DNA from: a virus
DNA length: 35,337 nucleotides
Reading direction: 5' to 3' (one strand)
Virus record (IMG/VR): IMGVR_UViG_3300045988_098553
Shown here: positions 1 through 35,337 of the stretch, piece by piece
How positions within the stretch are numbered: position 1 is the first letter of the stretch
Layout: every line of letters begins with the position of its first letter
Made by a program: the position numbers and the translations under genes
Notes under the pieces: model-generated
What the model was told of the DNA's origin: nothing
Database searches by the model: none
What the model saw: only the letters and a program-made list of their open reading frames with translations

Positions 1-99
1 ATTTTTTTTAACGCCGACATCCCATTCCTATTGAGCGTCATGGCGAACAAAAACGCCTATGACCTCTGGCAATCGTCTGTCGAGAACAAACTCCGAGAG
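1..99. repeat. Terminal direct repeat, copy 1 (identical to 35239..35337); most likely an assembly overlap of a circular contig
   Basis: Base-by-base comparison of both window ends: attttttttaacgccgacatcc...aaactccgagag occurs at both. Confidence 0.9.
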
Positions 100-114
100 G
101 AGGCAAAGAAGTAG
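1..114 (+). CDS. 3' end of the tail assembly chaperone -1 frameshift product (gpT-like part); continues 35083..35337 across the junction
   Basis: Frame 1 is open from nt 1 to TAG 112..114. This is the same frame as the open reading at 35083..35337. TAG overlaps the GTG start of the tape measure gene (TAGTG). Confidence 0.75.
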   Translation: MFFNADIPFLLSVMANKNAYDLWQSSVENKLREEAKK

Positions 115-2948
115 TGGCGAGCAAGAATACGGTTGAAATCAAATTCAAGGCCGAGACCGAGCAGTTCCGCGCCGCCATCAAGTCGGCCAACTCGACCATG
201 ACCACGCTTCGCGGCGAGCTCAAGCTCAATGCCGCCCAAATGAAGAACACCGGCGCGTCGGTCGAGGCGCTTACTCGCAAGAAGAAGCTGCTCGAGCAGC
301 AGGACGAGACCCTACAGCAGAAGATCAACGCGCTCGCCTCGCAGCTTGAGGCATCAAACGCCGCCTTCGGCGAGAACTCCGCATCGTCACAGAAGCTCAC
401 CAATCAGCTCAACCAGGCAAAGGCCGCACAGCAGAACGTCCGCGCAGCCATTAGTCAGACGAGCACCGAGATTGAGAAGCAGGCCGACGCCGAGCAGCAG
501 GCTGAGAGCGCCTACACGCAGCTGTCCAACAAGATCAATGAGCAGCGCACAAAGCTCAAGCAGTTGCAGACGGCATACGCCGATGCCGTGATCGCCAAGG
601 GCAAGGACTCGACCGAGGCCAAGGAGCTTGAGTCCAACATCCGCGAGCTCAATTCCGAGCTTCGTCAAAACGAGTCCAAGATGCGCGCCGCCGAGGACGC
701 AGCCGAGTCGCTCGCGCGCGAGGAGGACAACCTCGCGGATTCAGCCGATCGTGCAAACGACGGCTTCACCGTCGCCAAGGGCGTGCTGTCAAATCTCGCG
801 AGCGAGGCATTCTCACGCGTCGCCCAGGGCGCAAAGGATACCGCCAAGGAGGTCGTTGACCTCGGCAAGACCTTCGAGCTGTCGCTATCCAACGTCCAGG
901 CACTCTCCGGCGCGAGCGCCGATGACATGGAGCGCCTTGAGGCGAAGTCGCGCGAACTCGGCGGCACGACCACCTTTTCAGCGGCTCAGGTAGCCGATGC
1001 ATTCGGCTACATGGCCCTTGCGGGCTGGGATACCGAGCAATCGCTCGACGCAATCAACGGCGTGCTCACGCTCGCACAGGCCGGCTCGATGGACCTTGCA
1101 TCAGCGTCCGATTTGCTCACCGACTACCTGTCGGCATTTTCGATGCAGGCGAGCGATGCCGCCACGATGACGGACGTTTTGGCTTACGCGCAGGGTAACG
1201 CCAACACCAACGTCGAGCAGCTTGGCGCCGCATTTAAGAATTGTGCCGCCAACTGCAACGCCGCCGGCATGGACGTCCAGACCACGACGGCTTTTATCTC
1301 CGAGCTGTCAAATCAGGGACTTAAGGGCTCCGAGGCCGGCACCGCGCTCAACGCCGTCATGCGTGATATGACGGCGAAGATGTCCGATGGCGCCATCAAG
1401 ATCGGCGAGACGAGCGTCGCCGTGATGGACGCCAATGGCAACTATCGCGACATGGTCGACATCATGCGTGATGTCGAGAGCGCAACAAATGGCATGGGTG
1501 ATGCTGAAAAGGCGAGCGCCCTGCAATCGACCTTTACCGCCGACTCCATCAAGGGCCTCAACCTCATCCTCAACGCAGGCACCGATGAGCTCGGCAGCTT
1601 CCGTGACGAGCTTTACAACTCGAATGGCGCTGCGCAGGACATGGCCGCAACCATGACTGATAACCTTGCCGGCGACCTGAGCAACCTCGACTCAGCGCTC
1701 GAGGAGGTCGGCCTCAAGCTCTATGACAAGTTCAAGGAGCCTCTGCGCGAGTCGGTCCAGTTCGTCAGCAATGACGTGGTTCCGGCAATCGGCACGCTCA
1801 TCGAAAACTTCGACAAGATCGCGCCTGCCGTGGCTGGCGGTGCCGCCGGTATCGCCGCATTTGCCATCGGCGCGAACATCGTGCCGATTCTGACTGCCGT
1901 TTCCGGTGGCGTGACTGCACTTGGCGGTGCGGTCAGTTTCTTGCTCTCGCCAATCGGACTTGTCGCAATCGCGATTGCCGCGGCGACAGCGGCGCTCGTC
2001 TACCTTTGGAATACCAACGACAGCTTTAGAAATACCGTGATGGGAATCTGGCAGCAGATTTGCGACACGATTTCCCAAGCTGTTGCCCAAATCCAGCCGG
2101 TGCTCGATGCGCTGTCGGTATTTTTCACGACTGGATTGCTGCCGGCGCTTCAGTCTCTTGTTGATGGATACATCACCGGATTCGGCTTTATCGTCTCAGG
2201 AGCCTTGGCTTTCGCGTCCGGTTTGCTCCAAGTCATAACCGGCGGGATGACTGTTATCCAAGGTGTAATTGATACAGTTCTTGGCGTAATTGTCGGTATT
2301 TTTACCGGCGATTTTACGATGGCGCAAAATGGAGTGCAGACGATTCTAAATGGTCTGTCCTCTATCGCGTCGGGAATTTTAAATGGCCTTGCCGGTGCGA
2401 TCAGCGGAATTCTTGGCTCGGTCGTTTCTGTCTTTTCAGGCCAGTTTAACGCGATCACCTCAATCGTGGGCGGTGCCCTACAGGGGGTCGTTACTTTCTT
2501 TTCCGACAAGCTCGGTGCCGCGAAATCTACCGTGTCAGGCGCATTAAATGCGATTTCGGGATTTTTCAGCAATTGCAGGTTGCAGCTGCCGCACATCAAC
2601 CTACCGCACTTCTCGATCAGCGGTGATTTCTCAATCGTACCGCCAAGGACGCCGAAAATCAGCGTCGAGTGGTACGCCAAGGGCGGCATCCTGACCAGGC
2701 CAACGCTATTCGGATTCAACGGCAACCGTGCCATGGTCGGTGGCGAGGCGGGCCCCGAGGCCGTTCTGCCACTCTCCATCCTGCGCGGATTCATCGAGGA
2801 CACCTTTGAGCGTCACGCAACCGCAGCTTCGACCAACAATCTACAGATTACCGTCTACGCCCAGGGCGACGCCGATGAGATCGCGGATGCGGTCGCATAC
2901 AAGGTTTTCGGTGCCATCGACCAGGCGATGACAGCGAATGGGAGGTAG
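114..2948 (+). CDS. Tail tape measure protein (944 aa)
   Basis: Longest ORF, directly after the G/GT chaperone pair. Coiled-coil N-terminal third, TP901-like core (QVADAFGYMALAGW...), Gly/Ala-rich hydrophobic repeats in the C-terminal half. GAGGAGG lies upstream of the GTG. Confidence 0.9.
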   Translation: MASKNTVEIKFKAETEQFRAAIKSANSTMTTLRGELKLNAAQMKNTGASVEALTRKKKLLEQQDETLQQKINALASQLEASNAAFGENSASSQKLTNQLNQAKAAQQNVRAAISQTSTEIEKQADAEQQAESAYTQLSNKINEQRTKLKQLQTAYADAVIAKGKDSTEAKELESNIRELNSELRQNESKMRAAEDAAESLAREEDNLADSADRANDGFTVAKGVLSNLASEAFSRVAQGAKDTAKEVVDLGKTFELSLSNVQALSGASADDMERLEAKSRELGGTTTFSAAQVADAFGYMALAGWDTEQSLDAINGVLTLAQAGSMDLASASDLLTDYLSAFSMQASDAATMTDVLAYAQGNANTNVEQLGAAFKNCAANCNAAGMDVQTTTAFISELSNQGLKGSEAGTALNAVMRDMTAKMSDGAIKIGETSVAVMDANGNYRDMVDIMRDVESATNGMGDAEKASALQSTFTADSIKGLNLILNAGTDELGSFRDELYNSNGAAQDMAATMTDNLAGDLSNLDSALEEVGLKLYDKFKEPLRESVQFVSNDVVPAIGTLIENFDKIAPAVAGGAAGIAAFAIGANIVPILTAVSGGVTALGGAVSFLLSPIGLVAIAIAAATAALVYLWNTNDSFRNTVMGIWQQICDTISQAVAQIQPVLDALSVFFTTGLLPALQSLVDGYITGFGFIVSGALAFASGLLQVITGGMTVIQGVIDTVLGVIVGIFTGDFTMAQNGVQTILNGLSSIASGILNGLAGAISGILGSVVSVFSGQFNAITSIVGGALQGVVTFFSDKLGAAKSTVSGALNAISGFFSNCRLQLPHINLPHFSISGDFSIVPPRTPKISVEWYAKGGILTRPTLFGFNGNRAMVGGEAGPEAVLPLSILRGFIEDTFERHATAASTNNLQITVYAQGDADEIADAVAYKVFGAIDQAMTANGR

Positions 2949-2951
2949 CGC

Positions 2952-5108
2952 ATGGCTTATCATGCCGGCAACTGGGCTGGCCCGGCGGCGCTTTTCCGCG
3001 TGGTCGTCGCCTACAGCTTCGAGAACTACCGCGATGACGTTGTCAATCTCAAGGCTCGTTACTATGTCGAGGTCTCTGCCAACTCGTCATTCAACGGCAC
3101 CATCCTTAAGACGAGTTGGGGTCAGACCGTCAGGCTTTACGGTCAGGGCATATATGCCGATACCGGGTGGTGCGACTGGGGTGATGTTGGATACGGCCAC
3201 ACGGCTCGCGCGAGCATTTCTGCGGACTACACCTCATATTCAGGCGCTTATCACAAGTCATCGGTCGATGGTGTCGAGACGGTCAGCGCACCTGAATGGC
3301 AACCGTACAACATCACAAGCCTCAAGGTCGAGCGCCAATCGGACAACTCCGCGAAGCTGTCGTGGGGAAACAACGCCCATGCCGCCCGTCCGTACCGACA
3401 CATCTACATCGACCAGCGCATCGACGGCGGTGCATGGTCGAATGTAGCCGACCTCACCAACTCGCCGACGTCATGGACCGCATCGACCGCACCGGATCAC
3501 TCGTATGAGTGGCGAGTCATACCCAACAATTACAGCGGCTCGGCCCATGACTACCAGTACGCCGGGCCAATCTACAACACGCCTGCGCCTCCGAGATTCG
3601 TCTCGGTCGCGCGCAAGAGCAACACGATCGTCACAGCCGTGCTTGAAAACAGCTCGAACACGGCCACCTCGCTCGAGTATCAGACGTGCAAGCAGGGGAG
3701 CACGGGATGGGGGGAATGGGGCGAGTCGACCTATGTCGACGGCCTCGTAAAGACCTTCGATGTCGACCTCGGCGGCGGCACCTTCAAGCTGCGCGCTCGA
3801 AACAAGCGCCTGCACCTCGACAGTGAGTGGGCCGAGTCCGATTCGGTCGTTACGATCTGCCCGCCGATGGCGCCGACACTCGTGTTGCCGACGTCATCTG
3901 GCGTCATCGCGTCCAACGAACCTACGGTCGCATACCAGTGGCGACACAACCCGTATGACGGCTCCGATCAGCAAAAGGCAGAGCTCGCCATCAGTATCGA
4001 CGGCGGCAGCAGCTGGACGGTCGATACCGTCACCGGCAATCAGAGCACAATCGTCAAGACAAACGACTATGGCGTCAACCAGCAGGTCGTTTGGCGCGTC
4101 CGCACCAAGGGTGCAGATGACAATTTCGGTCCCTGGTCAGCTAACCGCACCTTTAGCGTGCGACAGCGCCCGACCGTGGTCATCGAGCAGCCCGCGGACG
4201 GCTTTGTCATCACCGACGTGCCGGTCTCGCTAAAGCTGACGTATATCGACCAATCCGGTACCGTGCAGGCATCGACGCTCACGATCATGCGCGGCGACGA
4301 GGCGGTCTTTACAAAATCGCTCGGCAAGTCCCTCGCGACCACCATCACTGCCGACGAGTGGGTACCGGTCGACGGCGAGACCTACGTCATCAGCGTCATG
4401 TCACGATCGACCTCGTCGCTCACGGCGACCACAAAGCGCACCGTCACGACCAAGTTCCGACTGCCTCAGCGCGGGAACATCTTCGTCGAGACTGATCCGG
4501 CCACCGGATGCGCGACCGTGCAGGTCAGGCTCTCGCGCGACAGCGAGCTCGCCACTGCCGTGTGCCTCGACCTCTACCGTGTGACTGAGACCGGTCGCAT
4601 CAAGATCGGCTCGGACATGAGCGACGGTGCTGAGGTTATCGACCGCTTCGCGCCGCTCAACGTCGAGTACACCTACGAGGCTGTCACGACCTCCGGCACC
4701 GGCGCCGTCAACACCTCGACCGCCACCGGCGTCATCGAGACGCCGTGGTGGTTCATCATCTACGATGGCGGCATTGCCCAGGCTATGTGGGAGCCATCCG
4801 GCTCGCGCACGCCGACACGACCGTCTGATGAGATCGTCGAGCTCGATGGCAGGACGTGGCCTCTGCTCATCCAATCGCGTCAACGCTCGCTCAAGATTGA
4901 TTTCTCAGGATGGGTTGAGTCGCGAGAGCAGGCGCGCGCATTTGAAAGCATGACATTCGCCTCCGGCGACAAGATCTATAAGGGACTGTCCGGTGACGTT
5001 TTCCATTGCTCTGCCTCGGCGAAAATCGATGAGGAATATGACGGCTTCGAGGACTACAGCGCTTCGGTCTCGGTATCCATCACGAGGGTCGACGGCGGTG
5101 AGGTCTGA
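2952..5108 (+). CDS. Distal tail protein (Dit)-like, enlarged (718 aa); N-terminal FN3/Ig-like repeats and a Sipho_tail-like C-terminal region
   Basis: Position immediately after the tape measure gene. Three beta-sandwich-looking segments. C-terminal WWFIIYDGG...LKIDFSGWV resembles siphovirus tail-component family proteins. Confidence 0.6.
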   Translation: MAYHAGNWAGPAALFRVVVAYSFENYRDDVVNLKARYYVEVSANSSFNGTILKTSWGQTVRLYGQGIYADTGWCDWGDVGYGHTARASISADYTSYSGAYHKSSVDGVETVSAPEWQPYNITSLKVERQSDNSAKLSWGNNAHAARPYRHIYIDQRIDGGAWSNVADLTNSPTSWTASTAPDHSYEWRVIPNNYSGSAHDYQYAGPIYNTPAPPRFVSVARKSNTIVTAVLENSSNTATSLEYQTCKQGSTGWGEWGESTYVDGLVKTFDVDLGGGTFKLRARNKRLHLDSEWAESDSVVTICPPMAPTLVLPTSSGVIASNEPTVAYQWRHNPYDGSDQQKAELAISIDGGSSWTVDTVTGNQSTIVKTNDYGVNQQVVWRVRTKGADDNFGPWSANRTFSVRQRPTVVIEQPADGFVITDVPVSLKLTYIDQSGTVQASTLTIMRGDEAVFTKSLGKSLATTITADEWVPVDGETYVISVMSRSTSSLTATTKRTVTTKFRLPQRGNIFVETDPATGCATVQVRLSRDSELATAVCLDLYRVTETGRIKIGSDMSDGAEVIDRFAPLNVEYTYEAVTTSGTGAVNTSTATGVIETPWWFIIYDGGIAQAMWEPSGSRTPTRPSDEIVELDGRTWPLLIQSRQRSLKIDFSGWVESREQARAFESMTFASGDKIYKGLSGDVFHCSASAKIDEEYDGFEDYSASVSVSITRVDGGEV

Positions 5109-6229
5109 TGGCCGACTGGAAGGGTGCCCGCTACGATGCAGGATGGCTCTACCGACGTATCAAGTGGGGGACGTGGGACGAGCTCGGACTTTACAACAAC
5201 ATCGAAAGCGCGAGCATCAACCGCTCGGCATTCGACACGCTCAAGACATCCGGCTCGCTCAAGTATTTCGGCACTGCGCCCGACGAGGTGGACGCGCTCG
5301 CGCTCATCTACACGTTCCGCGACCGAAACGGCGAGACAGTCGAGCAAAGGCGCGCGACCGTCCTGGTCGAGTCTGATGAGCCCGACTACACCTCGCTCGA
5401 TGGCGGTGGCGTGAGACAATCGGGCACCGCGAAGCTCTATTCGCTGCTCAAGGTGCTGTCTGATACAAAGCTCAAGGTGCCTTACACGGTCACGGCTGGC
5501 ACCAACGCTATCGCCGCGGCAAACCAGATCATCACCGGTGCCGGGCTCCGCACCAACTGCCAGTCATCTAACTATCTGTTGAGTTGCGACCATACGTTCG
5601 CGCCTGACGATACTCTGCTCGATGTGGTCAACTACCTGCTCGATGCCGCGGGCTACGGCTCAGCAGATACAGATGCTTATGGCACGGTTATCCTCAAACC
5701 TTACGTCGAGCCGACCGCCCGCGAGCTCGCCTGGACATTTGCCAACGACGAGACCTCGACGCTCATGCCCGGTATTAAGTCAGAGAACGATTGGCGCAAC
5801 ACGCCCAACATCGTCGTACTCACCTATGAGACCGACGATGAGGTGCTTGTCGCCCAGGCGCGAAATATCGACCCAGAGAGCAGGGCATCGCTGCCCTCGC
5901 GATCGTGGCGCGAGAACTCCACGGTCGAGCAGGTCAGCGAGCTCGGCGGCGAGACCCAGGAGGAACGCCTTGAAAACCTCAAGGCGCTCGCGCGAAAGAA
6001 GCTGCTCGATGGCAGCTCCGAAATCCAGTACACCAAGGTCAAGACGCTGCTCGTGCCGGTGGAAATCAACGATGCCGCCGGCCTGCGGTACTCAGGTCTC
6101 AAGCGCCAAGGCGCGATCACCTCAATCGACACCTCGTGTACGCCTACAGGCGAGTCGAATGTCAAGATTCGAGAATTCATCCGGCGCGACCTGCTTGTCG
6201 ATGTGACCGGTCAGGCCATCGCAGCGTAA
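5108..6229 (+). CDS. Tail-associated (Tal)/baseplate hub-like minor structural protein (373 aa)
   Basis: Synteny (third gene after the tape measure) and an ATGA-type start/stop overlap with the upstream gene. Size and sequence resemble the N-terminal hub domain of prophage tail proteins. Confidence 0.55.
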   Translation: MADWKGARYDAGWLYRRIKWGTWDELGLYNNIESASINRSAFDTLKTSGSLKYFGTAPDEVDALALIYTFRDRNGETVEQRRATVLVESDEPDYTSLDGGGVRQSGTAKLYSLLKVLSDTKLKVPYTVTAGTNAIAAANQIITGAGLRTNCQSSNYLLSCDHTFAPDDTLLDVVNYLLDAAGYGSADTDAYGTVILKPYVEPTARELAWTFANDETSTLMPGIKSENDWRNTPNIVVLTYETDDEVLVAQARNIDPESRASLPSRSWRENSTVEQVSELGGETQEERLENLKALARKKLLDGSSEIQYTKVKTLLVPVEINDAAGLRYSGLKRQGAITSIDTSCTPTGESNVKIREFIRRDLLVDVTGQAIAA

Positions 6230-6242
6230 AGGAGGTCAGACC

Positions 6243-6488
6243 ATGGCCGACAGCATGGTCCGCGAGGCCGAGCGAGCCTTACGGCTCGGCAAGGCGCCGC
6301 GCTCGCCCGATTACCACGTCAGAGGCAAGGTCGTGGCGGTGAAGGACGGTGCCTATCAGGTGCGGCTTGCCGCCGCCGAGAACCTGACCGCATGCTCGCG
6401 TTACTGCGACGCAAAGGTCGGCGACACCGTCCTCGTCCTCGTCATGTCGAGCGGTCAGTGCGCCGCCATCGCAAAGTTAATCAAGTAA
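6243..6488 (+). CDS. Hypothetical baseplate-module protein (81 aa)
   Basis: ORF with AAGGAGG RBS, in the tail module. Confidence 0.5.
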   Translation: MADSMVREAERALRLGKAPRSPDYHVRGKVVAVKDGAYQVRLAAAENLTACSRYCDAKVGDTVLVLVMSSGQCAAIAKLIK

Positions 6489-6501
6489 AGAGAGGGGCGT
6501 T

Positions 6502-7326
6502 ATGGCTCAAGAGCTTACATTTGATACCAAAAAGCCCGAGAACGCCTTTAAGGAGCAGCGACTCGACCCGCTGCGCCGCGGCGAGCGCGGAAACCGTGAA
6601 CTCACGGTAAGCATCGCCTCCAAGGGCGTTCCCTACGATCTCACCGGATGCACGGTGCGATTTATCGGCACCACCGGTGGCGGTCAGCTCGTTGGACCGT
6701 CTGAAATCGAGGTCACAAACGCAACAGTCGGCATGGTGCGCCACCTGCTGCCGGCAGAGATGTCGACCGATGCCGGTCTCGCGCGTTGGTACTACGAGAT
6801 CTACAGGGGAGAGGATTACCTCGACACGACCGAGACATGCTCGGTCAAGGTCTTGCAAAGTGCCGATATCGGCGGTCAGCAGGCGACGGTCTATATCTCG
6901 ATTTTGGAACAGGCGAAAATCGATGAGCAAGCGCGTGCCGATGCCGAGTCAAAACGCGCTGATGCTGAGATTCAGCGCGAGGCCAACGAGCAGGAGCGCG
7001 AGACCTCATTTGTCGAGATGTCCAACAAGCTCGCCGCTGCCGCCGCTACCGCAAAGGCGGCTCGCGATGATGCGACCGCCTCTGCCAAAGCCGCCGAGAA
7101 ATCGGAACAATCTGCTGCTGCTAGCGCTTTGAGTGCCGGCAAATCGGCAGATAGCGCAGCCGCCGTAATCAAGGATACCGAGGCGGCTGCTGCCGATGCG
7201 CGCCTTGCGGCAGACGAGGCGCGAGGCTCCATCTCAGCCGACAAGAGCATGTATTTCAAGCGCATCACTGATGAAAATGGCGACACGTGGCCTGTCATCG
7301 TAGATACGACCGTCAAGGGGGACTAA
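6502..7326 (+). CDS. BppU-like baseplate upper / tail fibre protein (274 aa)
   Basis: N-terminus (ELTFDTKKP...RELTVSIASKGVPYDLTGCTVRF) resembles the BppU_N/DUF2479 domain. Ala-rich coiled-coil centre is typical of fibre shafts. Confidence 0.6.
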   Translation: MAQELTFDTKKPENAFKEQRLDPLRRGERGNRELTVSIASKGVPYDLTGCTVRFIGTTGGGQLVGPSEIEVTNATVGMVRHLLPAEMSTDAGLARWYYEIYRGEDYLDTTETCSVKVLQSADIGGQQATVYISILEQAKIDEQARADAESKRADAEIQREANEQERETSFVEMSNKLAAAAATAKAARDDATASAKAAEKSEQSAAASALSAGKSADSAAAVIKDTEAAAADARLAADEARGSISADKSMYFKRITDENGDTWPVIVDTTVKGD

Positions 7327-8919
7327 ATGGATCATATCTTTCCGGCAAACGACACGATGGAGAATGGCTTTGCTGCCGTTGCCGATGCAATCCTGAGCCT
7401 GAATGTCGCACCTGCGCCTTACCCCGAATGGGATGCCGCCAAGGGCGAATTCACCGTCAAGTCAATCCTGCGATGGCTGAGCTCCGAGAGTGACGGCAAG
7501 ATCTACGCCGTCGACCAGACGCTCGATGCCGTCCAGACGCTCACAAAGAGCCTCGCCAACGCAGACATCGCCAATCCGGTGCCGTCCACGCTGCTCAAGC
7601 CCGGTACCGACCCTTACATGGGTGTTGGTCCGTTCCGTTACGAGCACGTCAACGGCTACAAGGACGATGCAGGCGCCTGGCATATTACCGGCATGCGTTC
7701 CTTCGGCAATTTCAGCTATACGGACGGTCGAGACGTTTTCGCCCTCGCGCCCGTGCGTTATGTGTTTCATGGCATTGTCGATGGCAAATATCGCGTTGCA
7801 TGCTCCGATCGTCCTCACGTGGGCTACGTGCCCGAGGATCGTTCGCTGAGACTCGACGGCACTCTTGAACCGTTCATGTGCCGCGCCGCGTTTGGCGCAT
7901 CCAAGGATTCCTCCGGCAAGCCCTGCTCGGTCGCCGGCGCCAAGCTTTGGACCCGTAGCTGCTCTCATAACTCGATGAATGAGGCTGCTAAGAAGAAGGG
8001 CACCGAGTACAGCGGCTACACCGCAGCCGACTATGACTATATTTACGAGATGAACCTGCTCAAGTATGCTCACAAGTCGAGCCAGGCCAATTTCGCGGGC
8101 TGCTCGAACCATACCGAGCAGACGCCCGTGACGGTTGCTGGTTCCGGCGCTCCTACCGTCACCATCGCCAAGACCGTCGCCGACAAGTGGCCCATCGGAT
8201 CTGCCGTCATGGTCGGCACCACAACGGTCGCCGGTCGAGACCGAGGCAATGCCGACGCTTTCGACATCGCAGATCAGGCCAATATCGTCAAGAAAACGGT
8301 CAATGGCGACAATGTCGTTCTGACGCTCGATTGTGGCAACATCACGACCAAGGTCGGTCAGCTCGTCTCAACGGCTCCGTGGAATCCCGGCGCGACCGTC
8401 GGCATCGTCGGTGACGGCTCGCCTTATGACAACAAGTCCGGTCGCGAGCCCTTTGCCATCCAAGGTATCGAGGTCATGCTCGGCGCCTGGGAGATTCTCG
8501 GCGATCAGCTCGTCAAGGGCGAGGATGACGGCTACGGCTACTATCTCGTCGAGGACACGTCCAAGTCTGCTACCTCCGTGACCTCCGACTACACCAAGAT
8601 TTTTACGCTGCCGATCAAGGCTGCGGATGGCGAGATGTATCCGTCCGCAATGGTCAAGGGCAAGGGCTCTCTGGTGCCATATGGCACCGGCGGCTCAACC
8701 GGCGCAGGTGTCGGTGACGGCATTTGGTATTACGGTGGGAAAAAGACCGATACGTATGAAGTCCGTGTGTTCGGCATCCTCGGGAATGGCTCTGGCGCTG
8801 GCTTGCGCCGCGCGGGCCTCTACTACTGGCCGGGCGGGGCGTGGTGGTACAACGCTTCGCGCGTCTCGCCGAATGGTCGAAACAGGGTGAATGCCGACGT
8901 GCCGCCGCAGGCGGCGTAA
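7327..8919 (+). CDS. Receptor-binding / tail fibre protein; DGR target protein with C-terminal variable region (530 aa)
   Basis: Last large tail gene. Its C-terminal codons (VRVFGILGNGSGAGLRRAGLYYWPGGAWWYNASRVS) are the VR copy of the downstream TR. Confidence 0.85.
   Translation: MDHIFPANDTMENGFAAVADAILSLNVAPAPYPEWDAAKGEFTVKSILRWLSSESDGKIYAVDQTLDAVQTLTKSLANADIANPVPSTLLKPGTDPYMGVGPFRYEHVNGYKDDAGAWHITGMRSFGNFSYTDGRDVFALAPVRYVFHGIVDGKYRVACSDRPHVGYVPEDRSLRLDGTLEPFMCRAAFGASKDSSGKPCSVAGAKLWTRSCSHNSMNEAAKKKGTEYSGYTAADYDYIYEMNLLKYAHKSSQANFAGCSNHTEQTPVTVAGSGAPTVTIAKTVADKWPIGSAVMVGTTTVAGRDRGNADAFDIADQANIVKKTVNGDNVVLTLDCGNITTKVGQLVSTAPWNPGATVGIVGDGSPYDNKSGREPFAIQGIEVMLGAWEILGDQLVKGEDDGYGYYLVEDTSKSATSVTSDYTKIFTLPIKAADGEMYPSAMVKGKGSLVPYGTGGSTGAGVGDGIWYYGGKKTDTYEVRVFGILGNGSGAGLRRAGLYYWPGGAWWYNASRVSPNGRNRVNADVPPQAA
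8761..8867 (+). repeat. DGR variable repeat (VR), 107 bp, in frame within the target gene
   Basis: Aligns without gaps to 8990..9096 (offset 229). There are 15 mismatches, every one opposite an A in the TR copy. Confidence 0.9.
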
Positions 8920-8941
8920 GTCGGCAGAGGGGCGGCGCCCC
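8893..8941 (+). other. Two adjacent GC-rich stem-loops just 3' of VR (candidate DGR homing-associated hairpins)
   Basis: First: gccgac/gtcggc (8893..8898 / 8920..8925) enclosing ccgcc/ggcgg (8903..8907 / 8912..8916), spanning the stop codon. Second: ggggc-ggc-gcccc (8929..8941). No U-tract follows either. Confidence 0.45.
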
Positions 8942-8989
8942 TGAAAAACGGCCCAGGGACCTGCCGTGCATGCAGGTGGAATTCCTTTC

Positions 8990-9096
8990 GTCCATGTGTT
9001 CGGCAACCTCAGGAATGGCTCTAACGCTGGCTTGCGCCGCGCGAACCTCAACAACTGGCCGGACAGGGCGAGGTGGAACAACGCTTCGCGCGAATC
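8990..9096 (+). repeat. DGR template repeat (TR), 107 bp
   Basis: Non-coding copy of VR. Contains 23 adenines, 22 of them at codon positions 1 or 2 in the VR frame (7 AAC and 1 AAT codons). 15 of the 23 are substituted in VR. Confidence 0.9.
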
Positions 9097-9250
9097 TGAT
9101 TGATAGCTCCCATAAAACCCGCACGGCAGAGTACCCGGTGGAAGCATCGGGCGCGCCTGGCTTAACAAAGTGAAATGGCATATAAGACCACCGGGTCAGT
9201 AGGCATTTTGCCGACCGCTCGGAATGCAATCAGAGAGCTGAATTGGTCGA
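9097..9250 (+). ncRNA. Putative DGR spacer (Sp) RNA region between TR and RT
   Basis: Non-coding 154 nt between TR and the RT start. A 9-bp long-range stem acccggtgg (9133..9141) / ccaccgggt (9188..9196) encloses a GC palindrome (ggcgcgcc). Confidence 0.45.
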
Positions 9251-10321
9251 ATGAAAAGTTACTGCAAGGGCCTTGCCGTCGATACCGATCTTGTCGGCAG
9301 GGCCTATGAGAATTGGCGGTCTGGCGAATCAGGCCGGACCAATGAATGGCGTGTGTACAAGGAATACGGCTCGCCCAATGCCCTTATCGCCGAGATCGTA
9401 GCCGAGGCCAATGCCGGCACACTGCGATTCGAGCCCTTGAGCACGAGACCGAGGCAAGATGGCGGCAAGCTGCGCAACATTGGCGTCGAAGGTGTCAAGC
9501 AGCAGATCTGCGGCTACACCGTCGACCTCGCCGTCGATTCGCTCATGCGCGCGAAAACTGGATACTGGCAGGTCAACAGACCTGGTATGGGACAGTTCCG
9601 CGCGGCACCGACGGTGCAGAAATGGGTCAATCAGTGCGCCTATCACGTGCATCTCGACGTCAAATCCTGCTATGAGTCCGTGAGGTGCGCTGACGTCATG
9701 CGCGTACTCGAGAAGTACGTGCGCTCGAGCGTTGTGCTCGGTATCGCCAAGGCGATTATGGACTCGTACCCAGACGGTCACCTGATGATCGGTAGCTACT
9801 TCTCACTCAGGATGGCGCTGCTCATCCTGAGCTTTGGCTACCACCATGTCGAGAACATGCATAAGACTCGCCGCGGCAAGCGCGTGGCGCTTGTCGAGCA
9901 CCAGGCATGGTACGTCGATGACATCTGGCTTTTCGGCAGCGACAAACGAAACCTCAAGTGCGCAGCGCGTGACCTTGCGAAGTACCTCAAGGCCGAGTTT
10001 GGGTTAAAGCTCAAGCCCTGGAAGGTGTGCAGGGCAACCGACGATGATCCGACGGACATTGCCGGCCCCGTGGTCAGACGTAAGCGGATCACAATCCGCG
10101 ACAAGACCTTTCGCAAGGGCAGACGCGCGTTATTCCGATGCCGCCGAAAACCAACGAATCTGAGGCTGGCAAGACGCCTGATCGCCTATTGCGGCTGGTT
10201 CAAACACACCGACAGCCAGAGATTCTGCTACAACAACGGACTCTATCCGGCACGCCGCCAAGCCAAAAAGGTAATCGCGAGATACGACAGATTAAGGAGT
10301 GCTCATGCAGTTCGAGCTTGA
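9251..10321 (+). CDS. DGR reverse transcriptase (356 aa)
   Basis: RT motifs by eye: KLRNIGVEGVKQQICGY (motifs 1-2), IGSYFSL (motif 4 region), AWYVDDIWLFG (YxDD, motif 5). Sits directly 3' of TR. The C-terminal ~90 aa is very basic. Confidence 0.85.
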   Translation: MKSYCKGLAVDTDLVGRAYENWRSGESGRTNEWRVYKEYGSPNALIAEIVAEANAGTLRFEPLSTRPRQDGGKLRNIGVEGVKQQICGYTVDLAVDSLMRAKTGYWQVNRPGMGQFRAAPTVQKWVNQCAYHVHLDVKSCYESVRCADVMRVLEKYVRSSVVLGIAKAIMDSYPDGHLMIGSYFSLRMALLILSFGYHHVENMHKTRRGKRVALVEHQAWYVDDIWLFGSDKRNLKCAARDLAKYLKAEFGLKLKPWKVCRATDDDPTDIAGPVVRRKRITIRDKTFRKGRRALFRCRRKPTNLRLARRLIAYCGWFKHTDSQRFCYNNGLYPARRQAKKVIARYDRLRSAHAVRA

Positions 10322-10679
10322 GTTTTGCGACCGCGAGCCCGCAAAGGTCACGGTCATCCAGGACGGCCCCATCGCCAATATCTGGCTCCGCAAGGACATT
10401 GCCGAGGATACCGTCGATAACGGTCCCGACGGCACGCCTTACAAGATTTGGCGCTGCAACACATTGTTTTTCCAGCGCATCGGCACGCCGACCGCCGAGG
10501 AAATCGAGGCTGACTTTGACGCAATCGCCGAGCAGCAGATTGTCGGCAATCGCACGGTCGATGAGCGCATTGGTGCGACCGAGCAGGCTGTCGCCGACAA
10601 CGGCAAGCAGCTCGAGACGGCGTTTCAGGCGCTTGCCGAACTCGGCGACATGATCGCAACGGCGGGAGGTGAAGTCTAA
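10305..10679 (+). CDS. Hypothetical tail-fibre-adjacent protein (124 aa, acidic)
   Basis: AAGGAG RBS 5 nt before ATG 10305. Overlaps the RT 3' end. Position equivalent to XkdW-like genes. Confidence 0.55.
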   Translation: MQFELEFCDREPAKVTVIQDGPIANIWLRKDIAEDTVDNGPDGTPYKIWRCNTLFFQRIGTPTAEEIEADFDAIAEQQIVGNRTVDERIGATEQAVADNGKQLETAFQALAELGDMIATAGGEV

Positions 10680-10804
10680 TGGCAGCAATCTACGCAACGC
10701 TTATCAAGGATGGCGCTATCAACCCCAAGACCGGTGAGCCCTGGAAGATTGAGGACGTGAACGTCCTTTGGCGTGCCTCCGTCAAAAAGATTCTCGGTAA
10801 GTAG
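10679..10804 (+). CDS. Small conserved phage protein (41 aa), CD1375/XkdX-like by position and sequence
   Basis: TAATG coupling with the upstream gene. MAAIYATLIKDGAINPKTGEPWKIEDVNVLWRASVKKILGK resembles small proteins found after tail fibre genes of Gram-positive phages. Confidence 0.45.
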   Translation: MAAIYATLIKDGAINPKTGEPWKIEDVNVLWRASVKKILGK

Positions 10805-10808
10805 GACT

Positions 10809-10833
10809 GGCCCCGAAAGGGGCCTTTTCTTTT
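10809..10833 (+). terminator. Rho-independent terminator ending the structural operon
   Basis: ggcccc-gaaa-ggggcc stem-loop followed by ttttctttt. Confidence 0.8.
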
Positions 10834-10884
10834 GCGCTAGTTGATTGCTCGATAGCGCCGTGATGGTGCTGAGGGGGTGAATGA

Positions 10885-11298
10885 ATGGAAGTGCTAAAGC
10901 TCTTCGTCCCATATGGTCCGGCATGGCTCGGCGGCGTACTGCTGGCGCTCATCGCCTTTTATTTTGGCAAGCAATTTCTCGAAGAGTACAAGCTGCAAAA
11001 CGAACGCAAAAGCGCCCTCGACATCAAGCGCGAGGAGCGAAAACAAGACGAGGTGAAGGAGCGCGCCCAGCGCGACCGCGAGCGGTCGGAGATGGAGGGG
11101 CGAATTGCAGCCCAGATGGAGCGGTCAAGTTCGCTCATGGAGGCAATGAAAACCCTGATGGAATCCGTCGTGGCGTCAAATGACGTCCTTCATGCGGATC
11201 TGGTCCATAGCCAGGCGCGCAGCCAGGGCATGGCCCAAAAGGTCGACCACATCTGCGACCGGGTTGACCTGCTCTACGACAAAGAATCTACGAGATAG
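10885..11298 (+). CDS. Membrane-anchored coiled-coil protein of the lysis cassette (137 aa)
   Basis: One N-terminal TM helix (WLGGVLLALIAFYFG), then a charged coiled coil. GAGGGGG RBS. Directly precedes the holin. Confidence 0.55.
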   Translation: MEVLKLFVPYGPAWLGGVLLALIAFYFGKQFLEEYKLQNERKSALDIKREERKQDEVKERAQRDRERSEMEGRIAAQMERSSSLMEAMKTLMESVVASNDVLHADLVHSQARSQGMAQKVDHICDRVDLLYDKESTR

Positions 11299-11306
11299 GA
11301 TACGAA

Positions 11307-11612
11307 ATGACGGAGATTCAGGCGGGCCTCACGGTTGCCACGGTGCTTGTCGTGCCGTATATCGTGCAGGCCATTAAAACTAAGGCAATGACCGGCAACG
11401 CCGCTCGCTGGACGGCAATCGCCGTATCGGTGCTATGCGGTGCGCTCACGGCCATGGCAAGCGGAATGCCGACCGACCCGGGCGCTTGGGTGACATCCAT
11501 CTTTGCCTGCGTCGGCGGCGTACAGGTTGCCTACGCGGCTTTCAAGAGCGTTGGAATCACCGACAAATGGCTCGATGCGCTGCTCTCGCTCGGCGAGATC
11601 AAGGCGGACTAG
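11307..11612 (+). CDS. Holin (101 aa, multiple TM helices)
   Basis: Small, 2-3 hydrophobic helices, immediately upstream of the endolysin. Confidence 0.65.
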   Translation: MTEIQAGLTVATVLVVPYIVQAIKTKAMTGNAARWTAIAVSVLCGALTAMASGMPTDPGAWVTSIFACVGGVQVAYAAFKSVGITDKWLDALLSLGEIKAD

Positions 11613-11614
11613 TC

Positions 11615-12574
11615 ATGGCAATCACCCAGCGCGAGGCATTCGCGCAGGTCATGGAGCACCTTGTCACTCATGACGGAGGCTCCGGTCATGGGTACTCTCA
11701 ATATAATCGCATGGGCGACGGTACGACCGAGACGATCAAACTGTCTGATGGTACGACCGTGACCATCGCCGGCGGCGATCGCGATTGCTCGTCTGCCGTC
11801 ATCACGGCGCTGCGCGCCGTCGGCATCAATACGTTCGGCGCAACTTATACCGGCAACATGCGCGAGCAGTTGCTCAAGACCGGGCTTTTTGGATGGCGCA
11901 AGATGGGTGTCAAGTCCGCGCAGCGCGGCGACATTTATCTAAACGAGAGGCACCATACAGCTGTATGCATCTCGCCTTATGGCTCGATGCGCGGCGATCT
12001 CTTGGCACAATTCTCCATCTCGGAAAAGGGCACCATCACAGGAACCAAGGGCGACCAAAACGGACGTGAATCCAACATCAAGGCCTACTATAGCTATCCC
12101 TGGGACGGCACTCTCTATTGGCTCAACGACGGCAAGACGCTTTCCGGCGCCAATACCGAGGTCGCCGACAATACCGATGCCGATCTCGGCGATGTGCGCT
12201 ATTGGGGCCCAAAGTTCACGCGGGCAATTCAAAAGCAGCTCGGTACTACCGTTGATGGCGTGATTTCCGGACAGTGGGATTGCAACAAACGATATTTCTG
12301 GGCTGTCGAAAACTGTGTCAATTGGACAAAGACCGGCAAAGGCGTCGGCTCTGACATGATTCTCGCGCTCCAAAAGAAGATCGGCTGCAAGATTTACCCG
12401 ATCGTCGGAGGCGTCCAGGCACGACAGATGACCAACGGCACCATCTACAGGCATCAGCAATGGCTTATTGCCAAGGGCATTTCAGTCGGATCGTGTGGCG
12501 CCGACGGCTATCACGGCCCTGACACCAACAAGGCGGTCGCCCAGGCAATCAAGCGCAAGCTCTATGCAGCGTAG
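11615..12574 (+). CDS. Endolysin: Amidase_5/NlpC-P60-like Cys-His peptidoglycan hydrolase with C-terminal PG-binding-like repeats (319 aa)
   Basis: GDRDCSSAVITAL (Cys) and ERHHTAVCIS (His) motifs. Two C-terminal repeats of the form LQKxxG...VDG / GPDTNKAV. Start taken at ATG 11615 just after the holin stop, not at the track start 11435. Confidence 0.75.
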   Translation: MAITQREAFAQVMEHLVTHDGGSGHGYSQYNRMGDGTTETIKLSDGTTVTIAGGDRDCSSAVITALRAVGINTFGATYTGNMREQLLKTGLFGWRKMGVKSAQRGDIYLNERHHTAVCISPYGSMRGDLLAQFSISEKGTITGTKGDQNGRESNIKAYYSYPWDGTLYWLNDGKTLSGANTEVADNTDADLGDVRYWGPKFTRAIQKQLGTTVDGVISGQWDCNKRYFWAVENCVNWTKTGKGVGSDMILALQKKIGCKIYPIVGGVQARQMTNGTIYRHQQWLIAKGISVGSCGADGYHGPDTNKAVAQAIKRKLYAA

Positions 12575-12586
12575 TTAGGATTTGAA

Positions 12587-12679
12587 ATGCTAAGTCACAT
12601 CATCACGGCACTTTTAAGTGCGCAGCTAGGTGCCGCCATTGGCGTGCTTGCCATGTGCCTTTTCATCAGTCGCAAATAG
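12587..12679 (+). CDS. Small hydrophobic peptide (30 aa) after the endolysin
   Basis: MLSHIITALLSAQLGAAIGVLAMCLFISRK: a single TM helix. Below the ORF-track size cut-off. Confidence 0.35.
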   Translation: MLSHIITALLSAQLGAAIGVLAMCLFISRK

Positions 12680-12685
12680 CGCTTC

Positions 12686-12718
12686 GCCCACTCCGGCTCT
12701 GCCGGGGTGGGCATTTTT
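12686..12718 (+). terminator. Rho-independent terminator after the lysis cassette
   Basis: gcccac(t)ccgg ... ccgg(g)gtgggc stem followed by atttttgtt. Confidence 0.7.
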
Positions 12719-12741
12719 GTTAGCACGCCTGGCAGCAATTA

Positions 12742-14274
12742 CTAGGCTGCGAGCAGCACGCCAAAGCCGCCTTTAAGCGGCAGTATCCCAACGCTGTGAT
12801 ACACTTGGAAAAGTTCGGGATAATTCACGCCCGGGCTACCACAGCTGATTTTCCCGAACTCTCCATTGGAGGGTTCGGGTTTTTTGTTTTCGCTGCTGGG
12901 ACGGCACAAAATGAACTGCACCAGCAGGCTCCCGTCCTCGTTGACCGTCACTCGGTCGACGAAAGCGGCGACCATCCCGCGGGGACCGTCCGATTGGCGC
13001 ATCTTGTAGAGCGCGAACAAGATCATGTCTCGGTCGATGAGCGGCGCTCCGCGCTTAATCTCATCGAGCTCAGCCTTGAGTGCCGTGAGCTCGTCTTGCA
13101 ACCCGTTGATTTTGACCGCCATTCGGTCCGTAGAGCCGAGTTTGCACGCTAGGTCGATAGCGTTATCTATCTCGCGCTCAACGTCCGTTATTCGGCGGCT
13201 CAGGGCTTCACGCGCGGAAATCTCCTGCTCGGCATCTTTGTCCTGACGCGCAAGTACCATGTCGACTATACGCTCGTCCAGATCGGGATTCTCATTGAGC
13301 AGGCGTGCGCATGCTCCGATCACCTTGTCCTCCACCTCGTCTCGACGCATCGACACCTTGGTTTTGCGGCAGCGGTAGTAGTGGTACTGCCTGCCGTTTT
13401 CGCCATAGCCGCAATCGCTCTCAAATTGATTGCCGTCAGCGTCGTAAATCTTGCCTGACAACAGATACTCAGCATTCATCTTGCCTCGCCTTTTCCGACC
13501 TCTGGATGCCATGTGCGCATGCGCACTGTCCCAGAGCTCGCGGTCGATAATGGACGGCATGCCGTTTTCTTTCCTGAAATCGCCCCAGGTATAGGTGCCA
13601 ATGTAGCGCTCGCAATTGAGCAGCCTGCTCACTGCTTCATTGCTAAAATGCCTGCCGGTGACGGTCTTATATCCAAGGCCGTTGAGTCTGCGCATGATCT
13701 CTGCTTTTGTCTCGCCTGCGGCGCACATGTCAAAGGCCATGCGCACGCCTTCCGCCTCGTGTTCATTGATGGCATAGTATCCATCGGCGCCACGGTCATA
13801 CCCAAAGATTGAGACGCCGTTGTGCTTACACTTGAGGGCGTTACCTTCCATCCCGCGCTTGACGTTTTGCGCGAGATTGGCGCTGTAGTATTCGGCCATT
13901 CCCTCAAGCACAGATTCGAGGATGATGCCGTCCGGACCATCGGGTACCGACTCGGCGGCAGTCACGATCTCCACGCCGCACTTGCGCAATTTCGCCTTGT
14001 AGACGGCTGAATCGTAGCGCGAGCGTGCGAAGCGGTCGGTCTTGTAGACGATCACCTTTGTCCAGCGCTGTGCCTGGGCATCGAGAATCATCTTTTGAAA
14101 GCCGGGACGCCCGGCTGCATTGGTGCCAGATCGCGCCTCGTCCGTGTACGTCTTTACGATTTCAAAGCCCTTGGATGCCGCGAATTGGGAGCAGACGCGC
14201 ACTTGGTCCTCAATCGATTCCTCGCGCTGCTTGTCTGAGCTAAATCTCGCGTAAATTACCGCTTTTTCTGCCAT
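12742..14274 (-). CDS. Large serine recombinase (phage integrase), 510 aa
   Basis: N-terminal resolvase catalytic motif (VIYARFSSDKQ, catalytic Ser). Recombinase domain, Cys-containing zinc-ribbon region (YYRCRK) and a C-terminal coiled coil. Adjacent to the repressor. Confidence 0.9.
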   Translation of the reverse strand: MAEKAVIYARFSSDKQREESIEDQVRVCSQFAASKGFEIVKTYTDEARSGTNAAGRPGFQKMILDAQAQRWTKVIVYKTDRFARSRYDSAVYKAKLRKCGVEIVTAAESVPDGPDGIILESVLEGMAEYYSANLAQNVKRGMEGNALKCKHNGVSIFGYDRGADGYYAINEHEAEGVRMAFDMCAAGETKAEIMRRLNGLGYKTVTGRHFSNEAVSRLLNCERYIGTYTWGDFRKENGMPSIIDRELWDSAHAHMASRGRKRRGKMNAEYLLSGKIYDADGNQFESDCGYGENGRQYHYYRCRKTKVSMRRDEVEDKVIGACARLLNENPDLDERIVDMVLARQDKDAEQEISAREALSRRITDVEREIDNAIDLACKLGSTDRMAVKINGLQDELTALKAELDEIKRGAPLIDRDMILFALYKMRQSDGPRGMVAAFVDRVTVNEDGSLLVQFILCRPSSENKKPEPSNGEFGKISCGSPGVNYPELFQVYHSVGILPLKGGFGVLLAA

Positions 14275-14310
14275 AATGTGATTGTCCGTTCTGCCGTTTG
14301 GGACTGGACT

Positions 14311-14353
14311 AAAGCTCGCTGAGTCTTGACCACTCAGCGAGCTTTTTTGTTTT
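14311..14353. terminator. 14-bp perfect hairpin with flanking A/T tracts (bidirectional terminator candidate) between repressor and integrase
   Basis: aaagctcgctgagt (14311..14324) / actcagcgagcttt (14332..14345), followed by tttgtttt on the + strand. The right arm overlaps the last repressor codons. Confidence 0.6.
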
Positions 14354-14567
14354 GGTCGCTCTCTAATTGAGCTTCTACCTCTCTGAACTCATCAGCGGTC
14401 ATGCCGAGAGCCTTAATCATCGTGAGAGCCTTTTGCCATGTCGGGTCTGCTATTCGCCCCGTGAACAGCTTCGATATGTATGACGCGCTCACGTCGTCGC
14501 TAACGATATCGGCAGGCTTCAATCCCTTTATCTTGAGAGCTCTATCGAGAGCTTTGGCGAATGACAT
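14334..14567 (-). CDS. CI-like XRE-family HTH repressor (77 aa)
   Basis: HTH-like SASYISKLFTGRIADPTWQKALTMIKAL. Divergent from the cro-like gene across an operator-bearing region. AAGGAGG RBS. Confidence 0.75.
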   Translation of the reverse strand: MSFAKALDRALKIKGLKPADIVSDDVSASYISKLFTGRIADPTWQKALTMIKALGMTADEFREVEAQLESDQNKKAR

Positions 14568-14591
14568 TCGAGACCTCCTTTGCCTAGATAT

Positions 14592-14620
14592 ATTTTAGCG
14601 CCGATTAAAAAAGTTGCCAA
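14592..14620 (-). promoter_or_regulatory. Leftward (repressor) promoter: -35 TTGGCA, 17-nt spacer, -10 TAAAAT
   Basis: Reverse complement of 14615..14620 is TTGGCA and of 14592..14597 is TAAAAT. The -35 lies inside operator O1. Confidence 0.6.
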
Positions 14621-14629
14621 TACGACAAT
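14612..14629. promoter_or_regulatory. Operator O1 (agttgccaatacgacaat), a 15/18 match to O2/O3
   Basis: Shares the ccaatacgaca core with the two perfect copies. Confidence 0.6.
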
Positions 14630-14636
14630 TTTCTTA

Positions 14637-14665
14637 TTGAAAAGTGTCCAATACGACACTACACT
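14637..14665 (+). promoter_or_regulatory. Rightward (cro/early) promoter: -35 TTGAAA, 17-nt spacer, -10 TACACT
   Basis: TTGAAA 14637..14642 and TACACT 14660..14665. The spacer is operator O2. Confidence 0.6.
14643..14660. promoter_or_regulatory. Operator O2: 18-bp site AGTGTC-caatac-GACACT (inverted half-sites)
   Basis: Identical to 14670..14687. AGTGTC and GACACT are reverse complements. Confidence 0.7.
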
Positions 14666-14669
14666 ATGT

Positions 14670-14687
14670 AGTGTCCAATACGACACT
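14670..14687. promoter_or_regulatory. Operator O3: second perfect copy of the 18-bp site
   Basis: Exact repeat of O2, 27 bp downstream, between the -10 and the cro RBS. Confidence 0.7.
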
Positions 14688-14702
14688 CTGGGAGGTGAGA
14701 AC

Positions 14703-14906
14703 ATGGATAAGATCGCTGAAAAGGTTGCTGTGTGGTTACAAAGAACCGGCAACAGCAAGAAGTCGCTTGCAAAAATGCTCAACATTTCAACAACGTCTCT
14801 TAACAACAAATTGCGTGGGAAAACGTCATGGCGTTGGAGGGATGTCTGTTCGGTCGCTGAAATTGTTGGATGTGATTTAAGCGACCTTGAGGACGAGGAG
14901 GCTTAG
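14703..14906 (+). CDS. Cro-like HTH regulator (67 aa)
   Basis: GGAGGTGAG RBS then ATG 14703. HTH KKSLAKMLNISTTSLNNKLRGK. The track ORF start at 14580 would run through the operators. Confidence 0.75.
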   Translation: MDKIAEKVAVWLQRTGNSKKSLAKMLNISTTSLNNKLRGKTSWRWRDVCSVAEIVGCDLSDLEDEEA

Positions 14907-14916
14907 CCCGCTACCT

Positions 14917-15061
14917 GATCGCCACATCGTGAGGTACGACCTTTTGGCGATTGGCAGTACGTGTGCCATGTCCTGCCAATCGCAAGGTGGCTCAACGGCA
15001 AGCCGGTTCGCTCCTTTCAACCGGTAGCCAACCTGATGCCGTGCCTCACGATGTGGCGATC
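14917..15061 (+). ncRNA. ~145-nt multi-stem structured element (candidate regulatory RNA or DNA structure), function unknown
   Basis: P1 closing stem: 14917..14938 pairs with 15040..15061 (18 perfect bp, then a U-G wobble and 3 more bp). P2: 14947..14957 / 14973..14983 (11 bp). P3: 14985..14992 / 15026..15034 (8 bp, 1 bulge). P3b: 15003..15008 / 15019..15024 (6 bp). Confidence 0.5.
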
Positions 15062-15086
15062 AACACCTAAAAGAAAAGGCTCAACG

Positions 15087-15332
15087 ATGCTGCAACATCG
15101 TCGAGCCAACGGTCAAGGAAAGCTGGTAAGCAAAATGACCAAAGCAATTGTAACATCCGCTGCTTTTTTTGCGCTTCTGCTCATGGTCGAGCCGATCTGC
15201 ACATTCATAGACAGCCTGCCGCCTGTGCTCAACATGGCGCTCGTCTTTGTCATGGTCGGTGCAATCATGCTCGCCTTTTGGCTCATGATGCGCCACGAGC
15301 TCGAGCTTTGCGAGGGACATTATGAGCGCTGA
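15087..15332 (+). CDS. Small membrane protein (81 aa, two TM helices); start uncertain
   Basis: Hydrophobic helices AIVTSAAFFALLLMV and LNMALVFVMVGAIMLAFWLMM. The track start at 14961 lies inside the structured element. Confidence 0.5.
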   Translation: MLQHRRANGQGKLVSKMTKAIVTSAAFFALLLMVEPICTFIDSLPPVLNMALVFVMVGAIMLAFWLMMRHELELCEGHYER

Positions 15333-15438
15333 TGAGTTCGCCGAGCGCTTCAAGCGCGAGCTTGCCGAGTGGTTTGCAAAGGACGAGACCCGTAAGGAGT
15401 TCGAGCAATGGAAAGCAAGCAAGGAGGTGGCGAGGTGA
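15322..15438 (+). CDS. Small charged helical protein (38 aa)
   Basis: ATG 15322 overlaps the upstream gene end. Its stop overlaps the GTG of the next gene (GTGA). Below the track cut-off. Confidence 0.35.
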   Translation: MSADEFAERFKRELAEWFAKDETRKEFEQWKASKEVAR

Positions 15439-15683
15439 GCTGCTTTTTCTGCGACGGACCTAAGGTTGCATCTGTGCGCAACATTCAGCATCGCGATTAC
15501 TTCGCGGCGCCAATTGGGACTATGACCATGGTGCGCGGCTACGATGGCGAGCCGACGGTCAAGGTTGAAATTGATACCGATGTTGAGATTTACGGCGGTC
15601 TTACTGCAAATGTAACAGCGTCGTGCCACATCGAACGCATCAGGTATTGCATGTTCTGCGGAAAGAAGATCGTCAATGACTAA
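15435..15683 (+). CDS. Zinc-ribbon protein (82 aa), CxxC...CxxCG
   Basis: AAGGAGG 7 nt upstream of GTG 15435. CFFCDG ... YCMFCGKKIVND* at the C-terminus. Confidence 0.6.
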   Translation: MSCFFCDGPKVASVRNIQHRDYFAAPIGTMTMVRGYDGEPTVKVEIDTDVEIYGGLTANVTASCHIERIRYCMFCGKKIVND

Positions 15684-16206
15684 CAACGGAGACAAAAAGA
15701 CCTGCGCGACGTGTGCCAGGCTCGACGGCAGCATCTGCAAGCTCGACGGATTCTGCATCGGAAGCATCGAACACGCCGCGTGCGAGAAATACAAGCAGCG
15801 TCCGAGCAGCGCCGGCAGTGAGAATACTGGCGCTCGAAAAGCGATTACCAACAATGAGCGCCGTGAGATCGCCGCAAGGTTGCGACATCGCCGCAAGCAA
15901 ATGGACAACGAGAAGCCTCCGCAGATTCCATCGCTCGCAGCAACCATCTACCTGTTGGAGATTTCCGCTGCGGTCAAGCTCAACGAGAGCGGAGCGCTTT
16001 TCAATCGTCTGGCCGATTTGATTGACCGCGAGACGTGCACCTTTGATGGCACGCCTGATCGCATTGGCTATGTTTGCTCGATTTGCGGGCAAACTTTCAC
16101 GCGCCGGCCTTTTATGAAGCGCACATTTGGCGATAGCACTCAGGTCGAGATTCCATTTCGATTTTGCCCTTACTGCGGTGCAGAGGTGGTGGCAGACGAT
16201 GAATGA
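15676..16206 (+). CDS. Two-domain Cys-rich protein (176 aa): N-terminal CxxC...CEKYK module plus C-terminal LADLID..TC / CSICG / FCPYCGAEV zinc ribbon
   Basis: Motifs read from the translation. ATGA-type overlaps at both ends. Confidence 0.65.
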   Translation: MTNNGDKKTCATCARLDGSICKLDGFCIGSIEHAACEKYKQRPSSAGSENTGARKAITNNERREIAARLRHRRKQMDNEKPPQIPSLAATIYLLEISAAVKLNESGALFNRLADLIDRETCTFDGTPDRIGYVCSICGQTFTRRPFMKRTFGDSTQVEIPFRFCPYCGAEVVADDE

Positions 16207-16609
16207 TGTGCGCCGCAGGATTGCAAGCAGGCTGCGCGAAAAGTTTGACCTGATTGAATGTTCGCTTTTGCATCCTGACGGATCTGAGCCCAACTGGTCT
16301 GTCGAAGAACTGTTTGAGGTGCTGGATATCGATTACCCCGAGTGCCTTAACCCGTGGGAATGCCCTTACGACTACATCGCCGACCTCATAGACGTTCCGG
16401 CTTGCAAAGACTTGGTCGAGCACGTCCCAGACCCGTTCATTCCGACTCAGCGCATGAGAGATGGCTATTTCGAGTGCTCAGAGTGCGGATGGGATGGACA
16501 CCTGATGGAGTACATCGGCTTTGGAGATATGGGTTCATTCGAGCCGAAATTCTGTCCCGAATGCGGAAGGGAGATTTTACGTGAGCAGCAAATTGAAAAG
16601 GCGTCTTGA
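16199..16609 (+). CDS. Zinc-ribbon paralogue (136 aa)
   Basis: Start ATG lies within gacgATGAatga of the upstream gene. RRRIASRLREKF, IADLIDVPAC, CSECG and FCPECGREI motifs parallel the neighbouring genes. Confidence 0.65.
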   Translation: MNDVRRRIASRLREKFDLIECSLLHPDGSEPNWSVEELFEVLDIDYPECLNPWECPYDYIADLIDVPACKDLVEHVPDPFIPTQRMRDGYFECSECGWDGHLMEYIGFGDMGSFEPKFCPECGREILREQQIEKAS

Positions 16610-17063
16610 GGTCGCGTCGGAATTCCGAGGTCTCGGTGAGACCGGTTCTGCCGCCGAGTGCCTGGACAAACCAATCAGGTATCAGATGGGTTTCCAGGCT
16701 ATCAAGGCCGTTCTCGGCAAGGGCGATTGCTTTGAGCTTCTGGCAGATCTTATCGAGCCTGATACATGCGTCATGAGCTTCGTCGAAGAAGAAGCTATGC
16801 TGGCTACATACAAGTGCTCGAATTGCAACAACACCGTAGACACGTTGGCGCTTTGCGGTTACCAATTTCCGTTCTGCCCGTATTGCGGCGCGAAAGTTAG
16901 GATGGTCGATGACAGCGAAAATCCGGCAAGGAAATATGGTCTCGCTAATCAGCGTGGTCAAGGGTCTGTTGAGAGAGAAAGTCGTGATGAGCATGATGCT
17001 CGACATTCTGATCGGGACTGCTGCCATCAATCGAGCGCTGGATGCTGCCGAGGAGAGAGCTGA
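16581..17063 (+). CDS. Zinc-ribbon paralogue (160 aa as an ORF); the last ~50 codons are compositionally atypical
   Basis: GGAAGGGAG RBS then GTG 16581. LADLIEPDTC, CSNCN and FCPYCGAKV motifs. After 16909 third-position GC drops to about 37% in this frame. Stop is coupled (TGATG) to the next gene. Confidence 0.5.
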   Translation: MSSKLKRRLEVASEFRGLGETGSAAECLDKPIRYQMGFQAIKAVLGKGDCFELLADLIEPDTCVMSFVEEEAMLATYKCSNCNNTVDTLALCGYQFPFCPYCGAKVRMVDDSENPARKYGLANQRGQGSVERESRDEHDARHSDRDCCHQSSAGCCRGES

Positions 17064-17169
17064 TGACCAACTATCTCGCCCATCCGATCATCTATCTCCG
17101 CAGGCTCAAGACGCCTCCTTGCAGCACATGTGCAAAATGTGTTGCAGTTATCAGCGGCATCAGGTGTAA
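16909..17169 (+). CDS. Alternative-frame ORF (86 aa) overlapping two neighbours; possibly the real coding frame for 16909..17062
   Basis: Its ATG sits in the same gtcgATGA context used as the coupled start in the paralogous junctions. Third-position GC is about 63% versus 37% in the overlapping frame (hand count). Confidence 0.3.
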   Translation: MTAKIRQGNMVSLISVVKGLLREKVVMSMMLDILIGTAAINRALDAAEERADDQLSRPSDHLSPQAQDASLQHMCKMCCSYQRHQV

Positions 17170-17290
17170 GGCTCCTAAGTATTGCGACCGCAAGAATCGT
17201 CTGAACTGCACGAACATTTCGACCGCACTGCTCGAAAACGTACGTGGCACTCGGTTCTGTGAGTACGAGGAGCGCAAAGATGCTGAGTGA
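17063..17290 (+). CDS. Cys-rich small protein (75 aa), CxxCxxC...CEYEE family
   Basis: GAGGAGAGAG RBS. PPCSTCAKC...C...C...FCEYEER matches the three other CxxC...CE-Y-E modules. Confidence 0.6.
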   Translation: MTNYLAHPIIYLRRLKTPPCSTCAKCVAVISGIRCKAPKYCDRKNRLNCTNISTALLENVRGTRFCEYEERKDAE

Positions 17291-17311
17291 CGAGCAGCGC
17301 GGTGGTCATCG

Positions 17312-17590
17312 ATGAAGCGGATTAAGCTCGCAAGGCCCGTCGATTGCCCAACGTGCGGCGCGACCCCTTGCCATCAGAAATGGAAGCCGCGCAAGACGGT
17401 TGACGCAAACGAGATGGCTGTGATAGGAGACGCTAACCCCGTCGATGCAGTCCATTGCCGTAGGTGCGACCTTGTTTTTCGCGTGTCGCACTTCGAGCAC
17501 GACGACACATATATCACGAGCTGGGATGAGATTGAGACGATTCCCCGCTACTGCCCGTGGTGCGGCGCGGAGGTGGTGGACGATGAGTAA
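17312..17590 (+). CDS. Zinc-ribbon paralogue (92 aa)
   Basis: CPTCG ... CRRC ... YCPWCGAEVVDDE*. The 3' end tgcggcgcggaggtggtggacgatgagtaa is near-identical in design to 16175..16206. Confidence 0.65.
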   Translation: MKRIKLARPVDCPTCGATPCHQKWKPRKTVDANEMAVIGDANPVDAVHCRRCDLVFRVSHFEHDDTYITSWDEIETIPRYCPWCGAEVVDDE

Positions 17591-17825
17591 GCGTAAGGTC
17601 AAGCTCTATCTCGTCAACGATTGCGGCGGCGAGTGGGAGGATGCCTGGAATGAGCCGGTCACCGCATTCGACAACCAGGAAGATGCCACGCGATGCGCGG
17701 TCGCGCGCGGGCCACGTCAAAGCATTTGGGAGAAAGGCCGAGACTACTCCGGCTCTTTTGTAACCAAAATCGATGCCGTTATCGACGATTCAATCTTTGA
17801 CCACGAGGACGCGCGAGATGGGTGA
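17583..17825 (+). CDS. Hypothetical protein (80 aa)
   Basis: ATG within gacgATGAgtaa coupling to the upstream gene. Confidence 0.5.
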   Translation: MSKRKVKLYLVNDCGGEWEDAWNEPVTAFDNQEDATRCAVARGPRQSIWEKGRDYSGSFVTKIDAVIDDSIFDHEDARDG

Positions 17826-18096
17826 CGGCAACGCTGAAATCGAGTTGACCGGCGCGAATGGCGATAAATGGAGATGCCTCGGCACCGTCTTGGCAGTCAC
17901 GAGCGTTGATTCCAAAGGATGGGCAATTCGGCAGAAAGAAACGCTCAAGCGCGATCGCTATGGGGACCGCTCTCCTTTCGCGCGCGAGTATGTCTGGATG
18001 GACGATGACAGGCCGTGGTATCAGGTGCCTGGACATTCCCTGAGCGGACTACCGCTTTCAACTGGCATAACAATCGAAGGAACTGATTATGAATAA
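17818..18096 (+). CDS. Hypothetical protein (92 aa)
   Basis: ATG 17818 overlaps the upstream stop. Same-strand tight packing. Confidence 0.5.
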   Translation: MGDGNAEIELTGANGDKWRCLGTVLAVTSVDSKGWAIRQKETLKRDRYGDRSPFAREYVWMDDDRPWYQVPGHSLSGLPLSTGITIEGTDYE

Positions 18097-18367
18097 CCAA
18101 CTGACGCCATGCTATGTGAGTGAGATGCCGTGTGAAAAGGCACGAGCGTTACTGATTGGCTTCTCTACAGACACGTGGACACGTCCGCGCTCAGCGTTTG
18201 CTAACGGTGAGTCATTGGTTCACCAGTCTCGACCGATTGCGATTGTGATGTTTGAGACCGGCGACGTGCGCTGTGTGTTTCCAGATGCCGTCCAGATCAT
18301 CGATGCAGAGGCGATTTTCCGTGAGTACGCATTTCCCGAAAACGACGGCTCGACAAGCCCCATTTAA
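18089..18367 (+). CDS. Hypothetical protein (92 aa)
   Basis: ORF with ATGA overlap to the upstream gene. Confidence 0.5.
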   Translation: MNNQLTPCYVSEMPCEKARALLIGFSTDTWTRPRSAFANGESLVHQSRPIAIVMFETGDVRCVFPDAVQIIDAEAIFREYAFPENDGSTSPI

Positions 18368-18512
18368 GACTGAGAGGCCCGTTGAGTTTGATTTTGGCAT
18401 CGTCAACTTCATCAACCATCTAACCGGCAAGGACACGATGCCGACGGCTCAAGAGTCGGATTGGTCCAATAACAAGCACCCATCGCCGCCGATGCGCGAG
18501 TGGTGGAGATAG
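18321..18512 (+). CDS. Possible small protein; start codon unresolved
   Basis: GC3-rich frame is open across the 18368..18512 gap. The only in-frame starts lie inside the upstream gene (ATG 18252/18285/18303, GTG 18321) or late (ATG about 18438). Confidence 0.25.
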   Translation: MSTHFPKTTARQAPFKTERPVEFDFGIVNFINHLTGKDTMPTAQESDWSNNKHPSPPMREWWR

Positions 18513-18519
18513 GAGAGTA

Positions 18520-18816
18520 ATGAAATCCTTAATAGTTGACAGCTTCGCATTCACGTTCGCGACGATCGTCGTTTTGGTCGTGGTCGCACTTTATCTGGGT
18601 ATGCCGGCAGGCATGCTCTCGATGATCTGCTCGGTCGTGAGCGCATCGGCGGCAGTGACGGCGCTGGTTTTCCTCATCGTTCTAAAAAAGACCCTTGAGC
18701 CGACCTACGCGATTGTCGAGACGTGCAGGTACCGAATCATCAAAATGCGCGGCGAGATGGACACGCTCAAGCGCCGAGTCAATGCATTGGAGGACAAGCT
18801 TTATGGAGCGCAGTAA
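18520..18816 (+). CDS. Membrane protein with two TM helices and a C-terminal coiled coil (98 aa)
   Basis: Hydrophobic FAFTFATIVVLVVVALYLG and MICSVVSASAAVTALVFLIVL. GGAGAG RBS. Confidence 0.55.
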   Translation: MKSLIVDSFAFTFATIVVLVVVALYLGMPAGMLSMICSVVSASAAVTALVFLIVLKKTLEPTYAIVETCRYRIIKMRGEMDTLKRRVNALEDKLYGAQ

Positions 18817-19192
18817 GCACATTATCTCGTTGCCAGATTGCGGCATTACCAACGGCTCGCCCGATGTGATCCTGTTCATGGGCGACAGCTACGAGAAGGT
18901 CGGCAAGCGCAAAGACGAGCTGCTCGACCCTGAGACCAAGGTCGATGCATTCTCGCCGACGCGCGTTACCACCGCGCTGTCCGTCACCTCGTGCGGTTAC
19001 AAAGAAGCGCGAGAGGCTCCGGACATTGTCCAGTGTTACGGCGCGAGCTACGTAAAAGCCGACCTCGATGCACTGGAAAAACTTGTGAGCGACCTGCTGG
19101 CGCTTGGTGACATTTCAGAGCCCGTGGCGACCGGTGCGAGCTGCGCCCTGATAGCCGAGAGAATCAAGCGCGCGATTGGAGTATGGGAATGA
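18803..19192 (+). CDS. Hypothetical protein (129 aa)
   Basis: ATG 18803 overlaps the upstream 3' end. Start chosen inside track ORF 18695..19192. Confidence 0.5.
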   Translation: MERSKHIISLPDCGITNGSPDVILFMGDSYEKVGKRKDELLDPETKVDAFSPTRVTTALSVTSCGYKEAREAPDIVQCYGASYVKADLDALEKLVSDLLALGDISEPVATGASCALIAERIKRAIGVWE

Positions 19193-19434
19193 CGGATGAC
19201 GAGATCAAGCAGGAATTGGATGATGCCGAGTTCTCGATTGAGATTGATTGCCTGCGAGACCCTGACTTTATCAAAGTCACCAGCGGAAAAGTCTATAGGC
19301 CCGAGCGCACTGCGGATAAGAACACGGTGAATGATTTTCTCAACGATACAGTGATTTTCACGTGTAACAGCTGCGGTCATGAGGTCTTTTACACCGACGC
19401 CTACTGTTCGCACTGCGGGTCACGATTCATATGA
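19183..19434 (+). CDS. Small protein with C-terminal zinc ribbon (83 aa)
   Basis: CNSCGHEVFYTDAYCSHCGSRFI* at the C-terminus. Confidence 0.55.
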   Translation: MGMTDDEIKQELDDAEFSIEIDCLRDPDFIKVTSGKVYRPERTADKNTVNDFLNDTVIFTCNSCGHEVFYTDAYCSHCGSRFI

Positions 19435-19943
19435 GGGCGCTCGAGTTTTTTGTGCCGTCAAATCGTCTCGACCCCAAGGGCAACCGCACTCACGTTGACG
19501 GATGGAATGAGTACATAAAGGCCGTTAACACGTCCCGCCATGTCGGTGCCGCGCGTGAGCGCGAGAACGTCCACCACGTTGCCGCCTATGCAGCGATCGC
19601 CATGAAACAAGCGGGCTGGACTCCACCAGAGACCCATTCACTCGTCTACGTGACCTTTATCGAGCGCGACCGCCGGCGAGACATTCCCAATGTCTATGGC
19701 GGGCTCAAATGGGTGCTCGACGGTCTGAGCCGACCGCGCGGTAGCAAGCTCGATGGCGCCGGTGCCATCGTGGACGATTCTCAAAAGTGGCTGACCGTCA
19801 TTCCCATGGTCGCTATCGACAGGCAAAACCCTGGCGTCCATATCAAGATCGTGCCGGTCGACAATCCGGCAGAAATCGTTCAGGTCATGGGAACAAACGT
19901 CCCCATTCCAGCAAACACAAACAAAGGAGTTATCCAATTATGA
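19431..19943 (+). CDS. rusA: RusA-like Holliday junction resolvase (170 aa)
   Basis: RRRDIPNVYGGLKWVLDGL...GAIVDDSQ resembles the RusA D-x-D-N...K...D-x-L...DD motif pattern. Early-region position. Confidence 0.5.
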   Translation: MRALEFFVPSNRLDPKGNRTHVDGWNEYIKAVNTSRHVGAARERENVHHVAAYAAIAMKQAGWTPPETHSLVYVTFIERDRRRDIPNVYGGLKWVLDGLSRPRGSKLDGAGAIVDDSQKWLTVIPMVAIDRQNPGVHIKIVPVDNPAEIVQVMGTNVPIPANTNKGVIQL

Positions 19944-20287
19944 CTCTCACGACTGACTACATCCTGGGACTGATTCTCACGGTCGGTGCCGATGCCTACC
20001 GCTGCATGCCGTCGCTCAAGGTCGAGGGCGGCGAGGCGGTCAAGTATCCCGAAATCGCCTATGCCATCGCCTCGACCTGCGATGCGCTCTGCAAGGAGAT
20101 TGCAGGTATGGAGATGGGCTATGCGCCGCACGATTCGCACGAGCTCGTTATCGGAATTATCAAAAAGACCTTCAAGGTCATGGTCGACCATATGGAGAGA
20201 GACCAGGACCTCGACGTCGAGACCATCCCAACCATCCTGCGCGACCTGCGCGTCGGTGAGATTGAGGTGAGCGACGATGACTGCTAG
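19940..20287 (+). CDS. Hypothetical acidic protein (115 aa)
   Basis: ATGA overlap with the upstream stop. Confidence 0.5.
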   Translation: MTLTTDYILGLILTVGADAYRCMPSLKVEGGEAVKYPEIAYAIASTCDALCKEIAGMEMGYAPHDSHELVIGIIKKTFKVMVDHMERDQDLDVETIPTILRDLRVGEIEVSDDDC

Positions 20288-20558
20288 CGATTCAACCGTA
20301 CTTGCGAATTACAATACGCTTGCAAAGGTCGCGAGAAGCCTAGCCGATGGCGATGTCGCACTCACCTTGCCGCTCGACGGCAAGGACATCGACAAAGCCG
20401 GTGTCACGATGTGCCTCAACCTGATCGCCGAGACGTGCGACATGCTCTCGCAGCTCAACGACTTGAGCATTGAAATCGATGAGTTCCTCGTTGAGCCATC
20501 GCTATTCGCACTCAACGTGATCGTTAGGAGCGCCAAAGCGGTAGGGACCGAGGGCTAG
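20277..20558 (+). CDS. Hypothetical protein (93 aa)
   Basis: ORF with its start inside gacgATGA of the upstream gene. Confidence 0.5.
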   Translation: MTASDSTVLANYNTLAKVARSLADGDVALTLPLDGKDIDKAGVTMCLNLIAETCDMLSQLNDLSIEIDEFLVEPSLFALNVIVRSAKAVGTEG

Positions 20559-20560
20559 GC

Positions 20561-21736
20561 ATGGCGGCAACGGTCCCAGTCAAGCAGGATTCGCGCGGAG
20601 TCTGGTACAGCAGGATATATCTTGGCAAGGACTCCAAAGGCAAGAAGATTCAGGCTTACCGCTCTTTTCCAGAGGCCACCAGTGAGGCAGATGCTCGAGT
20701 CGCAGCCGCAATCTGGGCATCTGACCTCACGGCAGACGGTCGCGTGCGCTCCACGGCGCTCACCGACATGCTCGCGGACTACATCGAGATGCGCGAGCTC
20801 AACGGCGCGAGTCCCAACTCGGTGAAGCAGTGGCGCCAATTCCTGCGCTGCTACATTACCCGATTTCTGCGCGGCAAGCGCGCGGACGAGGTCACGGCGT
20901 TTGAATTCACGCAATTCAACGGCGTGCTGCTGCGCCGCGGCTCGCGCGACGGTAAGCCCTTGAGCCCCAACACGGTCAACGCGGTCTATCAGTTTCTTCG
21001 TGGTGCCTACAGGTATTTCGTGAGCGTTGGCCTTGTGGAGACCAACCCGCTGCTCGACGCCGTCAAGCCCTACCGCGACCAAGACGAGGCGATCGCGCTT
21101 GAGGAAGATGACGTTACCATCCTCAACGCCTACCTTGACCCAATCGTGAGCTTCAAGGTCGAGGTGGGCAGCATAGAGCGCCGCAACGCCTTTGCAGCGT
21201 GGCTTGCCCTGCACACCGGCGCCCGATGCGGCGAGGTGTGCGCCGTGCGACCCAAAGACGTCTACCAGAAGCGCGGATACATCCATATTGGCGGCACGGT
21301 GGTCGAGCCTGGCAACGAGCAGCCATACCGCAAGGAGAAGCCCAAGAGCTCAACCTCCAGGCGCAACATATCACTCGTCCCAGAGGAGCTTGAGGTCATC
21401 GCGAGATTTATGGCATGGCACGAGACCCAGAAGGGGAGTGCTCGAGACATGGGCATCGCGAGCGTTGACGGCACGTGGGCGAGACCATCGACCTTGAGCA
21501 GCTGGTTCAAACGGCTGGTCGAGAAGCTCGACCTAGACCGTCAGGCGACCTTCCACACGCTTCGCCATACGCACGCAAGCTGGTGCCTGGCTCACGGCAT
21601 CGACGTTGTCACACTGAGCGAGCGCCTGGGGCACTCGTCACCTGCAATCACGATCCGAATCTACGGCCACATGCTGCAAGGCCGCGATATGGCGGCGGCA
21701 GAGACGTTCTACAAGGCAATCCAAGGAGGTGTTTAG
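20561..21736 (+). CDS. Tyrosine recombinase / phage integrase family protein (391 aa)
   Basis: C-terminal catalytic signature FHTLRHTHASWCL...LGHSSPAITIRIYGHM (R..HxxR..Y). The N-terminus (GVWYSRIYLGKDSKGKKIQAYRSF) looks like an arm-type DNA-binding domain. Confidence 0.88.
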   Translation: MAATVPVKQDSRGVWYSRIYLGKDSKGKKIQAYRSFPEATSEADARVAAAIWASDLTADGRVRSTALTDMLADYIEMRELNGASPNSVKQWRQFLRCYITRFLRGKRADEVTAFEFTQFNGVLLRRGSRDGKPLSPNTVNAVYQFLRGAYRYFVSVGLVETNPLLDAVKPYRDQDEAIALEEDDVTILNAYLDPIVSFKVEVGSIERRNAFAAWLALHTGARCGEVCAVRPKDVYQKRGYIHIGGTVVEPGNEQPYRKEKPKSSTSRRNISLVPEELEVIARFMAWHETQKGSARDMGIASVDGTWARPSTLSSWFKRLVEKLDLDRQATFHTLRHTHASWCLAHGIDVVTLSERLGHSSPAITIRIYGHMLQGRDMAAAETFYKAIQGGV

Positions 21737-21925
21737 TTGAAGCAAGCACAGCTCACCAAGAAAGAGAACGACCTAATAGTTATGTACCGAAAGTTATCTG
21801 CCATCCATCAGGACGATGTGCTGACCTATGCGGCCTTGAGGGTGCAGCTTGAGCAGTCCGAGAAAAGGATCAGGGACGGTCTCACGGCATGGAACAAGGC
21901 TGTTGAAAACTCCCAAAACAGCTAG
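21737..21925 (+). CDS. Small hypothetical protein (62 aa, TTG start; alternative ATG 21782)
   Basis: ORF directly after the integrase. Its 3' end carries one copy of the TGTTGAAAAC motif. Confidence 0.35.
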   Translation: MKQAQLTKKENDLIVMYRKLSAIHQDDVLTYAALRVQLEQSEKRIRDGLTAWNKAVENSQNS

Positions 21926-22056
21926 AAATAGCGGTTGCAATGGAGTTGCAATGGACTAGTTTTCAACAATTCAACAATCTGGAAAAACCCCAGTTAGACC
22001 TACGAAAAACACGTTAAGTAACAGCCACTAAGCAAATAAGAACGAGTTATTTGCTT
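21899..22056. promoter_or_regulatory. AT-rich repeat-dense intergenic region (candidate attP / regulatory region for the tyrosine integrase)
   Basis: Inverted pair TGTTGAAAAC (21901..21910 +; 21959..21968 -). Tandem gttgcaatgga x2 (21934..21955). Tandem ttcaacaa x2 (21962..21977). 10-bp inverted repeat aagcaaataa/ttatttgctt (22030..22056). Confidence 0.4.
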
Positions 22057-22076
22057 ATACCCAGAAAGAGGACGAA

Positions 22077-22460
22077 ATGGACGAATTCGACGAGATGTCG
22101 GATGCCGAAATCGAAGCGCTTACCGAGATGGACGAGATGTGCAAAGGCATCCCCAATCCTCTCCCGCAGCTGACCCCAGAGGAGCGCTCCGCCGCATCGC
22201 AGAAAGCAATTGAGACTCGCAAGGCGAGGATGCGCCTCAAGCGCGAGATGAAGGAAGGAAACCTCTCCGTTGCCGCAGCAATCGAGCTGCCCGTGATGCA
22301 GCGCATGAAGGTTTTCGAGTTCATCCGCGCCATTCCCGGCATCGGCATCAACCGAGCCAGGGAGTTCATGCTCTCCAACTCAATCGCCGACAATCGCCGT
22401 GTCGGTGGCCTGAGCAAGCATCGCCGCGCGCAGGTTATCGCCCTGGGAGGTGAGCGCTAA
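22077..22460 (+). CDS. mihF: MihF-like actinobacterial integration host factor homologue (127 aa) with acidic N-terminal extension
   Basis: LPQLTPEERSAASQKAIETRKARMRLKREMKEGNL...MKVFEFIRAIPGIGINRAREFM...RRVGGLSKHRRAQVIALGG parallels my recollection of mycobacterial mIHF (LPQLTDEQRAAALEKA...RRLRGLGDRQRKALLEKFG). Confidence 0.65.
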   Translation: MDEFDEMSDAEIEALTEMDEMCKGIPNPLPQLTPEERSAASQKAIETRKARMRLKREMKEGNLSVAAAIELPVMQRMKVFEFIRAIPGIGINRAREFMLSNSIADNRRVGGLSKHRRAQVIALGGER

Positions 22461-22708
22461 TGAGACCCGAGTGCCGTCGCAACTTCGAGCGCCTCGCAAA
22501 GCTACTGTGCATCCTGGCAGCGCTGCTCGGTTCGATCGTCATTTTCATCAGCATTACTGTCATCACCGCAGTTGTCTGCTTTTTTGCGCACCTGACCTTC
22601 ATCTGGTATGTGCCGGTCATCATCACGGCATTTGCCTTGGGCTTTGCTGCCATTGCCTTTTTGCTCGTGAACGCCAAATCGCCTGACGATGACGAGGATT
22701 ACGAGTGA
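22460..22708 (+). CDS. Membrane protein (82 aa, 2 TM helices, acidic tail)
   Basis: TAATG coupling. Hydrophobic LCILAALLGSIVIFISITVITAVVCFF and VPVIITAFALGFAAIAFLLV. Confidence 0.55.
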   Translation: MRPECRRNFERLAKLLCILAALLGSIVIFISITVITAVVCFFAHLTFIWYVPVIITAFALGFAAIAFLLVNAKSPDDDEDYE

Positions 22709-23205
22709 TGGAGCGCATTACGAGCGCACGAGACCGGAGCAGATACCTCGCCGAGCGATTCAGGCGCGATGGCTTCGTTGGTCCTGGCGTTAAGGTCGAA
22801 AAGGGCGAGCTGATCTTGCCGATTGGCCCAGAGCTTGAGCGGTTTTGCGAGCTCGCCGCGTTACTGCGACAGAAGTGCGACAAGTCTGCGACATCGTCGC
22901 GACACGATTTAGTCGATGTGGTCGCGAGTATGCACGAGGATGCGATTTTATATGGCTCACCAATTGACTCAGCTGCCGACAGGATTGTCGGCCTGATTCC
23001 AAAATCCCAAGCGATGCGCGCCACCTATGTTCCCGTTGACTTTGCCACATTCGCCAACCCACTCAACCACAGTGATGACGATTGGCAGGAGCTATCTGAA
23101 AACGCCCTGAATGACGAGCGCAAGGCCAACCGAGCGCGGGAGAGGGCTCTCAAGCGATCGCACCGAAATGCCAAGAACCCCAAGAAGAAAGGCAAATGCC
23201 GATGA
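22708..23205 (+). CDS. Hypothetical protein with basic C-terminus (165 aa)
   Basis: ORF with GTGATG overlap to the upstream gene. C-terminal KRSHRNAKNPKKKGKCR. Confidence 0.5.
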   Translation: MERITSARDRSRYLAERFRRDGFVGPGVKVEKGELILPIGPELERFCELAALLRQKCDKSATSSRHDLVDVVASMHEDAILYGSPIDSAADRIVGLIPKSQAMRATYVPVDFATFANPLNHSDDDWQELSENALNDERKANRARERALKRSHRNAKNPKKKGKCR

Positions 23206-23396
23206 GCGATGAAGCAACCACAGAGACCGAGACGCCAAAGACGTGCTCGGAGTGCCGTTTTGCAGCGCCGTACACCTTCACGCCGCCTGCAAACCCCGAC
23301 AGCCCCGGCAATCTCTACTGTTCGGTCGACAAGGCCGTCATGAGCGTCAACCCGTCCTATACCTGCGAGAAATACAAGGAGCCCGATCGTGCCTAA
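23196..23396 (+). CDS. Cys-rich small protein (66 aa), CxxC...C...CEKYKE family
   Basis: TCSECRF...YCSVDK...YTCEKYKEP matches the N-terminus of 15676..16206 and the genes at 17063 and 23820. Confidence 0.55.
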   Translation: MPMSDEATTETETPKTCSECRFAAPYTFTPPANPDSPGNLYCSVDKAVMSVNPSYTCEKYKEPDRA

Positions 23397-23820
23397 ATGC
23401 ATCACGAGAACCGAGCATAGCATTCTCAATCGCACACTCAGAGGAATCAATTCCTGTCTCAATTTTGTAGACGAGGCCGAGGACCGCTCGAATGGCCTCG
23501 TATCTGTCCACGAGTACGATCTGCAAGTGTGGAGCGCGAGCCTCAACAGTGTGCTCACAGCCCTCGACCACAGGCGCAATGAGCAGCTTAAGACCGTGCC
23601 AGAGCACTATCGCGGCGACGGCTTCATCACCTGCGACATGGCGCTCGCAGCCATGCTCTCAAGGGCAACCCGCATGGCGATGCCTCCGATGGTCATTTTC
23701 TGGTGGGCTAACGCTTTTAAGTATCTGTGGCGCTGGGCTTACAAGTCGGACTGCACCGGCGACCTCAACAAGGCCATCGATTGCATCGAACGCGTCCGCT
23801 ACTGGCAGAAAACCCGGTAA
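23389..23820 (+). CDS. DUF3310 (SaV-like) domain protein (143 aa)
   Basis: WWANAFKYLWRWAYKSDCTGDLNKAIDCIERV resembles the DUF3310 signature (..n.iKYlwR...K....dL.KA..yl..l). Confidence 0.6.
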   Translation: MPKCITRTEHSILNRTLRGINSCLNFVDEAEDRSNGLVSVHEYDLQVWSASLNSVLTALDHRRNEQLKTVPEHYRGDGFITCDMALAAMLSRATRMAMPPMVIFWWANAFKYLWRWAYKSDCTGDLNKAIDCIERVRYWQKTR

Positions 23821-24011
23821 TGCCCACACCCGCTCCCTGCTGCGAGACCTGTCGCTGGTGGCGCGAGAGATACGACAGGTCTTGGTGCAAGCATCCAGAT
23901 CCGTATCTTCGCGCCGTCCGCGACACCACCATCTGCGAGGACTACCAAGAGCGCCGAGGCGAGGACTGGTGCTCGCTCGTCTACGGCAACAGATCCGTAA
24001 AGCACCACTAA
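23820..24011 (+). CDS. Cys-rich small protein (63 aa), CxxC...C...CEDYQE family
   Basis: TAATG coupling. CCETCRWW...WCKHPD...TICEDYQER. Confidence 0.55.
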   Translation: MPTPAPCCETCRWWRERYDRSWCKHPDPYLRAVRDTTICEDYQERRGEDWCSLVYGNRSVKHH

Positions 24012-24039
24012 CCATCAACTCCACGAGATAGGACAAATC

Positions 24040-24258
24040 ATGTCAATGGACATCAACGCGCCCCTTTTCCGTCAGCTTGACCGCCTTGAGAATATCGACC
24101 CGTCCGATACCGATGCGCTCAAGGCCGAGATCGAGCGCGCCCGTGCCGTCAAGGACATTGCCGAGACCATCATCGACTCGGGACACCTGACCGCCGACGT
24201 CATCAAGCTCAAGCACCAACTTGGCGCCACTGCGACCATCCACAAGGGCCTGCTCTAA
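24040..24258 (+). CDS. Hypothetical helical protein (72 aa)
   Basis: ORF with a plausible RBS, tightly coupled to the next gene. Confidence 0.5.
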   Translation: MSMDINAPLFRQLDRLENIDPSDTDALKAEIERARAVKDIAETIIDSGHLTADVIKLKHQLGATATIHKGLL

Positions 24259-25262
24259 TGGGAGGTCGAGTCTGGACGGACGAAGAGATCGAGTGGATTC
24301 GCGAGAACTATGCCAAAGAGCACGTCCCGCATCTGCTCGACCAGTTCGAGAAGCGCTTCGGGCGCCGTCCGACTGCCGGCGCCCTCGCGCAAAAGGCCTA
24401 TAAGCTCGGTCTCAGGCATTCGCGCGAGAAAGCTCCCGACACCATGACCAAGCGCATCATCTGGGCGCGCGAGCCCGCCTACAACGCCTGGATGGACGAG
24501 CATGATGTTGGTCAGGCCGTGCCAGCGCTGTCCGAGCAATTCGAGGCCGAGTTTGGCTTTGCCTTGTCGCGCGGACAGGTCAACGTGTGGCGCGCGAACA
24601 ACGGACGGCAGATGCGGCCCCGGCGTCCGGGCGGCGGCAGGCCGCGAAAGTCCATCGGCTTCGAGCGGCGCACCAAGGGCGGCATCTTGGTCAAAGTGCG
24701 TGAGGAGCCTACGGTCCCAATGTCGAAAGACAACTGGGAATTCAAGCACTACATCGTCTACCGAGAGGTGCACGGCTCGATTCCAGATGGATATGACATC
24801 GTCTGTGCGGACAAGAACCCGTTCAACTGTGCGCCTGAAAACCTCGTCGCCGTACCACATCGCCTGATGGCTCGCATCAATTCTGCCGACACACCGGACT
24901 GGCACGATGCCGAATCTCTCAGGCAATGCGTGGCGCTTTGCGAGCTCGCGTCAGGCATCCATAAGGCCGAGCTGTCGGTGCCAAGGACGTGCGGCGTCTG
25001 CGGCAAGACATTCCTGCCAGATCCGAGCAAAGGTGCCGACTACCAGAACCGCTACCGAAAGACGTGTCCCGAGTGCCGCGCGCGGGGACTCAAGGCGCAT
25101 GGAGAGCGCACCACAAAGCTGATCGCCACCTGCTGCGTCTGCGGCAAGCAGTTTCCCGCTCGCGCTAAAAACCAAAAGCGCTGTCCCGAGTGCATCGCCA
25201 TTCATCCGAAATGGGGAGCCAAGAGACACGCCCACCTCGAAGAAAGAAAACGTAAGGACTAG
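24258..25262 (+). CDS. DNA-binding protein with degenerate HNH_3-like core and C-terminal CxxC zinc ribbons (334 aa)
   Basis: HYIVYREVHGSIPDGYDIVCADKNPFNCAPENLVAV resembles HNH_3, but Cys replaces the usual His. CGVCGKTF...CPECR and CCVCGKQF...CPECI pairs. N-terminal Myb/SANT-like WTDEEIEWIRENY. Confidence 0.4.
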   Translation: MGGRVWTDEEIEWIRENYAKEHVPHLLDQFEKRFGRRPTAGALAQKAYKLGLRHSREKAPDTMTKRIIWAREPAYNAWMDEHDVGQAVPALSEQFEAEFGFALSRGQVNVWRANNGRQMRPRRPGGGRPRKSIGFERRTKGGILVKVREEPTVPMSKDNWEFKHYIVYREVHGSIPDGYDIVCADKNPFNCAPENLVAVPHRLMARINSADTPDWHDAESLRQCVALCELASGIHKAELSVPRTCGVCGKTFLPDPSKGADYQNRYRKTCPECRARGLKAHGERTTKLIATCCVCGKQFPARAKNQKRCPECIAIHPKWGAKRHAHLEERKRKD

Positions 25263-25273
25263 GAGTTTTCCCG

Positions 25274-25702
25274 ATGGCAAGGAGAAAGGTCACACAGGCT
25301 GATATCGAGGCGGCGGCTGCTGCTCCGCTCAAGTATTTCACCCACGAGGCGCACCTCGCCGACTCGACCGCCTGCCGTCGCTTCATCAGGCGATGCGGAC
25401 CGGACGGCTACGGCAGGTACATGCGCCTGCTTGAGCGCCTTGCCGCTGAGGAGGGCCACGTCATCGACGTGCTCGATACCGAGAGCCAGTACCTCTTGGC
25501 AGACGAGCTTTGGTTTGGAGACAATCTCGCCGCCCTGGGACAATTCCTCAAGGACCTGTCCGAATGTGGACTCATACAGATGTTCGGGGACGGTGCAATA
25601 AAATCGCCTGTTGTGGATGAGTCGGCAATGTACTTTGGCAAGCGCAGAGCCATTGGATCGACCGGCGGCAGGCCGCGAAAAGGAGGGAGTGAAAATGCCT
25701 AA
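25274..25702 (+). CDS. DUF4373 (Lin1244/Lin1753 N-terminal-like) replication-associated protein (142 aa)
   Basis: YFTHEAHLADSTACRRFIRRCGPDGYGRYMRLLERLAAEEG resembles the DUF4373 signature (yF.hd.....d.K...L.r.yG..GyG.yw.lLE.l). Confidence 0.55.
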   Translation: MARRKVTQADIEAAAAAPLKYFTHEAHLADSTACRRFIRRCGPDGYGRYMRLLERLAAEEGHVIDVLDTESQYLLADELWFGDNLAALGQFLKDLSECGLIQMFGDGAIKSPVVDESAMYFGKRRAIGSTGGRPRKGGSENA

Positions 25703-25725
25703 TCTACCTGCGGAAACTTTCAACA

Positions 25726-25906
25726 AAGCTAAGGTTAACCTTAGCTTAAGCTTTGCTTGTAATAAAATAAAAGACAATAAAATAAAAGAAACGCCGACGC
25801 ACGGCTCGTTATTAACGAGACGTGCCGGGCGTCGGGAGTCAACCTCACAAGTAAGTCCTCTCTTTGGTTCTTTCTCTGTTGAAAACTTTTCAGAGCTGTT
25901 GAAAAC
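25726..25906. promoter_or_regulatory. AT-rich repeat/hairpin region (candidate replication origin and/or promoter-operator of the late regulator)
   Basis: 22-bp perfect palindrome aagctaaggttaaccttagctt (25726..25747). Tandem (t/c)aataaaataaaaga x2 (25760..25789). GC-rich interrupted hairpin (25794..25835). Direct ctgttgaaaac x2 (25876..25886, 25896..25906). Confidence 0.4.
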
Positions 25907-25933
25907 CCACGACATTTTCAAAGGAGCCGAGCT

Positions 25934-26458
25934 GTGCTAGACGATTTCCAGAACGCTCGCGAGCTGTTTGAGGCAGCGCGCTCTGCCGCTATCGAGCGCG
26001 ACCATGCTGCCAAGCAGCTTGAGCGCATGCGTCATCGCACACTCGGCGGCTCGTCATCAATCTCAGGTGGCGGTCGCGGTGCCACCAAGGACGTCAACGG
26101 CACGGCTGCGTCAATCGCTATCGTCGACTACGAATCGATGATGCGCTCACGTCTCGCCGAGGACACCAAACTCCTTAACCTCTGTGCGGCTCTCATTTAC
26201 GGCAGGAACGGACGAGAAGGTGTTTCTGCGGTACTTGGTAGCGAATACGCCGATGTGCTGTTCTGGCGCTATCTCAACGCCGAGACGTGGGTGTCATGCG
26301 GTGCCGTGTGCCACGTCTCGCCTGCGACTGCCAAGCGTCGCGCTATGACGGCGCTGGATGCCATCGACAGTATCGGTTTGCGCCATGCAATCGACGGCGT
26401 AGGTCTCGGCGCTATGTCCGGCAGCATCGGGCTCAATGCCGACTACCTCAAAAGTTGA
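25934..26458 (+). CDS. Putative late-gene transcriptional regulator with sigma-70 region-4-like HTH (ArpU/RinA-like), 174 aa
   Basis: AAGGAG 7 nt before GTG 25934. C-terminal ADVLFWRYLNAETWVSCGAVCHVSPATAKRRAMTALDAI looks like a region-4 HTH. Position just upstream of the packaging genes. Confidence 0.4.
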   Translation: MLDDFQNARELFEAARSAAIERDHAAKQLERMRHRTLGGSSSISGGGRGATKDVNGTAASIAIVDYESMMRSRLAEDTKLLNLCAALIYGRNGREGVSAVLGSEYADVLFWRYLNAETWVSCGAVCHVSPATAKRRAMTALDAIDSIGLRHAIDGVGLGAMSGSIGLNADYLKS

Positions 26459-26491
26459 GCCGATGTGAGCCACATTGAGCCGATGTGAGCC
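26455..26491 (+). repeat. Direct 17-mer ttgagccgatgtgagcc x2 (20-bp period), with a degenerate third copy near 26498..26510
   Basis: 26455..26471 = 26475..26491. The first copy overlaps the stop codon of the regulator gene. Confidence 0.7.
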
Positions 26492-26612
26492 GGTATGGCT
26501 GCGCGATGTGGTGATATAGATATCATTGCGATTCGCGCATTGAGACAGTCCAACCCTGCTCGGTGCGCAACCACAGCGCGGGGGCGCGCTGGTAAGGATC
26601 GTGGTAGTTGAG

Positions 26613-26651
26613 GGACCGATGGGTAACAGCAGCCATCGGTCCTTTTCTTTT
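26613..26651 (+). terminator. Rho-independent terminator immediately upstream of the late (packaging) operon
   Basis: ggaccgatgg (26613..26622) / ccatcggtcc (26633..26642), followed by ttttctttt. Confidence 0.75.
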
Positions 26652-26667
26652 GTCCAAGAGGTGCGCC

Positions 26668-27039
26668 GTGCATGTCCCGAGCGACAGGCCGCTCGCGTCA
26701 TGGATTCGCGAGCTCTATGCCGATGACAAGATCTATGTCTTTTACAACTCGCCTGAGTGGAAAGCACTGAGGCATGAGGTCCTTGAGGACCACGGCTTTG
26801 AGTGCGAGGAGTGCGCGGACCACGGCGTCTACGTGAGAGCCGACACAGTACACCACGAGTATCACGTGCATTCGCATCCAGGCATGGCGCTCACTCGATT
26901 CATCGAGCTGCCAGATGGGACGAGGCGCGAGGTGCTGCATCCTCTGTGCAACTCGTGTCACAACGCGGCTCATGGCCGCTTTGACGGTCCGCGGGACAAG
27001 CCCAAGGGCAAACCCGTGACCAAGGAGCGCTGGGACTGA
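26668..27039 (+). CDS. HNH endonuclease associated with terminase (123 aa)
   Basis: AAGAGG RBS then GTG 26668. CEECADHG...DTVHHEYH...HPLCNSCHNAAH (HNH with CxxC pairs). Start placed after the terminator rather than at track start 26608. Confidence 0.8.
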   Translation: MHVPSDRPLASWIRELYADDKIYVFYNSPEWKALRHEVLEDHGFECEECADHGVYVRADTVHHEYHVHSHPGMALTRFIELPDGTRREVLHPLCNSCHNAAHGRFDGPRDKPKGKPVTKERWD

Positions 27040-27072
27040 CACAAAGCAGGCCCCCAGCACCCCATAGCCCCT

Positions 27073-27156
27073 AATTCCGTAGGGGGCGAACAACGGGGGG
27101 GTGTATAGGACAGAGGATTTTAAATTCCGTTTTTGAAAATCAGCGATAGGGGGTGT
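27073..27156. promoter_or_regulatory. Candidate cos / small-terminase recognition region (two ~50-bp-spaced repeat modules)
   Basis: aattccgt at 27073..27080 and 27123..27130. gggggtgt at 27097..27104 and 27149..27156. Lies between the HNH and TerS genes. Confidence 0.35.
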
Positions 27157-27160
27157 GCGG

Positions 27161-27619
27161 ATGGCTGGCAGGAACAAACAGCCGGTCGATGTGCTGACCG
27201 CGCGCGGCAAGTCGCATCTGACCAAGGCCGAGAAGGAGCGCCGCAAGGCGACCGAGTCGGTCGTGCCGGTCGCGCTTCGCGGCGTGTCGCCGCCCGGCTA
27301 CCTCGACAAGTGGCCTGAGATTCGTGGCGAGTTCGAGCGCTACGCCGAGATGCTGACGGCGCTCATGCCCGACAATTTTGGTCAGCCCGATGCCGACTGC
27401 CTCGCGCGCTACGTTGTCTCCGAATCGCTCTATGAGCGATACACCTCAGATTTGATGGGGGAGCACGACCCGCTCAACATCAAGAACTTGCAGATCGCGC
27501 AGGACCGCGCCTTTAAGCAGGCGCAGGCTTGCGCATCCTCGCTCGGTCTCACCGTGACCGCGCGCTGCAAGCTCGTCGTTCCCGAACGCCGTGAGGATGA
27601 CGGCGAGGGTGAGTTCTAG
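27161..27619 (+). CDS. terS: Terminase small subunit, P27 family-like (152 aa)
   Basis: GRNKQPVDVLTARGKSHLTKAEKERR... and C-terminal SSLGLTVTARCKLVVP are typical of P27-family TerS. Directly precedes TerL. An alternative GTG start at 27155 is possible. Confidence 0.75.
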   Translation: MAGRNKQPVDVLTARGKSHLTKAEKERRKATESVVPVALRGVSPPGYLDKWPEIRGEFERYAEMLTALMPDNFGQPDADCLARYVVSESLYERYTSDLMGEHDPLNIKNLQIAQDRAFKQAQACASSLGLTVTARCKLVVPERREDDGEGEF

Positions 27620-29276
27620 CGCGCGAGCGCGGCGGCACAAGCGCATCAACTGTCCCGAGATCACGACCTACATGCGCATGGTCGAGACCGGTAAGGTCAG
27701 GGCATGCGCAGAGCAGCATCAGCTCATGGCGCACCTCCGGCGCGTTTTCGCCGATGAGGAACTGATAATCGATACCGAGCGCCTTGCCGAATACAGGCAT
27801 TACGAGAAGTATTTCCCGTTTGAGCTTTTTGCCTGGGAGCTTTTCGCTTTCGCCCTGTTCATGTGCGTGTTCAACAAGGACGGCACGCCTCGTTGGTCCC
27901 AGGAATTAGCCTACATGGGGCGAGGTGGCGGCAAGAACGGATTTTGCAGCTTCATTGCGTTCTGCTCGACAACCAAGGTCAACGGCATTCGCGACTACGA
28001 TGTCGACATCTGCGCTAACTCCGAGGAACAGGCAAAGACCTCTTTCGACGATATCTGGAATATCCTCGAGAACTCTGGTCAGCGTAGGCGATTTCAAAAA
28101 GGCTTCCATTGGAACAAAGAGGAGATCGTCTGCCGGTCGACCAACTCGCGCATTAAGTACCGCACCGACAACCCCAAGTCGAAGGACGGCCTGCGCTCCG
28201 GCATGGTCATCTTCGACGAGGTGCATGCCTACCAGAACTTCGACAACATCAAGGTTTTTACGACCGGTCTCGGCAAGAAGCCTCACCCGCGGCGTCTGTA
28301 CATCACGACCGATGGAGACGTGCGTGACGGCGTGCTCGATAGCCTGCTCGATAAGTCGCGCCGCATCCTCTCCGGCGAGATTCCCGACAACGGATTCCTA
28401 CCGCTGATCTTCAAGCTCGACACGGCTGACGAAGTCTCCGACAAGCGCAACTGGGTCAAGGCGAACCCGAGCCTGCCGTACCTTCCCGTTTTGGTGAGCC
28501 AAATCGAGCAGGAGTATCAGGATTTCCTTGATAATCCCGCAGGCAACGCCGACTTCATGACCAAGCGCATGAATCTGCCTGCCGGCAATCCGGATTACCA
28601 GCTCACTGATTACGACAACCTCAAGGCCGCATCGCGCGAGCTGCCGGACCTTTCCGGCATGACCTGTGTTTTCGGCATCGACTTCGCAAAAACCCAGGAC
28701 TTCGTCGCGGCAGCGCTGCTTTTCCGCGACGGTGACGAGTATTTCGCGATCCAGCACTCTTGGGTCTGCCGCGCGTCAAAGGACTTGGCGCGCATCAAGG
28801 CGCCGCTCGATGAGTGGGAGCGCCGCGGCCTGCTCGAGTATGTCGACGATGTCGAGATTCACGCGAGTCTCGTGACCGATTGGCTCTACGAGCAGATGGG
28901 CACCTACGACATTCAAGAGGGCGCCATCGACTCATACCGCCACTCGACCTTCATGCGCGAGCTCGATTCAATCGGCTTTTCCGCGAAGGAAAAGACCGTC
29001 AAGCTCGTGCGTCCGTCCGACCTGATGCAGATTCAGCCAATCGTCAATTCGGCGCTCATCAACCACCGCATCGCCTGGGGAGACGATCCGATGATGCGGT
29101 GGTACGCGAACAACGTTAAGCTCACCGCCGCCGCGCACGGAAACTACTGCTACGACAAGATTGAGCCGAAATCGCGTAAGACCGATGGCTTCATGGCGCT
29201 CGCTGCCGCATTCACGGTGGCCGAACATCTGCCTGATACCTCCGACATCGAAATCATCCCAACCATGACCTTCTAG
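27591..29276 (+). CDS. terL: Terminase large subunit (561 aa)
   Basis: Walker A-like GRGGGKNGF. Walker B/DE-like MVIFDEVH. C-terminal nuclease region GIDFAKTQDF. Exact start uncertain (ATG 27591/27597 or GTG 27609). Confidence 0.9.
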   Translation: MRMTARVSSSARARRHKRINCPEITTYMRMVETGKVRACAEQHQLMAHLRRVFADEELIIDTERLAEYRHYEKYFPFELFAWELFAFALFMCVFNKDGTPRWSQELAYMGRGGGKNGFCSFIAFCSTTKVNGIRDYDVDICANSEEQAKTSFDDIWNILENSGQRRRFQKGFHWNKEEIVCRSTNSRIKYRTDNPKSKDGLRSGMVIFDEVHAYQNFDNIKVFTTGLGKKPHPRRLYITTDGDVRDGVLDSLLDKSRRILSGEIPDNGFLPLIFKLDTADEVSDKRNWVKANPSLPYLPVLVSQIEQEYQDFLDNPAGNADFMTKRMNLPAGNPDYQLTDYDNLKAASRELPDLSGMTCVFGIDFAKTQDFVAAALLFRDGDEYFAIQHSWVCRASKDLARIKAPLDEWERRGLLEYVDDVEIHASLVTDWLYEQMGTYDIQEGAIDSYRHSTFMRELDSIGFSAKEKTVKLVRPSDLMQIQPIVNSALINHRIAWGDDPMMRWYANNVKLTAAAHGNYCYDKIEPKSRKTDGFMALAAAFTVAEHLPDTSDIEIIPTMTF

Positions 29277-29288
29277 AGGGGAGGCCGT

Positions 29289-30443
29289 TTGAAAGCTATC
29301 GATTTTCTCGGCTTGCGCGTGACTCAGGCCGAGATTGAGCCTGCCGCCGGTGGAAGTGTCGAGACTAAACTCGCCGCAACCACCTATTTCAAGGCGATCG
29401 CGCTCGCGACCGCCATCTCATACAAGGCCAATGCGCTCGCGATGTGCCTGTTCCGCGTCTATGAGAAGGGCAAGGAGGTCAACGATGACCTCTGGTACCG
29501 GCTGAACGTCGAGCCTAACGACAACCAGAACGCAGCACAGTTCTGGTGCGAGCTCGTCGAGCGGCTCTGCATGCGCGGTGACGCGCTCGTCGTGCCTGTC
29601 GGCGACCGCTTCTACGTCGCCGACTCGTACTCACGCGAGGAGCATCCACTTGAGCAGGACATTTTCAGCGGCATCGTCATCGGCAACGCCAACCTGATCA
29701 AGAAGTACCGCGCGAGCGAATGTATGTTCTTCAAGCTTGCCGACAAGAACATCTCGTCCTATGTCGAGAGCATGCTCGACTCGTACTCGACACTCATGGC
29801 GGCGGCGATGGCGGCATACAAGTCGACCTGCGGTCAGAAATACAAGCTCGTGATGGAACGCAGCATGACAGGCAGTCTCAAGGACGAGGGTGAGACAGAG
29901 GCCATGCTCAAGCGCAACCTCACGACATTTATCGACAATGCTAACGCCGTGTACTTCGAGACCAAGGGCTCGCGCCTAGAGCCGGTCAAGGCTGAGAATG
30001 CGGTAGAGCCGACCGATATCTCCGACCTTCGTAAAGAGATTTACGACAGCGCCGCCATTGCATTCAAGGTTCCGAAATCGATCATGTATGGCGACATGAC
30101 CAACATGGGCGACCTCGTCAACACGATGCTTACGTTCTCGGTCGACCCCGAGGCGAAAATGATTTCCGACGAGGTCACGCGGAAGAATTTCAAGCCAGAC
30201 GAAATCATGGCCGGCACAAAGGTCAAGGTCGACACGACCACCATCAAGCACATCGACATCTTCGATGCCGCGGGACCCGCTTCGCAGCTGGTGTCCTACG
30301 GCGTTTTCTGCATCAACGACGTGCTCAAGGCACTTGGTTACGAGCCTATCAGCGACCCAATCGCCGACAAGCGCTTTATCACCAAGAATCTTGGCGCCGT
30401 TGAGGACATACTTCGCGACGCAAGCCAAGGGGGTGAAATCTAG
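29289..30443 (+). CDS. Portal protein, HK97 family-like (384 aa)
   Basis: Size and position between TerL and the ClpP-type protease. TTG start with GAGGGGAGG RBS. Confidence 0.85.
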   Translation: MKAIDFLGLRVTQAEIEPAAGGSVETKLAATTYFKAIALATAISYKANALAMCLFRVYEKGKEVNDDLWYRLNVEPNDNQNAAQFWCELVERLCMRGDALVVPVGDRFYVADSYSREEHPLEQDIFSGIVIGNANLIKKYRASECMFFKLADKNISSYVESMLDSYSTLMAAAMAAYKSTCGQKYKLVMERSMTGSLKDEGETEAMLKRNLTTFIDNANAVYFETKGSRLEPVKAENAVEPTDISDLRKEIYDSAAIAFKVPKSIMYGDMTNMGDLVNTMLTFSVDPEAKMISDEVTRKNFKPDEIMAGTKVKVDTTTIKHIDIFDAAGPASQLVSYGVFCINDVLKALGYEPISDPIADKRFITKNLGAVEDILRDASQGGEI

Positions 30444-31303
30444 TGAAGAAATACTTCCAGCTCACTACCTCCGAGGACGGCACGACCGCCGACCTCGACA
30501 TCTACGGCGACATCAGCTCGTGCTGGTGGGACGATGACGCCATGTCAGCTCCTAAGCTGTCCAAGCAGCTCGACGAGCTCGGCGATGTGTCACAGATCAA
30601 TGTTCACATCAATTCCTACGGCGGCGAGGTCGCCGAGGGCCTTGCCATTTACTCGGCGCTCCGCCGACACAAGGCGCGCGTGCGCACCACCTGCGACGGC
30701 TTCGCCTGCTCGATCGCGTCCGTGATTTTCATGGCCGGTGACGAGCGCCTCATGTCCGATGCATCGCTGCTGATGATCCATAACGCCTGGACGAGCGCAT
30801 GGGGTGTCAACGCCGCCGACCTGCGCAAGCTCGCCGACGATATGGACACCATCACGAGCGCATCGAAGTCCGCTTACATGGCGCGCGTCTCCATCACCGA
30901 GGACGAGCTCACCGAGCTCATGGATGCCGAGACGTGGATCAGCCCGGCAGACGCCGTCGATATGGGCTTTGCCACCGCAATCGAGACATTCGAGAGCGGC
31001 GACAAAGCATCCCAGGGCGCGCGCGATTCGCTCATGGCGCTCGTCATGGCATCCGTCGAGCATCGTGCCGCCGCCAAGGGTGACGACGATGACCAGGACG
31101 ATACCGATGACGAGGACGGCGCCGACGATAACGACGATTCCGGTGCCGATGACGGCAATTCCGATTCGGACGATGACGAGGGCGACGGTGACGGCGATGA
31201 TGCCGACTCCGATGACGAGCCCGAGGACCCTGAGAAGGATCCCGACAAGAAGCAGGCTTTTGCCGGCGGCATCGCCGCATTCACGAGCCTTTTCGCCAAT
31301 TAA
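30443..31303 (+). CDS. ClpP-family prohead (head maturation) protease with long poly-acidic C-terminal tail (286 aa)
   Basis: INSYGGEVAEGLAIYSAL...CDGFACSIASVIFMAGD...LLMIHNAW (S14 Ser/His context). C-terminal ~75 aa is dominated by D/E/G. Confidence 0.85.
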   Translation: MKKYFQLTTSEDGTTADLDIYGDISSCWWDDDAMSAPKLSKQLDELGDVSQINVHINSYGGEVAEGLAIYSALRRHKARVRTTCDGFACSIASVIFMAGDERLMSDASLLMIHNAWTSAWGVNAADLRKLADDMDTITSASKSAYMARVSITEDELTELMDAETWISPADAVDMGFATAIETFESGDKASQGARDSLMALVMASVEHRAAAKGDDDDQDDTDDEDGADDNDDSGADDGNSDSDDDEGDGDGDDADSDDEPEDPEKDPDKKQAFAGGIAAFTSLFAN

Positions 31304-31325
31304 AACGAAATAGATAGGAGACTCA

Positions 31326-32585
31326 ATGAGCCTTATCAAGACCACCAAGAGCGCATCCAAGATCGCCGAGGCCTTCCAGTCCGGCGACCCGAAGCAGATG
31401 GAAAGCGCCTGGGATGCTTTCGGCAACGAGATCGCCGAGTCCATCCGCGCCGACTTCGAGCTTTACAACCAGTCCAAGGACGATCAGGTCCTTGCAAATC
31501 GTGGCTACCGCACGCTGACCGCCAAGGAGTCCGCTTGGTACACCGGCATCGCCCAGGCGCTCAAGGGTGCCGAGTCTAAGCAGGCCTTCATCGACATCCT
31601 CGATGACGAGCACGTCGATGACCTGATGCCCGAGACCGTCATCGAGGACGTCCTGCGCTACCTCATCGAGACCCGACCGCTGCTCAGCAAGATTCATTTT
31701 GCGAATGCCGGCTACTCGACCAAGTGGATCATCAATGACTCCACGGTGCAAAAGGGCACCTGGGGCGAGATTGACGAGAAGATCACCAAAGATATCAAGA
31801 GCGCGCTCAAGGTCCTCGACATCACTCAGGCCAAGTACACCGCTTTCTGCATCATCCCGCTCGACCTTCTCGACATGGGGCCTGTATTCCTCGATGCCTT
31901 CATCCGCGCCGTCATGGCCGAGGCGCTCGGCTACGGCCTTGAGGATGCCATCGTCAACGGAACCGGCGTCCATATGCCCGTCGGTGTGACCAAGAACCCC
32001 AACGGCGATTTCAATCAGTCCACCGGCTACCCCGACAAGGAGAAGGTTGCCGTAACGTCCTTTGCGCCTGCCGATTACGGCAAGCTCGTCGCCAAGGTCG
32101 CGCTCACCGAGAAGGGCAAGATGCGCGACATCAACAGCGTCGTGCTGCTCGTCAACACGGTCGACTACCTGACCAAGGTGATGCCGGCGACCACCGTGCT
32201 CGCCCCCGAGGTCGGCGGCTACGTGCGCGACCTGTTCCCGTTCCCGACCGAGGTCATCAAGTCCAATGTCGTCAAGACCGGCACCGCCGTGCTCGGAGTC
32301 ATCGAGGACTATACGCTCGCCGTCGGCGGCAAGCGCAACGGCGCCATCATCTTCGATGACTCCACCAACTTCCTCGACGATGCCCGCACCTTCAAGCTCA
32401 TCCAGCATGCAGCCGGTCGCGCCTACGACAACACCAGCTTCGAGGTACTGGACATCACCAACCTCGACCCGGCGTATGTCACGGTCAAGAATGTCAACGC
32501 CGCCGCTGCCGCGAGCGTCGAGACCCAGTCCGATACCTCCGAGGCCCACGCCGTCGAGGATGCCGCCGAGCTGCCCGTAGCTTAA
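31326..32585 (+). CDS. Major capsid protein, HK97 fold family (419 aa)
   Basis: Position after the protease. Helical N-terminal delta-like region. Strong TAGGAG RBS. Confidence 0.88.
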   Translation: MSLIKTTKSASKIAEAFQSGDPKQMESAWDAFGNEIAESIRADFELYNQSKDDQVLANRGYRTLTAKESAWYTGIAQALKGAESKQAFIDILDDEHVDDLMPETVIEDVLRYLIETRPLLSKIHFANAGYSTKWIINDSTVQKGTWGEIDEKITKDIKSALKVLDITQAKYTAFCIIPLDLLDMGPVFLDAFIRAVMAEALGYGLEDAIVNGTGVHMPVGVTKNPNGDFNQSTGYPDKEKVAVTSFAPADYGKLVAKVALTEKGKMRDINSVVLLVNTVDYLTKVMPATTVLAPEVGGYVRDLFPFPTEVIKSNVVKTGTAVLGVIEDYTLAVGGKRNGAIIFDDSTNFLDDARTFKLIQHAAGRAYDNTSFEVLDITNLDPAYVTVKNVNAAAAASVETQSDTSEAHAVEDAAELPVA

Positions 32586-32599
32586 GTAGGAGGTAGCGC

Positions 32600-32908
32600 A
32601 TGGAGCTTGTCGACAAGGTACGGCACAAACTTCGCGTGACCTACCGAGACGATGAGGTCGATGAGCGCATTGCCGAGATCATGGAGCAGGCCGACCTCGA
32701 CCTCCGCTCAATGCTCGGCATCTCCGATGGCTCCTTTGACTTCAACGATGCCGGTGCCGAGCGTGCGCTCTATCTCGCGTACTGCTTTTACGAGTGGAAT
32801 GACGCGCTCGACGATTTCGAGGTCAATTACGCCGAGAAGATCGCCAAGTGCCGAGATAGGTGGTTGGCGGTGGAATATGCTAAAGAAACGGCCTCTACCG
32901 AGCTATAG
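32600..32908 (+). CDS. Head-tail connector protein (gp6-like), 102 aa
   Basis: KLRVTYRDDEVDERIAEIMEQADLDLRSMLGI is typical of the Phage_connect_1 family. First gene after the capsid gene. Confidence 0.7.
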   Translation: MELVDKVRHKLRVTYRDDEVDERIAEIMEQADLDLRSMLGISDGSFDFNDAGAERALYLAYCFYEWNDALDDFEVNYAEKIAKCRDRWLAVEYAKETASTEL

Positions 32909-33233
32909 TGACGGCGTGGTTGGGATCTATACCGAGACCCGCACGCCGTCCTCTTTCGGCGCGAAGCGCAATCCGAGCGTCCCCTACGACCTCGATGCGC
33001 TCGTGCGTCTGTTCTTCCGCTCGTGCTCGGTGCGCGACCAAGATTACGAGGTCTCCGAACGCCTTGGATTCACGTGCAGCGCGAAGATTTGCACCCACAA
33101 CATCCAGGCGGTGAAGCCCGGAATGAAAGCGGTCATCGGGGCCACGATCTACGGCATCGCCCACATCGACAGGACGAATACAGAAATGTACCTCTACCTT
33201 GATGGAGGCGTGCCGTATGTCGACGCCAGATAG
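32877..33233 (+). CDS. Head closure / head-tail adaptor protein (118 aa)
   Basis: Synteny and size. Start ATG 32877 chosen within track ORF 32652..33233. Confidence 0.6.
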   Translation: MLKKRPLPSYSDGVVGIYTETRTPSSFGAKRNPSVPYDLDALVRLFFRSCSVRDQDYEVSERLGFTCSAKICTHNIQAVKPGMKAVIGATIYGIAHIDRTNTEMYLYLDGGVPYVDAR

Positions 33234-33585
33234 CACGCTCGACCGCATCCGCGACGCGCTCGCGACCGTCGACGATGTCGTTTTCTACGGCACCGCCGCC
33301 GGCCTGAAAGAGAGCGACCCGTGGGACTACACTGTCTTTTCCCGCGAGGAGACCCGCGCGAAGGACAACCTGACTGGATATACGAACGTGTATTCGGTCG
33401 CGATGGTGCGTGAGAGCTACGTGCCCGACGGTGCCGCCGCCGAGGTGATCGCCGCGATGACCGCAATCCCCGGCATGCGCCTGGACCATGGCACCGCCAT
33501 CGGGTATTACTACACGACGAAGCCCGGCACCAAGGACGTCGTTGAGATGATGACGCTTCGATTCGTCAAGGCGGTCAAGTCGTGA
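33217..33585 (+). CDS. Neck / tail-completion module protein (122 aa)
   Basis: Synteny between the adaptor and the gp10-like gene. Start ATG 33217. Confidence 0.5.
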   Translation: MSTPDSTLDRIRDALATVDDVVFYGTAAGLKESDPWDYTVFSREETRAKDNLTGYTNVYSVAMVRESYVPDGAAAEVIAAMTAIPGMRLDHGTAIGYYYTTKPGTKDVVEMMTLRFVKAVKS

Positions 33586-33986
33586 GCGGCTGGGCATTTA
33601 TCGGCGAGGCCGATTTTGCCGCCGTCACCGTGGCGGCTCAGCAATACCCAGACAACGCCGAACGCGCCATCAACGAGGTATTGCATAACGAGGCCGGACC
33701 GGTCATCTACCGCGGCATCAATCCGCTCATCCATGCATCGGGCAGGACCTTTAAAGGCCATAAGGCATCGGCAAAGGTGTCCGATTGGCCCGAATACCGC
33801 ACGAATGAGAATCTTGCCGTGACGGTCGCTGCCAAGGGCAACTATCGATACCTCTACTTTCCCGATGACGGCAGCAATACCAACAGGCACGCCGGCAACC
33901 AGCAATTTTTCAAGCGCGGCGCTGAGGCGGTAATCCCGAGGATTGTCGAGCGCTGTGTGCAGGCAATTACAAGTGAATGGAGTTGA
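33582..33986 (+). CDS. HK97 gp10-like tail-completion protein (134 aa)
   Basis: Size and position immediately before the major tail protein. GTG start overlaps the upstream stop. Confidence 0.6.
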   Translation: MSGWAFIGEADFAAVTVAAQQYPDNAERAINEVLHNEAGPVIYRGINPLIHASGRTFKGHKASAKVSDWPEYRTNENLAVTVAAKGNYRYLYFPDDGSNTNRHAGNQQFFKRGAEAVIPRIVERCVQAITSEWS

Positions 33987-33987
33987 G

Positions 33988-34548
33988 ATGGCAATCAAAA
34001 CGACCGTCTTTTCCGAGTACGAAGTGCGCGAGCTCGTCGTGAAGCTCGGCACCGAGACGTGCCCAATCAAGTGCGTCGGATCCCTTGAAGAGGAGACCGA
34101 GGTTATCCAGATCACAAAGAAGTGCCGAGGCGTGGTCGCCAAGAAGCGCACGCGCGGCACCGGCAGCGGCACGCTCAAGCTGACCGCGCACATGCCCCGA
34201 GACCTCTATAACCGCCTCATGGCCATGAAGTCCGACAAGCTCAAGCCCGGCGTAACCGCCTACGGGCGCTCGTCTGTGCATCCGGAATTCGTGCTGACCG
34301 GTCGAGTTTTTGACGAGGACGAAAACGAGAAGCTCAAGGCATGGCCCGTCTGCGTGATGAATACCGGCCCCGCATCCAAGATCGAGAACGGTGCCGAGGA
34401 GGTCGCCGAGTTCGAGGTCGAAATCGGATTCTCGCCGGATGAGAATGGCTTCGGCCACTACGAGTGTGACCTCGAAGATGCCACCGAGGACGTAAAGAAC
34501 GCCTGGATGGAGAGCTTCACCCCGGAGCTTGTCAAGGCGGATGAGTAG
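33988..34548 (+). CDS. Major tail protein (186 aa)
   Basis: Position upstream of the chaperone pair and tape measure gene. Start ATG 33988 right after the upstream stop. Confidence 0.75.
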   Translation: MAIKTTVFSEYEVRELVVKLGTETCPIKCVGSLEEETEVIQITKKCRGVVAKKRTRGTGSGTLKLTAHMPRDLYNRLMAMKSDKLKPGVTAYGRSSVHPEFVLTGRVFDEDENEKLKAWPVCVMNTGPASKIENGAEEVAEFEVEIGFSPDENGFGHYECDLEDATEDVKNAWMESFTPELVKADE

Positions 34549-34550
34549 CC

Positions 34551-34706
34551 ATGGCGACCAAAAAGGTGAAAGTCCAGGTCCTAAAGGCCTTTATCGACCG
34601 CCGCTCCAAGCGCGTGCACGCCGTTGGCGATGTGCTCAACATCACCGATAACCGTCTTGCCGAGATTCGCAAGGTCGACCCTGACCTCGTCCAGGAGATT
34701 AACTAG
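34551..34706 (+). CDS. Small hypothetical protein (51 aa) between major tail and chaperone genes
   Basis: ATG 34551 lies 2 nt after the major tail stop. Below the track cut-off. Confidence 0.4.
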   Translation: MATKKVKVQVLKAFIDRRSKRVHAVGDVLNITDNRLAEIRKVDPDLVQEIN

Positions 34707-34714
34707 CAGATGTC

Positions 34715-34732
34715 GGGGCGCTTTGGCGCCCC
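34715..34732 (+). other. GC hairpin ggggcgc-tttg-gcgcccc without U-tract (possible attenuator/RNA stabiliser)
   Basis: 7-bp perfect stem. Followed by ggccctta, not a T-run. Confidence 0.3.
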
Positions 34733-34753
34733 GGCCCTTATGGAGGACGCGAA

Positions 34754-35131
34754 ATGCCCAAGCCCAAGCGCAATATCAATGCCTCGACCGAGATTGAGAT
34801 GAGTGATGGCACCAAGCTCAAGCTCACGATCACCTGGGGGCTGCTCATCAAGCTACGAGCGCTCAATAAGCAGCTTTACTCCCAATTCAGCCATGTGGTC
34901 ATGGCCGGTGCAGCCGATGACGTGCTCAAGATGCTCGATATCGTCTACTGCGGCTATCTCTGCCAGTACATCGAGGACAACGGCACGCTCGCCGATGCGC
35001 TCACACAGGACGAGTTTATCGCCGTGGCGCCCGCCGACGTCAATGCCGTCACGATGGCGGCGATGGCACTGATCTCCCCAAAAGAGATGGCGCGTTTTCA
35101 GAACCGTTCCGAAAGCGCGCAAGGGAACTAG
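34754..35131 (+). CDS. Tail assembly chaperone (gpG-like), 125 aa
   Basis: Immediately upstream of the tape measure gene in the circular map. Contains a slippery heptamer near its 3' end. Confidence 0.8.
   Translation: MPKPKRNINASTEIEMSDGTKLKLTITWGLLIKLRALNKQLYSQFSHVVMAGAADDVLKMLDIVYCGYLCQYIEDNGTLADALTQDEFIAVAPADVNAVTMAAMALISPKEMARFQNRSESAQGN
35077..35120 (+). promoter_or_regulatory. Programmed -1 ribosomal frameshift signal: slippery C CCA AAA, 6-nt spacer, 10-bp stem-loop
   Basis: Heptamer 35077..35083 in X XXY YYZ phase with the G frame. Stem gcgcgttttc (35090..35099) / gaaagcgcgc (35111..35120) with one G-U pair and an 11-nt loop. Confidence 0.75.
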
Positions 35132-35337
35132 GCGCCAAGGAGAAATCAAAGCTGGTCGCGCGCCCTCCGAAATTTGAAATAACCGACGTTGAAGATGCCT
35201 ATGCCTTTTACGTCCTCGTCCTCGGCATGTCCGAGGACATTTTTTTTAACGCCGACATCCCATTCCTATTGAGCGTCATGGCGAACAAAAACGCCTATGA
35301 CCTCTGGCAATCGTCTGTCGAGAACAAACTCCGAGAG
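35083..35337 (+). CDS. gpT-like -1 frame extension of the chaperone (G-T fusion about 199 aa); runs off the window end and finishes at 100..114
   Basis: The -1 frame is free of stops from the heptamer to the window end and on to TAG 112..114. There is no start codon near its beginning. Confidence 0.75.
35239..35337. repeat. Terminal direct repeat, copy 2 (identical to 1..99)
   Basis: Exact 99-nt identity with the window start. Confidence 0.9.

Follow-up and report, generated by a model that had tools for sequence, protein, structure and literature searches.

We conclude, with a probability of about 0.92, that the window studied here (the whole 35,337-nt stretch of IMG/VR record IMGVR_UViG_3300045988_098553) carries a diversity-generating retroelement (DGR) that still works or did so until very recently, in the accessory-less arrangement of target gene with variable region (VR), template region (TR) and reverse transcriptase (RT), and that its carrier is a complete temperate siphophage, 35.2 kb in length, of Collinsella-type Coriobacteriia. 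Systems of this sort are well known, and the element, though clear-cut, is an unexceptional one: a standard gut-phage DGR of the known subtype without Avd. The phage itself is a complete circular genome, and its original description as a temperate siphophage agrees with the presence of a serine recombinase and a tape-measure protein and with the occurrence of relatives within bacterial contigs of 50-160 kb. An actinobacterial host had been guessed, correctly at the phylum level: relatives were found in Collinsella/Coriobacteriia genomes and, to judge from these, the host lineage is Collinsella/Coriobacteriia. No nucleotide similarity was detected among 50,697 deposited phage genomes. Coordinates of the features are collected in Table 1.

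Table 1. Features of the DGR and its surroundings (window coordinates)
Feature	Position	Strand	Basis or remark
Baseplate upper protein (BppU_N domain)	6502..7326	+	Pfam BppU_N, 9.1e-13; PHROG minor tail protein
DGR target gene, 530-aa tail fibre / receptor-binding protein	7327..8919	+	PHROG and fold matches
Variable region (VR)	8761..8867	+	Gapless match to TR, differing at TR adenines alone; mutagenised positions 8765-8852
IMH-like 3' end of VR	8853..8880	+	A-free GC-rich run, fixed differences, then loss of homology
GC-rich composite hairpin	8892..8926	+	Inverted repeats I1 and I4; DNA fold
Second GC hairpin, AGGGGCG-G-CGCCCCT	8928..8942	+	3' of target gene; inverted repeats, DNA fold
Helix S, 5' arm	8956..8968	+	Putative pairing with 9122-9135; brackets TR
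Template region (TR)	8990..9096	+	21 mutable adenines (8994-9081); 9093-9094 an IMH*-type fixed difference
Helix P, template strand, UCUGAUU	9095..9101	+	Candidate template:primer duplex; putative pairing with 9228-9234
TR-RT spacer, putative conserved structured non-coding RNA	9097..9250	+	Conserved blocks, covariation
Helix S, 3' arm	9122..9135	+	Putative pairing with 8956-8968
Spacer stem H3	9191..9222	+	Putative pairing of 9191-9196 with 9217-9222 and of 9203-9204 with 9210-9211
Helix P, primer strand, AAUCAGA	9228..9234	+	Covariation; near-invariant GAG next
DGR reverse transcriptase, 356 aa	9251..10321	+	YVDD active site; motif 4 IGSYFSL; phrog_1423, 2e-29
Acidic ORF, 124 aa	10305..10679	+	Overlaps RT stop by 17 nt

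A direct re-count of the VR/TR pair upheld the original alignment, which runs without gaps over 107 nt and contains 15 mismatches, all 15 on TR adenines (8 A>G, 6 A>T and 1 A>C). TR consists of 23 A, 33 G, 33 C and 18 T, and none of its 84 non-A positions is changed in VR, so that the restriction to adenines is highly significant (Fisher's exact test, p = 6.5e-13). We also recovered the claimed codon design: in the frame of ORF 7327-8919, first or second codon positions hold 22 of the 23 adenines, and the codons of TR include 7 AAC and 1 AAT; the peptide readings given earlier for TR and VR were correct. When adenines were masked to N, the TR pattern matched the genome exactly twice and was met in 0 of 100 shuffles; the genome has one TR and one VR. 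The earlier statement that 15 of 23 adenines are substituted is right as a count, but its reading needs amendment at the 3' end, where the last two mismatches (TC at VR 8864-8865 versus AA at TR 9093-9094) are unchanged in all 8 close strains examined. Because they are common to the 8 strains, we assign these two to a fixed IMH/IMH*-type boundary and not to mutagenesis, which leaves 13 mutagenised adenines out of 21.

The same boundary is marked by an A-free GC-rich run, CGCTTCGCGCG, which at the 3' end of VR is identical to TR and is followed by the TC/AA difference, after which homology ends; the TCTC and AATC tails of VR and TR are shared in the 8 strains. By analogy with Bordetella phage BPP-1 (PMC5758913), this IMH-like end may have a role in directional homing. 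The composite hairpin lies 25 nt 3' of VR, with the target stop codon TAA (8917-8919) inside it, and a hairpin was seen at the equivalent place in all family loci inspected. Behind the second GC hairpin there is a T-run in some relatives, where it may be a terminator; such a run is absent after 8928-8942 in the window.

The adenine bias recurs outside the window. A TR/VR pair of this kind, in the same order, was present in 48 of 65 genomic relatives, and over the 49 loci made up of these and the window, 669 of 699 mismatches fell on TR adenines (669 of 1114 A sites mismatched versus 30 of 4171 non-A sites). The gap from VR to TR has a median of 109 nt among the 49 loci, and that from TR to RT is about 160-180 nt in most. 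For natural variation, we compared 16 targets, namely 15 members of the window target's cluster (784 members at an identity of at least 90%) and the window's own target. These come from phages that are >94% identical elsewhere, yet the 16 sequences encode 16 distinct VR peptides. Pairwise identity was 24.6% at A-codons, whereas the remaining VR codons reached 95.2% and the protein outside VR 95.8%, and hypervariability among the 16 is limited to the 13 A-codons of VR, as had been foreseen for polymorphism at TR-A positions; here the expectation held in near-identical phages from many metagenomes. TR was near-invariant among strains, with a mean of 4.7 differences versus 17.1 for VR. In the 8 close strains, 96 of 99 TR/VR mismatches were at adenines, and at every polymorphic TR site where a strain has a base other than adenine, its own VR has that base too, which argues that TR-to-VR transfer is more recent than strain divergence. 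In the aggregate, these comparisons of near-identical phages from different metagenomes show DGR activity at the level of the population of natural variants.

The RT begins 154 nt 3' of TR and contains the YVDD box, both as originally described. In a profile search against the PDB, the RT of BPP-1 (bRT) was the best match (68.1 bits, E 5.6e-18), followed by group-II-type RTs at 38 bits and then by retron Ec86 at E 0.25. The AF2 model of the protein (pLDDT 92.7) had as its top Foldseek match 8ub7_A (E 8.2e-16, TM 0.78/0.84, rmsd 3.3), while TM values did not exceed 0.70 (query-normalised) for G2L4 and group II RTs, or 0.59 for retron RTs. Profile and predicted fold both class the RT with those of DGRs, nearest to bRT, in line with the original reading of the locus. 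The Pfam RVT_1 score (24.1 bits) is under the gathering cut-off of 29.6. Across 33 aligned members of the RT family the YVDD and the IG of motif 4 are kept, and the window's RT and its aligned relatives have SL (IGxxxSL) and not the signature SQ as the motif 4 dipeptide. The Coriobacteriia RTs stand apart as a cluster of their own; outside the 94% cluster, no relative is more than 64% identical.

VR encodes residues 479-514 of the 530-aa target, which matched phrog_17147 (4.9e-66) and phrog_5302 ('tail protein'). The BppU_N gene is directly 5' of the target, and this neighbourhood places the target at the position of a receptor-binding or tail-fibre protein. In a PDB fold search with the AF2 model of the target (pLDDT 91.6), the only matches at E <= 1e-3 were three chains of the Thermus aquaticus protein TaqVP (5vf4; E 2.7e-6, probability 1.0, ~457 aligned columns). 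Gene position and fold matches both accord with the tail fibre/RBP assignment made at the outset. TaqVP, which we take to have a C-type-lectin fold, and the window target are both DGR variable proteins, TaqVP being cellular and the target a phage tail-fibre protein; their identity of 11-13% and a TM of just 0.34/0.45 over the whole chain indicate that the domain arrangement differs. The best BFVD matches of the target model were mostly phage tail-fibre (tail collar fibre) proteins. One BFVD match was from the crAss-like phage cr55_1, which also encodes an RT matching that of the window.

Covariation indicates that a conserved RNA fold encloses TR. The main helix of S showed compensatory changes at 7 of 7 pairs across 19 loci, and helix P at 5 of 7 pairs, as in the replacement of CUGG/CCAG by AAGG/CCUU in locus L047; conserved blocks of the spacer are shared by Coriobacteriia and Bifidobacterium loci. 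In the RNA model, which was partly derived from sequences also used to score it, 94.6% of the 24 pairs were paired, versus 36-47% with the 3' partner slid, 18 of the 24 pairs had compensatory changes, and 0 of 500 shuffles reached any observed measure. A simple RNAduplex-vs-shuffle test gave no discrimination in distant Firmicutes relatives. Helices S and P are not drawable as a nested structure, and could form a pseudoknot or alternative conformers. We infer A9234 as the candidate priming adenosine by analogy with Sp A56 of BPP-1 (bioRxiv 10.1101/2023.10.23.563531).

Comparison with BPP-1 (mtd-avd-TR-brt), to which the element had been likened, shows that the analogy is apt for adenine mutagenesis and for the RT fold; it does not extend to the architecture, which is the known accessory-less one. 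In both systems the C-terminal domain of a phage receptor-binding protein is diversified by adenine mutagenesis from TR to VR, TR is rich in AAY codons, the IMH-like end is GC-rich and a GC hairpin lies 3' of VR, and the predicted fold of the window's RT superposes on bRT. At the RNA level, the putative TR-flanking duplex of upstream and downstream sequences resembles the 'cPRT Stop' duplex of BPP-1, and the putative TR-3'/spacer duplex resembles its template:primer duplex. In contrast, the window genome is without an avd gene, RT identity is only ~18%, motif 4 reads IGSYFSL versus IGSLTSQ, Mtd has no detectable sequence similarity to the target, and the host is an anaerobic actinobacterium of the gut; the Avd-binding stem-loop that BPP-1 has just 3' of TR has no counterpart in the window, which has an A-rich linker at that place. 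By layout, the element falls into the accessory-less 'Architecture A1' class (Wu et al. 2018, PMC5758913), with which it shares the TR-RT core, the target immediately upstream and the lack of avd, HRDC, MSL and CH1. Architecture A makes up 29% of DGRs; 'Lineage 3' is without avd, and Lineage 3A is restricted to Bacteroides and relatives (PMC5758913). Phage-borne RTs similar to that of the window, at 21-28% identity, occur in cr55_1, Faecalibacterium phage FP_Epona, Lactobacillus phage LBR48 and Butyrivibrio phages Arawn and Idris. Viral DGR clades have been described in the human gut, and the ecological setting of gut-phage tail-fibre DGRs agrees with that of the window phage (PMC8144416).

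Among the 137 ORFs of 75-200 aa on both strands of the genome, none matched Avd (PF05635) at E <= 0.01, and no relative has gene-sized space between VR and TR. With no Avd encoded, the RT probably works with RNA alone; a very divergent helper protein is a possible alternative to none. To our knowledge, Avd is essential in the sole biochemically studied DGR, and Avd-independent synthesis is therefore something we infer here. It is improbable, in our estimation, that a helper is needed and is supplied by the acidic 124-aa ORF as a non-homologous, translationally coupled substitute for Avd. The overlap with the RT stop invites that idea, as do the lack of annotation in Pfam, PHROG, NCBIfam and PADLOC and the position of the ORF directly 3' of RT in 11 of 12 aligned family loci (Collinsella, Bifidobacterium, Blautia, Phascolarctobacterium and other loci) and in 8 of 8 loci returned for three further relatives; but tail and lysis genes keep one order in all the phage loci compared, and synteny therefore confounds this co-occurrence. 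Moreover, the ORF has a pI of 4.1 versus a mean of 9.5 for the basic Avd proteins (PMC5758913), and longer members of its family contain a CBM_5_12 carbohydrate-binding module. In a DGR of different gene order, with a weak Avd match of its own, relatives with just the CBM-side C-terminal part come after the tail-fibre target instead of after the RT. Another relative has both parts and is flanked by tail and lysis genes in a locus devoid of RT and TR/VR; hhalign supports its N-terminal domain no more than moderately (probability 52%, E 1.4e-4). Probably, the acidic ORF is a tail/lysis-module gene rather than a part of the DGR.

Other readings of the locus are less likely still. A cassette that was active in an ancestor and is now inert in the window genome, with VR frozen in one state, would suit the sub-threshold Pfam score and the missing SQ dipeptide, yet we consider such a relic quite unlikely: the RT ORF is intact with its catalytic YVDD and all family-invariant residues, its confident model superposes on bRT, TR, the putative spacer helices and the IMH-like end are undamaged too, VR differs in 16 of 16 otherwise near-identical phages, and strain-specific non-A changes of TR have been copied into VR. 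That the RT belongs to a retron, a group II intron or a DRT/UG- or Abi-type defence system, and that the adjoining repeat is an unrelated duplication, has barely any likelihood. Weak matches to a group II RT (26 bits), Drt3a, retron St85 and UG-type RTs do exist, but they are far under the family cut-offs (26 vs 300 bits, 14 vs 235 bits); bRT was best by both profile and fold, Rfam returned no family of any kind in 8600-10400, group II intron RNA included, and the adenine-only pattern recurs in 48 independent relatives. For a chance or recombinational duplicate whose adenine differences reflect coincidence or compositional bias there is a priori possibility alone, in a GC-rich region, and its likelihood is negligible; this reading is refuted by the window, family and shuffle counts given above.

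For the DGR that we favour, a mechanism can be proposed largely by analogy with BPP-1. An RNA of about 8950-9250 would be transcribed and, as the covariation suggests, organised by three conserved elements: duplex S, which would clamp both sides of TR, the pseudoknotted duplex P, which would bring the conserved ...CAGA|GAG segment to the TR 3' end with A9234 as candidate cis-priming nucleotide, and stem H3. The RT would copy TR into cDNA, misincorporating opposite adenines, and the cDNA would replace VR, in a direction set by the GC-rich IMH-like end from 8853 onward, perhaps with help from the hairpins downstream. The outcome would be up to ~1e12 variants of the tail-fibre tip, a stop codon being impossible, and by tropism switching of the kind known for BPP-1 the phage may thereby follow or switch host surface receptors.

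When the variable region (VR) and the template region (TR) were aligned, the two segments matched over 107 nt without a gap and differed at 15 positions, all of them TR adenines (8 A>G, 6 A>T and 1 A>C); none of the 84 other positions differed. The original prediction of a diversity-generating retroelement (DGR) had reached these values by hand, and both alignment and a scripted count reproduced them. It had also placed 22 of the 23 TR adenines at codon position 1 or 2 of the target ORF, with 7 AAC and 1 AAT among the TR codons, and this was borne out; when the window was re-read from 7200 to 10500, the earlier peptide readings, the 154-nt gap between TR and the reverse transcriptase (RT) ORF, and the YVDD box of the RT were likewise as described. 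The association of mismatches with TR adenines (Fisher's exact test, p = 6.5e-13), taken together with the observation that a TR pattern with adenines masked to N found exactly two matches in the genome and 0 in 100 shuffles, excludes chance. The two matches indicate a single TR and a single VR. The codon design precludes stop codons and permits about 1.1e12 peptides.

One part of the prediction required revision. Of the 15 adenine substitutions, 13 stand as mutagenesis; the last two belong to a fixed boundary difference. At the repeat edge, TR reads ...GCGCG-AATC and VR reads ...GCGCG-TCTC in 8/8 sequences (the window and seven close strains), so that this difference is an edge of the IMH-versus-IMH* type, as the VR/TR 3'-end boundary sequences are termed, and not a product of mutagenesis. 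The mutable set therefore comprises 21 adenines, 13 of which are changed in the window genome. The sequence CGCTTCGCGCG is the same in VR and TR and is followed by TCTC or AATC, respectively, and then by divergence; this GC-rich 3' end is as expected for the IMH/IMH* of a DGR, with a putative role in homing.

Positions of the features discussed, in window coordinates (strand in parentheses where noted)
Feature	Position	Paired with	Remarks
BppU_N baseplate protein gene	6502-7326		274 aa
Target ORF	7327-8919		directly 3' of the BppU_N gene
VR	8761-8867		target residues 479-514 of 530, at the 3' end of the coding sequence; counterparts of the mutable TR adenines at 8765-8852
GC hairpin 3' of VR	8892-8926		contains the stop codon; equivalents in the family loci inspected
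GC hairpin 3' of VR	8928-8942		equivalents in the family loci inspected
Helix S	8956-8968	9122-9135	brackets TR
TR	8990-9096		
Mutable adenines	8994-9081		in TR
Helix P	9095-9101	9228-9234	first bases after the mutable TR with the near-invariant ...CAGA|GAG segment
Spacer hairpin	9133-9152		visible by eye
Spacer hairpin	9161-9174		visible by eye
Stem H3	9191-9196	9217-9222	in the spacer
RT ORF	9251-10321		ATG at 9251
Acidic ORF	10305-10679		124 aa, pI 4.1; overlaps the RT stop
41-aa ORF	10679-10804		
Large serine recombinase gene	12742-14274 (-)		beside the lysis module
Tyrosine recombinase gene	20561-21736 (+)		early region; Phage_integrase, 8.4e-21
HNH endonuclease gene	24258-25262		both terminase genes, small and large, lie about 2 kb downstream

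Comparisons among strains bear on whether the element works. For DNA we compared the window with seven close strains (locus L001 among them), whose TR and VR were extracted by regular expressions on the conserved TR/VR ends, and observed that TR adenines (169 sites, as against 655 with another base) accounted for 96 of the 99 TR/VR mismatches. The strains differed from each other at a mean of 4.7 positions in TR and 17.1 in VR. Every TR polymorphism that left a non-adenine base was also present in the VR of the same strain; in the locus L067, nine non-adenine TR changes were mirrored in its own VR (9/9). Transfer from TR to VR must accordingly be later than the divergence of those strains. The target-protein cluster at at least 90% identity has 784 members, and we compared the VR peptides of 16 targets, namely the window's and 15 cluster members from various metagenome and assembly sources. 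All 16 peptides were different, with up to eight different residues per variable site, and pairwise identity was 24.6% at the 13 adenine-containing codons as against 95.2% for the remaining VR codons and 95.8% for the protein outside VR. Across metagenomes, diversification is confined to VR, with the restriction to TR-adenine sites that the prediction had proposed to look for. By these sequence comparisons the element appears to be, or recently to have been, active.

The target matches a PHROG "tail protein" family, and fusions with BppU_N or with collagen repeats occur among its homologues. An AF2 model of the target (pLDDT 91.6, pTM 0.90) matched, at E <= 1e-3, only three chains in the PDB, all of TaqVP, the DGR variable protein of Thermus aquaticus, whose fold we take to be a C-type lectin. 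In BFVD the model matched many gut-phage "tail collar fibre" proteins as well as proteins named FGE-like and TvpA-like; one match was from the crAss-like phage cr55_1, whose genome also has an RT matching the window RT. The predicted model accords with the expectation that VR would be displayed on a C-type-lectin (or Ig-like) type of fold. The upstream BppU_N protein varies in length among near-identical strains: lengths of 274, 288 and 372 aa were seen when the window was compared with the loci L067 (1882-3000) and L069 (2134-3000). The extra length in L067 matches itself at an offset of 21 nt (7 aa), in an Ala/Glu/Arg-rich segment that is probably coiled-coil.

The RT is not readily classified by standard models, and we weighed the DGR assignment against a retron and a group II intron. 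The window RT scored 24.1 bits with Pfam RVT_1, under the 29.6-bit cut-off, although PHROG 1423 "reverse transcriptase" matched it at 2e-29. With the single sequence, bRT, the RT of the Bordetella phage BPP-1 DGR, was only just detected in the PDB, at E 0.021; a profile of the family (33 members) found bRT at 5.6e-18 (68 bits), with group-II-type RTs as runners-up at 38 bits or less and the retron RT Ec86 at E 0.25. Similarly, the best PDB match of the AF2 model (pLDDT 92.7) was bRT (8ub7_A, E 8.2e-16, TM 0.78/0.84, rmsd 3.3 over 338 columns), as compared with TM of about 0.69/0.61 for G2L4 and group II RTs and at most 0.59, query-normalised, for retron RTs. A retron was rejected on these values, on a St85 model score of 14 bits (cut-off 235) and on the lack of any Rfam match in 8600-10400; a group II intron was rejected on a TIGR04416 score of 26 bits (cut-off 300) and on the same Rfam result, which covered group II intron RNA. 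All of the group II, retron, Drt and UG RT models in NCBIfam and PADLOC scored far under their cut-offs.

By profile and predicted fold, then, bRT is the nearest solved RT, and the enzyme adjoining TR appears to be of the DGR clade. Its catalytic box is YVDD, and Y[VAM]DD in the 33 aligned relatives. Motif 4 reads IGSYFSL, a form kept in the aligned relatives, as against the canonical DGR signature [I/V/L]GxxxSQ: the IGxxxS portion is retained, and L stands in the place of Q, as M does in a few of those relatives. About 90% of DGR RTs keep the SQ pair, the published variants being SP, SH, NQ, PA, AQ and VQ (PMC3521204), and the substitution Q187P in bRT left adenine misincorporation unchanged (PMC7826257). 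In view of these variants and of Q187P, we treat SL, which is absent from the published list, as a probable trait of this lineage that need not disqualify it.

Several members of the RT family, including the proteins P0001 and P0004-P0006, have no precomputed Pfam domain. In many relatives (L002, L004-L010 and others; ...AATTGAAG) the RT start codon is apparently TTG. It should also be noted that TR is sometimes mis-called as coding by gene callers, which either lengthen the RT ORF through it or predict a spurious ORF there (P0044; window 8841-9173 (+)); the resulting Asn-rich N-terminal extensions from read-through of TR, for example ...GNLRNRGNAGLWYVNGNNGTGN..., are a useful flag for unannotated TRs.

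An A-biased TR/VR pair was present in 48 of 65 genomic relatives. In these and the window, 49 loci in all, 669 of 699 mismatches were at TR adenines, and the order was always target-VR, a gap of 85-226 nt (median 109), TR, spacer and RT, the spacer being about 160-180 nt in most. The whole genome, both strands included, has 137 ORFs of 75-200 aa, none of which matched Avd (PF05635), the usual DGR helper protein; Pfam scans of the window ORFs gave no Avd, HRDC or MutS family, and the VR-TR gap in the 49 loci is too short for a gene. With the TR-RT core on one strand and the target adjacent, these observations assign the element to the accessory-less Architecture A1 and not to the BPP-1-type B (avd-TR-RT). 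Such a layout has already been described: 26% of DGRs lack avd, accessory-less Architecture A makes up 29%, and Lineage 3 is avd-free (Wu et al. 2018; PMC5758913). The element therefore works like the DGR of BPP-1 without being built like it. An unrelated gut-phage DGR was encountered in the loci L081-L083 (about 1090-5000), in the order 194-aa ORF, TR, RT and a roughly 600-aa target. Its mismatches fell on adenines in L081 (21/21) and L083 (16/16), and its VR lies within the target and not at the C-terminus; the 194-aa ORF of L083 has a weak Avd/PF05635 match, and the targets in L082 and L083 match DUF6273.

An Rfam scan of 8600-10400 at E <= 1 returned no family, yet the TR-RT spacer is conserved. 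Across 19 aligned loci, RNAalifold and a structure specified by hand agreed on three elements, helices S and P and stem H3, of which S and P are pseudoknotted with each other. For the 24 RNA pairs, 94.6% of alignment cells were paired as compared with 36-47% when the 3' partner was slid, compensatory changes were seen at 18 of the 24, and 0/500 shuffles reached any observed measure, these being statistics for a structure partly derived from the same sequences. The two spacer hairpins visible by eye lie outside this count because the alignment was shifted one column in several rows. Among distant Firmicutes relatives, RNAduplex z-scores for helices S and P against mononucleotide shuffles were non-discriminating; helix-like matches, such as UCUGACA/UGUCAGA-AAG in the locus L055, are anecdotal. 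Between the end of the 3' strand of helix P and the RT start codon downstream there are 16 nt, and the region in which RT translation is initiated may therefore be overlapped by the RNA fold. Around TR, a consensus scan found neither a sigma-70-type promoter-like site nor, on the plus strand, a terminator-like site.

These features suggest a manner in which reverse transcription might be primed without Avd. The positioning role that Avd has in BPP-1 would be taken over by the conserved pseudoknot: duplex S would clamp both TR flanks, duplex P would bring its near-invariant 3' segment to the bases just after TR, and A9234, the candidate by analogy with BPP-1 (bioRxiv 10.1101/2023.10.23.563531), would be the priming nucleotide. 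The comparison study on DGR priming was limited to Avd-containing DGRs, so we only infer that an Avd-free particle of RT and RNA would prime in cis near A9234. For the general proposal, that avd-free DGRs of Coriobacteriia and Bifidobacterium, this one included, carry out cis-primed, adenine-mutagenic reverse transcription by RT and RNA alone, with the pseudoknot positioning as Avd does, we would offer a probability of about 0.3. If true, Avd-independent DGR priming would gain its first concrete structural model, and the RT with about 300 nt of RNA would constitute a minimal two-component module for targeted mutagenesis.

The first 99 nt of the window are identical to positions 35239-35337, and this terminal direct overlap indicates a complete circular phage assembly of 35,238 bp. 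Its genes include those for terminase, portal, ClpP, capsid, tape-measure and tail proteins, holin-like proteins, endolysin, a serine recombinase and HTH regulators. An HNH gene near the terminase genes is typical of HNH-dependent cos packaging. Relatives were found within 50-160 kb bacterial contigs and in genomes of Collinsella, Olsenella, Atopobiaceae and other Coriobacteriales, and more distant ones (about 30% RT identity) in Bifidobacterium, Blautia and Oscillospiraceae. Isolates with a related prophage include Collinsella sp. CLA-ER-H5 (locus L008), Collinsella sp. i06-0019-1H4 (L009) and C. aerofaciens 1033st1_A2 (L018), and the phage or its close strains occur in samples such as ERZ27289374, ERR1600703, ERZ4560405 and ERZ28660419. 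Deposited phages gave no match in a nucleotide search with the cassette and a further 25 kb, nor in tblastn searches with the acidic ORF and with one relative, and an exact search of IMG/VR for the VR 3' flank also gave none.

The acidic ORF was considered as a possible accessory. It lies directly 3' of the RT in 11 of 12 aligned family loci and likewise in each of the 8 loci obtained for three additional relatives, and follows the RT in relatives from both Actinomycetota and Bacillota; the pair that it forms with the 41-aa ORF recurs in Coriobacteriia relatives with called genes. Longer versions carry CBM_5_12 at their end. Relatives with the CBM_5_12 part only are situated 3' of the target, not of the RT, in a differently ordered DGR with its own weak Avd match, and a relative with both parts (N-terminal domain, hhalign probability a moderate 52%) is in a locus without RT or TR/VR. 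We judge the ORF to be a tail- or lysis-module gene and consider a role in the DGR improbable. Neither ORF matched an annotated family; a resemblance of the 41-aa ORF to XkdX was rejected, there being no Pfam match at E <= 1.

In the aggregate, the adenine pattern of TR and VR, the adjacent bRT-like RT with its YVDD box, the target and the diversification of VR support the DGR interpretation, and specifically an accessory-less DGR that diversifies the tail fibre of a temperate gut phage. The cassette represents textbook DGR biology in Collinsella and related Coriobacteriia, without a related phage in the deposited collection searched; a literature search for a published DGR description for Coriobacteriia returned only unrelated microbiome papers. 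What goes beyond the routine is the host group, the covariation-supported RNA scaffold, and an RT family that escapes standard annotation: being under the RVT_1 threshold and without SQ, these DGRs will be missed by pipelines that rely on either. The phage is abundant enough in human-gut metagenomes for its 784 target variants to form a natural data set on the rate at which a tail-fibre tip turns over. The compact avd-free lineage also provides a directly testable handle on how DGRs function when Avd is absent, and it might become a smaller chassis for engineering targeted mutagenesis.

Follow-up and report, generated by a model that had tools for sequence, protein, structure and literature searches.

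Roughly a quarter of DGRs lack Avd, and how such elements work has been a standing question since 2017. In the only DGR studied biochemically, Avd is needed for cDNA synthesis (PMC5758913). The locus described here raises the same question: a target gene, a TR and a reverse transcriptase (RT) gene follow one another with no avd beside them, and the RT has Leu in place of the canonical Gln of motif 4. A preliminary description had taken this as a non-canonical architecture with a divergent RT. We consider it likely that the locus is an active DGR of the accessory-gene-free type (target-TR-RT), placed in the tail module of a Collinsella siphophage and working with no phage-encoded Avd.

The window, that is, the whole stretch of 35,337 nucleotides analyzed, carries genes for tape measure, terminase, portal, protease, capsid and lysis proteins and for recombinases; because head, tail, lysis and recombinase genes are all present, it is a near-complete phage genome. 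Its source is a ~35-kb temperate siphophage of gut Collinsella (Coriobacteriia). A DNA search with positions 7327-10700 against 50,697 INPHARED phages found no similar sequence.

Anatomy and diversification

The features of the locus are listed in Table 1. The target protein matches PHROG 17147 (4.9e-66) and PHROG 5302, annotated as 'tail protein', and its gene is preceded by one for a BppU_N baseplate protein. The two copies of the 107-nt repeat lie 229 nt apart, and the VR ends 52 nt upstream of the tail-fibre stop codon. All 15 mismatches between VR and TR fall at TR adenines, of which there are 23. An adenine-biased TR/VR pair, a DGR-type RT beside the TR, a VR at the 3' end of the target and diversification are thus all found; the motif 4 signature (I/V/L)GxxxSQ is not, with its IG and S positions retained. 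Around the related RTs (75 loci), a TR/VR pair adjoins each one wherever it is detectable.

Table 1. Features of the DGR locus and its surroundings (positions in the window)
Feature	Position	Strand	Basis
Target gene, 530-aa tail fibre or receptor-binding protein, VR near C-terminus	7327..8919	+	PHROG 17147, PHROG 5302
VR	8761..8867	+	107-nt repeat; TR mismatches at adenines only; varies among near-identical phages
Two GC-rich hairpins just 3' of VR	8892-8925 (spans stop codon), 8930-8942	+	RNA folds
TR	8990..9096	+	14-nt GC-rich stretch CAACGCTTCGCGCG near TR 3' end, same in VR
TR-RT spacer, non-coding, structured RNA	9097..9250	+	RNAalifold, covariation
DGR reverse transcriptase, 356 aa	9251..10321	+	RVT_1, PHROG 1423, bRT structure match
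RT motif 4 IGSYFSL, residues 180-186	9788..9808	+	aligned to bRT IGSLTSQ
RT catalytic motif 5 YVDD, residues 221-224	9911..9922	+	aligned to bRT YMDD
RT thumb subdomain, Arg/Lys-rich C-terminal ~90 aa	10049..10318	+	bRT alignment, Foldseek
Acidic 124-aa protein, overlaps RT 3' end	10305..10679	+	tail-module family, position and context
41-aa ORF accompanying the 124-aa gene	10679..10804	+	PHROG 1382, 3.7e-4

Among 11 near-identical phages (91-95% identity), the VR varies at 21 of the 23 adenine-templated sites; in the same phages variation affects 11 of the 84 other positions of the VR and 71 of 447 positions in the flanks. Given this concentration at TR adenines, the DGR looks active. The layout of two hairpins behind the VR is kept, according to RNA folds, in the window and in about 30 relatives, with differing stem sequences; by analogy with the BPP-1 hairpin (PMC3240598), the model for hairpin function after a VR, they are candidate target-recognition and/or terminator elements.

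The reverse transcriptase and the spacer RNA

The RT matches PHROG 1423, reverse transcriptase (2e-29), and RVT_1 (3.3e-5; 24.1 bits, under the Pfam cut-off of 29.6), and its top PDB sequence match by phmmer is bRT (8ub7). Its predicted structure (pLDDT 93.9) finds its best Foldseek match in 8ub7_A (E 2.2e-16, TMq 0.78, TMt 0.84, 337 columns), with which it shares 18% identity in the structural alignment and from which it differs in length by 28 additional residues. The two enzymes have the same NTE-finger-palm-thumb fold.

Motif 4 had been read as IGSYFSL, with Leu for Gln, and this holds: phmmer and MAFFT agree in pairing MIGSYFSL of the RT with PIGSLTSQ of bRT, which places Leu186 at the canonical Gln. 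The real motif 4 does not lie elsewhere in the protein, since the superposition on bRT is full-length. In 52 homologues G181, S182 and S185 are invariant, as are D223 and D224 of motif 5, all RT motifs are intact, and L186 is conserved at no less than 90%. IGSYFSL is kept throughout the Coriobacteriia-phage clade. Among the 150 nearest cluster representatives 23 have SL and others SI, SM or SA, and in the nearest ~35 the Gln is replaced by a hydrophobic residue. The enzyme is thus not a lone oddity: the Leu recurs across the clade and the nearest clusters and marks a whole RT sub-lineage as a clade trait. Nor does it appear to abolish adenine-specific mutagenesis, judging from the variation of the VR. 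The SQ dipeptide occurs in 90% of DGRs and is seen as not strictly required (Schillinger et al. 2012, PMC3521204); the variants of that study resemble the present RT in retaining (I/L/V)G and adenine mutagenesis despite changes in the final two residues, but the dipeptides are SP, SH, NQ, PA, AQ and VQ, and SL, SI, SM and SA are not among them.

The Arg/Lys-rich C-terminus of about 90 residues had also been noticed correctly. These last 90 residues contain 30% Lys and Arg, with a net charge of +23 and a pI of 11.8, in comparison with 15% and +5 in the bRT thumb. It had been suggested that this tail absorbs the function of Avd, and here the structure speaks against the suggestion: the RT matches bRT over its full length with no extra domain, and the tail is the normal thumb, with predicted helices at 284-299, 304-318, 323-328 and 331-355, and falls within the superposition on bRT. 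By phmmer, the basic stretch aligns with bRT's own basic thumb segment. A positively charged C-terminus is typical of DGR RTs (PMC3521204). The thumbs of Avd-less loci average 24% Lys and Arg versus 15% in bRT, a comparison that is suggestive only, because a single Avd-dependent enzyme stands behind it.

The 331 nt between the target stop at 8919 and the RT start codon at 9251 consist of the TR and a 154-nt spacer, as first described. The ORFs over this interval are an in-frame reading of the TR (8966..9103), an out-of-frame ORF on the plus strand (8841..9173) and two antisense readings, and the spacer is non-coding, given that no frame is open across it in 19 of 32 non-redundant relatives. 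Comparative analysis indicates that it is filled instead by a conserved, covarying RNA structure. The consensus fold, obtained with RNAalifold from 18 relatives, has helices at 9134-9138/9147-9151, 9160-9163/9168-9171 and 9191-9196/9217-9222; an inner hairpin spans 9203-9211. In these helices 94.4% of the cells are paired, versus 29-47% when the partners are slid; compensatory changes occur in 10 of the 17 base pairs, and none of 500 shuffles reached the covariation score. Rfam has no family for positions 8700-9400. We also asked whether the 3' end of the TR could pair with spacer hairpin 1, on the model of the BPP-1 template:primer duplex (TR117-129:Sp47-56), and in most loci the complementarity was no better than with shuffled hairpins.

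A known architecture and how it may work

A TR-RT core with no accessory gene is Architecture A of Wu et al. (2018, NAR 46:11, PMC5758913), which accounts for 75 of their 372 DGRs. The claim of a novel architecture consequently falls: this is a known one, the Avd-less DGR, in a new host group, and that set of 372 contained few Actinobacteria (PMC5758913). The locus has the TR-RT core and no avd, HRDC or MSL gene, and the protein encoded after the RT differs from CH1 in length and host phylum; no HRDC or MutS-type domain was found among the families listed for the window ORFs. Architecture A1 shows the same target-TR-RT order on one strand, without avd, HRDC, MSL or CH1, and the same adenine-specific mismatches (Wu et al. 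2018). The canonical Architecture B, of BPP-1 type, does not apply, there being no avd within the cassette and no room for one before the RT.

The BPP-1 DGR (mtd-avd-TR-brt; 8ub7 to 8ubf) nevertheless shares much with this locus: diversification of a VR at the C-terminus of a tail fibre, an RT of the same fold (TM 0.78/0.84), a GC-rich 3' stretch identical in VR and TR, GC hairpins after the VR and a structured TR-RT spacer RNA. Unlike BPP-1, the phage described here has no avd gene, its motif 4 ends in Leu and not Gln, and Lys and Arg are about twice as frequent in its thumb; sequence similarity between its spacer RNA and the BPP-1 Sp is not detectable.

According to the mechanism that we favor, a transcript of the TR and the structured 154-nt spacer would be bound by the RT, which would copy the TR into cDNA with misincorporation opposite adenines; the cDNA would then take the place of the 3'-terminal VR of the tail-fibre gene and so change receptor-binding residues, and a phage-encoded Avd would play no part. 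[quoted passage not shown] We infer that RT and RNA are sufficient, and the priming site as well. Avd-independent retrohoming had already been proposed by Wu et al. (2018, PMC5758913). More tentatively, it is possible that the RT sub-lineage with a hydrophobic motif 4 residue and a very basic thumb constitutes a natural minimal DGR of a single protein, performing self-primed, adenine-mutagenic cDNA synthesis with only the conserved ~150-nt spacer RNA fold and no protein partner; a variant in which the acidic 124-aa protein is an unrecognised cofactor is less likely.

As genome annotation the finding is ordinary, a familiar architecture in a new host group. The phage clade, in turn, offers a compact test case, a 1.4-kb TR-spacer-RT unit that is evidently active in nature, with many natural variants and a spacer RNA fold backed by covariation. 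If it is true that the RT works alone, it would provide a simpler chassis for DGR-based mutagenesis tools, which now use bRT and Avd.

Avd and the alternative explanations

That no Avd is recognisable, either beside the DGR or elsewhere in the window, is borne out by profile scans. Pfam and NCBIfam scans of all six frames of the near-complete 35-kb genome (137 stop-to-stop segments of 100-330 aa) gave none of the Avd families PF22296, PF05635 and TIGR02436 among the matches listed, which comprise the 25 best-ranked families and do not extend to E ~0.02-0.05. No Avd model matched the small basic ORFs of the window when these were scanned directly; in that direct scan, bAvd as positive control matches PF22296 at 7e-36. 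The compact layout without avd is conserved in related phages: a VR/TR pair was detected in 51 related loci, and in 50 of them only 71-226 nt separate the end of the VR from the start of the TR, which leaves no space for an avd. A phmmer search with the Bordetella Avd against all ORFs of the 75 related loci returned nothing at E up to 10, the sensitivity of a single-sequence search being low. In L075 the VR-TR gap measures 495 nt and is filled by an ORF with no Pfam family, which bears on the sensitivity of profiles for divergent Avds. Avd proteins are 'very poorly conserved' (PMC5758913), and a profile-negative result is for this reason not proof of absence.

The Collinsella host, or some other resident element, might provide an Avd in trans; in the Bordetella system avd, TR and brt do function when a plasmid expresses them in trans (PMC5758913). 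We regard this as unlikely, because the compact layout repeats in hosts of several phyla, which makes a universal host-supplied factor implausible; moreover, the avd profile search of avd-less DGR genomes by Wu et al. (2018, PMC5758913) found none. It is improbable, too, that a highly divergent Avd encoded elsewhere in the phage was missed by the profiles. Poor conservation of Avd (PMC5758913) would allow it, and several small basic proteins of unassigned function are encoded, for example at 16112-16423(-), 17445-17825, 19431-19943 and 32652-33233, but they match no Avd model and all lie away from the DGR, whereas in Avd-containing architectures avd sits within the cassette (PMC5758913).

The gene that follows the RT deserves closer attention. 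Its product had been described as acidic and unlike Avd, and so it is: it has a pI of 4.1, and its model (pLDDT 85) shows an N-terminal four-stranded sheet and one long C-terminal helix, which does not fit the Avd pattern of 110-130 aa, pI ~9.5, a four-helix bundle and a pentamer. It has no Pfam or PHROG match and no PDB fold match under E 0.29, and tblastn against the 50,697 INPHARED phages gave no real match. Across the family the sequences diverge too far for their alignment to serve in a pattern search of viral contigs. An XkdW/XkdX identity was considered for the 124-aa and 41-aa ORFs, but Pfam gave no confirmation.

This protein, translationally coupled to the RT, could stand in for Avd as a new accessory factor of the DGR. 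Its family comes immediately after the RT gene, mostly overlapping it, in 86 of 89 loci and in 17 of 18 IMG/VR loci, about 100 in all; the linkage reaches RTs of only 22-28% identity (Elusimicrobia, Megasphaera, Clostridia), persists in L086-L088, where the downstream genes switch to head genes while the RT, 123-aa and 41-aa genes remain linked, and all members are acidic (pI 4.1-5.5). CH1 (Architecture E, Bacteroides lineage 3a) is by its description likewise small, acidic, motif-less and confined to Avd-less DGRs (PMC5758913); it has, however, 160-169 aa and occurs only in Bacteroides relatives, whereas the 124-aa family is also found with no adjacent RT. In fact, in L108 and L121 two members (P0220 and P0244) directly follow homologous tail-fibre genes at a distance of 57-69 nt, no RT occurs in these 8-kb stretches, and the RT profile finds none in L108-L112 and L121-L122. 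Fibres homologous to the target thus occur both with and without an adjoining RT. The sample of linked loci is itself biased, since they were retrieved through the RT or close relatives. We had entertained the protein as a DGR accessory and set the idea aside once the family was found beside fibres lacking an RT; as an Avd replacement it now seems quite improbable. An ORF of 41-68 aa follows the 124-aa family gene in related contexts, several of them tagged CD1375-like (PF23792, weak); this CD1375-like or 41-aa ORF is always next, then usually holin and lysin, the sequence of genes with which tail modules usually close. In nine divergent loci the ORFs just past the RT have no Pfam family. The gene is most likely a phage tail-module family gene and probably not part of the DGR.

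It is very improbable, finally, that the DGR is decaying and inactive, its RT having lost the canonical Gln: the sub-threshold RVT_1 score and a relative (L119) with the RT split into two ORFs point that way, but YVDD and the other motifs are intact and conserved, the RT model is of high confidence, the SL motif is kept in many clusters, and the variation of the VR at nearly all its adenine sites among close relatives already largely refutes such a decay.

Architecture, distribution and natural activity of the DGR

The window is a near-complete temperate siphophage genome of 35,337 nt (58% G+C), whose relatives are prophages and viral contigs, many of 34-37 kb, from Collinsella and other Coriobacteriia. 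It encodes two types of recombinase, a large serine enzyme and a tyrosine enzyme of the phage-integrase family, and one of its scanned segments of 100-330 aa is homologous to the integration host factor of actinobacterial type (NF041260, 3e-24; Pfam H2TH_5, 2.5e-9).

Features of the phage genome and of its DGR
Feature	Position	Strand	Remark
Tape measure gene	114-2948		
BppU_N baseplate protein	6502-7326		one of several tail proteins
Target gene	7327-8919		530 aa, tail module, carries VR
VR	8761-8867		107 nt
GC-rich hairpin 3' of VR	8892-8925		across target stop codon
Second GC-rich hairpin 3' of VR	8930-8942		
TR	8990-9096		229 nt downstream of VR
Structured TR-RT spacer	9097-9250		~150 nt, equivalents in relatives L002-L046
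Spacer helix	9134-9138 with 9147-9151		
Spacer helix	9160-9163 with 9168-9171		
Spacer helix	9191-9196 with 9217-9222		encloses small hairpin
RT gene	start 9251		
Acidic 124-aa protein gene	10305-10679		overlaps RT stop, pI 4.1
Holin-like and endolysin genes	10885-12574		
Large serine recombinase	12742-14274	minus	
Tyrosine recombinase	20561-21736	plus	phage-integrase family
Small and large terminase, portal, ClpP-type protease, capsid	27591-32585		

VR and TR differ at 15 positions, all 15 of them at TR adenines. Because the RT starts at 9251, the 331-nt interval between target and RT consists, as the preliminary description held, of TR and a 154-nt spacer only. No frame of this spacer is open from end to end in 19 of 32 non-redundant relatives and the 191-aa antisense ORF of the window is not conserved; the spacer is therefore non-coding. 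The six frames hold 137 stop-to-stop segments of 100-330 aa; all were compared with Pfam and NCBIfam, and the Avd models PF22296, PF05635 and TIGR02436 were absent among the matches listed; the small basic ORFs of the window, scanned directly, gave no Avd match, the control Bordetella Avd being recognised as PF22296 at 7e-36. The claim that the phage has no recognisable Avd thus stands after this search. In one relative, the sole long-gap locus of the set, a 156-aa ORF (L075:6889-7359) occupies the 495-nt VR-TR gap where avd would be expected and has no Pfam match, so divergent Avd proteins may escape profile searches.

The compact layout recurs in relatives: a VR/TR pair was detected in 51 related loci, and in 50 of these only 71-226 nt separate the end of VR from the start of TR; the loci represent Coriobacteriia, Bifidobacterium, Clostridia, Negativicutes and Elusimicrobia. 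Together with the non-coding spacer and the absence of a detected Avd, this indicates that the layout is a property of the lineage and not a local deletion. Such an arrangement is already known, since Wu et al. found avd in only 74% of 372 DGRs, described a TR-RT core without accessory gene (Architecture A) in 75 of the 372, did not find avd elsewhere in those genomes by profile search and proposed an Avd-independent mechanism (PMC5758913). The preliminary description was hence right in what it observed, the missing Avd and the motif-4 leucine both being real, but not in suggesting a non-canonical architecture: the DGR of the window belongs to a known accessory-free class, to which it adds membership of Collinsella phages. 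How a DGR works without Avd is a real question, though one raised already in 2017, and this locus is a handy compact system for answering it.

Natural activity was examined in the window and 11 phages that are 91-95% identical over 8600-9260. Among those 11 phages, 21 of 23 adenine-templated VR positions are variable, against 11 of 84 other VR positions and 71 of 447 flanking positions; this pattern is the signature of continuing adenine mutagenesis, and shows that an Avd-less, leucine-bearing DGR is functional in nature. In one otherwise near-identical prophage the RT frame is broken into two pieces (L119:2792-4053), which suggests a DGR of this kind in decay.

Reverse transcriptase fold and motif 4

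The RT scores slightly under the threshold of Pfam RVT_1, and its top PDB sequence match is the Bordetella phage enzyme bRT (8ub7, E 0.02), in an alignment that places MIGSYFSL opposite PIGSLTSQ and YVDD opposite YMDD. An AlphaFold model built from 52 homologues is confident (pLDDT 93.9) and also has bRT as its closest structural match (E 2e-16, TMq 0.78, TMt 0.84, 337 aligned columns), from which it follows that the RT has the subdomain plan of bRT with nothing added. The Arg/Lys-rich final 90 residues are present as described, but they are the thumb and not a separate domain: the basic stretch aligns with the basic thumb segment of bRT (RRKRITIRDKTFRKGRRALFR vs RIWPTHKLLRKSSVKRAKRKVAN), and AYCGWFKHTDS corresponds to SWSGHAQWADT of bRT when both sequences are read by eye. 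With just 28 aa more than bRT, the RT could not accommodate a four-helix bundle as well, which argues against the suggestion that the tail has taken over the function of Avd. Positively charged C-termini are typical of DGR RTs (PMC3521204). Here the thumb is 30% Lys/Arg with a net charge of +23, about twice as rich as that of bRT (15%, +5), and related Avd-less RTs average 24%; with bRT as the single Avd-dependent comparator, this would fit a larger RNA-binding role.

IGSYFSL is kept throughout the Coriobacteriia-phage clade (38-100% identity). When 1.84 billion cluster representatives were searched without bias by HMMER, motif 4 of the nearest 150 clusters ended in SQ in 78, SL in 23, SI in 8, SM in 5 and SA in 5, the remainder being of other kinds; the hydrophobic non-Gln endings cluster in the nearest ~35. 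The RT is thus no one-off divergent enzyme. In more distant compact DGRs without room for avd (L047-L075) the final residue of the motif is Q, S or P, or else K in Blautia and G in Elusimicrobia and Megasphaera, and their VR/TR mismatches are all adenine-only. The substitution, clade-wide and accompanied by adenine-only mismatches in non-Gln loci, is therefore real, a mark of the lineage and compatible with function. Schillinger et al. reported SQ in 90% of DGRs, with SP, SH, NQ, PA, AQ and VQ tolerated (PMC3521204); SL and its hydrophobic relatives, a lineage-specific variant unlisted in earlier surveys, extend that list.

Spacer RNA, cis elements and a possible mechanism

The spacer helices covary. 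Over 18 relatives, pairing holds in 94% of cells and drops to 29-47% once the partners are slid; compensatory changes occur in 10 of 17 pairs, and the observed covariation score was reached by none of 500 shuffles. Single-stranded blocks, among them GAAAT, GTAG and CAGAGAG, are invariant or almost so, and no Rfam family matches the RNA. In BPP-1 the Sp RNA holds the primer, a 'thumb ring' and a bRT-binding stem-loop (bioRxiv 10.1101/2023.10.23.563531); the window's spacer RNA is its positional counterpart and probably its functional equivalent in Avd-less DGRs. A TR:spacer priming duplex was sought, and complementarity was not above chance in most loci. Both hairpins 3' of VR, which resemble the BPP-1 target-recognition hairpin, recur in about 30 relatives with position kept and stem sequences differing. 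The RT start codon, ATG in the window, is TTG in most of L002-L046, after a conserved CAGAGAG...GGTC block, and RT translation may be deliberately low or controlled by RNA structure.

We propose that the RT would bind a transcript of TR and spacer by way of the conserved spacer fold, its own basic thumb and its N-terminal extension, prime itself, copy TR and misincorporate opposite adenines, and that the resulting cDNA would replace VR. The template:primer positioning performed by Avd in BPP-1 would here have to be a property of the RT-RNA complex itself or come from an unrecognised factor; we infer that RT and RNA may suffice.

The acidic gene after the RT

Seven bases ahead of its ATG, the 124-aa gene carries a strong AAGGAG site. 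Its product is acidic and unlike Avd, as first noted: in the model (pLDDT 85) a sheet of four strands is combined with two short helices and, at the C-terminus, a helix of 35 residues, with no significant PDB fold match and no Pfam or PHROG family. Linkage at first pointed to a new DGR accessory gene: with an iterated profile, 86 of 89 loci have a family member directly behind the RT, including loci whose RTs are only 22-28% identical, as do 17 of 18 IMG/VR loci, and one group of phages has head instead of lysis genes further downstream, yet RT, 123-aa gene and 41-aa gene stay linked. However, among the 740 members found in a set of 5.8 billion proteins, P0220 and P0244 each sit behind a tail-fibre gene (755 and 762 aa) that is a homologue of the window's target, at a distance of 57-69 nt, and RT was undetected within the 8-kb stretches examined; we consider an accessory role very improbable. 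RT is present in three other subfamilies examined. In all contexts a 41-68 aa ORF, often tagged CD1375-like, comes next, followed in most by holin and lysin. On the simplest view, this gene family belongs at the end of the tail module, with TR-RT lying between it and the fibre gene.

This pair of genes, an acidic protein of ~110-135 aa with 740 profile hits and no known fold plus the 41-68 aa ORF, follows gut-phage tail-fibre genes whether or not RT is adjacent (window 10305-10804; L108:4001-4556; L121:4001-4538). The fibre genes of the P0220 and P0244 contexts (L108:1665-3932; L121:1656-3944) are homologous to the DGR target, lack an adjacent TR or RT, and share the terminal motif SPNGTRGEWQA with the fibres that are linked to a DGR in L113 and L118; either their DGR has been lost, leaving a frozen VR, or it lies elsewhere in the genome.

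Follow-up and report, generated by a model that had tools for sequence, protein, structure and literature searches.

A constrained, clade-restricted candidate RNA motif between cro and a small-protein cassette in Collinsella phages

The locus

The window analysed here, a single stretch of DNA of 35,337 nucleotides (IMG/VR record IMGVR_UViG_3300045988_098553), is a complete-looking temperate phage genome, the relatives of which are found in Collinsella genomes. Its control region is arranged around a cI-like gene and a cro-like gene, with operator repeats and divergent promoter-like sites between them (Table 1). On the 3′ side of cro lie many small early ORFs, followed by RusA, a tyrosine recombinase (also encoded in at least two relatives), HNH endonucleases, and terminase, portal, protease and capsid genes. 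The subject of this report is a structured element of 147 nt directly after cro, and the genes that adjoin it are all on the + strand, downstream of the predicted early rightward promoter, PR. An earlier note on this DNA had placed the cro stop at 14906, as is confirmed here, and the next plausible start at 15087; the conserved start is instead the ATG at 15135, the 65-residue form of the encoded protein (TM65) being the conserved one.

Table 1. Features of the window at and around the structured element
Feature	Position	Strand	Remarks
Serine integrase	12742-14274	minus	
cI-like HTH gene	14334-14567	minus	
Three 18-bp operator repeats	14612-14687		With divergent promoter-like sites
Predicted early rightward promoter (PR)	14637..14665	+	Among operator repeats
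cro-like HTH gene	14703..14906	+	PHROG 4583 and Pfam HTH matches; variable across relatives
Structured element, 147 nt	14916..15062	+	Fold, conservation, covariation
P1, 20-bp closing helix	14916-14935 / 15043-15062	+	Outer 11 bp invariant
P2, long hairpin	14939..14988	+	14939-14943/14984-14988, then 14947-14963/14967-14983; conserved
GGCU with AGYC	14989..14992 with 15026..15029	+	Part of the right arm of the earlier note, or pseudoknot with P3
P3	14995-15000 (ACGGCA) / 15037-15042 (UGCCGU)	+	Stacks directly on P1
P4 hairpin	15002..15025	+	15002-15008/15019-15025; double changes and wobble changes
Intrinsic terminator	15069..15107	minus	13-bp hairpin 15107-15078, then UUUUCUUUU (15077-15069)
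Candidate antisense RNA, ~70 nt	15066..15141	minus	Predicted 5′ end; ~15140 to ~15070
TM65, 65-aa hydrophobic protein	15135..15332	+	First gene of conserved cassette
Candidate extended -10 (TGtTACAAT) of antisense promoter	15147..15155	minus	Motif match
ORF38, 38-aa charged peptide	15322..15438	+	Start overlaps TM65 stop; called in all relatives
Xer/IntI-like tyrosine recombinase	20561-21733		

Inverted repeat and fold

The element is bounded by an inverted repeat with arms of 23 nt at 14916-14938 and 15040-15062, which are 96% complementary with one U-G pair. The core 18-mer, GATCGCCACATCGTGAGG, occurs in the window at these two sites only, against 0.05 sites expected, and the termini of the closing helix read TGATCGCC...GGCGATCA. 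Folded as RNA, the + strand reaches -90.8 kcal/mol, compared with -50.9 +/- 4.3 kcal/mol for shuffled sequences (z -9.4, a value attained by none of 200 shuffles). The minus strand folds with a z of -7.2, and with DNA parameters the fold is also strong (z -9.35). Within the repeat, the inner stems that had been described before are present in the window, namely an 11-bp stem, GCGATTGGCAG/CTGCCAATCGC, a second stem, AGGTGGCT/AGCCAACCT, and the short CCGGTT/AACCGG. No U-tract follows the element on either strand, which bears out the earlier judgement that it is not a simple terminator.

Distribution and constraint

The element was located at 47 loci (44 distinct contigs, the window counted) by scanning for exact words, searching with the protein of the downstream gene and looking up contigs; all are in Collinsella phages or prophages, and they come from IMG/VR, from two assembled Collinsella genomes and from gut metagenomes in ENA/Logan. 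Gene order is the same throughout: cro, the element, a second hairpin, the TM65 ORF and the 38-residue ORF. The loci fall into 14 haplotypes, each of exactly 147 nt with no indel, whereas the flanking spacers on both sides do have indels. Beyond this group the element is not encountered. IMG/VR motif scans with the core 18-mer and with the P4 hairpin pattern return the same five phages and otherwise unrelated coding matches; the pattern of the P1 termini, run over 185,579 species genomes, yields two Collinsella prophage copies and two chance matches in coding DNA; a JGI metagenome scan gives four loci only; and blastn against 50,697 phage records gives no match. More distant relatives of cro (39-55% identity) do not have the element beside them, and a covariance model finds a single copy in the window.

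No segment of the region varies less across the relatives than the element, the pi of which, 0.033, is about a quarter of the diversity at third codon positions nearby. By comparison, diversity is 0.25 in cro, 0.22 in the operator region and 0.32 beyond 15445, while TM65 stands at 0.09 (0.134 at third positions, the highest of its codon positions) and ORF38 at 0.062 (0.02, 0.03 and 0.126 by codon position). What emerges is a conserved island at about 14907-15440, which reaches from the stop codon of cro through ORF38 and is set between variable modules. Several cI/cro types are joined to this same island. Since the island is common to phages of different immunity types, the element segregates with TM65 and ORF38 and not with cro; the earlier note had not linked the element to the downstream cassette.

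TM65 itself has 159 relatives, the 120 of them listed being 83-100% identical, and no relative beyond one 50%-identity cluster was found among 1.84 billion representatives. As TM65 forms a single such cluster, the cassette is confined to one clade, and a deeper alignment is out of reach. The element is thus a new candidate RNA motif, restricted to a single group of Collinsella phages.

Helices and covariation

The 14 haplotypes were aligned, such that alignment column c is window position 14915+c, and were analysed with RNAalifold and with explicit pair counts. In this alignment 98.6-99.1% of cells are paired, a figure that falls to 24-49% in slid controls. Five to six base pairs carry changes on both sides, and the covariation score was reached by none of 500 shuffles. 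The earlier note had made conservation and covariation in relatives a test of its proposal, and both are present.

The closing helix, P1, has double changes at column pairs 12/136, 17/131 (to C-G and U-A) and 19/129, while pair 20/128 moves from U-G to C-G or U-A. Of the 22 bp that had been proposed for this helix, 20 stand; the full 22 do not, pair 21/127 being broken in three haplotypes. P3, which extends the P1 stack inwards, has an A-U pair at 80/127 in nine haplotypes, G-U in two and G-C in three, and a G-C to G-U change at 83/124. In P4 there are double changes at 87/110 and 92/105 and wobble changes at 90/107 and 93/104. Its loop, CGCUCCUUUC (10 nt, 15009-15018), contains CUCCUUUC, which resembles an anti-Shine-Dalgarno sequence, eight bases being identical to it.

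P2 is perfect in the window, where three changes on one arm, found there alone, produce the perfect 11-bp stem, and is bulged in the other 13 haplotypes. The 11-bp hairpin of the earlier note is accordingly a feature of the window, and in its register only 80.5% of cells across the alignment are paired. In one haplotype (L066/L005, 7 loci) the top of P2 is broken and a 10-nt palindrome is made there, with the minus-strand fold slightly better.

For the right half of the element three pairings compete. The right arm of the earlier note is fully compatible with the alignment; the minimum-free-energy right arm has pair 78/120 broken in one haplotype; and a model in which P3 is stacked on P1, with GGCU/AGYC as a pseudoknot, has no broken cells. 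The GGCU/AGYC cells are 100% paired, with one-sided wobbles at 75/113 (G-C or G-U) and 77/111 (U-A or U-G). A fair description of the element is hence a three-way junction, possibly pseudoknotted, and the non-coding, branched, three-way-junction-like structure that had been proposed is supported.

The depth of this evidence is set by the alignment, in which column identity across the 14 haplotypes is 97% and independent compensatory events are few (at least four, in three or four helices). Variation is sparser in unpaired than in paired columns (3 of 33 versus 29 of 114, p 0.055), and in one haplotype (L013) nearly all differences from the majority are pairs that preserve the structure. Template switching in replication can yield multi-base inverted-repeat changes without selection on RNA (PMC8794818), and the triple change in P2 of the window looks like such an event, or like quasipalindrome correction. 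A purely mutational origin of the pairing as a whole is nevertheless disfavoured, because G-U pairs persist, loops are conserved and indels are absent.

Strand and coding status

The + strand is favoured, on sequence grounds, as the strand of a functional RNA. G-U pairs occur on the + strand at 12 pair positions, where the minus strand would have A-C, versus three the reverse, a count that is biased by the derivation of the structure on the + strand. Moreover, P2 of the majority haplotype, taken alone, folds at -20.1 kcal/mol on the + strand versus -13.5 kcal/mol on the minus strand, i.e. 6.6 kcal/mol better, and the + strand is the better folder in 18 of 19 variants of the region. The same strand had been called earlier from a single U-G pair; the call stands on the wobble positions and the P2 energies, that one pair being an unreliable guide, as it varies and is A-C in some haplotypes.

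As for coding, a frame is open in the window from 14961 to 15332, and gene callers sometimes extend the downstream gene upstream, giving products of 74-114 residues. The spacing from the element to the ATG at 15135 is, however, 227-230 nt owing to indels, such that all three phases are found among the haplotypes, and many haplotypes have stop codons in between. Diversity of the element by codon phase (0.025, 0.05 and 0.024) has no third-position excess. The earlier claim that this stretch is non-coding, as opposed to the N-terminus of ORF 14961..15332, therefore holds, as indels and stops break the reading frame.

A minus-strand terminator and the start of TM65

Between the element and TM65 is a well-supported intrinsic terminator on the minus strand, as judged from its sequence, which is the strongest terminator match in a 20-kb scan; read on the + strand, AAAAGAAAA precedes the hairpin at 15078-15107. 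Between the window and all relatives, six of twelve pairs in its stem differ with pairing kept, a further double change is found in another lineage, and the pairs that depart from Watson-Crick are of the G-U type on the minus strand alone.

Some 40 nt upstream of this hairpin on the minus strand, TGnTACAAT (15155-15147) is invariant in every haplotype. It overlaps the TM65 codons ATT GTA, the two synonymous sites of which never vary, and positions 15126-15145 have zero diversity. From the terminator, the invariant motif and the zero diversity together, an antisense RNA of about 70 nt over the TM65 start codon and leader is predicted, which probably ends at the 15107-15078 hairpin. Such an RNA would fold into a 5′ hairpin followed by the terminator (z -5.6). 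In the mRNA, the hairpin GGUCA/UGACC (15111-15115 / 15136-15140) holds the TM65 AUG and is complementary to the antisense hairpin. Neither the terminator nor the probable antisense RNA is in the earlier note.

TM65 has two hydrophobic stretches and no family match in Pfam, PHROGs, NCBIfam or PADLOC, and no promoter of its own was found. The possibility that the P4 loop sequesters the TM65 ribosome site in cis was considered and rejected as weak, the loop pairing with the translation initiation region of TM65 at -6.2 kcal/mol.

Interpretation

The element is best read, with somewhat less than even confidence, as a functional folded RNA domain in the + strand early transcript, which would act as a cis-acting leader, combining an RNase III-type processing or stability module with antisense control. 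In this model the early transcript, starting from PR, would run through cro, the element, TM65 and ORF38 in that order, and the element would be the 5′ part of a 228-nt untranslated leader of the cassette, not a 3′ appendage of cro. P1 would be the entry site for a double-strand-specific RNase of the RNase III type, and may also be a protective cap; its 20 bp, with one U-G pair and compensatory changes, have the length associated with RNase III cleavage, an unbroken double-stranded stretch of RNA of about 20 bp or longer. Cleavage or capping at P1 could uncouple the cassette mRNA from the cro mRNA and determine how stable each is. A partner, protein or RNA, would recognise the inner domain by its invariant loops and junctions, and the antisense RNA of about 70 nt, starting just inside TM65 and covering the start codon and leader, would hold TM65 output down.

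A point against this reading is that conserved loops would be superfluous in a plain cap or cleavage site. The conserved loops suggest an added, specific partner, and they leave room for release of the inner domain as a small RNA. In this regard, an unlikely alternative is that the element is an excised, trans-acting RNA: RNase III would cut P1 and free a stable domain of about 105-125 nt, the P4 loop of which, CUCCUUUC, similar to the 3′ end of 16S rRNA, would bind Shine-Dalgarno regions of phage or host mRNAs, or the domain would sequester a protein. In its favour, RNAs excised by RNase III, as in rRNA precursors, are built in this way, with a folded domain held inside a long perfect helix; stems vary more than loops and junctions do; the 8-nt anti-Shine-Dalgarno-like loop is invariant apart from one flanking base; and the loop pairs with strong Shine-Dalgarno regions at -9 to -16 kcal/mol, cI among them at -9.1 kcal/mol. 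Against this, the match of the 8-mer was found post hoc, the 8-mer occurs once more in the window where about one occurrence is expected by chance, and no specific target stands out. The bolder form of the idea, in which a pseudoknotted riboregulator of about 105-125 nt and of a new class, either a mimic of the 16S anti-Shine-Dalgarno or a binder of a host factor, reprogrammes translation at the lysis-lysogeny decision, is given the same low probability.

Less probable again is that the element is a processive antitermination RNA, akin to HK022 putR or lambda nutR, which lets polymerase read through downstream terminators, as the earlier note had suggested in proposing a put/EAR-like role. In lambdoid phages the corresponding position holds nutR, tR1, cII and oop. 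The element likewise lies directly 3′ of cro in the predicted PR transcript and is a conserved folded RNA, and its P4 loop begins, as lambda boxA does, with CGCUC, a weak likeness. This word is the only lambda nut feature, and no N-like protein was found among the early ORFs. Furthermore, prediction gives no strong intrinsic terminator on the + strand in 15001-35000, such that no target of the intrinsic kind, as distinct from Rho-dependent sites, is visible there for read-through, and the element is present in one copy with no putL-like partner, whereas HK022 has putL and putR, one for each early promoter. Its 147 branched nucleotides differ from the put RNAs, which are of about 70 nt with two hairpins, and it segregates with the next two genes and not with the promoter region.

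A role as a DNA or single-stranded DNA element is similarly doubtful, whether as a replication-priming hairpin, as a recombination site (for example for the tyrosine recombinase, the second recombinase of the phage) or as paired protein sites at the invariant 11-bp termini. The strength of the fold with DNA parameters, the invariance of the outer 11 bp of both arms, the tyrosine recombinase genes of the window and its relatives, and the placement at a mosaic boundary would all fit. There are, however, no iterons and no AT-rich tract; a distance of 107 nt separates the arms, which is not the layout of recombinase core sites; and there are no bulged bases of the attC type. By inspection, P1 is a perfect helix that lacks the R and L boxes (GTTRRRY) with extrahelical bases of integron attC sites. 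RNA accounts better than duplex DNA for the persistent G-U (in DNA, G-T) pairs and for the bias to the + strand, and a protein that reads the sequence would not put up with the compensatory changes of the inner arms.

Lower still in probability is a selfish or neutral palindromic insertion, a MITE-like remnant without phage function, the stems of which are kept perfect by template-switch mutation. Its 23-nt arms are terminal inverted repeats, its length of 147 bp is suitable, and the triple change in P2 of the window resembles quasipalindrome correction (PMC8794818). However, neither the window nor any genome seen has more than one copy, the site is constant, none of the 47 loci is empty and there is no target-site duplication; and the roughly fourfold deficit in diversity relative to adjacent third codon positions, the zero indels and the conserved unpaired positions are at odds with neutrality. 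Finally, that the element is protein-coding, as an N-terminal extension in ORF 14961-15332 or as an internal small ORF, is effectively refuted and has a negligible probability, since against the frame open in the window and the upstream-extended gene calls stand the three phases, the stops, the lack of a third-position excess and the compensatory changes in the stems.

In sum, the element is real, strongly constrained and outside any described family, and we infer its function from context alone. Coriobacteriia are abundant human gut bacteria, and to our knowledge almost nothing is known about regulation in their phages. The locus offers a compact, testable regulatory cassette, comprising a structured leader RNA that is under stronger constraint than the genes flanking it, a probable antisense RNA and a tiny membrane protein. 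Were the RNA to be processed or trans-acting, it would found a new family of phage riboregulators; were it a stability or processing module only, it would be a clean new example of post-transcriptional uncoupling within an early operon.

Comparison with known families and systems

A scan of the whole window against Rfam 15, which includes the hammerhead, twister, C4, DicF, riboswitch, group II intron domain, Y RNA and 6S families, gives no match at gathering thresholds, in line with the earlier note, in which no known RNA family was recognised; at E<=10 over 14500-15500 there are two chance-level matches, both outside the element. A tRNA/tmRNA scan finds none. A resemblance to helix 45 of 16S rRNA was set aside, the Rfam SSU model giving no local match in 14500-15500. 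Two motif resemblances were set aside as well. The CUGAUG in the junction might recall a hammerhead, which has no Rfam match here, and one haplotype mutates the G that would be essential. An operator-like TGCCAAT in P2 is judged to be chance, because the island is common to phages of different immunity types. A retron is not indicated, there being no reverse transcriptase among the scanned ORFs of the window and the downstream gene encoding a 65-residue membrane protein.

Literature searches found no published description of the element, and its sequence was not found in such supplementary text as was searched of two large catalogues of candidate structured RNAs from gut microbiomes and phages (PMC8040213, PMC10690425). 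The unnamed candidates of these catalogues are likewise conserved structured intergenic motifs, near phage genes and from gut metagenomes.

Among individual systems, the small RNAs that are excised from the immunity or early transcripts of temperate phages, namely C4 of P1 and P7, CI of P4 (Rfam C4) and DicF of the Qin prophage, offer a parallel for a released inner domain; the element differs from these in having no Rfam match at E<=10 and no complementary target sites found downstream. HK022 putR and lambda nutR share the position after cro and the likeness of a cis-acting RNA in a PR transcript, and the element departs from them in size and architecture, in being a single copy, and in the lack of predicted downstream terminators and of an N-like protein.

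For the far end of the leader, the closest parallels are lambda oop and type I toxin-antitoxin loci such as hok/sok: a short leftward RNA, in the cassette a predicted one, would end at an intrinsic terminator and overlap the start of a small hydrophobic early protein, the mRNA leader being structured. The cassette differs from these in that its antisense promoter is a prediction and that TM65 belongs to the PR operon without a promoter of its own.

For P1, the parallels are the RNase III sites of T7 (R0.3-R1.3), of the lambda N-leader and of sib, which likewise place about two turns of perfect double-stranded RNA between early cistrons, and the processing stems of rRNA precursors, in which, as in the element, a folded domain lies inside the helix. 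The element and these sites are unrelated in sequence. What the helix closes in the phage leader is a conserved domain, branched or pseudoknotted, the loops of which are invariant, and cleavage of this helix is a prediction.

Conserved island between variable modules

The leader and the genes for TM65 (a 65-aa hydrophobic protein) and ORF38 (a 38-aa peptide) together form a conserved island, set between highly variable modules on both sides. To its left lie at least three cI/cro immunity types, and to its right the early genes are variable; the left edge is, moreover, the point at which many metagenome contigs break. Inside the island are two 20-nt stretches in which diversity is essentially zero, synonymous sites included (Table).

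Features of the early region and its surroundings
Feature	Position	Strand	Context
Conserved island	14907-15440		leader, TM65, ORF38
Zero-diversity stretch	15126-15145		TM65 start; overlaps predicted antisense promoter and predicted antisense 5' end
Zero-diversity stretch	15306-15325		overlap of TM65 stop with ORF38 start
Strong intrinsic terminator	15069-15107	minus	compensatory changes and G-U pairs on minus only
Invariant TGnTACAAT	15147-15155	minus	upstream of the terminator, within TM65 coding sequence
18-bp palindromic operator-like repeat AGTGTCCAATACGACACT	14612-14687		three copies, one degenerate; between cI and cro
Second recombinase, tyrosine type	20561-21733		mid early region
Four successive early ORFs	15676-17590		each matches phrog_21525 (function unknown); zinc-ribbon CxxC pairs
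288-aa open frame	15081-15947	minus	antisense to early genes; ends at the minus-strand terminator

Haplotype changes in P2

P2, the long hairpin of the structured RNA, differs between haplotypes. Substitutions at 14950, 14952 and 14954, all on the 5' arm, occur in the window's haplotype only. With these three changes a bulged hairpin becomes a perfect stem of 11 bp, and the pattern resembles that of one quasipalindrome template-switch event. Another haplotype, L066/L005 (7 loci), carries five P2 changes at columns 49-58 of the 14-haplotype alignment, which disrupt the upper stem and give rise to a 10-nt palindrome, TGCCATGGCA, at its tip.

Neighbouring genes and signals

The operator-like repeats overlap divergent promoter-like sites. 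The plus strand has four strong terminator-like hairpins: one where the lysis region ends (12686-12712), one within the sequence antisense to the 3' end of the integrase (12853-12879), one in the gap between integrase and cI (14311-14345), and one that follows the structural genes (10809-10824). The window's other recombinase is a serine integrase adjoining cI; the tyrosine-type enzyme, found in two relatives at 97% identity, has weak similarity to Xer and integron integrases, under the curated cut-offs. The four phrog_21525 ORFs appear to be a tandem family of paralogues, and the 288-aa minus-strand frame is probably spurious, as suggested by its own composition and by the codon-position signal of the plus strand.

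Predicted antisense RNA at the TM65 start

The minus-strand terminator, taken with the invariant motif upstream of it, leads us to predict from the sequence a candidate antisense RNA of ~70 nt across the TM65 start. It is in this predicted RNA that the locus would resemble oop of lambda or Sok of hok/sok.
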